A stretch of 64,000 bases of DNA from Paragordius varius (taxonomy: Eukaryota; Animalia; Nematomorpha), in NCBI GenBank assembly GCA_964247055.1, contig OZ176056.1, forward strand, positions 7,006,001 to 7,070,000, read 5' to 3'. The translations under genes and the position numbers were made by a program. Positions 1 through 64,000 of this stretch are shown one piece after another. Below the pieces are notes generated by a model. The model saw only the letters and a list, made by a program, of their open reading frames with translations. It did not search any database and had not been told where the DNA came from. Positions within the stretch are counted from its first letter, which is position 1. Each line of letters begins with the position of its first letter.

Positions 1-344
1 TAACTTTATAGGTTAATATTTGACCCATTTGAAACAGCCTAATAACTGATAAATTAAAAAAAGACATTGGCTTTATTTTGTTTTTTGTAAACAAACAAAT
101 ATGGTTCAACTATTACTCGTCTAAACCGCATTTTGTATGAGTCATCAAACCGTTTTTTAATTAAATTTAATGGGCCTGCTAATATCCTATTTATACCGTT
201 TGTGTATTTTAGTATATATATTTGATCGGTTCCACAAAATAATATAATATTTTTGTAATTTAATGTATAAAATAATCTATGGCAATTATTGCCTTGTAAC
301 ATATGTACTCAAAATATAATAAGATTTCCATACAATTATTGAAC

Positions 345-860
345 ATTATACTTATACTAGGTACAGTCATAAATTATTCGTTATAGCTAAGCGAAGGCTT
401 GAGTGAAAATTACGTAGCCGATTTATTTAACGACGCCATTTTGCTTTAAACTGAACACACGCAAGTTGAGTCTCAAAAACTAGCGTCTTATTTTCATCAA
501 TCATATAACATTTATACATTATTAAGCAACGTATTCACTATTTTAATTATAGATAATTTTTTTTCATCCTTAGTAGATACTTATTTTTTATTCAATCTAC
601 CCAATGGGTATTTTCGTTATACAATTACCTAACCCTATATTTATACTAGGTATAGTCATAAGTTATAACCGTTAGAGCTAAGAGAAAACTTGAGCGAAAG
701 TACGCAGCTGGTTAATTTGACAAAGACGCCATTTAGCTCATCTATTAGGTGACCAAAACACGCTGGTTGAGTCCTAAAAACTAGTCTCTTATTTTATTCA
801 AGTATATGAATTTTAATTATTTAATTTTAAGCAACATATTCACTATTTTAATCATAAATA
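345..860. repeat. Diverged tandem duplication, ~290-bp period
   Basis: tatactaggtacagtcataaattattcgttatagctaag...gacgccatttt...gttgagtctcaaaaactagcgtcttattt (~350-500) recurs as tatactaggtatagtcataagttataaccgttagagctaag...gacgccattta...gttgagtcctaaaaactagtctcttattt (~640-800). Confidence 0.7.
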
Positions 861-2319
861 ATTTTTTACTACAAAATTAAAAACAGCCGACTTCTAATAT
901 TTTTGGAATATGTGGCCAAAACTTTTGATAAATCTGAAAATTATATAAATTCAATTACATTGCATAGACAGCCCTTTAAATACCCCTTTACAATAAGCTT
1001 TTTTATGTATGGAAAACTAGGCTTCTTTAGTCAAAGTTTCTTATAATGATTAAAGTTTAACACCAATCTCAAAAACTTTTTAGCTCTCTCAAAACCTAAA
1101 CTCGCCATAAATATTAAACATATAGTTAGTTTTTAGCGCTTATAATATTTATTATGCGGCACATACAAAATATGATGATAAAATAGAATTAGAAAGCCCA
1201 TATAACGTTTTTTGGAGTAATGTGTATTTGAAGTGAATAACCTTGTAAAAATAGCTTATAAATTTTTTACTCTGCACAATACCATTAACAAAATTGAAAC
1301 GTACGATAAAGCTTTTTCAATTTAAATCACCATAAAACCAACTTTCATTTATGATTTTAAAACTACAAAAATCAATGAACCTTACTACTAGAATAAATAT
1401 TATTAGGGTTAATTATAATTTTGGATTTTGTTTGTTGTTTATTATATTTATATTATAACTAAGCCTTTTTAATATTAAAAAATGCTTAACATACAATGAT
1501 CAGCTGCTCTTGCGTTTTGGTATTTCGCATGTATTGCCTTTTAAATGGCCTTGGGTTCCCAATTTTCGGGTTTTATGGCCCATCCTATATTATAAAATTT
1601 GAGTCACCCAAAACGTGAAACCGTAACATTAAAATTTAACTCTCTATATATAAACAAATAAAAATATGTATAATTTAATAAAATAGGTAATTACTGGCAT
1701 ATACTTTTATGTTTTAGACTGCGAAAATGAGGGTTTAATATTGAATCTTATAGCCAAATTAATATAACTATGCCACATAACAATGGCCCAAAAAATTTAA
1801 ATATAAAAGGTTTTGAAATAAAGCCCTTTACTTATCTGAAGTTTTAACTGAAAAAAATCATCTTTATGTATAATTTTTCGCGAAGAAACATATGGCTCCT
1901 CTATAATTATTATTGAGTGGAGTGACCTATATGGATATAGTTATTGTTATTGGCCGAACATATTTTAAAATAGTGTCTATCTCAAAGAAAACAATGATAT
2001 CGAGCCTAAACTAAAAATGTGCATTTAATAGCTCCGCATTCAACAAAAGTTAAAATGTTTGCTGCTGAATTTTTATCGATTAAAAACATATAAAAACTAT
2101 TAAATAAAAATTATAAAATTAATAACAAACATTATTTTGTTTACAGCATTTAGTTTTTGATTTTTATAATCATAGTTTGGGGCAATTGATTTTTGTAAAT
2201 GTCATAAGATACGATAGTTTTAAAATAAAATATAACTTTCCTGCCTCAATAATAGATAATGTAAAGTACTATATTTATTATCAGTCCAACGTTTATGTAT
2301 AGTTAATACATTGTATTTA

Positions 2320-2790
2320 TGAGAATCTCATTTTCGAGGGCGAGTCGTTGTCCGTGGTGAAATGGGTGTTGTATCAAAAAAGGGCGGATTAATAAATAGA
2401 TTTTAATTCTTCGACCACAACGAAAAGATAAGGAGTGTCGATGGCTAGATCCACTTTTCCCCCACGAGCTCTTAAATCCGGTATATAATTATAATCATCA
2501 CCAGTACTTAATGGTGTCACGGAAAACCTAACTGTGTATTTAATGTGCGAATTTTGCCAATTTGTTTTGGTTCTATTTCTTTGCCAAACAGCAAATCCAT
2601 TTTACTAAGAATAAAAATATGTATAAGATTATATCTCTTTCTATCCCATGCATAATAAAAAAGGTAGATTGTAATATCAAACAGAACAGTTACATGCATA
2701 ACCAATTGAGTTCCTTGGAAAAAAAATAATCATAAATTGGTTTGAAGGCAGGCGTACACTTCCAGTATGCTATTGAAATTTACGTTTGGA
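2320..2790 (-). pseudogene. Inverted partial serpin pseudogene (3' end of exon 3 plus last exon)
   Basis: Reverse complement reads ttcttag|TAAAATGGATTTGCTGTTTGGCAAAGAA (KMDLLFGKE) then TVRFSVTPLSTGDDYNYIPDLRARGGKVDLAIDTPYLFVVVEELKSI, matching exon 4 of the serpin at 8155-8461. It has a 1-nt deletion and loss of the IKGRF segment. 2700-2790 matches the end of exon 3 (tactggaagtgtacgcctgcc, ttccaaggaactc). It is cut off upstream by a MITE at 2790. Confidence 0.85.
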
Positions 2791-3370
2791 TATACCATTT
2801 TTAGTCCTTGAACATTTCATGGTCCTTGAACATTTCAAGTTGGTCCTTGGACAATTCAAGTTGGTCCTTCAAGTTGGTCGTTAAAATTTATAAATTTTGA
2901 TTTAACCATAATTTTTGCATTAATTTTTTTAATTTATTATTTATTAAGCTAATTTTTTTATTTATTATATATTTATTCATTTAAAAAAAATTTTTATTCA
3001 AAAACCACTATTTTGTTTCAAACTATTTTTTTTCAATTGAATATAATTATTGACTTTTAAATATTTATAATGAAATTTTAATTAATAATCTAGAATGTTT
3101 ATATATTTTTTCATTTTAATGTTAAAATCTTATAAATCCAAAATTATTTTAAGAAATTAATAAAGATATACGATTTCTCAAAGATAAAAAGTTGATATCG
3201 ATTTAAATTTTATGTTAAATAATCGAAAATAGATTAAAAACAATACAATAGATGAATTATTTACGATTTGATTGATAAAAGTTAAAACAAAACAAAAAAA
3301 GGACCAACTTGAACTGTTCAAGGAAACTCTTGAAGTGTTCAAGGGCCTTCTTGAAGTGCAAATGGTATAT
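2790..3370. mobile_element. MITE/foldback, ATATACCATTT-TIR family with subterminal tandem repeats
   Basis: Ends atataccattt / aaatggtatat; repeats of ttgaacatttcaagttggtcc near the left end with inverted counterparts near the right end. Confidence 0.7.
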
Positions 3371-5365
3371 TTAGTGAAGAACGTTGGGATGTGTCTTAAG
3401 AGTTGATTTAAGATAATTAGTGCCATGATAAATAGGGATTATATAGATCATTTTGTATTTTTTTCGATATGAGGTTATTAGGCCTGTTTTTTTTATAGAC
3501 ACCTGTCTGATATTTGATTACCCCTAGATAACATTAAAATAGGACACCATATTTTTCTTTATAAAAATCTGACACCAAATATTTTTTAAATATAATACTA
3601 TAGGGTGGATTTTATGAGAATATAAAATAATAGAGTACTTTACTAGCTTATTATATAAATTATTCGTATATTCAGATCAGTCAACAAATTATATTTTCCT
3701 GTACAAATAAGAATTACTATATAGAATTGAAATTTATTGAAAACAATCAGTTAGAATCAAATCCATGCATTTTTCACATTTTTATACGAGATGACATATT
3801 GGGACAGTTATATATGCCGGAGTTTAATCTTGCAAAACTACTTTGGTGGTTTTAATTATTAAATTATACCTTGTTCTCCTCTATTAGATAAAAAACATTT
3901 TTTACAGTTTTGTATCTTCATGCATAAAAAATGGGAGAGCTTCATAACAAGAATGCAAAAAACAGCTGATTTTTAAAAAATAATTGTCAAGACTTTGCTG
4001 GTAAAATTCAACCTGAAAGCTTACACTAATGTTGTTGTAACCATAATATATTTGTTTGCCTTTTGTAAAAAAATAAAAAAATGGCGGGTATCTGAAAAAA
4101 TTATTTTAACAGGTAAAAATTTTTTAGGGTTTACCGATAGTTTTTGGCGATTTCACATTAAACTCGAAATTTTCAAAATTAAAAGTTTTAGATTAGAGCC
4201 TTGTTCATATCATTCAAAAGAGCGCTAAAAACTGCATCTTAAGAAAGGTAGTCGGTCATTAAAATTATTTTGACGTAAAAGTTATTTGTTTATCTTTATA
4301 TGGTCAAAATTTTCAAACTTATAAATATAAAAATTTTTAAAGACGAATAAAAAAAACCATATATTTTACTATAATTATTAGGTTTAAACTAGTAATAAAT
4401 TAAATAAAAATATTTTAAAAAGCTTTTGATTTGCTTTTTTAATAAATATTATTATTATCAAAATTATTTTATTTAGTGGATACTTAAATATATAGTCATA
4501 ACTGTAAATTTTTTACATAATCGTTAAAAAATAAAAAAGGACCTTAACTTGTTTTTAGTCTGTCCTTAAAATATCGAAATTTTTAGAAAAATTAATATTG
4601 TTGAGATGTAAAAAATAAAATCTTAAAAATGGCTGTTTTGAATGACATAAAAGCAATAAATAAATGTTAATGTGTTATCTTCAGACATTTCTTGCCATCT
4701 AGTTAAGGTTTCATGCATCGCTATTAAAAATATATTAATTAAGCAAAACGCTCTCGCTTCGCGGGTCTGTCGCTTCCTATGTCCAATATTAAATATCGAT
4801 GTAAAACATAATAGTATGCATTTTATAGAGTTTAGTTACTCTTTCAAATGATATATTACAAATGGGCATAATATGTATATAAGAAGAACATTTTTTAGTT
4901 AAATTTTATTAAAGAGGGCGCATAACCAAAAAAATTTAATAATACAAAATACTTAGATGGAATAATTTTTTATTTTGGATTTGCTGTTAAAATGATAATA
5001 AATATCAGGATATAAAACTGGAGTGGCATTATTTATTGTCTAGTGTATGTTAAAAGATTTATAAAATAAATTTAAATAACCAGTTTCCTGACGCGTATTA
5101 AATGGGTTTTGAAAAATAGTTTAACTATAACATATATTTGTTGACATTAAACAAGATAAAGCTTGATTTTTTAGACTGATTTAAATGCGTCAATTAATAT
5201 ATCTTATAATATAAAATTATCAAATTTACTAAATAAATATTAGTAAAACCCTATAATCATGTATATAAAACCTATCTTAAACCAAATATTACATCATTTA
5301 AAGGATTATATAAGGTGACAAAAAATAAAACTCGTACATTTCTCTAAATTTTTTTCAAAATTACT

Positions 5366-8300
5366 ATGAAAGTTCTAATAATTTTAAGTTTCTTATACAT
5401 GCTATATGTTTCACACGGGATGGATGTGCCAAAGAAAAAGCCCAAATTCGATTTATTGCGAGAGCAGGTAAAATAATTTTCTATTTTTTTATTTATTGTT
5501 ATTAGATTTATAAAAACTAAAATCATCCATTATAAATTTACCAAGGCTATTCTAAGCAATCAAGTGTCACTGAAAGGTGCCTTAAAAAACACCCGAGTTG
5601 ATTACGTCTTCTCGCCTGCGGGCCTTCAACTGGGTCTTGGGTTGGTTCAATTTCTTTCAACTTGTCCCAATACTATAAAGGGTCTGTTACCTGCACCCGG
5701 CTGCAAAGAACTTAATACCATTTTGAAAAAGATTCCATGGGATTCCGGTCCCGGACTTCCTACCCATCTACGCCTTTTGAATGGCATCAACATTGACATA
5801 AATAAGCATGATGCACCCTTGACAGGCCGAGTGGAAAAATGGACAAGACAATTTTTTGAATCGTATTATACTGGATATAATGCAACAAAATATTCCGATT
5901 TCATTGATTTACTTAACCGGTATTATATAGGAAATTTTGGCAATCATTTTAAACGCTTTCCGGAAACGGTCAAAGGAGATCATAATACAAGCACTATATA
6001 CTCAATTGGAGGTGGCATGCTTTTCATGAGTTCCTGGCTAAAAATCTTTAACAGGTAAATTTTGGCAAGTTAGCATATTTTAAAAAATAGATAAAAAAAA
6101 TATTTTTCATTTAGAATGGGATATTTTCGATATATTTAACTGATATAAAAACATGCGATGAATATTAATCATTATTAAAAGTAAGATAAAAGAAAATGTG
6201 ACGTATATGCTTTTTTATCTTTTTCCATTAATATATTTGTAATTCTGTAGTTGTATTACCAGTGGCAGAATTATAAATTGCCCCCCACGTCTGTAAAAAA
6301 CCTTTATTGAGATAATAAAAAAATGAATTTTTGCCCTTTTCCCCTTTTCAATAATAATTCGCTATTTTTTCCAGAAAATCAAACCATCTTTACCTCATAT
6401 ACTGTAAATAAAAAATTAACAAATTTTGCTCCCCCCATAATGAAAAGGGACCCCAAAATTTATATATGAAATAAAAGAAAAACCCCTGTTTTGCAAAGGT
6501 GCCCACCCCACACCCCCTAGCTCCCCGTAGTTTCGCCACTCTGTACAATTTTACCGGAAAAAAGATTGGTGTAAAAGAAATCATTTATCAGATTCTATAT
6601 AATTTAATTGCAAAAAGTACAGAATTTACATCTATTATATTAAAAACTATGGATATATATAAGGGAAGTTATGATGTAACTTGCTTTTTATTGGCTCAAT
6701 GATTATATTTGTTTTAAATGAATATAGAATGGTGGTATCAACATTTTACAATGGGAGGTTGAATGTTCCAGTTGCAATGTTATCCGGGAAAGGAATTAAA
6801 TATCAACTGGGGGATTATAGAGAACTCAGATCCAGAGTCGTCATAATCCCGTATCGAAAGAAATATAAAATGATCTATTTAATACCGAATGATCATGATA
6901 CTAATCGTCTTGAGACAACACTTAAGGCGTATCCCAACGTTTTTCACCAAATAACCAAGCGCAAATTTAAACAGTATACAGGAAGTGTACGTGTGCCATC
7001 TATGGATCTCCAAACCAATTTAAATATGATGAACCTATTTTCCAAGGAACTTACCTGCCATAGAGAGTATGTATTTATTAACAATTTAATATTAAGGAAT
7101 TACCCATTTTATATAAGGAATATTATATGTAGGTATAAACGTAAAAAAAATAATTATTGAGTTATGATAAATACTCATATATTGGAAGGATAACTAAAGT
7201 TTAATGTTTATATGCAAGCTAGGTATCTAAAATACGCACGTTACTTTATAATTAAGTAAAAGAAAGTATATTAATTTGTATGTGGCCTTTTATTTTGTTA
7301 TTTGTCCCTTTAAGTATTAGATAATTGAAAAATACATGGGCTTATAAATGTTTAAAATTTAACTGTTTCAGACATAAAAAATGTATTATCTATAATTGTT
7401 TAAATATATATATTTTCCTCTCAAAAAAACCAATAATTATCTTAGCACAGATTTAACCAGTAGTTACAAAAATTTAGCTATGCTAAATAACTAAGGTTCA
7501 TGTATTTTTGCGTTGAAACAACCTATGTAAATAAGGAAGTTCTTAATTCAGGGTAAATAGCGTCGAATACTTTACGCGCAATGTCAGAGTTTAACAACGA
7601 CTCTTTAATTCATTGAACCCCTAATTTGTTTAATGTTCCTAACTTTTAACTCAAAGTGAAGAAACTCCCTGTATGATATATTGTATTTTCGTGTCACGCA
7701 CTTTGAAACTAAACACATATCTATTTTACGAGACCGAAAAAAATTCTAACGAACATCATAAGTATTTAAGTTTATATTATATGTAAAAAGTTATTTTCAG
7801 GTTGGATTATCGAGTTTTTTTAACTATTAGGCTGCTATATATAAGTTTTTTCAATAAAATTTTTTGAATAATTATTCATTAAATATTTTTTATTCGAAAC
7901 TTATTATTTTGATTACGGTTAACTATGTTATTATTTAAATTACTAATATTGTAATAACAATGTTTACAAACCAACATTTTTCCATAAAAATCCGTTGCAC
8001 GATCCATGGGACTTTTTAGATCTCATATATAACAGATTCAAAATTTAAACACGCCGACTGCTCAAAATTTTTTTGACATAGCTGCCCCATAATGATAAAA
8101 CTTATTTAAAGTTGTGTTCTTACTTATACTCAAAAACATATATTTGATGTTTAGTAAATTGGATTTGCTGTTCGCCAAAGAAAAAGGAAGGCCCCAACAA
8201 ATTGGAAAAATTTCGCACATTGACCACACAGTTAAATTTACCCTAACGCCCTTGGGTACTGGAGATGATTATAATCATATACCGGATTTAAGGGCTCCCG

Positions 8301-8461
8301 AGGAAAAAGTGGAACTAGCCATCGACACTCCTTATCTTTTCTTTGTGGTCGAAGAATTGAAATCTATTTTGATAAAAGGAAGATTCGCTAATCCGCCCTT
8401 TTTTGATACAACAACCATACCACCGCCTACAACGACTCGTCCTGGAAAATTAAATTTTTAA
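5366..8461 (+). CDS. Secreted, highly divergent serpin-family protein (4 exons, intact)
   Basis: Exons 5366-5467, 5546-6054, 6728-7066, 8155-8461; all introns GT-AG with matching phases (0,2,2). N-terminal signal peptide MKVLIILSFLYMLYVSHG. Serpin-like motifs: YVFSPAGLQLGL (s6B/hB), MLFMSSWLKIF (breach W), VPVAML..G..Y, IIPY..YKMIYLIP, VRVPSMDL, HIDHTVKFTLTPLGT (s5A/hinge), AIDTPYLFFV...ILIKGRFANP (C-terminal serpin signature). Confidence 0.85.
6260..6543. mobile_element. Small non-autonomous DNA-transposon-like insert in serpin intron 2
   Basis: Imperfect inverted ends cagtggcagaatt ... tttcgccactctg; GC-richer block not seen in the corresponding intron of the duplicate. Confidence 0.45.
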
Positions 8462-9339
8462 TAAGTTACAATAATGGAATAAATTACTTAAATAATTATT
8501 AAAACATGTATATTAATTTAAGTTGATCCCGTCTAATTACATACCCTGTAACTTTTTTGGGAGTAGAAAAAGATTGTCATATCTCGATTTATCATATTCG
8601 TGTGCTTTTTCCTGAATATATTTATTGTTCTCAATGAGATTTTGGCTTATTTTCATTTAAATCTCAAGCAAAATTTTCGCGATGATAGGTTTTCTCACAC
8701 TATTAAAGCAGCCAGACCAATTTGGGATAGGAGCAAATTTTTAAATTAAACTATAAGCTATATAATATGAAATCATTTTTTTCCAAAAAACAAACGTTCT
8801 TTTGTAACTAAATTTAAGTATAAAAACAAATTGTATGTGATAGTTTTAAGCATTGAAAGCGAATATAAACACGAAACCTTCAGTTATTCCGTCACCTCTC
8901 CAAATTTATTTTAATTAAAATTTTATTGACAAAACAATTTTTTAAATTTAATTTGTAATAAAATTATTACAAAATTCTGAGGAGAATTTATTTTTACAAT
9001 ATCTTAAAGTGCCTTTATACCCAGTGGGAGGATTTGGCCCAGAGAATTAACTCCAGTTAGCGCTTCTTGTTTAATAAGGTATCCAACCCAATTCTTAAAT
9101 TTACCCCGCTGTGAGATAGAAATGGAATTTTCCTTTTATGATTAAAAATTTTATATAGTCGAAATAAATTGTGGCATAAATATGTGCATGGTTGATTGGA
9201 TACAATAAGGTGTACTATATATGTATGTGTGTGAGTACAAACAAAGGTCATTTTATATAAGAAATAGATATTTATATGTAGTTAACTAAAAGTCAATTAA
9301 TATAAGATCATTAGAATTTATAAAGGTTAAAAGATAATT

Positions 9340-10255
9340 GGTAAGTTATGCGTGTATCCTCTTTTCCTCAGCTTTAATAGGAATTTATGAGTCATCCTGA
9401 CGGTTTTCTCTGTCATAGCATCTTGTATTAATTGGAGGTTCTATGGTTTTTTGTATTATTTATAACTAATGGACCAGATGAGTCAGTAGCTTCTTAAACA
9501 TTAATGAAATCGTCTTGCTTATTAGGGATTTTCTTATAACGTTAATTGTCGACCGGGTTAACACCAGTGGTTTTGTATTTAACATATAGGCTGTTTTTTA
9601 AGATCGGCCTAACTTGTCCGGTATTAGTCCACTCAAATTGATCATCAGCAAGGCTATTCCGGAGGTGGACTACTATTTGGGGATTGTCATAGCTTGTATT
9701 AGCTTTAGAGGCCACCCACGGATTTATTATTATTTCATTGTCACCCTTAGCTACATTGTCATTTTGAGAGGTACATCCACCATGTTAGCTCCTAACGCCA
9801 TCACTACCAAAATTGTCATCGAGAAAGTTTCCACGACCATTGCAACCACCTCTGTAATTGGCATTGTCCCTTCTTGTTTTTAATTGATTATGATTTCGTA
9901 GCTCTCTTCCCATCTAGAACCTGTTGAAAATATACCGATTCAATATGTAACTATCCCTTCCTCCACCCTCTAACTCATCTTTTTAAAACACTTTATCGCC
10001 TTTAACAATCTCGGTGATATTATCCGGTATGTTTTCTAATTAGTACTATTCTTATATCTAAGAAAGAGTTGTGCCGGTGTTTCATTTATACCATTGTGAT
10101 AGCTGACCTAGACGCCCATAACACTTTGTTTCGTTTGCTGTGATAAGCCTTTCGAAATCAAATGACTTGTAATAACATTGTCAGTAATAGTCATCATTGG
10201 TGAGCCACACCTTGCAAAACACCTTTTTAGAATTTCTCAGAATTTTTTAAGTGTT
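9340..10255 (-). mobile_element. Decayed Ty3/Gypsy integrase C-terminal remnant
   Basis: Minus-strand fragments FARCGSPMMTITDNV (integrase core F.R.G.P..I.TDN), KVLWASRSAI...ETPAQLFL, GDKVFLK..GWRKG and ELRNHNQLKTR parallel the integrase at 29.8-30.6 kb ([39 protein letters not shown]). Many stops and frameshifts. Confidence 0.7.
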
Positions 10256-12399
10256 GACTGTTTTTATTTGCTATAACTTCTAACCAACGTGTGCTGTGGT
10301 CTATTAAACACGGTGCGCAGCAAAAAGCAAATGTTACTGAATCATATATTTTTCAATTGCTCTAAGATTCGGGATAATGAATATCGAAATGATATATGTG
10401 AAAATATAGAAAAAAAATGTTTTAATTTTTCTATTATTAGCCAAAATCGAATAATCGTATATTTATTGTATATTGTATATCCGAAAAAAAAATTTGGCTT
10501 AACAAATAAGAACTTTTTTATTCGGGTTTATTGATAATTATTGGCCCTGATTTAACACTAAACTCGATCAAAATTAAAAGTTTTAGATATAGAGCCAGTA
10601 TTTTATAATTCGAAAGTGCGCGAAAAACTGTTTACGAGTGGTAGTTGGTCATTTTCAATTTGACGTAAAAGATATTTGGCTTTATATGGTCAAAATTTCA
10701 ACCCTTAAATAGGTCAAATATCACAGACAGACTAATTAATAAAATCATATAAAACTTTAATTATTAGGGTTACATTATTATTAAATTTAAAAAAATCCTT
10801 AAAAAAGCTTATGATTTGCTTTATTTACACTTGGATACAACACATTCATTTTAGTCCTTCGATTCAAATTGGGATAGTTGGATTACCCAGGTCTGTTTTA
10901 AATTAAACACTATAAAAAATATGGAGGGAATCAAAACCATGGTAAAATTTTGTACTTATATAACATTAATAAACCGATATATATAAAAAATTTTATTCAA
11001 AATTACTTGATATTACTTATTTTAAGCTAAAACCGAAAGGTATAAATTTCGTCAACGTGACATGTGTGAAATGGTAGAGAAAAATAATACAATATAAACC
11101 GCTTTTTCTGTTTCGAGCAATATTAGATGTGATATAAATAAAAAATTAGCTTTAATTTTACCCTTTAAATTAAATGAAGACGAAATTTTGCAAGAATTTT
11201 TTAAAATATAAATGGCGTCGAAGTAGTTTGACGTGGAATTTTTACTTCAAAAAAATATTTTATTTAGATATTTTGGTGTATTTATATAATTCTTATTAGG
11301 ATAAAGGCATAAATTAAAAATGGCACCGTTTTCTTCAGTAGTTTTTTAAAATTCCTAATTTAAATTTAGTTTGGGGGATATAGATACCCCATGAATCGAT
11401 GTGTTAATATAAATTATTATCAAGATTATTTTACCTAGTGGATATCAAAATGCAAAGTTAATTCTAAAATCAATACCTTAAACTTTTTTTAGCCTTTGAA
11501 ATTATGAAATTATAAGCCTCCTAAAGAAAATAAATTAATTTATGGTAATTTTATGTAAAACAAAAAACTTAAAAACTGTTTTTATTGACATAAAAGCAAT
11601 AAATAAGTGTTACAATTAAAAACTTGTGTTATATTTATATATATATATAATATATATATATATTATTTCGCTTCTCGGGTTTGTCCCTTCCTATATGCAA
11701 TATAAACTATCGAAGTAAAACATATTAGTATGCATTTTATGGAATTTATTACTCTTTCGATTGATTTATTGCAAATGGACATTTGTTGTATATTTTCGAA
11801 GTAAAACATTTTTCAGAAAATTTTAATAAAGAGGGCGCATAATTAAAAATCAAATTTTACAAAATTCTTAAGTGGAATTATCTTTTTTATTTCAGATTTA
11901 TTGTTTAAATGATAGTAAATATCTAAAAATGCAAAAAATTTGAGTGGCAGAAAAAATTGTTTAAATAATTTTATTATTAATCACAAAAACTATATATTTT
12001 AAGTGCTTTTTTACACGGGCTATAAAAATAGTAATAACCGGTTTGCTGACGTATATTAAATAGGGTTTGGTATTATTAGTACCTAAACTATATTTGATCA
12101 TATATTTCCTTACATTAAACAAGATAAAGCCTGATTTTATGACTTTTTATTAAGATCTGATCATATATTTCTTTACATTAAACTAGAAAAGCCTGATTTT
12201 ATGACTTTTTATTAAGCTGTTTTAAATGCATCAACGGTTGATTAATTAAATCATGTATAGTTATAGTTAAGTATTAAGTTGTAAAGAAATTGCTAATTAA
12301 ATATTTGTCTAACCTTTAATTACATAAAACTAAAACAAATACACCATTTTAGTGGATATTACATAAGCACATAGCCTTCTTTTAATTAAACAAAATCAC

Positions 12400-14218
12400 T
12401 ATGAAACTTCTAATATTTATTAGCATTTTTCACATTCTAAATGTTTCACGGGCGATTGAGGCTCCAAAGAAAAAGCCTAAATACGATTTGTTACGAGAAC
12501 AATTAAGAATAATTTTACAATTAACTAGTATTCTAATTATTATAATTAAGTTAGTATGTATATTATAATATTAATCTATTAAGGCTATTCTAAGCAATCA
12601 AGTATCATTGAAGAATGCTTTAAAAAACACCAATACCGATTACGTCTTCTCACCAGCGGGTCAACTGGGTCTTGGGTTGGTTAAATTTCTAACTTGTAAA
12701 GGGTCTGTTACCTGCACCCGGCTGCAAAGAACTTAATACCATTTTGAAAATGGCTCCACCAAATTCCGGTCCCGGACTCTCCACCCAAGTGCGCGTTTTG
12801 AATGGCGTTAACATTGACTATAATAAACACGATGCACCCTTGACAGGTCGAGGAGAAAAATGGACAAGACCATTTTTTGAGAGGCATTTGACTGGTTACA
12901 GTGCACCAAATTTTTCCGATTCTATTAATTTACTTAATTAGTACTACATGGAAAATTTTGGCAATCATTTTAACCGAATTCCGGAAAGGGTCAAAGGAGA
13001 TATTAATACCAGCAGTATATACACGATCGGAAGTGGCATGTTTTTCATGAGTCCTTGGTTAAACACCTTTAACAGGTTAATTTTTTATAACGGGGATAGC
13101 ACATATTAAAAAGTGGATAAAAAAGAAAAAATAATTTTTAATTAAGTAGGGTAGGATACTTCGATATTGTAATTCTGTCGTCGCATTTCTATTTAGGATA
13201 AAATATTACTCATTCATTTGATATGAAGCGAATGCTAGTTTTTTTACTATTGACTCAAGGTTATTTTTTTATTTTTTACTAGTAATAGTCAATAATAATG
13301 ATCATTCCTGTATATGGTATCTGGCAATATTTAACAACAATGTATATCTACTGATATTGTGTATAGGGGGGATTTATTGTAACTTGTCCTTACATATTGC
13401 TGAAAGATTTATATTTTATAGAGATAATGATATCATCTTTTTCCAATGGAAAGTTTTTTCCTATTCCAATGTTATCTGGGAAGGGAGGGATTATAAATAA
13501 ATCAGGTCCAGAGTCGTCATAATCCCATATCGAAAGAAATATAAAATGGTCTATCTATTTAATACCGCATGATAATGATACTAATCTTCTAGAAACCACA
13601 CTTAAGGCGTATCCCAACGTTCTTCATCAAATAACGAAACCCAAATTAAACAGTATACAGGAAGGGTGCGTGTGATCTATGGATCTTCAAACGAATTTAA
13701 ATATGATGAACCTATTTTCCAAGGAACTCACCTGCCATAGAGAGTAGGCCTACCTTTTATTTTGTTACCCAAATTGCACAATCTATTTTTGGAATGTTTA
13801 AACGAAATTTATATGAGAAAATGTGAATGAACGTAAATTTTATTCTTTTTATACAATAATACCATAAGAAAAAAGCTAACTAAAGTTGTGTTTCTGTTTA
13901 ATATCTATATATATATAATTAGTAAATTGGATTTGCTGTTCGCCAAAGAAAAAGGGCTACCCCAACAAATTGGCAAAATATCGCATATTGATCACACAGT
14001 TCGGTTTTCTGTAATACCCTTGGGTACTGGTGATGATTATAATCATATAAAACCCGATTTAAGAGCTCCCGAAGAAAAAGTGGATCTTACTATCAACACT
14101 CCGTATCTTTTCTTTGTGGTCGAAGAATTAAAATCTATTTTGATAAAAGGAAGATTCGTTAATCCGCCTATTTACCACAACCATCCAACCACCCACAACG
14201 ACTCGCCCTCGAAAATGA
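12400..14218 (+). pseudogene. Serpin paralogue, pseudogenised tandem copy
   Basis: All four exons are recognisable. Lesions: frameshift in the signal-peptide exon, exon-1 donor GT changed to TT (gaacaa|ttaag), an 11-nt deletion in exon 2, premature TAG at 12939-12941, a deletion in exon 3 and a frameshift in the PT-rich tail. Confidence 0.85.
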
Positions 14219-14414
14219 GATTATCAGAATATATAATATTAACTAATTTATCTAAATCAATTATTGAAATAATAATAAATTTATATTGATTTTATATCCG
14301 TCTACATATTCTCGATTGCTTGGGATAAGAAAGCAGATTGCTATATCTCGAATTATCATGGTCGCATGCTTTATGTTAGATATATTTCTTGTTCAGTGAA
14401 TTTCGGCTTATTGA

Positions 14415-16052
14415 TATCACTTGCACTTTTGGTTCTTGAACATTTCAAGTTGCTCCTTTGACATTTTTGTTTTGTTATTACATTTTATCAATCGAATCAT
14501 ATATTATTCATCTATTTTAGCCTTTTCAATCTATTTTCTATTATTTAACTTAAATTTTATATCAATATCAACTTAAATCATTGAAAAACCGTATATCTTT
14601 ATAATTTACTAGCGCAAATCTCGTGCTGCTGCGCAGCCCGAGGAAGTCCTTCGGACTTCTGGGGGAAGGGGGGGGGGGGGAAATTATTTGAAAAAAGGGA
14701 CAATAAAAGGATCTACATATGTGGATTATTTCGAAACATTATTTAATAGCTATGATCTCATAGGAATCTTAAAACGGTGCATTCATACATATTTATTGGT
14801 TACTTGGGGGAAAAATAGATTTAAAAAATTATTTTTGTGGACTTTGTTTTTTGAAGTAGGTGGCATTTTACGGGGGGAGCGGGTAAAAGAGGGCCTAAAT
14901 CAAAAAAGTGACTCGACTATGTTTTGGCGCAATCGAAAGTAACTAAATAAAAATCATAATTGAAATTGAATGGTCCAACACGTTCTCCGGAAAATTGTCT
15001 CAAAGACACGATTTTTGTGGACTTGTTTTCAAAAAAAACCCTTTTTCACACGGGATGGGCCCGAACTGGGGGCCTATTTCAAAAAAAGGGCGAAGCTATT
15101 GTCGGGGCATTCATTAATGATTATATTATTTCGATATTTGGATTTGAATGGGTTCACCGGTTTTCCGGAAACAGATCACAAAGTTACATGAGGAATCAGT
15201 TTTTAGCGGGTAACTCCTTACCCAGCAGCTATCATCAAAAAAACGCCTGACTAAAATTTTTGCCTTTTAACCGAGAATACGTGGAATCCATACTGAATTA
15301 TAACAGTCTCATACCTAGGGCGAAAAATCGATTTAAAAAAATATTTTTGTGGACTTTGTTTTTTGAAAAAGGTGGCAATTTACGGGGGGAGCGGGTAAAA
15401 AGAGGGCCTAAATCAAAAAAGTGACTCGACTATGTTTGGCGCAATCGAAAATAACTAAATAAAAATCATATTTGAAATTGAATGGTCCAACACGTTCTCC
15501 GGAAAATTGTCTCAAAGACACGATTTTTGTGGACTTCTGTTTTCAAATAAAACCCGTTTTTCACACGGGGTGGGCCCGAACTGGGGGCCTATTTCAAAAA
15601 GGGCGAAGCTATTGTCGGGGCATTCATTAATGATTATATTTTTTCGATGTTTGGATTTGAATGGGTCTACCGGTTTTCCTGTACCAGATCACAAAGCCAG
15701 CATTTTCTATTTTTATAAATATATAGATTAAAATTATTTTGGTTTATAAGATTTTATCACTTAATTAAAAATTATATAAGTTTTCTGGTTTTTTCCAGTT
15801 TTTCATTGAAAACATAAAAATTAATATTTTCGTTAAATTGGAAAAAATTATTTGGAAACAAAAAGTGGTAAATAAAAACTTTTATTTTCAAATAAATAAA
15901 TATAAAAAGAAAAGGTTAAAAAATAATTTAAATAATTACATAAAAAATATAGTTGAATCAAAATTAAACTTGAAGTGTTCAAGGACCAAATTGAAATGTT
16001 CAAAGACCAAATTGAATGGTTCAAGGGTACTCTTGAAGTGCAAACGGTATAT
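14415..16052. mobile_element. ATATACCATTT-family MITE interrupted by a 1.1-kb insert
   Basis: Left tatcacttgcactttt..ttgaacatttcaagttg, right cttgaagtgcaaacggtatat; same subterminal repeats as 2790-3370. Confidence 0.55.
14608..15728 (+). mobile_element. Putative non-autonomous Helitron/Helentron-like element with internal ~510-bp tandem duplication
   Basis: Begins after TTT with actagcgc, has palindrome gctgcgcagc and hairpin gaagtcc-ttc-ggacttc near the 5' end, and ends ...tatatagat. 14810-15175 is repeated at 15322-15695. The class call is from recalled terminal architecture only. Confidence 0.4.
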
Positions 16053-16186
16053 TAATCTTAGACGATTTTGGAGGTGTTATCAATTTTATTGATAGGAGCC
16101 ATTTTTTAGGAAGGAAATTTTTATATTTATGTTAGATTGTTACATAAAAATATTAAATATAGGTTCTTATCAATTCAATTTTTATA

Positions 16187-16582
16187 TATATCATTTGCAC
16201 TTCAATAGCGTCCTTGACCACTTCAAGTTATTTGAATTCAAGTTGGTCCTTAAACCCTTCAAGTTGGTCCTTACTTTTTTTAATAAACTATAATTTTTGC
16301 ATTTGTTTTATTATTTTTTAACCTAAAAAATGTAATTAATAACCCAGAAAACTGTTATAATTTTAATTACGTGATAATATCTTAAAGATATACTGTTGCT
16401 GAAAGATTAAAAGTTGATGTTGATATAAAAATATGTTAAATAATAGGAAATAGGTTGATAACGATATAATAGTTGTATGATATACGATTTGATTGATATA
16501 AAATCAATACAAATATATGAAAGGACCAGAAAAATGTTCAACCAACTTGAAGCGTTCCAGGACACTGAAATGCAAATGGCAT
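16187..16582. mobile_element. ATATACCATTT-family MITE copy
   Basis: atatatcatttgcacttcaa ... cactgaaatgcaaatggcata inverted ends with ttcaagttggtcc repeats. Confidence 0.55.
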
Positions 16583-18057
16583 AAGCAAATCTTATGGTAT
16601 TTTGAAGCGATTTGGAAACCGTATGTAAACACGTAAATACATACCATACTTTCCCCTCATAATTCTTTATCAAAAATTTAAAATTTGGTCACAACACAAT
16701 TTATTAAATTTAATTTGTAATAAACGAATTTTAATATCAACATTCTGGGAGGGTAAAAAAAATATTTAATAATATTTTTAAATGCCTCTTTACCGTTAGC
16801 GTAGCGTTGGTGCATAAATCCTTGGTAGCGGCCCCTATTTTATTTAAATAAAACACGTTAAAGATTATTGCCATCACCTGTTTGAATAAAATAATAATAA
16901 TTTTTTAAATATACCAGAATACTTTGGTGAGTAAAAACAATATTAACATTGAGTAACCTTCATTCACCTAAAACTACATAAAACTAATTAAAAGTTATTC
17001 TTAAGCCTAGCTTTTTTATAAACAATAAAGGGCGGTAATACAGCTAGATTTTTAAAAAACCGCTTATGTTTTAAAATTCGGCCCAACTTATTATTGGTAT
17101 TATATTGGTTATGATATCAGTAATTAAAATTCACTTTTATGGTAACTGCTTTATATAAAAAATGACAAAAATTGCGCACATTTTACTAAATAATATTTTT
17201 GGGCGAGCTAAGTACTTCCATCAAAAAATATATGTATATGTAATAAAAATATTTAAAAAATATAAAATTGTTATAAAACTGTAATTTTAAGATGTGAACC
17301 CCAAAAGTCCTATATTTTAGACTTCTTTTAAATGGACAAGTTTTCTTAAAAAAGACACAAAATTGCCGGTATTGCGCGATATCCTTAATATATGCCCGAT
17401 TATGTCATCAAATTAAGTTATTTGTTAAAAAAATTGGAAGTTGGCTAGAATCTTCAAAGGGTATTATATGGATATTCAAGTGGAACCAGTAATTAAATTT
17501 TTTAGGAATACCTTTTCTCTATTTATGCTGTATATTAATTACCTCATATTAATAAATCTTAAATTTAATTTAACATTAAATTGTTTTTTTAAATTAGATT
17601 ATTCGAGAAGAAACTTAATAGGTCACTAGCCCATTATAGTGGGAATATAAAATTAGAATCCAGATTAAAAATAAAATTTTGATATAAGTATTGTTGTATT
17701 TAAATATGTTTTATATATATAATAATGAATGTGAACAAATATTTTGTATTACGATTTTCAACAAGTTTAAAAATTCTTATGCAGACAAAACGTAAAACAT
17801 ACCGCGGTCTTTGATAATGTCATTTTTATTATTATAGGCACTGTGGGAAACAATTTTATGGCACAGAATGTTATATAGCAAATCATCAATTTTAAATTTA
17901 TTTAGATTTAAATATATTAGTATAGATATTTGTTATTACTTTTTATAACTTAGCAAATTTGAGATAAATTCCCATAATTATTAGTATTACAATAAACACA
18001 ACAAATTCATATTCCCTGCCACAATAAATTAATAAATAAAAATATAAAAATTTCATG

Positions 18058-21000
18058 TTAATAAATAATTTTTTTGTGTAAATATGTGTGCGGTATATTA
18101 TTGCCGCCAATTTGTCCATAAGCGTCTTTTTTGCCACCCTCATACTGTTCCACATAATCGCCTTTGCCAGAAAGAACCCATTTATAGGTTAAAAGACCTT
18201 CCAGACTAACAGGGCCTCGAGCATGCAATTTTCCTGTACTTATACCAACCTCTGCACCTGAAAAATTTATTTAAAAAATAGGTTATTTTGGTTGATGGTT
18301 TTAGATATTAAAAGATAAAAATTAAGAAACAACCGAGAAACATAATTTTTTTATTAAAATAGATTTAAAATGTTTTTACGTTATTCTGGTTAATGATTTT
18401 GGATATTATATTAAAAATTAAAATGTAACGATAAATAAAAAATTAAGAATTTTAATATAATATGAAAAAATGTAATATTTTAGTGTTTGACTTAAATTAT
18501 TATATTTAATAAAGTAAAAAAGATAAATGATTAATATTAATTTATGATGGACATCAAATCATTTTTTGAAGACATAACGTTTTTGATTAATATAAAATTC
18601 AGAGTTACCTTACCGTATTAAAAAAATTCTACTAAACAAATTTATAATAATTGTAGGTAATACCTAATCCAAAACGGTATCCATCAGCAAACCTTGTACT
18701 TACATTGTGGAAGGCGCAAGCGCTATTCACTGATAATACAAAATTTTGGCCCTGAGTATCTAAAAATATATGTAATATATTTTTATTATCGTAGAAATAA
18801 AAGGAGCCAATTTTCACCATTACAAAAAAAAGGATTTGTTTTTATTTCATTTTTATTCCAGTTTTAATCTAAAGAAGTTTATGCTAAAATATAAACGAAA
18901 TATAACAAATATTATGATAATTTTACTTCATTAATAGCTCTTAAGCCCAAAATTTATTCTATAATAAATAAATAGGCTTAAAAAACAGCAAAAATTAGAA
19001 ATTTTTATAGAAAAATTGTTAAATAGTAAATAGGGTCAATAAATTACAGGTCTAGCCTATATATAAAGTTATCTACGGTGATCAACACCTAATCTTATCA
19101 CCAACCAATGTATCTAAAAATGCTTTTGAAAGATTCAAAAAACTTATATAATTAAATTTTTAAAAAAAAACATTAGCCATATTTATTTTGTAATAAAAAC
19201 CCCAATTTTAGTTAAATTGCGTTACAAAAAATCATTATTAAATTAAACAACACACACCAGAACTGGTAACAATGGTGTCGGTATGTAAACTGCCATATGT
19301 ATTTATATGATCAATAGCATCATTAACATTGTTCACTATTTCAATGCTACAATCTAAGTTTCCATACTCCGTTCGAAACAGGTCGTCGTAATCTGCCAAA
19401 AAAAGAAAAATATTATTTAAAAATTGTATATAATTTAAACGTCAAATTTACTCTTTCACCTAAAAACATTTTAAATACATTCTATAAATATTAGCCCTAA
19501 CTGATATTATATTGGTTTTTGGCATAATACATTAGATTCTTTTCTGTCATATCATATTTTTAAATTTAAAAATATTTATTAAAAATAAATATTCTGTTTG
19601 GTGAATTTCGCTAATATATTTTTATAACTAAACATGGCATACAAATCAAAAATTACCGGTATTTTATGATCCCGATAAAATTATATTTAAGTTTACAACT
19701 TTGATATAAAAAATAATCTATGTCAAAGGTAAAATCATTTATGAATTAAGTATATTATTTACAATTCAATTTTACCCTTAAACAATCCAAATTCACCCTT
19801 GAACAATTCAAATTCACCCTCGAACAATTCAAATTCACCCTCAAATAAAATATATGTTTTTTATTATTAAAAACCTATAGTCTATATATTTTTTTAAATA
19901 TAAAAATTTTGTTTTAAATTAAAATAATGAAAAAATAATAAACTATACCACAAACATATATTTCATATTAATAATGAGTTATATTAGTTCAAAAACAAAT
20001 AATTTATTTTTAGGGTGAATTTGAATTGTTCAAAGAATTTGAATTGTTCAAGGGTGAATTTGAACTGTAAATGGTATATATCGGATATATTTGGGTGAAT
20101 TATAAATGTTCAAATGTTTTAAGGGGTAAGTAAGAATTGGCATATTTAAACCTGCAAAAATATTATATAACATACCAATGTTTTTCGATTTTTCCAATAA
20201 AATTCCATCAAAATTGACTATTGTCTGATTTATTGGTTCAATATATGTTCTGGCATTTGGTCCCATATAAGCATGAATCTATAAAAATTGGATAATATAT
20301 GAGTTTCTAGACTTAAATTTTTAAGTCATTAATTATTTTAATAGTAGTTTTGTTTCTTATAAAAAATTATATTTTATCCAAAATTTAAATTAAATAATTA
20401 TATATTTTGCAAAATTGAAAAAATTAATATATTAATGTAATTTAAAAAAATAAGCTAGAATGCATCTATAATAAATATAATTTCTAATTTTCGACTTTAA
20501 TAGAAAAGTCTTTATTGAAAAAAAATAAATAAATTATAACGGAATATGACGCCCTATATAGTGTGGTAAAGGTAATTGAGGAAAAAACCAGTAGGATCAA
20601 GATTGTTGTGTACTTGAAAAATACAAACCTTTACAACATTATAAAAAGACATATATTATAAAATGGTTATTGGGATTGTTTAACAATTACAGAGATTGAT
20701 ATAAAACTAATTGTTATTGTGCCCACATATAATTCCAAATGGAGGACAGTAATAAACCATCGTCTCTGTTGAGTGATGCATTGTGTTTTGATTTCTATTG
20801 ATTCGCAAATGCTCTTGTTTTAATTTTATATTTTTGTTTTACCTAGGTGTCGGTAATGTAGCCTGTTTCATTGCAATTCAGATAAACCCAAAGTGGGTTT
20901 TAGTTGAATGTATTGAGAGTGTTCACGTAGACGGACGTCTATACTTCTACCGCTTTTCCTTATATGAAAGCTTTCATATAAATAAATGGCTTTGTAACGA

Positions 21001-22909
21001 GGTAGCTTGTTTTTGGGTATATGATCCTTGCATTTGATCAGATTGGTATGTTCCGTCATCGGTTTCTACACTGTACCGATATTAAATTTATTAAGTATAT
21101 TACCGATTTTGCTGGTAACATTATAATGGTAAGGTGGCTGTAGATACAAAGTTTTCTTTTTTAAGGTTTTGTGATGGATTTTATTGAAAAGTTTTTTTGA
21201 GGAGTCATTTTGATGATTCATATGTTTGAGATTCGATAATTCTATTGTTACAGAAATGAGTGACATATGCTATAAACTATATGGATGGATGAGTGTTTTA
21301 ATAACTGAATCTTTTTAAGCTGGTATTTTTATTAAAATTGTTCATATGATCAAAAAAACACGTAACTTATCCTTTCCATGAAGCTAAATAACAAATATGT
21401 CATCCACATAACTAACCACCTGGTAGGAAGGAGTTTGAAAAAGTTGAATACAAAAATACCAAAATCAGAAATTATGGACTTAATAAACAGCTTTACACAA
21501 CAAAAACTTAATCCTTACGCTCCCTAATTAATCCGCCTCTGTCTACACAACATATTTTTGTTATCAATGTTGAGTTTAACCTTAAAAACAATGGCACACC
21601 AATTAGACTAAGCGTTTCGCCTCAACTCTTCCTTACTCCTTCCTACCATGTGATTACGTTATGTGGATGACATATTTGTTATTTAGCCCCATGGAGAGGA
21701 TAGGTTATGTGAATTTTTTGTTCACATAAACAATATATAAAAATATTAATAACACTATGGAACACAATAATACTATTATAAGGTTCTTCTGGACATCTCA
21801 TACCGTTTATCGCAAACCAACCTTTGACTAAACGCTCATTCATACACATCACCTATAAATCAAAACATTCAGTTATTAAGACGTTCACACAGAGAGCCAC
21901 TGATCTATGTAACTCATCTACCGTAACAACAGAATTATCGAATCTCCCACATACGTTTCACCAAATAACTACTACAAGAAAACTTTTAGATAAAATACAT
22001 CACAAAACCTCGCATAAAAAAGAACAAAAGTTTGTATCTACAGCCAACTCACCATTATAATGTTACCAGCAAGGTAAAATCTTTAATAAATTTAATATCG
22101 GTACAATGTATAAGCCGATGACAAAACTTATCAATCTGATCAAATACAAGGATTTGATACCCGAAAACAAGCTTACTAGTATTTACAAAACCACTTGTTC
22201 ATATGCAACCGCCCATATATAAGGGAAAACGGTAGAAGTATAGACATTCGTATACGTGAGCACTGTCAATACATCCGCCTAAATAAATCCACTTCGGGAT
22301 TATCCGGAGCAATGAAGGACACTACATTACCGACACCTAGGCAAAACGAATATATAAAATTAAACAAGCGAATCAATAGAAATCAACACCCCATGTGGAA
22401 TTATATATTAGTACTATAACAGATTAGCTTTTATCAATCCATTGTAATTGTCACACAATCAATCAACCTTATTATAATATATGTCTTTTTTTATGGTTGT
22501 AAAGTTAAATGATTTTTTTATGCAACAATCTTGATCTATTGTTTTTTTATCAATTACCTATTATATGACATCCTTGAATTTTTTGAAAACCTTTCAATAA
22601 AAGTCGAAAATTTAAAATCTATTGGTATTTTTTACGCATTATAGCTCATTTTTTTAAATTATATGTATATATATATATATATATAAATATATATATGTAA
22701 CCTTTATTTTATCAAAAATTTATTTTCTTCCGTTAAATGAGTATAAATATTTGTTTAAGAATGGAAAAACAAGAGCTCTATGGTATTGACAATATCATAT
22801 TCATCAAAAAAGTATAAAAATTAACATAGAGCTCTTGTTTTTTTCATTCTTTACCAAATATTATACCATTGAACGAAAAAATCTTTTGATAAAATAAAAG
22901 ATACATGAG

Positions 22910-22941
<32 letters not shown>

Positions 22942-25900
22942 TATTTACGAACCCCTTCAGATTGAAACATTGTTAACAATGATGTAATAAAGGTTGGATT
23001 TTTCTCCAAAAACGTTTGATTAAGTAAGAGAGTTTCCATTGCATTACATGCTGATGGATAATTGCATTTGGAATCTCTAACTATACAGTAAAAAAAGAAA
23101 TTTATATAGACAAGACATAAAGAGTTAAATAATATTTTTTTATAAAAAAAGCATATTTTTCAAACCTTTATAGTTGTTAATATAATTTATCATAATTTAA
23201 AATTGCAATCCAACTAAGGAATTATTAATTAGTAACATAAGGATATAGGATTCAATAATCAAACATTAATATAGTTTTTTTAATATGTCTTTTTTATGTT
23301 TTATTATTTATTATAAATATGTGAGATAAAATTTTAAGGGTTGGATGTGATTGGTTAAGATGTTTGCTTCGCTAAACAAAATTGTTTTAAATTTTTAGCC
23401 AAATATAGTTGCAAATTTAGACCTTTTTTTTTAATTTATATTTTAATTGAATTTATTTATTTAAAATTTAAATCACTTTTAAAATAAATTAAAAATTAGA
23501 TTATTTTATAATACTGATTGATTTAACAAAAAATCACACGTTTTCTTTTAATTTTTATTCGGCATCAATGCGCTTATACATTCAGTATTTGAAATTCATC
23601 TCTATATAATAGCAGTGATGTTTTGAAGAATTAAAAAATAATAGAAACATATTGAAAATGGATTATTTTATCAAGAATAAACCATAAAAATATGTGGCCA
23701 CATAATAATAGGTGATTTTATTACATTTTAGCGACTTCAGATGTATTTATATGTAATTTTTTTACCTTATTATCAAAAAATAATTATGAATTAAAGTTAG
23801 GATATTCAAAAATATTTTATTTCTTATTATAATACTTATATTAAGGGCCATCTTGGGATCAGCATCTTCATGAATGTAAACATGGCAAATACCTTCGCTA
23901 TGACCCATTACTGGAATGCCTAAAAATATGTTAAATAAGGTAATATATATTTTAACTTGTAAAATTTAAGTTAAATAGATCGAAATATTAGATATGTTAT
24001 TTTTGAAAAAATAAAATTTAATAGGATTTTATTTTTAAACCATTTACTATTATTTAGTAATCTACTCTGACCTTAAAAAATATTACCTCTAAACATTGTT
24101 ACTTCCTGTTTTTTTTCAGTTAATTTAATCAAAGAAAATATTATATTAACATTAATTTTCCATGTTCAAAATTAAGCTAATAGGTTGTTAAAAATAACGT
24201 AAAAAAATGGAAATTTATCATTGCTACTATTTAAAATATATTTCTTGCATATATCAATAACAAAAATACAAAAAAATGATATAAATCCTAATTATAAGCT
24301 ATATATTGGATGGCTATAAAAATCAGAATATTATATATATATATATATATAAAATGCATTAATTTAACAAAAAAATTGCTTAACAAAAAATTATGATTAG
24401 GATATTAAATGTTTTACAGAATATACACAAACTTAACCTTTGCTTTTAGCCATTATCATTTGAACGAGTTGTTTAGATCCACGAGGGATTATGAGATCAA
24501 TATCATTGTTTAGGCTTAATAACGTATCTATATCTTCACGAGTACTAACCTATATAATATTTATATTTATAAAAACTTTGATTTAAATATTTACACAATT
24601 AACTATGAATCAAATATATTAAAACATAAAAATTAACTTTAAAATGTGTCGGATTGCAAAAATAAATCATGCTTTTAAAATAAAATTTTAAATTAACAAA
24701 AAGATTAAAAATTAATTAAAGAGCGTGTTTGACAAACAAAACGCTAATGAAAATTAAACGGTATAAAATTCAATATTTTCAAAAAAACTGTTATAATAAC
24801 GGTAATGGTTAAAATGTATTAAAATCTGACCCATAAAAATGACTTTTTCTAATTTATTATTTCTAAAACAATAGATTAAGTATATACTAATTGAACACTT
24901 TCCGAACAATCATATGGTTTTAAACACTTTTGAAGTAAGCCGTATAGGTATGCGTTTGATAATTTAGCTTCTTTTCCACCCTTAAGGATTAGACCGTTCC
25001 CAGTAGCTATACTTAGTGATGCAATCTAATTTCATTTTTATAAAAAAGTAAAAAACAGTCGTGTACAAAACCATCATAAAATATTTTAACTTCAAAATTT
25101 AATGTAATGAATTGAGATGCAGGTTAATATACCATTTACAGTTCAAATTCACCCTTAATTCAAATTCACCCTTGAACACTTCAAATTCACCCTCGAACAA
25201 TTCAAATTCACCCTTAAACAATTCAAATTCACCCTAAAATAAATTACGTGTTTTTTAAAATTATATATTACCTATGCTTTTTTATATTTTTAAAAACAGA
25301 AATCGTATGTAATCAAAATAATACTGAAAAAATAATAAACTTTGCCATAAAAATATATTTTATTATAATGAGTTATATTAGACCAAAATTCAATAATTTA
25401 TTTTTAGGGTGAATTTGAATTGTTCAAGGGTGAATTTGAATTGTTCAAGGGTGAATTTGAATTGTTTAAGGGTGAATTTGAACTGTAAATGGTATATTTT
25501 TCATAAGGCGTAATGGTATAGTAGATAGGGCGCCGGACTCTCAAACTGCTCCGAAACTACGCATACATCATGACTGTCAGCCCTAGGCAAGCGAATGTCA
25601 AAGCCTTCACAAGTCCGGATACAATTTAAGTCCTTACCCTTTAATAAAACAGGAAAAAGAAACTCTAAACTGTAATTGTTTCTATTTTCCGCATCCTTTA
25701 TAATAACTAATTTAGCCAAATAAGGTCGTAATATTCAGCACTGAGAGAGCCTCGTAGATTTAAATTACCAAGGTCTTAAAAAGCCAATTTTACTAACATT
25801 TTAACATAACCATATTATAAATTCACAAGGTTTATTTAGCCATATATTTATTATAAAATATTCAAACAAAAATAATTATATGGGTAATGTATGAAAAAAT

Positions 25901-28900
25901 ATATTAAGTGAAAAAGTATGGTTTTTAAAAAATTTCGCTGTCAATTTTCACGCGATTTCAAAGATTGATAAAAAAATCCAATATACCACTAACCTGTAAT
26001 AGGGAATCAGGTCGGGATTCAAAGATAACTAACAGGACACCTATGGGAACCGTTATTTTAGTTAGCAACATAGTTTCACTAATTTGAGTTTGTTCTAGTA
26101 GGCGCTTTATAATTGTGTTTTCTTCACATTTCCCCTCATTTTCCTGATCCTCATTCGATTCTTGGGGCAAAAAATCCCAACCCTGGTCATCGGATTTAAC
26201 AAACCTATCACTTTCTTGAATATTTTTAGAGTTATCAGCGTTTTGTTTAGTTTCTACTTGATTATTTGAATTATTTTCGACAGATTTCTCTTCTTTTTTA
26301 TTTGTCGGTGATATTTGGAATGGTTCACAAGCCAGTAATGATCTTTGAGCAATACTTTCGATTCCGGTTGCCAGGGTTTCCAGTTTTTTCTCCGTTAATT
26401 CGAGTCGATTGATTAAATGTTTGTCTAAGCCTATCCATACAGAGTTAGTTAAAGGAAAAAATGGATTGAAACATGGTCAATAAAATGTAATTAATGGTAT
26501 GGTTTATTAGTTTTAATTTAATTATTTATTACCATTATTTTGCCATGAATATAAAGCCAAAACTATTTTTGCACATGATAGATTAGAATACATCAAGTTA
26601 GTTAACCTTAGACGAGACCAATTTATATATTAGATTTGAATACATTTTGATGACCTTTTATATATGAGTTAAACTATTGTATCAATTTTGTATTTAACCT
26701 GCACACGTTATTTTACCTTGGCTTAACATGTAAATATTGTATTCACAAAAAGTATATAAACATCGCAAACTGTATGTAGTTTAGTAATTACATTTTATCT
26801 CAATAAATCTTATTGTTTTACGGTTTCTTGATTTACTACATTTGGCGCGGTCAAATTTTTTTTACCTCATTACATTCGCGCATGGAGAAATTAAGTCTGG
26901 AAGCCTATGATCCCGCAACTAGCTTTGATGAATATATCGATTGTATAAAGAGAATGTTAAAAGTGAAATTAATTCCAGAAGATAACGAAACAAAAAAAAA
27001 CTTACTATTGGCCTACATTGGTCTATCCCATATTCCAAAGTTGAAGAAATTCTTTTATCCCGTACTGTTAGAGGAAGTGGGCTGGGATGCTTTGGTAGCA
27101 GCTGGGAAAAAAATTGCTCCGACATACCATGTGTTTGCAGCCAGGTTCCAGTTTACGCAACTCCGAAGGGAAGCCACGGAATCAGTGATGGATTTTTTGA
27201 TTCGAGTAAAGGAATGTGCTACCCGGTGCAACTTTGGGCAAGATGCAATGCTAAGAATCAGAGATGGGTTTGTTGGATGGTTATAACTAAAAAGATTGGT
27301 AGATCTGTTCACAAAATTTCCAGATGCAAAGGTTGATGGGAAACCGGTTACGTTGGGATGGTGGTAGAAATGGAAATGGCGTACGAAAAGGCGGACAGCT
27401 GTTTGATTGATCAGGGTCCCGACAATAGACGATGATAAGAAAAAAATGTGGAAAATATGGATACGTGCATGCGATCAACTGGTGTCCCGCTTCAAACAAG
27501 GAGTGTTACCGATGCAAAGGACGTGGTCATTTTGGCAGGTGTTTCCGGCGGGTTAATATACTGAATGGTAACAATAATAATAATGAAGCCCGAACACAAG
27601 CAAGTCTGAATGGCCATTGGGTGAGGATGTTGTACGATACCGGAGCTCAAATATCATTGATTGGGAAGAGCACGTGGATGGAGATTGGGAGGCCAACCTT
27701 AGCTCCCGCGGGTCCAATAGTTGGGTTCAACCAGCAAGGTGTAGAGGTGATGGGACAATGTGTGGTAGATGTGAAATGGAATGGTATGGTCAAACAGTTG
27801 GAATGTATGGTTACTAGGGATGATTGGGGTAACATTTTTGGGTTACCATGGATGAAAAGTTTTGAATGCAGATTTCCAGAGCCTGTATGTGTAAAAAAAA
27901 TTGAATAAATTTAAGGATTTGTTTTGTGAGGGTGTGGGGTGTTACACGGGACCACTCATCAAGTTGTTTCTCAAAAAAGGGAGTATCCCCAAAAGATTTG
28001 CGGCCAGGAGGGTACCTATTCCGCTTCAGTCTAAGAGAGTGAATTAAAGAGGCTTGAAAGTCTGGGTATTATAGAGTCCATAAACCCCTAGCAAACACGA
28101 ATTGACTGGGTAACTCCATTAGTGATAGTTAAAAAGAATGATAACGATATTCGCATATGTGGTGATTTTAGAGTTACTTTAAACCCAAGTCTGGTTCCTG
28201 GAGATCATCTGATTCCAACGTTTGATCGGTTAATGTTTAAAATCGGGCACGGAAAAGTTTTTACGACCTTAGATCTAAAAGAAGCTTACTGGCAAATGCC
28301 GATACACCAAGATTATCAACATTTACTCACGTTTAGTTCACATATAGGCCTTTTTCGATTTAAGAGACTGCCATTTGGAATATCTAGTGCACCCACGATA
28401 TTTCAACAAATTATGGATGAGTTATTAAAAGATTGTCCAGGTACAGCGGTTTACTTAGATGATGTAATTGTTAGTGGAACAACGGTAATGAAGCATAAGG
28501 ATAATTTAGAAAAAGTGTTGAACAAATTAGCTGCTGTGGGTTTGAAATTAAAAAAGGATAAAATCCAATTAGCTCGTTCCTCAGTGTCATACTTAGGATA
28601 TATAATTTCAGACAAAGGAATTAAACCTGATAACGAAAAAGTAAAAGCAATTTTAAATTGTCCTACACCTACCAATAAAACATCACTTCGGTCTTTTTTG
28701 GGAATGTTAAATTTTCACGCTCGTTTTATTCCATCTTTGCATGCTACAATCGCGGACTTACATGCGCTTACAGGTTCTAAGAAATGGTGTTGGTCGACAA
28801 AAGAAGATAGGGTTTTTGATAAAGCTAAACTGTTGGTGAGTAATGCATTATGTCCAATACCGTTTAACCCGAACCTTCCGTTAGTGTTGGAAACAGATGC

Positions 28901-31900
28901 ATCGAATGACGGATTCGGAGCAGTTTTATCACATATGACAAGTGAGGGAAAACGGCCGATAGCTTTTGCGTCTCGAAAATGTGCGAAGGCAGAACAACAT
29001 TTCTGTAATTGAAAAAGAAGCCAGGGCAATTTTATATGCGCTAGAAAAATTTAAAATGTTTGTGTATGGCAGAAAGTTCGCATTATTAACCGATCATAAA
29101 CCCCTAGTCAAGTTGTTTGGTTTTAAGAGAGATCTAAGTAATATTAACAAGAGTAGATTAGTAAGATGGATACTCAGAACAGCCGATTATAATTTTACTA
29201 TACAATATATTAATGGTTCGGAAAATTTAGCGGATTGGTTATCTCGTCTACCGTATGAAGAACCGACTGAGGAAGTTGAGGAGCAACCCAGGCAAATCAA
29301 CTTTCTAACAACTGACAACTTAAGCGTACAGCGAATGAAAGAAAATACTTTACGGGATGAGTTTTTGATGGCATTAAAATCGGCTCTGCATCATAATGAT
29401 TGGTCAGCTCCAATTCTAAATTCGGTATTGAGTATAAGAAACGAAATACAAGAATCATATGGTTTGTTGTATTGGGGCGATCGTCTGTTTATACCCAGGG
29501 CGTTGCGAAATGAAACGTTAAAATTTTTGCATGTGGGACATTCGGGGGCTAATGTAATGAAAGAGTCTGCCAAGGCTAGGGTTTATTGGCCATGTATAAA
29601 CCAAGATATTGAAAGTTATGTGAGATCTTGTTTGGGGTGTCAGTTAAACCGGAGTAACATAAAAAGTAATCCAACATACAAATGTTTAATACGAATATCT
29701 GGGAAATAATACATCTTGATATTGCCGGTCCTATAGATGGGTTGTATTGGTTAGTAGCTATCGATAGTAGCTCCAGATGGGTTGAAGTCGAATTGCTAAG
29801 AACTGTTAATTCTGCAAACATACTACATTGGTTGGAAATTTGGTGTGTAAGGTACGGGTTTCCCCGAATGATCTTACCGATAATGCAGCATATTTTGCAT
29901 CGAAAGATTTTAAAGAGACCTTGCAACGAGCAAACATCAAACACGTCACTAGCGCCCCCTATCATCCACGAACAAATAGGCTGGTGGAACGGGTCATTTA
30001 CACCTTAAAAGCACACTATAAATCGTTAACGGATTCTAAGCTGACTCCTGACAAAAAAATAAACCAAGTGTTATGGGGTTATCGCTCCGCCGTACATAGC
30101 GCCACAAAAGAGTGCCCGTATAATTTATTTCTGAAAAGACAGATTAATACCCCCTTCTCTTGGGTTAGGGAAACACCTGCACAACAATTAGAGGACGACA
30201 TAATTCCTAATCAAGTTTTTAGACCGGACGAAGAAGTGTACATAAAGAATGAAATCAATTCAGGGTGGAGAAAAGGTTCAATTTTGGAGAGGACAGGGGT
30301 ACTCTCGTACACGGTTAAAGATGGAAATCGAACACTTCGCAAGCATGCGGATCAATTACGGCCGACCGGAGTCGAGAACGGCGTGGAGGAGGAGGATAAT
30401 GTAACGATAAACCAAACAGATGAAGAGATGACAACCAATAATCGGGAGGTGGGGAAGGAACCAAGCAAAGAAAAAGAAAACGAGAAAGACACCCAGGTTG
30501 AAATAAGAACGGAAAAGACAACTGAGAAAGAACCCGAAAGGGTTTATCCTCTTAGGGAAAGAAACGCACCAGATCGGCTCGGATTTGGATAAGGAGATAT
30601 GATAGATTAGAATACATCAAGTTAGTTAACCTTAGACGAGACCAATTTATATATTAGATTTGAATACATTTTGATGACCTTTTATATATGAGTTAAACTA
30701 TTGTATCAATTTTGTATTTAACCTGCACGCGTTATTTTACCTTGGCTTAACATGTAAATATTGTATTCACAAAAAGTATATAAACATCGCAAACTGTATG
30801 TAGTTAAGTAATTACATTTTATCTCAATAAATCTTATTGTTTTACGCTTTCTTGATTTACTACAACACATATTTTCAAAAATTTCTTAATAAAATTTCTA
30901 TTATTGTAACGTGTCTATATGTAGCCACCGTATTAAAAAAACTAAAAATTATTTTCAAGCCTAAATTTTTGTGCCAATTGATAATAACCGATAACCGCTT
31001 GAAAAAATAGTTTCACATTGTAGTTATAAGTTGTTAAATAAAATATAACATTTCCGTAAATAACATTTAGCCCATAAAATCTATATAAAATTTGTACTAA
31101 TACCGTATAAAATTATATTCGGGCTATGCTGTAATTATATCAATTGAAATAGAAAAATCTAATTAGGTTACGCAATGTAATTAAACCTGTAAATTATAAA
31201 AATATAATTTATCGATTGCCCCTAGAATATTTATGTACCGTGTCTTACACATATAAATAATAACTATATTTTGCAGTTATATATAACTAACATTTTATTG
31301 GTTGCGCTTTTCGAAAATTATTTAAAATATGGTCAAAATATCCTTGAGCTACTTATTCAAACAATTTATAATTTAAACAGTGGTATTGCAAAAAAAGTTC
31401 AACATTTAATTACAAAAAATTATACCCAATTTTTTGGCTTGGAGTAAATCTTGCTTATTGACCGCAAGGATTTCATGAGTATTGACAATTATGGCTTTTG
31501 AAAGTTCTTGTAATATTAAGCCCCTTTGTTCATGCGTTAATTTTTGTAGCTTTTGGCTCCCTATCCTAGCTATGTCAGAAAAAATGATTATATATATTAA
31601 GTTAAAAATTTAGTTTTTATTTGAAATAAAAACGCATATTTTGCAAAATTCACACAAAATATATGTAAAATCATATATAAATATAAAAGCAAAAAACTTG
31701 AATCTAATATAATTTTAATTGTTGGTTAGTTTACTTAATATCAATATTGGCAATGTATATAATCAGTTTTTTATTACAAATTTAATGATTAAAAAGAGGG
31801 GATAGGTACTTAAATTTACATAATTGTTAATCCCTATCATTTTATAAATAAAAAATAAAAATCAACTTAAATGTCAAATACAGTATGAATAAGTATTGCT

Positions 31901-34260
31901 AGAAAGTTATTAATTATTGCCGAATAGCATATGCAGCAAAGAGAATTATTATTGGCTAATAATAGCAAAAATTGAAAAAAATATATATAAGCCAATAATA
32001 CCGCCCTTTGTAGTAAATGCTATTTGGCAATAAATAATAACTTTCTAGCAATATATACTTACTTATACTGCATTTGATTTAAACCAAATTTTAAAAATTG
32101 GTAGGAAAACAGCGATACTATTTAGAAAAAAGGGGCAGAAATACCAAGTTTAGCCATTGTAATAACAGAGTCGCTAGTTTCAGATCTGCTAACATTCTGT
32201 TTCAAATTTTCATGGTTTATTTCCTCTGCAAGAGTTTTCAAAGCTTCATTTTCTAATTTTTCATTATTACTAATATCATTAATTTCACAATCGTTTTCTT
32301 TTGTTGAATATTGGTGGGAGTTGAGTTCTCGAACAAAAAATGTACCAATAGCTTTGCCCTGTAATAAATCTCTCAAACTGCCTTTTTGCATCCCATTACA
32401 TATGACGACGGAACAGCCATTATCAAGGGCAAAGGTTGCAGCTTTAATCTATCCATCCATCCATACAACATATACATGTGAACATACATAAAATTTAGGG
32501 AACAAAAAATTAATTGTGGATCATAAAAACAATTACAGTAGTTCCCCCAACTAAAAGAGCTTTCTTGATGAAAAAAACAGGGCCTATAATAAAATTAGCT
32601 CATACTTTTTATCATATTTTCTGATTTTTAGCCTACCGTTCAAAGTTAAGCATACCTTACCCACAAACTTAAAGTGTACAACCTTTATACTGAGTACCCA
32701 CATAATGAGATATTTTAATGGGAAATGAGCTATTAAATTAATCACTCAGGCCATAAATTTAAACTTATAGTTCAAAGATATCTTTTCACTTTACTACAGT
32801 ACAGTATACCCCCCCCCCCACACACAATGGCAACTTTCATAAGGAACGTTTTGAATTGGAAAAACAGGAATACTAATCATACTCTCAAATGAGTTTGTGA
32901 ATGGAAAAACAAGACATCCTTTTTATGAAGAAATTTACAGTTGTACTTGAGAGAAAATATTAATTGCTGTGCCATAATTTTATAGCTCCCGTCATAATTT
33001 TCTTGTTAAAGGAAAAAAGAGCGCCTGGTATTACAATATAACAGTTAAATATGACTCTTCCTGTTTCTGGATAGTTTTACGTAGTAATATAGTTTTTTTA
33101 TTTTTCTTCCCCATAATAAATAATTAAAACTTAGTATAAATATAGAAAAATCTTATAGTATACTATAATGCAAAAGATGTTTTATTTTATTAACGATCAT
33201 TAATTACACAAGGGCCTAGATATTTTTCCCATAATAGGGCCTCTCATAAGGGAGATCCCTTACAAATTTAATACGCGGTTAAAGTATGCTTTAGAGTGTA
33301 TGGTATACAATAAAATTATTGGATTTTTTAAGCAATAAATATATTTGGTTTAAGAAGGATTAAATAAATTTACACAGTATTAATGTCACCTATGTTATAA
33401 TTACAATATTGTAAAAACATTAATACCCCATCTTATAATGAAAATATATAGATTTAAAATTAAAATTATGGCTTTTTGTACGTTTAAAACAGATTGATTT
33501 GATCTAACATCAATTAGCACACATATATTTTCAGCCATAAATATGTCACATAATGTAAATATAGCGGTCATTTTCTGACATATCCATATATGGAATAATT
33601 CAATAATTTTAAAACGAATATGATAAATGTTAATCTATAAAAAAACTTTAGATAAAAATAATTTATATTATATATATATGACTGAAAGATCTTTTGAAAA
33701 TGCAAATGTGTATTATACCTTAGATTCCATACCACCTGTTCCTACGCGAGATTTCTGTCCGAGTTTAATTAGGCGTTCATGTACGCTGGGACAAAAAATA
33801 TTCATAAGTTTTGGCATATGGCTGGAATTATTTGTGCCTTCAAACTTAGTTGTAGAATAATTTAGCTCCTCCGTTTGTTCTAAAATATAAATTGTAAATA
33901 TATATATATATATATATAAATTATATACTTCACATATTTTTTCAGCCATGCTCTTTAAAAATCGTAAAAATTATTACTGACCTAACAATTGCAAATAATT
34001 TATACTTTCAACATTTTACATTTCTTTATTCCTAATTTGAACACAAAACCATGTGATATATTTAAATCAACGTTTATAAAATATATTTGTATTTTAGTTT
34101 TTAGTTATGGCGTTTATAATTTCAGTTTACTGTATATGAAAAAATAAAGCTATTAATTAATATGGGGTTGCATTTTGGTTAAAAATATGGTAAACCAGAA
34201 CAAAAAACGAATTTACTGGTTTATTCCCATACAATTAAATAAAGGAAGTTTATCATGAGA

Positions 34261-34307
<47 letters not shown>

Positions 34308-37300
34308 TTTGTTTAAAATTAACATGCAGGAGAAAGATAAAGTAAGCGATAATATTTGCTGCCCATAATTTATAAATTGGGCGAAAACCCTAATTTATTT
34401 TTAGGGTGAATTTGAAATGCTAAAAGGTAGTTTGGAAGTGTTAAAGTCAAGGGTGCATATGAGGTACAATATATATTGAACTATTGAGTCGTATAATATT
34501 TTAGGGGACCACTTGTTTTGAGATTATAAAACATTTATACTTTCCTATTATTATTTAGTTATATTTTATCAAAAAAAAATTGTGGAATCAGAACAAACTC
34601 AGTTCTATATTTACATATATGAAGATTTACCATACATATATATATACATATATATATATATATACATTTTAGTCTTTAAATTTGTCATTTTAACAATTAT
34701 TGCTTAATATAAACAAATCTAACCAAATTACTTACTTTCAACCGTATTTTTAGTGGGTGGAATACTGTATATACCATCCACGTCGGAGATATTAAGAGAA
34801 TTCGATACAAAGAAAAAATTAAAAAGTAATCTAAAATCTTTTTCTATTTTAAAAGTTAAGGCATAATTGTTTCAATTTTTGCTCAATCATATTTTCAATA
34901 AACGAAATTACTTTCAACCGTATTTTCAGTGGGTGGAACACTGTATATACCATCAACATCAGACATTATGACTAAGAGGTCAGCCCCTACATCAACGGCC
35001 AAATGTGTAGCTACTATATCATTGTCTTTAACGCTAATTACCTAATAAAAATAATATTAATTATACAGGAATTTGTGGAGTAAACCCGTTTTTTATTAAC
35101 CAATATAAAATAGTCATTGATTGAAAGGCTTTATAAATCTTTAATTAATTTTAATGTATATAGTATGGGAAGCCTATACTTTTTTTGAAAAAAATGTGTT
35201 TTAAAGCCAAAAATATAAAAATAACACTGATTATAACCGGATTTTAATTCGCGAATCACTTTTATCACATATCAGATTTTGATAATTTTATTTAGGAAAG
35301 AAGAATTGTTGCTAAATGTATTATGAAAAATATTAATAAAAGAATATTTTTGTTTTTTTAAACAATTACAAAAATAACCGTCTTAAGGAAACCAAAACTA
35401 TGATATGGTTTATCCTTTGAAAATCATGCTTTAATAAAATTTAATATTAAGACATAATGTTAAACTCAAAATAGTAAATGCTGCATAAAAAAATACATTG
35501 AAAGGAATTCAGGAAAACAATTTTTTTACCGCACAAACACAATAATGTATAATATCCGGTACTTAAATAAATTTTTAACTAAAATTTGAAATTCGTTTTC
35601 AACTTATGAAGTTTAATTTTTTAAAAATACTTAGCATATACAGTAAAAATTGAAATTATACGAAAACGTAAGAAAGATAAATATTTTTTACCAAAAGACA
35701 ACCATACATTTTTAAACCTTAACTTTTATCCCATAAGCTATTTAATTACAATTGTAGTAAAATATAAAATTGATTGTGTTAGTAATATATACATCTCTAT
35801 TTCACTCGTTGCAATATTAAATAATAAGTTATAAACAAAAAAATCAAGATTTAAAACGTATGGGGTTGTCTTTTAGAAAAAAAAGATTTGTCTTTATATT
35901 TTTACGTTTGGTCCATATAATTTCAATTTTTACTGAATTTACGAATCCTATATTCATAAAAATAAAATTATTAATTTAATATTTACCCCACTAAGGTCTG
36001 AATCGAGTTTGGGGGGAGGGGCAATCACATCATTAGCATTAACTATGGGACAAATTTTGAGTTGCAATAATTCATGTATGGTGGATCGTAAATTGGCTCG
36101 ACAATGTTTATCATTGAAATCGGGTTGCGTTAGCAAAACCTGATTGAATTAAGGTTAATTAAAATCGTTTTATTTTATAGAAAAATTAGGATTTGGTTAC
36201 CAATTTGGTGGAAATTTTAGACAAAAAAAACAAGTTTGTTTGACAATTGGTAATGAATTATACAACAGTATGAATAAGTATATTTTGCTAGAAAGTTATT
36301 ATTTTTTGCCAAATAGCCTATACAACAAAAGGCATCATTATTGGCTTATAGTTATTTATTTGACTTTTTACTATTATAGGCGAAAAATAATTCTCTTTGC
36401 TGCATATGCTACTTAGCAATAATGAAATAACTTTCTAGCAATATATATACTTACTCATACTGTAATTAGTTTTTGTTATAATACTAAAAAATATTTTTTT
36501 TAATTGTTTTCATAATAAACCCGTAATTAAAAGGTCAACAAATTAAGTATTATTCGGATAATGCAATGCTACAAAATAAGAGCACAAAAACATCTAAATG
36601 AATAAATAACCCAATTGAACAAAAAATTTGCTAAGAACCATATTATTTCCGAAATATAAATTAGGCCTAATCCTAAAATAGTTTATTTAATAAAAACCGT
36701 TCAAAAAATTAAAATGTCGCTGTGTAAAAAAAAGCGTTAAGCTAAAACTTGAGCAATTTTTATGCCATATTGGGCAAACATGGCATCGTACAAAGCCATA
36801 AGACCACTCTGACCAAGCGCTGCAAAAGCTCGGGAATCTATATCATTGAAAATTGTATTTGCAGCATTCAGTAAATTACCATTCATGCTTACCATTTCAT
36901 GCGTGTTATGGTTTTTATGGGTTTCATCTATAATGTGTAGAAAAAATAATTATAAATCATTTTTGGTTTAGGCTTTTTTTTTCTATACAAAAAATTTTTT
37001 TTGTATCCCTCTCGATAATCGAAATATAATTGACAAAATATTTGGATTTAATATAGTGGGTGCCTCCTGTAATGACTTTCGGCTTTTTTATAATAAGCCG
37101 TGCAAATAATTTAATTGAATTATGCGGTTCCTCATATATTTTAGTTAAAAAGAAATAGTTTAAAAATAAATAACCTTCCAACAAACTTACTATTTACTGA
37201 TATTTTAAAGCACCTACAATGAGCCGAAAATGCAAGATAATAGAATTTTTATTAGAAAACTGTATATTAATTAAAATTTTATTTAAATTCAATGTTTTTT

Positions 37301-40300
37301 CTTAAAAAACCATTAAAAATCGGGCATATAGCCATGTGTCATTCCACAATTGTGGGCCAATATAAAGGAGTTTCTAAATACTTAAATTTTTGATTTTAAG
37401 ATTACACCAAAATAAGAATTAGAACAAAGAGTTAACTAATTTTTCAAACCTTGCGTATAACCATTCTGTTGGCAAACTTTATCTTTCCCATTAGTCTTAT
37501 TTGCAGAGGCGGTGATGATATATTCATGATGACTTTGATAAAGGTTAGATAAGTTTTTGAATGCATTGATTTCTTGTTTTAGTTTTTGTTTTCCAAATGC
37601 GACAGCTCCACTCGTAACTATTAGGACTTGACGCCCTTCTTTATACATTTCAGCGACCTAAATAAACCGAAATGGAATTTATATGGAAAACTAAATTTTT
37701 AAAAAACTCGCATCAACTTATTTTCATTGATGTAAAAATACTTTTTTATATTAATATATTTACACTTGATGAAAAAAATGTAACATTTTAGATTTATATG
37801 GATATTAGTATCATTATTCAAATACACAATACAATCTATTTAGTTATAACTATGCTTTTTGCAAATTATTGCACAAAAAGGTATCTATTAATTTATAGTT
37901 ATTTCATTAGAAAAATTAAACCAAAGGCGCTCACAACACAAGTATCTTCAATGGCCGCATTTCCGATTTAAAAAAATATATCTATGGATATTAACATATA
38001 TTTTATTAAATTTTTCAAACTTTGAAACTCGAAAAAATTTATAAATATAAATATAATAATAATTATTAATTTCACCATGTTAGCTAGTTTAGCCCCCATA
38101 TAACATAGCATTCAGATTTAAATTGTTTTCAAATATATCAAGGTTAAAAATTTGTAAGTAGCATAAAGGAGGGCTTAAAAAAGCTGCATGAAATTTTTCA
38201 AATCCACTCTTTATTAAAAACACAAAGTTTATATACTGATGTCAATTAATCAATAATTCTAAACTTTTACTTCGCAAACATTAATTTCTAAGCAAATAAT
38301 ACATGAGCTTAAAGGCTAAATGTTTTTAAAAGTGGGGCGAATAGAAATACCACATCATCCAAAAATGAGATTATAATGCTAAATATTGCTTTACATTTTC
38401 ATTTATTTGACCGAGTTTACCCTTTAAGGTAGTTTTACATGCCAGAGGTCAATTTCATAAATACACTACAGTTTTAAAAGTTATGTTAGTAGAAATTTAA
38501 TTATCAAACCGTGTTCTCATATATTAGATAAAAAGCTTATATTTTTTACAGTTTCGTGACTTCTAGAGCCTAAAATTGGAACAGTTCCAAAAGACGGTTG
38601 AATCTGAGCAGCTGATATTAAAATTAAAACATATCAAGTTTTTGGTAAAGTGTATCTAGACAGCTTGTTAAAGTTAATTATTTACAATTTTAACCATATT
38701 CATTTAAATGTCTGTTGTATTAGCGATTTTTAAAAAATATAAAAAAAATATGGCGGCAAAAAGTTAGACATGAGGTTAATTAAAAAAAAAATTGTACAAT
38801 GTTCCTAAAAGACTAAAGAAAGCGTATTTAAAAATTCGGCCTAATACCTTAAATACATTTTAAAATAATCAAATTTCAAATGGCTCTGGGATATAAACCT
38901 ACCCCAAAATGTAGTGAACTGTTAGAATAATAACAAAGAAGGCAAATAATTAAAGTTATTCTATAATTTATACCAAGTTATCTTATCTGTATTCCTAATA
39001 AATTGATCAAAATATTTATATGAAAATTAGTTCTCCCAAATGCGCCTAATAAAAAGTATTATGGGGTAATTTATTACATTTTTCGGTGTTATAGAGAAAT
39101 TAAGCCTAAAAAAATTTATATCAGCCACTCTTCTTTTCAGATTAATTTTTATAAATAAAATTTTAATCTAACAACTATATGATAAACACAAATATAATAT
39201 ATATATATTTATATAAACAGGGCTTGCCTTAATTAGTGCTTCCCATATGATTTTTATTATACGGTAGTAAAAATTGAAATTATACTGACAAAAAATATAA
39301 AACAAATATTTTTTCAAAAAGATCTTGATTTTTTTTAAATATAACTCTCATTGTTTTAATCTTCAAAGTATAATATAGAAATGTAAATTTGTAATACAAT
39401 CAATTATATTTACAATATTATTTAATAGTTTATATGAATAAATTAAGGTTTAAAAACGTATGGTTGTCTTTTGAAAAAAATTGTCTTTAAATTTTGTTTA
39501 GTCCGGATAATATCAATCATTACTATAAAATTTTTTATTCTATTATATAAATTGATTGTACCACTATATATTACACACTTAAAACTTCAAACTAAGCGCT
39601 TTAATTATATTAGCTATACTCTCTGAATTTTGGATTTGGCTGTTCTAAAAAATAGTCATGATACATTACAATGGATGGGATAAAATATTTTGTAAGAAAA
39701 TCATTTAATCAAAAGTTAGGAACCGAAAATGGAACCGGTTCTCATTGTAAAGAACCGGTTCCGGAACCGGTAAATTTATAAGGAACCAACGCGGTTCCGG
39801 TTCCACTTTTTTTAAACCGGTTCCAAGCCCTGATATATAACCTATTTCCGTAATAAAATGCATTTGTGAGTCAATAAAACCGCTTCTAGATTCCAAAAAA
39901 ATTTGATAATAATTCTTCAGACACCTTTACAATTTTTAAAATCCTATTTTATTTATAAATTATTGAAAATTACATTAAATTATAAGGTTTTAAATACCAA
40001 AAAAATATATGTAAATAAGCCATAACATTCGTCGAAATTTTAATGGCAAAAATTGAAAACCACTTAATATAGCTTAGATTTTAATGTTAGATAAGAACGA
40101 TAACAAGTTCCGCATTTTAAAACATACAATATATTATTATTAACACAAAAATTGGCAATAATTATTATCTACAAATACCGTGTTTTATTAATCCTTTATC
40201 GATCCTTAAAAATATAAACGACCAAAATACTTAATATGCATATTTGCTAAATGTCAAAAAAACTGAAAAATATTGACAGCATAAAGTTAAAAAACGTCAA

Positions 40301-40939
40301 AAATGACATTTTAAAGGAAAAATAAATACATGTTAAAAAGATATATGCAATAATTGGAGTCAAAATCCGAGTTTTGTTTCAGTGATATAAACAAATAATT
40401 TAAGAATATTTTTTAATTCAAATTTGGATTCTATTAAAAATTGAAAATGGGGTAATATACGGCAAATTAATTATTTATGCTATTCTCAAAAGAATTTAAA
40501 TATACCTATTTTAAGATTAATTAATGCTAATATAAAATAATGTTACATTTTCTAGTTCTAAGCGATTCGAAAAAAAAATTTATGAACAAAATCTAACTTG
40601 TTCAACAATCGAGGCTAAATGACCAAGAGCAACACCGCATTCATGATCTCTGGCTATGACAGCACTTCCAATTTTAAGGACAATCCGCTTGGCATTTGCA
40701 TTAAGTTGAGAACGAAGGGTAAAGGCTTGCTTCTCTTTCATAATTTGTCGAAGTAATATATTCTTCTCTTTATCGGATTCAAAATTATTAGTTTCAATAT
40801 TTAATTTGGTAGCAGTTAATGAACGAGAGGAATACTGATTAAAACATTTGTATGGCTGATGTAACAAAGATAAATTATTGTTTTTCAGTATGGTTAATAT
40901 AGAATAATGATTGTTTCTTGCACAAGTACACAGCATCAT
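18058..40939 (-). CDS. ALDH18A1: Delta-1-pyrroline-5-carboxylate synthase (glutamate kinase + gamma-glutamyl phosphate reductase), 17 exons, 1017 aa
   Basis: Exons (minus strand): 40939-40598, 37657-37450, 36927-36749, 36139-35987, 35041-34912, 33879-33719, 32448-32145, 31569-31426, 26430-25994, 25025-24888, 24549-24438, 23919-23836, 23080-22953, 20278-20176, 19392-19258, 18759-18664, 18257-18058; total 3054 nt, all GT-AG, all phases compatible. Motifs [138 protein letters not shown] match recalled human P5CS. Confidence 0.95.
19750..20079. mobile_element. MITE, TATACCATTTACAGTTCAAATTCACCC subfamily
   Basis: Tandem aattcacccttgaacaattc repeats on the left, inverted gggtgaatttgaactgtaaatggtatata on the right. 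Confidence 0.7.
20440..21434 (-). mobile_element. Decayed Penelope-like element, 3' portion (RT C-terminus + GIY-YIG)
   Basis: Minus-strand [13 protein letters not shown] (GIY-YIG YIG.TGRS...R..EH motif), [21 protein letters not shown] and a YVDDIF-encoding segment near 21400; inverted partner of 21435-22650. Confidence 0.75.
21435..22650 (+). mobile_element. Decayed Penelope-like element, 3' portion (RT + GIY-YIG)
   Basis: [11 protein letters not shown] (RT G.PMGS.LSP-like), tatgtggatgacatattt = YVDDIF (~21660), [25 protein letters not shown]. Confidence 0.75.
22690..22915. mobile_element. Foldback MITE
   Basis: tttattttatcaaaa..gaatggaaaaacaagagctctatg and catagagctcttgttttttcattc..ttttgataaaataaa are long inverted repeats. 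Confidence 0.65.
25127..25497. mobile_element. MITE, TATACCATTTACAGTTCAAATTCACCC subfamily
   Basis: ~30-bp TIR atataccatttacagttcaaattcaccctt with tandem subterminal repeats; same family as 19750-20079. Confidence 0.8.
26576..26840 (+). repeat. 5' LTR
   Basis: tgatagattag...gatttactaca; matches 30600-30864 except at 26705, 26782 and 26823. Confidence 0.95.
26843..26852 (+). other. Primer-binding site (tRNA-Ser-like)
   Basis: TGGCGCGGTC 2 nt after the 5' LTR; resembles the complement of tRNA-Ser 3' ends (TGGCGCAGTC) with one G:U-type change. Confidence 0.6.
30600..30864 (+). repeat. 3' LTR
   Basis: Preceded by purine tract ggataaggaga; 262/265 identical to the 5' LTR. Confidence 0.95.
31880..32072. 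mobile_element. ~195-bp MITE (CAGTATGAATAAGT..GCTAGAAAGTTATT TIR); second copy ~36266-36465
   Basis: Inverted ends cagtatgaataagtattgctagaaagttatt / aataactttctagcaatatatacttacttatactg, repeated at 36.3-36.5 kb. Confidence 0.65.
35641..35935. mobile_element. ~290-bp pogo/Tc1-like MITE (CAGTAAAAATTGAAATTA TIR); further copies ~39265-39525, 56877-57164, ~58665-58944, ~61028-61292
   Basis: Long imperfect TIRs cagtaaaaattgaaattata.g.a.aa.gta...aaaagacaaccata; the 56877 copy is flanked by TA on both sides. Confidence 0.75.
39218..39832. mobile_element. hAT-like MITE (cagggcttg TIR) with aaccggttcc subterminal repeats and a nested MITE
   Basis: cagggcttg at 39218, caagccctg ending at 39832; repeated gaaccggttcc motifs at 39720-39825. 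Confidence 0.55.
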
Positions 40940-42085
40940 TATTATTCCACCCTATTTTTAGTTCAGCAACCTATTTTAGCACATGGTTTGGCTTGATGAT
41001 GTAATGTGTGTCAACAATTCACATGACATAATTTAAAATATGAAGATAGAGAAAAGAATACTCATAAAAAGCCATATTTATATATATATATGTAGTAATC
41101 GTCTAAGATTCTTATTATTACTTTTGATTTATTAAATTTAAAAAAGAACTTAAATTATTAATATGCTTCCAAATTTAAATATAGCATTTGACTGAAATGG
41201 AAATTTTTTGGATAAACCAGCGATATCCAACACATATATATTCGCGGTACAATTTTTTTGTTTTTTAAGCCAATTCTGTATGAAAATTATCGTAAATTAT
41301 CAGGTATTACACATGATTGCTATTTTAACAATTAACAGCCCATGTTTCTATCTATACTAAGTATGCATTTTTATTTTATTTTACGGTCTTTTAAAATATA
41401 TTATGGTTAAATTTGACTTCATGATCTGTAGTTTTATACCCATGGTCCATAAAAAATATTTTTAGAATTGAGCCAAAATATATAATTATGCCTTTTTAGC
41501 CTTTGATGAGCATAAAATAAAAATAAATTTCAAAAAATTGTGAATTGTAAAAAAATTATCCTGAAGTTTTTCGCTACCATTTTTCATTTAAATTTTTTTA
41601 AATCGTTAACACAGTGTCCAAATATAGTGATGAAATATTAAAGGACCGTTTTTTCGGTGAATATTTATATAGAACAACTAATATTTGACATAAATTTGAA
41701 GACCAACGAATAATTTAACCAAATTTCTGGGGTGATAGATAGGTCCGTATTATCAAATTAAATATATAAAGTGTTACTATATAAAAGCCTTATTATACGT
41801 TTCCATCATGCCTAAATATAGTAGAAAGTATGTATAGACAAAATTTTTCAAAAGTTGAATTATTTAAAAGTATGCATTTTTTAACAATGTTGTCACTTTT
41901 TTTCGCTCTCGATTTTTTGCGCTTCTAAAAGAAGTATTGCGTTAGAAGAGCGAAAAAATTTAGAACTTTCGGAGTCCACATTTAAAAACTGAATTTTTTG
42001 GAAGCATTTAGCGCAAAAATTTAATTGATTCTTTTTTTATACTCGTAAGGGCCAAAACCAAAAAAATTTTTCTATCACAATTATA

Positions 42086-44218
42086 TAGGGTGACCAGACG
42101 TCCCGCTTTTTACCACTTTGTCCCGTCCCGCTACTTTTTTGCAATGTCCCGCTTTTTCACGATTATATATATAAAAAAAAATTTAAATAAATTTAAATTT
42201 TTTATAAAAAATTTATTTTTTTTATCCGTCTAAATTTTGTATCATTAATTATCTTTAAAATCTATATCAATTTAAAATTAAATTTATTTATTTTTAAATT
42301 AAGAATAATTATTTTTTTGAATTTATATCATATGATTATATACTTTGCTTCCGACTCCTATTGCCACTTTATCAAAAAGACAAATTAATAACACAAATCG
42401 GTAGCTTCTACATTTACTCCAGAAAATTAAGGTAATATAATATTTTTTTATACTAATATTAGTTTAAAAATATAAGTATAAAAAGAGGTTGTAAATTCAT
42501 TTAATCAATGAAACACAAAAAACGAAGAATTCATTTCTTGAATGTTCTTTATGCGTGAGGGGAGCACATGGCGGCAAGCATGATATTACAAAGCATATGG
42601 AAACACAGAAACTTAAAGGATGTTTAGATATGGCGGCATCTTACAAAATGAGCAGTTTTTATCAAAAACCGCTTTTGGAGAGAAAGAAAAGAATTTGGCA
42701 CCAGCCAAAGGAGTTATATCTTTTCAAATTACAATCACTTTAAATCTATGTATTACCTGACAGGGAATTCCTCTTATTCAATAAAAAATTTACATGTGCC
42801 CGTACAAAGGCTGTGCAATGTCCTTTTGCCACATGCATATTCTGAATAACAAGATTTGCTGTAATTTCATATCGCTATACTCTGATAGGAAACAAAATTA
42901 TTTACCACTTTAATAAGATATTTTGATCCAGAAACCGGAGTAAAAATTAAAAATTTTAGATTTTATTCTCTATCCGGTATAAATTCCGAGATAATTTTGA
43001 GTTCAATGATGAATATTCTAGAAAAATATAATTTAAAAGACATAATCATCGCATATTGAAGGGTGGAAAAGCAAGGAGGGAAACAAAAAATATTTTTCAT
43101 AAATTAGCAGATAATCTAAATCAAAACATTATTAGCGTTGGGTGTGCATCGCATAGAATACCCAACGCTATTGAAACAGCTGCTGATTTGTTACCCCGAT
43201 GTGAAAAATATAGTATTGAAATATATTCCTATTTTTATATAAATACGGTACGCGTTGAAACGCTTATTCTGTAAAAATGCAGAAGTTTGATATCAAAAAA
43301 TGCTTGGAATTGTAAAATTTGTTGGTTAGCTCTTCTGCCAGCTATTGAAAGAATTTTAACAATGTATGATCCTTTAAAATCCTATTTTTTATCACGAATA
43401 GTTTTTGAAAGTGATTTTTCAAAAACATGGTTAAAGTTTCTACATAATCAATCTCTTTCAAAATACAATCGAAGTAGCCAATGAAATTAGTAACCTAAAA
43501 TTCCAATGTCAAGAAAGGTTAGAAAATAATTTTATACCATTAACCATCTGCAATATTATAAATAATTTGGAAAAACAAAATTTAATAAATCGCCAAGATA
43601 TCCTGGACCATATAAAAATGTTTTATACAACTTAAAGATTATTTGGAAGACAGGACGGTGCAATTCAATGAAATTGATCATTTTCATTGAAGTAATCTTT
43701 CAGAAAATAATCTTTTTTCTGAAGTATCATTAGTTAAAAAATATATTAATAATGCAAAACATAAATTATTGACATTACTTAGAAAAGGAATAATTAGAAA
43801 TATTTCATCATTTTGAACCAAACTATATTCCATACAATAATATAAAAATTGTGGAATTTTCACTATCGTTACCTGAAGCCAACACTGCTACTGAGCGCGT
43901 TTTTTCCACAGTAAATCAGGTGTGGACATCGGATTAAATTCAAATGTTGAAACTCTAAAGGTCATTTTATCTGTCAAATATAATTTGACAAATTCTTGTG
44001 AAGACTTCTACAGTATTTTAAAAAATGAAGACAATCTGCTAAAACGCATTTACTCTAACAAAAAATATACCAAAGAATAAAATTCTTTTATATTTATAAT
44101 GTATTTGTATAAAAAATAAATAAATATTACAATAATCTTTTTGTGAAATTTTTGGTTGTATCCCCTTCATCCCCACCCCTTTGTCCCACTTTTTCCCTCA
44201 AAAAATCTGGGCACCCTA
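42086..44218 (+). mobile_element. Decayed hAT DNA transposon (Blackjack-like TIR)
   Basis: TIRs tagggtgaccaga / tctgggcacccta. Transposase fragments CSLC..AHGGKHDITKH (BED-like finger), GCASHRIPNA, WLALLPAIERIL..YDPLKSYF and LSLPEANTATERVFS..NQVWT (hAT dimerisation motif). No clean 8-bp TSD (TA-rich flank). Confidence 0.85.
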
Positions 44219-44975
44219 TATATATAATAATAATATATTTTATCAGGATACATTTTATGCAACCGATCCACGATTTCGGACGCATCCTAATACAATATTA
44301 AGTAAATATGTATAATAGTTAAAAATTATTAGCTAAGAAAAGCTTTTAAATATACTACCAAAAGAATTTCAATATTTATACATTAAAATATCAGCCATTT
44401 GCCTCAACTGTGTTTTGAACGCCGGATTCGAGACTAAGAAGTTATTCTATAAATATTAGTTTTATGTCTAACACAGGAAAAAATGTTTATAAATTATTTA
44501 ATCAAAACCTCACCGTATTTTGTTTATGATAAGCTTTAGGGGAAATTATCTCGAAATTCGATCGTGTTTACAAAAAAAGTATGTAATGAAATATTAATAT
44601 TTAACTCCAAAAACTTCAGATTATAATTACATTTCAATAATCATCAATTTGTTTGTGTTATATTATTTTTTAAACTTCGAACTTACAATAAAAATCAATT
44701 TTGACTTAATAGTTTATATTTTTTAAAGATACTATTATTAGTATATCTATTGCAATTAAGCTCTGATATCGTCTGGCTCTATATTTATTTAAAAGTTTTA
44801 AATATATATAAAAAGTGTCAATTATCTTAGCTCTTTATTTTTTTGAGTTAACTCCACATACTCATAGGTAAATATAAATTAAGAATCAAAGATATTATTA
44901 ACAATTCAAATTATTATTTTTATGATATTGTCAATTTGCCGTTTATCTACGCAATGATAAAGTCAGTTGTAAACC

Positions 44976-45706
44976 ATGCTTTATAACGAGGCTCAACATT
45001 TATACACCCCCTTTTATTGGTATTGATATATTTTATTTAGTGAGGAAAATATCTGGCACCTGTGCGATAAATTAAAAAAAAATTCTCAAATTACTGATAA
45101 ATATGTCATAATTATTACCAATGACGTTAAGATGGTAATCTTTTATGTTTAAATTAGTTTCCTATGTGGTCGGTTAGGAATGATCCAAATGGTATTGTTT
45201 TGTGGGTATTACTGCTATATTGTATATTTTAGGATTACCATGTTATTCTTTATGATAAAATAAATAAACTAATATATGATTTTGATACTCTTTTACCATT
45301 TGGGATATCAGTTGATACATATCTATTGGAAGCTCTTAATATCTCATCATCTCTACATGATCCCTTTAGAAGAAAGGTTTAATCAAATCTTATTACAATA
45401 GTATCGAGTGATCTCTGCCTTAAAATTTTTAGAAACCTTTGCATCTGACCGCAGCCATATGTTAAAAAAGGGATCAATTCACGAATATATTCATGTACCT
45501 CCTAAACATAAACCAATCAAAACATCAAGTATCGTTTAATTAATAGATTTTAAGCATCTTCCAATAATCTCAATTATTTTTTGGATATCTCAAACAGCTT
45601 GTTGGATCACTGTCCAACTGAATATGATTTGAACCAAACATATGGGTGTGTCATCTCGGAAAAGCAATTTGTTCAATTTATTTCCAAAAATTACCTACAA
45701 AATTGA
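44976..45706 (+). CDS. NTAQ1: Protein N-terminal glutamine amidohydrolase (WDYHV1), 6 exons, 202 aa, five introns of 21-27 nt
   Basis: Exons 44976-45019, 45041-45134, 45158-45205, 45233-45376, 45402-45528, 45555-45706 (609 nt). They splice to MLYNEAQHLYTPFYCEENIWHLCDKL...VIIITNDVKMFPMW...GIVLWDYHVILYD...IYDFDTLLPF...FRRKYRVISA..FLETFASDRSHM...PP....IKT...NNLNYFLDIS...YGCV....F. This tracks recalled human NTAQ1 (YCEENIWKLC, ISNERKMIPIW, VIWDYHV, YDLDTVLPF, FRRKFRVI, FASDRSHM). Catalytic Cys-His-Asp residues are present. Confidence 0.92.
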
Positions 45707-45894
45707 ATTTTTATATTTTACAAAATATTTTTTATTTTAATATGAATTAATATTAAAAGTATTGGTTATATTAATTTTTATATTAAACTTTTACAAGCCT
45801 GCATATAAGATAGCTCATCATACATATTTTGATATAAACCAATTTTTAGCGTTAGGCTTGTGAGTGTGAACATATACCTATAATATAGATTTTG

Positions 45895-48825
45895 ATTTTA
45901 TTATTATTATTACATTACATGTTTTCACTCGTGAGAGCGGTCATGTTATACAACCTGTCTCGCCATAAAACTCTATCTATGGCGTCCTCTGCATTAAGCT
46001 CGTATTCTGCTAGCTCTCTTTTTACTGTATCTATCCATTTTGTTTTAGGTCGCCCACGTCCTCGTTTTCCCTCAACTATATAACCATCTATTATTTTTGC
46101 AATATAATTAGAATCTCTCCTTTCAATGTGCCCGAACCAACGTAGCCTATTTTTTGACATTCTTTCCACTATTGGTTTAATATCTGTGCTCCCACTAATA
46201 AATCTATTCTCAATTCTGTCCTTTCTAGTTACCCCACACATCATTCTGAGCATTTCCATTTCAGACACGTTAAATTGTCTTTCTTCGGATTTTTTGACCC
46301 ATGTCTGTGAATTATACATCATTGAGGGCTGGACAACTGAACTGTAAATCTTACCTTTCACTCTAACATCAATATTTCGATCGCATAATACGCTCGAAAT
46401 TTTCTTCCAATTTACCCAGCTGCTCTTTATTCTTAAATTAATATCGTCAGTTAACGAACCATCTGCACTTAACATAGCTCCCAGATATTTGCAACTTTAT
46501 TTACCCTTCAGAACCCAACTATCATCAACTACCATTTCATGTTGTGGACCCCCAAAAGTAATAAGTTCGGTTTTTGCTTTGTTTACTTTCAGACCATATT
46601 GATCCAGCATAACAACCCATCTGTTTACCGTTCGCTTTAACTCAATTAATGAATCAGACAAAATGATTATGTCATCTGCATACATTAAGTACCATCCTGA
46701 ACTCACATTAACAACCTTGGCTACCTCGTCCATACAAATTATAAACAATAAGGGGCTGAGTGATGAGCCTTGGTAGACTCCATGCTTTATTGAAAAGGGC
46801 TCTGATAAACCTTGTGGAGTTTTAATCCTGGAGGTGTGTGATTAGTACATTATTTGTAACAACTTAATATAACTTTCTGGCACCTTTTTACGACGGAGAC
46901 TCCACCAAATAATTTCTCTAGGAATCCTGTCAAACGCCTTCTCTATATCAATCAAAACCCCGTGTAATTCTTTCTTTTTTTCAATGTGTTTTTCAATCAA
47001 CTTCCTAACCGCATGTATAGGATCTACTGTTGACTTTCCTGGCATGAAACCAAATTGATTTCCTTCTTTAGATATCATTTTCCTGATTCGCTTTTCAATT
47101 ATTTTTTCAAACAATTTCATAGTGTGCGACATAAGTTTTATCCCTCTATAGTTACTACATTCATTTATATCACCTTTTCCTTTAAATAAAGGTACAGTTA
47201 AACTTTCCTTCCATTCAACCGGGATTTCATACGTTGAAACAACTTTATTAAATACACGCTCCAAAAAATTTAATCCAGAATTTCCAAGCACTTTCCAACA
47301 ATTTATATTTATGTCGTCCGATCCTACAGCTTTGTTGTTTGGCATTTCTAACAAATTAGATTCTACTTCCTTTTGTGTAATTGCTTCTATTGGTCTATCA
47401 GTAGCTTCAACTGTATTTGGCAAAAATATCTCGCCTACCCCTTCATCTAAACTCACAAAGTACTCTTTCCATCTTTTTAATATTTCTACATTTTCGCACA
47501 GCAAGCTTCCATCTTTTCCTTTTATTGCAGTCGCATAACCTGGCAAATCCATCCTGCGTTTATTCCTTTGCTGCGCAACTTTATACACTTTGTTTAAACC
47601 TTGCTTACTATTTAACTCATCATAAAATAAATTCATTTTTTCTTTCTTAACCTGGCCGACTAATTTTTTCAATTCCTTATTTAAACTTTTATACTTATCT
47701 CTATCATCATCATTCCTTGTATGTCTCCATTTGTCAAAAGCCTTACCTTTTTCTCGTGACATCAATATTATTCTTTCATCGTAAAGCCAAGCCTCTCTGT
47801 ATACTTGAGATTTTCCGCCTTTTAATCCACAAACTAGAGTTCCTGCCTTTTTGATTAACTGACTTACTTTATCCCAATCACCATTTAACCCACCATCCTC
47901 GGATAACCGTATTTCTTTTATAAAAGCCTGCCTTTTTTCGGATAATTTCTCCCACTTAATACTTTTTAATCTCTTTGAATAAGAACCACTTTGTTTAGAC
48001 TTTTCTTTCACGAAAAATTTACAAATAAGTAAATTATGTTGCGAACTAACCTCTAACCTTACAATCTATTACAAGCTTCAATAAGTCTCTTGGAACAAGT
48101 ATAAAATCTATTTGAGATTTGTTTATGCCGCTCTTAAAAGTTACTAGATGACTCTCTCTTTTTTCGAAAAACGTGTTCGCTATCGCCAAATTGTGAGATT
48201 GTGCAAATCTGAGCAAATTAACCTTCCTCGTTTATTTCTCCATAAGAATGTCCCCCGTGCCATATTTCAAAAGATTCCCTTTTTGAACCAAGATGACCAT
48301 TAAATTCCCCACATAAAAACTTGACTCTGAGCTGAGGGAGAGCGACTATTTTTTCATCTAGAGTCTCGTAAAATTGCTCCTTTTCTTGTTTCGGTAAACC
48401 TATTTGCGGGGCATATATACTAAATACCGTTATGACCTCGTTACCTACCAAAATATCTAAATTCATGATTCGGCTGTTATAGCGTCTTACTTCTTTAACC
48501 TGATTGGACAATTTGGGAATGATAATTGCCACTCCATTTCGTCCGCCACTTTCACCTGAGTAATATAGTCGATAATTCTCTTCCAAAGTCCTTGCTCCGT
48601 TTCCGCGGTAACGAGTCTCTTGTAATCCCAAATATCAATTTGTTTAACTTTCATTATTCTCACAATATCATTTAACTTACTTTTCAATGAACCAACATTT
48701 AAACTAGCAAAATACAGGCATCCCGTATTCCTTTGCATTCTCTTTGTATTATTGGCCACAACACCAAAACCGCGGCTGGCCAGGCCTGACCGGTTATTAC
48801 TATACACATCAATATTCATTTGACA
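45895..48825 (-). mobile_element. Near-full-length decayed RTE-type LINE (APE endonuclease + RT)
   Basis: FASLNVGSL, GLQETR, FSIYAPQIG, GEFNGH (endonuclease); KAVGSD, WKES..VPLFKGKGD..ECSNYRGIKL, NQFGFMPGKST, DIEKAFDRIPR, LMYADD, GLKVNKAKT, RLRWFGHI.R, GKRGRGRPK..W; (TAA)n 3' tail near 45900; several frameshifts. Confidence 0.9.
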
Positions 48826-50039
48826 GCTTTAAACAAACAAAATAAAAATAATAAAATTGAAGTGTCGAACTAATTATGACAAATTGATAGATGTTAAAAA
48901 AAACCTAGGCTATAGGTAAAAACGGAAATTATATTTCGCAATAAAAAATTTAAAGCAAAATTTATGTATAAAACAATATAAATCAAGGGTTATTTTATGT
49001 GTCATAGTAAAAAATAAAATAAATAGTGCTACAATACTTATCCAAGAATACAATCTATATATTTAAGAGAATATTAATAGGCAAATTATAGGAAAAGGCC
49101 AACGGTAAGTCCTACGTCCAAAAACAAAAATGGGAATAGGTATGTTATAACAAAATTTAAAGTATAGGATAAGTGATAAAAGATAGAATAAACTTTGAAG
49201 ATAAATAGATATAATATAAAATAAATAAGAATTTAGAATTTTTCGTTTGTGTAGTGGTCGAACGCGCGCGCGTAATAGGAGAGTTAATTTGGATCTTTTA
49301 AATTAATCATGCATCAACAATTTTTAGTGTTGACTAACGAGCATTTTATTATTTTTCTTGGTGAAATAAAACGATGAATATTAAACTATTCGAATTGGGT
49401 GGACACAAAAGGCATACTTCATTGTTTGTTTATCTTTTTTGTGCCTTATTTCATAAATTTTGGAATGATTAAAATAATTTCCGTAAAATTCGAGATAGGT
49501 GACAAAAAATGCTAGTTTCGTAAGCAAAAGACTTAAGTGTTTTTTTTTATCACTTATCTTTAAGTGTTCACGCTGGATTATGTAAACTTGCTCAACTTTC
49601 CAAGCTTGCCTTATAAGTCAATTTCGACTTTTTTATCACCCCATCCGATATGTATACATCTCTTAATATTAATCGTACACCGGTTTTGTAACACGTCAAA
49701 ATGGAACAGGATTATGGAAGAAAATATCGATATAATTTTCAGTTGAAGGTAATAGACGGAGTGGATTGCACTTATTCTAATTTAGTAAATAAGATTAAAG
49801 AGGTTAAACGATATAAAAGCCTATTTATAAACATTTATTTATTAGAGTAGTTAACGAGGTCACGGTGTTATCCTCTGCAAATAGATTTTTCCAAGCATTA
49901 AGATAAACAGGTTTTTTACGACCAAAGTTTGTTCATAACCTACCAAAACAGTATATTTAAGTTACAATTAGATTTTGTATTGGTTTCGAAAAATTCGATG
50001 TAACGTCAATTTTACCATAGCAATTATTATTGCATTCGA

Positions 50040-51330
50040 CCCTGGTATCTTGAGTTTATTCTTCTGTAAAACTTTATCTTTGTCTAAAGCGTGCTTACTT
50101 TTTTTTGACCTGACAATAAATTACTATTGAACTCATCAAAATAAAATGATTGCACCCTTTCTTTTTTGGACTGACCAATAAATTTTTTAATTATAAACTT
50201 CTGAACATATCTTCATCATCATACTTGCTACTATGTATCCATTTGTAGACAAATAATGATAGATATAAGTTTAAAAGTTTCAGGGTAAAAAAAAGTAATT
50301 CAGGTTGATAAAAAGATGAGTTAAGTGGCAAACACGTTTAGTATAAAGATGCATAACAAAGAAGGAGACGAATGTATTAAAACTGCTTTACGAAACAAGT
50401 CAAAATAATGATAACTATTGAGCGAAATCAATTTGGTAATATGCCAATAAAGTCAACTATAGACCCTATGAATGCAATTAAAGATTGAATGAAAAGTACA
50501 ATAAAAAGAATAAAGAGTTGTACGGGGTTTTTGACAAAAAACGTTTCACATGATTCTAAGAGAATATCTGTTGGAGTCTCTATAATAATGTGCCAAAAAC
50601 TTAAAAATATGATTCCCACCTCGAGGGTGAAAACTACCAAACAGATTTGCAATAAAGCAAGGCGTACATCATAAATTGCATTCGTTGTTGTTCATAATAT
50701 AAGTGGATGATGTAATTGTTAGTTCATGTGTGATGATGGCAATCATTATATATATGAACCACTGGCTTAGTTAATGAAAACGGTGAATAAATGGACTATC
50801 AAATTAAACAATGCTATCTTAAAGTAAATAAAGCAAAAACGGAATTTATTAACTTTCGTTTACAGGATGAAATCGAGGTTGATGCGGTTGGGTTTGGGAA
50901 GTTAAGAAAAATGCCAATATTTTGGGACAGTGCAAGTTTAAGTGGATCCTTCACTGACGATATTAATGAGCATTTGGGATAATTGGAAGAATATTTCAGT
51001 GGATTTTTAATAAAAATGATGTTAATAAAAATTGTTCAACCCACCTCGATGATTCAAGCGTTAAACATCCGAAGAAAATTTAATGTTACAGGAAAGTGTT
51101 TACGATAATGTATGGGTTAACAAAATGTGTAAATTTAAGAATAGATGCATGTGACAGATTTTAAACCAAGAAAGAAAGACCAGAAAACTACCTTTAGGGC
51201 ACATTTTAGTAGAAAGTAGAAGTAAGCGTCCTAAACGAAATGGAAACAATTATAACCGACAAAATACAAAGCTAAAGACGCTATAGACTTGATGGAGAGG
51301 CTGGTTGTCTATATCAGGTCGCATAAGCAA
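50040..51330. mobile_element. Heavily decayed RTE fragment related to the 45.9-48.8 kb element, with an inverted 5' piece
   Basis: 50280-51330 (+): NQFGNMPIKSTIDP, LKVNKAKTEF, GSFTDDINE, RSKRPKRNG. 50040-50250 matches 47520-47720 on the same strand, so it is in the opposite orientation to the rest of the fragment. Confidence 0.65.
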
Positions 51331-51782
51331 AAAAATGTAATTCCCTTGTTATTGCAATCACCTAAAATCGCAATCTGGCGCACATTTTATTAGTACTGAA
51401 AATCTTTAGTTATATCCTATCCCCAAAACGTTATATAAAAATTCTCCCTATCTTAAATTTGTTGGATTTAACATTCATTCAAAAAAACGATTTTTTTAAT
51501 TTAAACAAATTAATCCACATAGTAACCTTTTCCCTTTCGTTTTAACTTACTTTTTTTCTTTTCTTTAATAAACTAGCTATTTTCATTGTCAAGATTTAAT
51601 GTGGCTTAAGAATTACAGCGAAAATAATGTTGCTTGTTTATAATTATATCAATGGGGCAAATTTGGTGCTTAAAAAATCTAAAAAAAAAATTGAATACAA
51701 TTATCCGCCGTAAATTAAATTTATTAGCAAATTAATTTATAAAAAAGGGTTTTAAAATGGAATTGCTTCACATTCGTCATTT

Positions 51783-54700
51783 TCACCAAACCACACATTT
51801 GTGTTCGGGATTCATAGTGGAATTAATCGGACATTTAAAAGCGTCAGCAAAATCTTTGGAATTCGAAAGGGATCCAATAACACTAAAAAACATTTTAAAA
51901 TGAATATATAATATAAAAATTTAGCCATGATAATTTCATGGTTCTCAAACCTCTTGACAAAAATGTTTGCTACTTTTTTTAAAATATACAAACCGATTCA
52001 TTTCCATCCATAATTTCTATAATTATTGCAATTTCTAACCACAAACACTCCATACAAACATGATAATGTTTTATTTTAAATGGCTTTGGTAAAGCAATTA
52101 TCCTGTATCAAAATGGTGTGTAGAAAATATTATAAAAATGAATCTTATACATCTTATCTGTATATAATTACGCCAGTATAAATATCTAATTATACCTTTC
52201 ATCAATCATTAGCCTATTGTTAAACTGTGACTAGTCCTTGACCATCAAGTTTATAAACTTTAAAATGTTAGTCACTGTGTTTATATTAATAATGTATGTG
52301 AAAGTAGTTTGAAGTACTAGCAAATAACCCACCAAAATTATTTTATTTATAGGTGGGTAAGGCCTATTAGTTTGCTTTTTAGAAATCTTAATTTAGCACC
52401 GCTGAAAAGATCGGAACAGTCAAAAAGATAAAATGCCAACAAAGGAGTTTTGCTTGAAAATGTACTATATTATTTACCAGCTGTATGCTTGAACAAACGC
52501 CTACTCCAAAATTAATTAAAAAACATTCCATGTTGCCTATTTGAATTATATCGCTGCTAAAAAGTTTTCACTCTCATATCAACACTATTTTTTGCAGGAC
52601 ATGCTTTTTGAAATTTGTCTAAACCACAGTGGTACTAACAAAAAAAAATTAAAGAGGCGCAAAAAATATTTTTTTGGTATCAAGCATAACTCTTTCAAAC
52701 TCCAGATTATTATACTCATAAAAAATATATTAAATTTGTTATAAATACTAAAATAAAATAAATAAATTAAAATAAATTATGGAGCAACCGTTTTTTACGC
52801 CGTGTATGCCCTTACTAACCGGCAACCAGAGAATCTGGAGGAAAGTAAATAAACGTTTAAAGAAAGATGGAGGTTACAGCTGTTATATTTTGGTATTTTA
52901 TCGCTAATTCACTTTTCTTTCTCGCTTTTTGCTTGTTCTTATCATATCAATACATTATAACAAAACATAAGATGTGTTCGAATCCCACACTCCATACTAA
53001 TCATATCATTCGTCTGGCCACCTGGAATATAACATCTTTGACCAGAAGGAGTCAGGAAATAACAGCTTTGCTCTTCTCCAAGAACATCGAAATATGTTGC
53101 GTCCAAGAAACTCGCTGGAAGAACACTGGTTCCAAAAACATTCTAGATTATAAATTATTCTGGTCTGGATCTAATGGCCGTTCATCAGGTGTCGGAGTTT
53201 ATGTCAAAAATTCCATTGTACCCAATATCATATCCATTAATTACTCATCTGAAAGATTATTAGTATTAAAAATTCAAATCAACAAAAAAATCTATCATAT
53301 TTTATCCGTTTACGCCCCACAAATTAATTGTTATTCAGACTGTAAGGATTCATTCTGGTTGGCTTTAAATGAAAAAGTCACTGCTATTCCACACACTGAT
53401 TTCATATTTATCGGGGGTGACCTAAACTCTCACTTCGGTTAAGAATCTTTACATTCAGTACATGGTGGATTTGGAATGGATGATTTAAATGAAAATGGTA
53501 AAATATTATTAGATTTCGCAAGTAATAATAAATTATCCATCATTAATACCTTTTTTAAAAAAAATGTTAATAACTTGCTAACCTATATATCCGGCACAAA
53601 TTGCTCGATGATTGACATAATTATGTCAAGAAAAGAAGACAAATCTAATTTTAAAAAATATTAGATCTATCCCCGCTTTAGAACTACAGCACAAACTCAT
53701 TATTGCTGAATTATATAAATCTACATCAACGCAATCACCCATTGGACAAAATAAACCTAAATTTAGATATAAAAAATTAGTCGATAATAATATCAATAAT
53801 AGATTGAAACTCGACACGGAAAGTTCCCTTAAAACAACCTCTCCGGAACATTTCTGGAATTCCTTAAAATATAGCTGCATTGAATCACTAGAGAAGAATG
53901 TTGGCAGAATTAAATCTAATAATAAAAAAGCATTTAAATGGTGGTGGCAAATATCCCTGATAGATATAATTAAGAAAAAGAAATCTGCTTTCCAAAAATG
54001 GAAAAAAGAAAAAAGTCCTGACAGCAAAATTTACCTCCAAACAAAGAAAGATTGCCGTAAAGTGATCAGAGCATCGATGAGAAAAATGGGTGAAGAAAAA
54101 GGGAAAGAACTAGGAAAAGCCATATCTTCCCAATCTGCATATAGATGGGTAAAATATGATAATAATATAAGGGTCGAAACAAATGCAATTAGATTACCCG
54201 ATAATACTATAACCCACGACGCCCAAGTTATAAAAGCCACATGGTATAACCAGTTCTTTAATATTTTTAATAAACCTAAAATACCTATGGAAATCACGAA
54301 CCCTCACCCAACATATTCTTCATTTCAACCATTTACTAATGATGAAATTGAATTTTGTTTAAAGAATTTAAAAAGTAATAAATGCCCAGGTTTATCAGAA
54401 ATCACAAATGATGTATTCAAAGCCCTAGATCATAATTTATTTTTGGATTATTTCAAAAATCTTGCGAACAACATAGCATTAAATAATATCATATCCTCTG
54501 ATTGGCTGAAAAGCTATACAATCCCAATTTATAAGGAAAAAGGAGATTGTTTTAACGTTTCCAACTTTCGTCCCATACGCATCTTAGAACATAGTTTTAA
54601 AATCTTTAAAAATCTGATATCCAACAGAATCCGTCCACACTGCACCATAAATTCTACGCAATTTGGATTTTCAAAAAACAAGGGTACTTAAGATGCAATA

Positions 54701-57700
54701 TTTATAATCCGCCAATTACAAAATGCTCACCTGAGAAATCTTCCTCTCCACTATGCCTTTGTAGACATGGAACAGGCTTTCGACTCAGTCCCGCAACACC
54801 TGATTGCTTGGTCGCTCAGAAGGCAAGGTATAGAGGAAAATATGATACAAATAATAGAAGCACTATATACGAACACCTCAACTGTAATCCGTACAAGCGT
54901 TGGCGATACGAACCCCATCCCACTTGAAAATGGCCTACACCAAGGTTCTATATTAAGCCCCTTTTTATTTATCCTAATTATGGAGGAGATCACAAAAGAC
55001 ATACGAAAAGGCTTACCTTTTGAACTTCTGTACGCTGATGACTTAATATTATGCGCCACATCTGCAACGGAATTAATGGAAAAGTTAAATTTATGGAAGG
55101 ATACCCTAAGTAAATTCGGTTTAAAGGTAAATACATCTAAGACTAAACTAATGTGCGATGAAAAAGAAACAATAAAATGGCCCTGTTCCGTGTGCTCATT
55201 AAATGTAAAATCAAACTCAATAAAGTGTAACAATTGTTTAAAGTGGGTACATAAAAAATGCTCCACTTTAAAAAGTTTATATGATAATAAAAACTTTATC
55301 TGCCCCCCGTGCAGTACAACCAATACATTAACCAAAGAATCCCCCGAATCCTCCACTTTATTCGAAATTGTCGACAAATTTACATACCTAGACGATACTT
55401 TAGATGCTGGTGGTGGTATAAAATCGGCATCGCATAGAATCAAAGCCGCCTGGAAAAAGTATCATAGTCTGCGCACAATAGTAAATAATAAATACGTTTT
55501 ACTCAGTTCAAAGGCAAATATTTTTATGACGGCTATACGTCCTGCTATACTATATGGTACGGAAACATGGCCTATGACTAAATCAAATCTACTATCACTG
55601 CAAAAGGGTGAGCAAAAGATCCTAAACGCCATTCTTTTCGCACATAACCCTAACATATACAATTTCCAAGCCAAATTTTGCCCCTATCAAACTCTAAAAA
55701 TTAAACCAATTAATACAGCTATCCGTACCGTTTGCGTTGGGCTGGTCGCATCTACAGAGCGCAAGACACAAAGTGGATAAAGCTCATACAGTCTTATTCA
55801 ACCAATAATAAAAAACAAAAAAGGAAGGCCTTAAAAAACCTGGCAATCCACCATTCAAGAAGACCTAGATTTCCTCAGTATCGATATCGAACAAGCTCAA
55901 GACAGAAACAAATGGAAAACTATAACACGCTTACCTCCTTTGAAAGGAGAAAATAGCGTATAAAGGTGATATATTAAACTTGTTATAAATAATTCAGTGC
56001 CATAAAAAGGGATTTTAGGGCCCTATGCGGCCCGTGGGCCACGGTTTGATAATCACTGGTCTAAACAATCCTATTTTACTATGGGCTTTACATATTTTAA
56101 ACATTGATGAATAATACCGGTTAGATAAATATAACTGTGTCAATCTTAGATAATAGCTGTTTAATAATAACTTTATGGAAAAAATATTAAGATAAATTGA
56201 AATGCTCTTATAGTACAATAATTATCAAATATATTTATAGCCTAGACGCATAAATATTGTAAAAAAATGGTATTTTAAGAAAATAAATCGGCTACCGTAT
56301 TTTATTTGGGCTGTGAGAATCATTAAGGATATCATAATACAAGGATCTTCGAGTTTCCTTAGTGCACCACACCTGAAAATATAAATTTTCAAAGCACAAA
56401 TGAAAAATATAATTTGCATTATATATATATAAATACCTGAGCAAAGGATAGAAAAAATAATTGATTTTGTGTCATGTTTAAACCGGGTAAGTTTAATTCG
56501 TTTTGACCGATTTTTCCATTCATTGAAGCTGTATTTTTCGATGCTTGCTTAAAAGCCTTTTATAAGAAATCATAAATTTATATACGTTTATGAAAAACGG
56601 CTGACTGCATTTAGGACAAAAATCAGACACGGTCAAAACCAGTCAATAAATGCATGTATGTTATACAACTGCAATTAACTATCATACCATTTTTAATACT
56701 TTTTCCTTTCTTCTGTAATAATAACTTGAATATTTAATGATCAGATTGAGTAGATATTGATATATTATTATAAACTCTAAAATATAAATTACTTACATTA
56801 AATGTGGCTTTTAGTCCTCCGTTATCTGCAATGTTCTCACCGATAGTTTGTCTCCCATTTATCTATGCATGACATACAGTAAAATTTAAATTTAACGGAC
56901 AAAACTTAAAAATATAAAGACAATTTTTTTTCTAAAAGACAACCATATTTTTTAAGCTTCATTTTAAAAAGGATAACTCATTATTTTAATTTGCAAAATA
57001 TAAGATTAATATGTATATTGGTTACACAATCAATTTTATATTTTACAATGGTAATTATATAATTTATATGAAAAAAATAAAGGTTTATAAAAGTATGGTT
57101 GCCTCGTAGAAAATATTTGTCTTTATGTTTCAACTTTTTGCTCCTTTAATTTCAGTTTTTACTGTAATAATAAATCTATGAAATTCGCACCCATAAATCC
57201 TGATATGTTAATAAGATAAAACATAATTTTCCACAGGAATGGTGAAATATTTTTTGATATAATATAACGTTAATATGATTGTCAAAATGTACAAATTAAA
57301 ATAGGTATATAAAAAGTTTTTTTAGTGACTAATTACTGTTGATAACGAAAAATGGATATTTTTATAAACTTTATAATTTAATTTCCCATAACTACAGTTT
57401 TTAATATATAAAATATCATATCGTGTTTGTAATACTCACAATCTAGGAACCTAAGAATCAGCTTTTCGGGAGCGGTAAATATATCTTAGTTTTTATAAGT
57501 GAAAATCGGTTTAAAACGGCAAAAATTATACGTTGTTTTCCGTTTTAAAAACATTGTCATATTTTTATTTTTCTTTTTGTTTAATTATATACAAATGTAG
57601 ACATACGAACATATAATACAATTTTTAAAACCAAGCGAAAAAACCATGCAGAACACCGGATTTTGCAATAAAATTGGAACCGTTTTGATCTAAACCCGTA

Positions 57701-59674
57701 TTTTTCTAAAAAATACGGATCAATAACTCGAATCCGGTTTCAATCCTTACAAACAAAGTAAATATTTAATTTACTTCAAAAAATATGTTCCGAATCACAA
57801 AATATCTTGTACCATTAAGTTAATTATATTTACGATTGGTCAATAATTATCTAATTATTGTCGTTACTGGTATTCCTAATAAACGGTAGTTAGAATATTG
57901 TTTGTCCAAACATCGGGCTTTTTGTTCAAATCTAGCAATCAATTCATTGTTCCACCATGCCTTAAGATTTCCATCTTTGTCAAATTGTCGGCCTATATAG
58001 TTTTAATTTTGGACACATTGATTAAATTAAAAATTTTGTCATGACTTTCATATAAACAAAGTAGATCATATAAAGGTTTACCAGTATCATCAAAACCATG
58101 GGTTAATTCATGGCCTACTACGAACCCCATTGCCCCATAGTTTAAAGCTCTTAAAAATAACGCATATTTCTATATTTTCGATTCACATGTATATATTTTT
58201 TGTATAATTATGCATACTTGGGAAAATCGCTATCATAAAATGGTGTTTGCAAAATTCCAGCAGGGAACACTATATATAAGTTATAATCAATTATATATGT
58301 AAGATATTTCAACTTTTAGCTTAACTAATCTAAAAATACCCATTTCGTTTCCAGTTGCCAAATAATATGCATTGACCATTGGGGGAGTTAGAGCCCAACT
58401 TTTATAGAATAAAAATAAAAACTCACCTTATAAAAAAATATTCAATATATTTTTATAATTAGCTTTCGTGATATTAAATTCGTGAAAACAATTCAAAATT
58501 TAAAAACCTATATTATTTACTAAAGGTAGGTTCGATGTAACCGTTTGCCAACCGAAATTAGCTTAGGTATAACTGTTTTACAACGAAAAAAGACAACAAA
58601 CTTGGAACCGATGTTTGAAACGGTTTTCATAAAGTAAAATTTTTTTGGTTTTAATTTACGCGAGGTTAAAATTGAATTTATACGGACAAAACGTAAAAAT
58701 AGGGTGAAATATTTTTTTTCTAAAAGACAATAATACCTTTTTATCCTTATTTTTTCTTAAATGAATTATATAATTACAATTGTAAATTACATAATTGATT
58801 AAGTTACTAATTAACATCTCTATTTCCTAATTTGCATACAATGACTTTATTTAAAAAAATCTAGTTTTAAAGAGTGCATAGGTCTTTTGGAAAAATTTCT
58901 GTCTTTATATTTTACGTTTTGTCCGTATGTTAATTTTTACTGTAATATGAACATGTTGATGACGCTTGTTATTTTGATTTTTATTGATTCTTAACATTTA
59001 AATTATGAAGGTTTATATTATTGAAAATTACTTTAGCAATTTTTTTAATTACTACTTTTATGTTATATGAGTTGGCATTCAATTATAAATATCAGTTATG
59101 CGAATTCTAACCGTTTGTAGCGGTTTAATACAATCATTATAGAAAAAAGCGGTTATTGAACAATCGGTTCTAACCCTGATATATAAAACTTATGAGACTT
59201 AAAAAACGAATGGTATAGCAAAATCAACACAGTATTCAAAATTATTGTTAGGACAATTATTAAATATGTAGAAAAAAACTTTACTTTACAGTATGCATTT
59301 TAATGGTTGCCTTACACACTATAACTGGGCAATTTGCAACACAGTGGTGTAGGTAAAAAAACAAAATATTGAATAAAATAAACAAAGTAATGTAAGAAAG
59401 GAAGAAATTGTTTATATTCAACTTTTTTAGTTTTTCCCATACTTTACTGTGTTGCAAATTGCCCATATAGTGTAAAATAAACAACCCATAAAATGCATAC
59501 TGTAATTGATAATTTTAAAATGACCAAAAATTAAACTAAAAAATAAGATGGTAGATAACATATGCCTAAATAATAAAATATTTTTTCTGGAAAACGGTTT
59601 GGAATCGTTTTTGGCCTTTTCTGGTTGCGGTTGTTCACAAAAAGCCTAACTAATAATTCCATTTTTAATTCATG

Positions 59675-59706
<32 letters not shown>

Positions 59707-61757
59707 ATGATACTGCTGAAACTCAGTTAAAACAATATTACTTGAATTGTACAGAAAAACATTATATAAAATTAAAAATTTAGAACTCCCATATTGAATT
59801 TTTTTTATAGAAATAATTAATTTTAGTCAAAAAACGCTCTAAGCAGTATAATAGTTAAGTGAACCACCGTTAACGAGTATCTAGATTTATTAGGGTTTAT
59901 TCATTAAAAAAATAATGGTACTAAAAAACCGTTTTTTTTTACCTTTAAATATTGTGTGAATTATCATTAATTTTATACTTGTTTGTATTCATGGGAATTT
60001 TGAAAGGAAATTATTATATATACCCCTATTTTTTAATAAATGCATTATCATTATCACACACTATCGCTATAATCTAACCTAACAATCTCCCTATCCCTTT
60101 TTACAAGGCTATTTATTGCAACCCATTATTTGGTTAAAAATTATAAATTTATACCTAGTTTTATCCACTGGTTTATTTAGTTTCTGTAAGGCACGTTTGA
60201 TAAAAAATTTGATTTGTTTAAGATTATTTTCGAAATAAGTGTCTTCATCAAATTCTAACTATAAAAAAAGTTGATTACATAATGTATTTTAAATGTTTAT
60301 ACACTATATATAGATAAATGTACCCCTTCATATCTTCTTTCTAATTCGGTTTGATTGAGCAAAAACTCGGGGTAGCCGATTTTGTTGCGAATCGCATCTG
60401 CCTATTTATGAGAATATCAATGTACAAGCTAGAGAATATAATAATTATCGATAACATTTGATAGTAGGCTTGGGTTTTTAACAAATAAAATTAAAATTTA
60501 TCCTTAGAATATAATCGTTTGCGGTCATAACTTATGTTAACAAATAATAAATTTTTGTACTAAAAACAAATCAGATTTATCACAAATGTTTTAAGATTTT
60601 TATTTAAACTACTAACATAAATCTGATATTTAATACTTTAATAATTAGAAATAATATCAATATTGGTAGAAATATTTCATGCTATTTTTAAAACTAAAGA
60701 GATACCCCTAAATATATTACAACATGATTCTAGGATACATTAATAGGGCCTCCAAATTTAAAATACCAGAGTTAATCGATTTCTCTATTTTGGTATTGGC
60801 AAATTATAAATTATTTTTATATCTAAATTAAATAAAGTTAATATCCTATAGCTATACCTTTTCTATCGCTGCTTGACTAGTTTCTTTGTCCATCCAATCA
60901 AGTTTAGGAATTTGAGACTTAAACGCTTCCTTTATTCCATCTATCAATGACTCCGCCTAAAATTTTCGATTGTTACGCTTTAATATAACTTTACATAAGT
61001 TCGAAAGTAATAATTTAAGATATAATAGGGTAAAAATTAAAGAATACGGACGAAACCCAAAAATATAAAGACAAATATTTTTTTCTAAAAAACAACCATA
61101 CTTTTTCAATCTCTATTGTTTTCAATATAACTTATTATTTAATGTTGTAAAGTATGAAGATTATACATTACTAACATCAGTTTTATATTTTACATTCTAA
61201 TTCAATGGCTTATAAAGGAAAATAAAGGTTTAAAAAAGGATGGCTGTGTTTTAAAAAAATCGTCTTTATATTTTTACGTTTTGTCCGTATAGTTTAAATA
61301 TTTATTGTATTATTACCATTTTTTTATCACTGTTTTTAAAGTTGCTTTTAATAAATAAGGCGCCAAGAGGGAATCCCACAACAGAATTCGTATCCGTCAA
61401 ACAGGCACGCCAGGTTGGTGTAACGGTTTCCGCACTTCCTTGAAGTGCTTTGGTCAAAGGTCTTAACGTAGCCCGAAAATCGTAAGAAAGATATGGGACC
61501 AATTTATTCACCACATGCCACATGAAATAATTATTTAGCAATCTAAAAAAAGTAACCACAATCATTTACAAATTTAAATAAAAGAAATATTTTTCACTAT
61601 ACACCAACCTTTTGGTATCCACATGCCCAAGTTGTTCCTTAATAAAAACGGTAAGATTGGAAAAGTAATCTTTGGAGCGTACAATGATTATTTGATCTTC
61701 CGTCAATGTCACATTGATTAATTGGAAGAGTTTATTAAAATACGATGTCCAATTAAG

Positions 61758-61794
<37 letters not shown>

Positions 61795-63551
61795 CGTATC
61801 TTGCATTTTAAATAATAATCAAATTTAATCCGTGGTCATGACCACTAATAAGTGGGTGATTTTTTATTAAAATAAATACTTTTAAATACCTATTTTTTTA
61901 AATAAAATTATTTTTTTTAAATCCGCGCCCCTTCTACTAAGGCGTCTTGTGCGTCGCCCCCTTTTCCCCTCTAGCTACGCCACTGTATAAATTCAATTAT
62001 AATACAAATATATTTGGCCAACGAGATAAAAAGCTACATTTAATTAAGCAAAACTTAGGGGGCATCCGATCAAAATAGCGAAATTTTTAAATAAGAGCTT
62101 ATATATTTTTATTTGTACTTAAATTTCCTAATTGTCACTGTTATAATAATATTTTATTATATATTTATTATTTTTATTGATTTTGGATATGGAAAAAAAT
62201 ATTCCTGTCGATATATGTTAAATAACATTCAATCTTCTCCAAAAGTCAGCTAAATGGAAATAATAATTAAATTTTGGCGGCCAATTATAATAGGTATGTA
62301 TGCGGCTTTGTCGCAAACCGGACACCCCTGATACAAGTCAAAAATAAGTTTGTGTAAAAGTATTACAAAATCATATTGTTGATTAAGTTCTCGCAGAGTC
62401 ATTCGATTATACACTTCATCCAAATTGTTGACGTCCGTCATTGCTGGAGTAAACTAGATGTAAACAATTATATTATTTATATTTAAATTGTATGTATATT
62501 GACATAGAATAAAGCGTTAAGTTTAAGCTTCTTTAACACAAATAACGTACGTTAGCTATTTTAGTTTCAAACACAAGCACATTCGTCATAGTTTGCACTA
62601 GTAATCGGTAGTAATCCAAATAAGATGATCGTAAGAAGCTTAATGGATCTTGTTTTGCTTGGAGAGTAGGGTTATCAATATCCAATATATCTATCATCTC
62701 AATGTTACTTAGGTAATTGTTGCTGTTGATTATAGTATCAGCCATAGATAAAGGGTTTCCGCCCTTTGTTTTAGAAGAAGTGGTATTATTATATTTTCTG
62801 CCTTTAGCCTCCGGTAATTTAGTTTCTTCCTCCATTTGTGTCAACATAACTCGACCAATCCGTTTATAGATGGTTTCTATATATGATTGCGGCTCGGTTT
62901 TTTGTAGCTTTTGAGTATCGGCCCTTAAAGACGCATAAAAGTTTTCGATAAATTTTTTATCCTCCAAATGAGTCTGATAATGATGTAAACCCCAATAGTT
63001 ATGACTGTTACTGTTTCGCATCAGAATACGATTATATTTTATGCGCTGTTGTCGGATAAATTTCTCATGTAATTTTTTTGATTTCTTTGATCCTGTTTCT
63101 TTATTATCAAACTGAAGCTTATCATTTGGATTCTGTCTCAGGGATGCCTTTTCAGTTTGTGATAACACAGTTTTTTGTTTTGATAAGGATGATTGATTGT
63201 TTTCTTCAAGTGTGGCTTCAAAAGATTGGAGTAAATCTAGCAATATCTCTCTAATTCTAATCTCCTTTTCCAATTTTTCGACTATGACCAATCCCAAGTT
63301 TGTCATATACCTCGTATAAGCCAGTATCAGTTGAAGGTTTATGGGTGAACCAGTAACATTCAAATAAAATTCACGATTACCTAAACTCAAGCGTCCGGTA
63401 TCAAGGAATATGGCATTATAACTGGAATTTTTATCATCATCCGCAATGTAAACGGAAAAGAGAAGCGATAAATCTAAATCAACTGTCAAACGTTCCATCC
63501 AATCCTGAAAATCCCAATTTTCCGGTAACAAACTATTCAGAATGGTTGTTT
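51783..63551 (-). CDS. M13 zinc metallopeptidase (neprilysin/ECE-like), 5'-partial (first exons lie beyond the window)
   Basis: Exons: 63551-62551, 62453-62367, 61757-61609, 61542-61317, 60956-60858, 60401-60324, 60258-60155, 58398-58340, 58269-58218, 58149-58082, 57992-57868, 56862-56797, 56556-56437, 56372-56296, 51882-51783; phases compatible. Motifs [63 protein letters not shown] (HExxH), [38 protein letters not shown]...MNP.HKC.VW*. Confidence 0.93.
52780..55960 (+). mobile_element. Near-full-length decayed RTE-like LINE with a PHD finger in the RT region; antisense in the last intron of the M13 gene
   Basis: [35 protein letters not shown] (endonuclease); [21 protein letters not shown]...[48 protein letters not shown]; C4HC3 finger at 55184-55312; 3' hairpin ctcctttgaaaggag; stops at 53440 and 54689 plus frameshifts. 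Confidence 0.9.
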
Positions 63552-64000
63552 CTATACATAAATATAAATTTGTTTATATATGTATCAAAGCGAGTGTGTG
63601 GTTTTTTAAAATAAACAGGGCTATAGCATAATTTGTTTATGGTAATTTCCTTGCACCATTGCGATTTTAAAAATATGCCCTAGTTAATCGTATAAAGTTG
63701 ATACATGCCCTCATAATAAACCAAAACCAATAATATTATCATATGAATATTTAATCAATTTACTAATTTTTTATGTATATACGTAAAATAATTTTAAATA
63801 ACATATATTATTAGAAATATTCAAAGGGTCATGATGCGGATATTAACCCGTATTCTCGTTTGATCGAGGGTGTTCACTATTGAAATGGTTAATTCAAAGT
63901 ATTTCTAAAGATATTAACCTTGTTTTAGAATGTGGTCAAAAATTGCATTATCAGTTGAGGTATGAGTGGATGATTCAATTAACGTTTTATTTATTGGAGT

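Follow-up and report, generated by a model that had tools for sequence, protein, structure and literature searches.

Can an animal gene be interrupted five times by introns of only 21-27 nt, in the midst of transposon-rich DNA where neighboring genes carry introns of up to 5.6 kb, and, if so, from what did such introns arise and how would they be removed? This question is raised by the NTAQ1 locus at positions 44976-45706 of a 64,000-nt stretch of hairworm DNA, the whole of which was analyzed and is referred to here as the window. Among 51 genomes, animal introns below 30 bp were found only in Myxobolidae and Dicyema, and were linked to the compact genomes of these parasites (PMC13644364, September 2026), in a survey that makes no mention of Nematomorpha. 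The literature searched held no reports on hairworm introns, with introns below 30 nt recorded for myxobolid cnidarians and Dicyema only. The reading favored here, and considered likely, is that the locus is a working NTAQ1 gene in which shrinkage has left 21-27 nt of each of five ancestral introns, and that these would be removed by the ordinary major spliceosome.

Architecture of the NTAQ1 gene

Script-based removal of five pieces from the 731 nt of genomic sequence yields an open reading frame of 609 nt that encodes 202 amino acids and closes with TGA. The parts of the gene are as follows.

44976..45019, + strand: NTAQ1 exon 1, 44 nt, from ATG to TG, the first two bases of the catalytic Cys codon
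45020..45040, + strand: micro-intron 1, 21 nt, GT-AG, phase 2, containing a TGA in frame; codon and phase shared with introns of 50-1177 nt in seven other species
45041..45134, + strand: NTAQ1 exon 2, 94 nt, matching positions 7-39 of the Pfam profile PF09764
45135..45157, + strand: micro-intron 2, 23 nt, GT-AG, phase 0; site common to Trichoplax, Lottia, Dendronephthya and rice introns
45158..45205, + strand: NTAQ1 exon 3, 48 nt, 16 aa, the last residue being the Trp of WDYH
45206..45232, + strand: micro-intron 3, 27 nt, GT-AG, phase 0, its final TAG in frame; tgg/GT..AG/ga in all six animals compared
45233..45376, + strand: NTAQ1 exon 4, 144 nt, encoding two catalytic residues, His (DYHV) and Asp (IYDFD); covers Pfam positions 58-110 and residues 79-129 of human NTAQ1
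45377..45401, + strand: micro-intron 4, 25 nt, GT-AG, phase 0; 4 nt 3' of the phase-2 site of other species
45402..45528, + strand: NTAQ1 exon 5, 127 nt, encoding the motif FASDRSHM; covers Pfam positions 112-150
45529..45554, + strand: micro-intron 5, 26 nt, GT-AG, phase 1; site common to Trichoplax, Lottia, Dendronephthya, Rhodnius, Adineta and rice introns
45555..45706, + strand: NTAQ1 exon 6, 152 nt, closing with the stop codon TGA

An earlier note on this DNA had claimed that the frame is restored only by excising five GT-AG pieces of 21-27 nt, that keeping any one of them breaks it and that the catalytic Cys codon is split. The coordinates, lengths and sequences of the pieces all proved to be as described. 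When a single micro-intron is kept, a stop is met 1-8 codons past the joint in each of the five cases (at codons 17, 52, 71, 112 and 156, in intron order), and the two micro-introns of a length divisible by three hold an in-frame TGA and TAG, respectively. The division of the Cys codon, part of the YCEEN motif, is likewise seen in the spliced frame, as TG/T across micro-intron 1. The GC content of the window is 26-29%, compared to 31.4% in the NTAQ1 exons, 18.9% in the five micro-introns and 19-24% in the flanks of the gene. Just upstream, an open reading frame of 10 codons (ATGATAAAG...TAA; 44944-44977) extends over the start codon of NTAQ1 in another frame.

Identity of the predicted protein

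Judged by homology, the locus is a full-length NTAQ1, encoding a predicted N-terminal glutamine amidohydrolase. The matches of exons 2, 4 and 5 to the Pfam profile PF09764 (Nt_Gln_amidase) lie at consecutive profile positions, so that the match continues from exon to exon, with the 16-aa exon 3 filling the gap; exons 4 and 5 each exceed the 27-bit cut-off on their own. Residues 9-191 of the spliced protein align with approximately 120 NTAQ1 orthologues at 37-45% identity (best E 2e-45; BLAST), and these alignments span all five joints, at each of which they are ungapped. Exon 4 aligns with human NTAQ1 (PDB 4w79 and others) with conservation of His81 and Asp97, and the YCEEN Cys pairs with the catalytic Cys of the orthologues, such that the entire Cys-His-Asp triad (human Cys28, His81 and Asp97) is kept. 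The human enzyme (4w79, 3c9q, 6kgj) thus resembles the predicted protein in its PF09764 family, its length of about 200 aa and its triad, but the two are only about 40% identical, and an insertion of some 12 aa close to the C-terminus sets them apart.

No second NTAQ1 copy was found in the 64,000-nt window (tblastn), and an exact look-up of a neighboring 186-aa open reading frame for extra copies of the locus returned nothing on record. No protein more than 45-59% identical was found with exon 5 in a representative library, in a profile search or in a search with exon 4, and a maximum-likelihood tree of NTAQ1 proteins places the predicted protein on a long, unplaced branch. For placing the organism, the 346-aa exon of the M13 peptidase gene was used as a further query and returned no match. 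A separate observation concerns a 153-aa protein from an ENA metagenome contig (P0005), the NTAQ1 fragment of an unrelated AT-rich organism, which bears about 20 extra residues exactly at the position of intron 5; these look like an in-frame intron of about 60 nt read through by a prokaryote-style gene caller.

Ancestral positions of the micro-introns

Intron positions were compared with the NTAQ1 loci of Daphnia pulex, Trichoplax sp. H2, Lottia gigantea, Dendronephthya gigantea, Rhodnius prolixus, Adineta ricciae and rice, with each of the seven orthologue proteins mapped exactly onto its own genomic DNA to place the introns. This comparison, suggested in the earlier note, gave a new result that supports its gene model: by alignment column and phase, the micro-introns of NTAQ1 are the positional counterparts of normal-sized introns in animals and rice. 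Micro-introns 1, 2, 3 and 5 (phases 2, 0, 0 and 1) coincide exactly, in both column and phase, with introns of 50-1177 nt in the compared species, while micro-intron 4 lies 4 nt away from its counterpart. The rice gene itself shares positions 1, 2, 4 and 5. Even the exon letters at the joints match those of the orthologues, as seen for ttg/../tg at intron 1 and tgg/../ga at intron 3. Four of five introns at ancestral positions argue for shrunken ancestral spliceosomal introns, and against contamination, a dead gene, random interruptions of the sequence or a trait that arrived with a foreign gene.

The exception, micro-intron 4, is in phase 0 and is displaced from a phase-2 site common to the six animals and rice. 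The preceding exon exceeds its expected length by 4 nt, and the following exon falls short of its own by 4 nt. No canonical GT/AG pair that would restore the old site is present near this micro-intron, and the shift may date from a deletion that ran past the old splice sites as the intron shrank.

Intron size in neighboring genes

The genes and mobile elements that surround NTAQ1 give the micro-introns their context, and the principal features are listed below.

18061..40951, - strand: P5CS gene, 12 or more exon pieces, each separated from the next by at least about 330 nt
26800-30600, + strand: LTR-type retroelement with RT, RNase H and integrase zinc domain, in the largest P5CS intron
45915..48828, - strand: non-LTR retroelement remnant (endonuclease and RT), ending about 200 nt from the NTAQ1 stop codon
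52861-55780, + strand: non-LTR retroelement (endonuclease and RT)
56422..63573, - strand: M13 peptidase gene, with three introns placed exactly, one of about 64 nt and longer ones

The short exons of P5CS were mostly too weak for detection by Pfam, and the gene was confirmed by PDB matches, its first and last pieces matching residues 38-91 and 722-764 of Drosophila P5CS (7f5t). The largest of its gaps, at 5.6 kb, contains the LTR retroelement (26.8-30.6 kb). In the M13 peptidase gene, introns of 70 nt (58339-58270), 68 nt (58217-58150) and 89 nt (58081-57993) could be placed exactly, and the exons joined across them read through the HExxH region; a further intron of about 64 nt lies near 61.57 kb, accompanied by several longer ones. 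No micro-introns were found in either gene, although each may contain very small unrecognized exons.

The window contains at least 26 introns, and the micro-introns make up all five of those in NTAQ1 but none of the at least 21 in P5CS and M13, which measure 64 nt or more. Were introns dealt among genes at random, the chance of all five micro-introns falling in one gene would be about 1.5e-5, and no intron sizes between 27 and 64 nt occur in the genes checked. With only ordinary introns in P5CS (from about 330 nt) and M13 (from 64 nt), intron size in the window is sorted by gene, and the earlier claim that neighboring genes carry ordinary introns holds for these two genes.

A blind scan of the window for GT..AG pieces of 18-33 nt that join two open frames returned 389 candidates, mostly in retroelement open reading frames, compared to 18-56 per strand on shuffled sequence, and was too noisy to use. 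Candidate micro-introns beside P5CS exons were dropped, as the frames that they joined were non-homologous. Elsewhere in the window, two serpin-like copies lie about 7 kb apart on the + strand (5477-8458 and 12575-14289; Pfam Serpin at 6681-7160, 8114-8461 and 13888-14289), and around 12680-12700 the frame of the second is disrupted compared with the first, so that the second copy may be a pseudogene. Low-complexity repeat units that read EFELFKG or NSNSPLN, depending on the strand, recur in several introns and on both strands (19762-20099, 25102-25556 and other sites).

Splice signals and a plausible route of removal

The 5' ends of the micro-introns read GTATTG, GTAATC, GTATTA, GTTTAA and GTATCG, and those of the M13 introns GTATTT, GTATGC, GTAAAC and GTTGGT, while the 3' ends are ..TAG or ..AAG in both. 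A yUnAy motif is present 9-15 nt from the 3' end in four of the five micro-introns, a frequency expected by chance at such AT-richness. The earlier note had proposed a distinct micro-intron splicing regime, a claim that is not borne out, since the micro-introns and the M13 introns of 64-89 nt have their weak signals in common, opening with GTA.. and closing with ..TAG or ..AAG. Splice-site letters that are alike in both size classes give no sign of separate machinery, and argue instead for one spliceosome acting on reduced signals.

A dedicated, gene-specific regime, with changed or extra factors or snRNAs serving some genes only, is accordingly unlikely, even if it survives better than the other alternatives considered here. 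It would account for the sorting of sizes (five of five introns in NTAQ1 versus none of at least 21 in P5CS and M13), and the gap between 27 and 64 nt hints at two classes. Against it stand not only the GT-AG ends and weak flanking letters common to both classes, but also the inheritance of the micro-intron positions from ordinary introns and the retention of canonical U2 snRNA and U2AF in the published cases of introns below 30 nt (PMC13644364). No snRNA or any other RNA family was detected in the window (Rfam). A U12-type assignment (5' /RTATCCTT, branch TCCTTAAC) was also rejected: only intron 5 (GTATCGTT) approaches the 5' motif, the branch motif is absent, and the GTAAGT-like introns of the orthologues further oppose this assignment.

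Under the preferred reading, that of ancestral introns shrunk within a working gene, the major (U2-type, GT-AG) spliceosome would recognize each micro-intron as a unit, that is, by intron definition. The signals required would be minimal, namely GTA or GTT at the 5' end and a T/A-rich stretch that closes with ..TAG or ..AAG at the 3' end, with almost no pyrimidine tract. The likely branch point is an A located 9-15 nt upstream of the 3' end, in an A-rich region. Exon definition would hardly be comfortable with exons as small as 44 and 48 nt, which may be why all introns of the gene shrink together. With a stop in the upstream frame of every piece, translation of an unspliced transcript would end early, and nonsense-mediated decay would probably remove the transcript. 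In Paramecium, the pattern of stops upon intron retention is explained by translation-coupled quality control and nonsense-mediated decay.

The locus in independent sequencing runs

Contigs from sequencing runs were placed on a 1201-letter stretch around the gene, with runs X2, X5 and X6 representing DNA. A Logan short-read contig from run X2 carries 44877-45873 in one unspliced piece, at a depth of 118 compared to 115 in the upstream flank. The same run displays a two-allele bubble at 44773-44906 with depths of 60 and 70, as expected for single-copy diploid DNA. The continuity of this contig, its equal depth and the adjoining retroelement make contamination or a chimeric join unlikely. As all five pieces are kept in the genomic contig at full depth, their removal at the DNA level is excluded for the tissue sequenced, and a ciliate-type origin as internal eliminated sequences, already at odds with GT/AG rather than TA ends, was rejected. 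In a further run, X18, the one RNA-like candidate, the fraction of sampled words found was 0.51, close to the 0.54-0.66 expected for spliced mRNA, but no contig was placed on the locus.

Near-identical DNA of 44700-45900 occurs at depths of 2-9x, and with its own SNPs, in runs X5-X11, which are filed under seven other organisms in studies of their own. This occurrence would fit parasite DNA in host samples or Hi-C library carry-over. Several loose contig ends in these runs begin or stop at GATC. One low-depth contig has an extra A within micro-intron 4, which is thereby 26 nt long; in coding sequence this would be a frameshift, and it is thus tolerable only if the piece is non-coding. Two low-depth contigs from other samples carry the non-synonymous changes P84L and L94W, which could be errors or reflect relaxed constraint.

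These data also bear on the possibility of an NTAQ1 pseudogene, untranscribed or unspliced, in which the small pieces would be mere remnants. Such a reading is decidedly unlikely. The two non-synonymous variants in low-depth contigs would suit it, as would the lack of any protein of this gene in the databases searched, but a frame of 202 codons is maintained with neither stop nor frameshift, for which the chance probability at the composition of the window is about 3e-8 (stop probability of 0.082 per codon). The triad and all conserved motifs are intact, as are the splice dinucleotides at all ten intron ends, and the pseudogene was rejected on these grounds.

It is very improbable that the genome belongs to a lineage for which introns of this size are already published, that is, a myxobolid or a dicyemid. 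The GC content of 26-29% is near the 29% of Henneguya salminicola, but the myxobolids have median introns of 22-27 nt and few transposable elements, and Dicyema has a GC content of 36.7%. At least 21 of 26 introns in the window are instead 64 nt or longer and retroelements fill it, while GC content and repeat load match the published genome of the hairworm Gordionus montsenyensis (26.93% GC, 63.8% repeats), the description of which never mentions introns.

Least probable of all, and scarcely credible, is a foreign or chimeric origin, by contamination or horizontal transfer from a ciliate, microsporidian or myxozoan, a way out left by the earlier note: intron sizes like those of Paramecium or myxobolids, a frame that ends in TGA and is devoid of TAA and TAG and the long unplaced branch in a single-gene tree would agree with it, but an independent contig links the gene to both flanks at matching depth (118 versus 115), the composition is like that of the surroundings, host-type retroelements abut NTAQ1 and four of the five introns lie at ancestral positions, and a ciliate contaminant in particular was rejected with the gene joined to animal-type DNA at equal depth.

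Implications for intron shrinkage and gene annotation

It is reasonably likely that Nematomorpha constitutes a third independent animal lineage with introns below 30 nt, and the first in which these lie beside kilobase introns, in a large (~290 Mb) and transposon-rich genome, sorted gene by gene. The locus would then be a clean counter-example to the published restriction of animal introns below 30 bp (PMC13644364), and a particularly clean one in that every NTAQ1 intron is a micro-intron with a dated positional counterpart in other species. Extreme intron shrinkage would be separated from genome compaction. Indeed, a gene composed of micro-introns alone, set in transposon-rich DNA where the introns of nearby genes measure 64 nt to 5.6 kb, suggests that shrinkage is not simply a by-product of compaction and acts gene-wise. 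The question of minimum intron length would gain a within-genome contrast, with one spliceosome facing two or three size classes.

There are also practical consequences. The earlier expectation that such genes escape open reading frame scans and predictors with a minimum intron length fits the finding that no NTAQ1 protein of this gene is present in the databases searched. If standard gene finders do miss such genes, part of the conserved genes described as missing in hairworms may be an annotation artefact, and gene counts and claims of gene loss for this group deserve to be re-checked.

Comparison with known systems of ultra-short introns

Parasitic flatworms have a short class of introns of about 30-36 nt. 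They resemble the window in that intron lengths in a parasitic worm have two peaks, but the short class described here is shorter by about 10 nt and, within the window, is sorted by gene.

The introns of the ciliates Paramecium and Nyctotherus, at about 25 nt (PMC5014332), fall in the same size range as the NTAQ1 micro-introns, and their retention likewise always puts a stop in frame. In these ciliates the short introns are uniform across the genome, whereas here they are confined to some genes and embedded in animal-type DNA at equal depth.

Among animals, Dicyema japonicum has a mean intron length of 38 bp in a genome of 67.5 Mb with 36.7% GC and 49% repeats (PMC6736024), and so offers a parallel in its introns below 30 nt, its parasitism and its repeat-rich genome. 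Nearly all of its introns are short, however, while in the window kilobase introns occur in neighboring genes and GC content is only about 27%.

The introns themselves also resemble those of the myxobolids, where median intron lengths are 27 bp in Henneguya salminicola and 22 bp in Thelohanellus kitauei and Myxobolus rasmusseni, and where a reduced GTa 5' signal, conserved positions and the clustering of short introns beside short introns have been described (PMC13644364). The NTAQ1 micro-introns are alike in each of these respects, as GT-AG introns below 30 nt at conserved positions and flanked by conserved exons, with a GTa signal, no real polypyrimidine tract and short introns flanked by short ones. 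The myxobolids are nevertheless cnidarians with compact genomes of about 75 Mb and few transposable elements, in which micro-introns are the majority class. In the window, at least 21 of 26 introns measure 64 nt or more and retroelements occupy both intergenic and intronic DNA, so that the micro-introns form a minority among introns that otherwise range from 64 nt to 5.6 kb, and the transposon-rich DNA around them is probably ecdysozoan.
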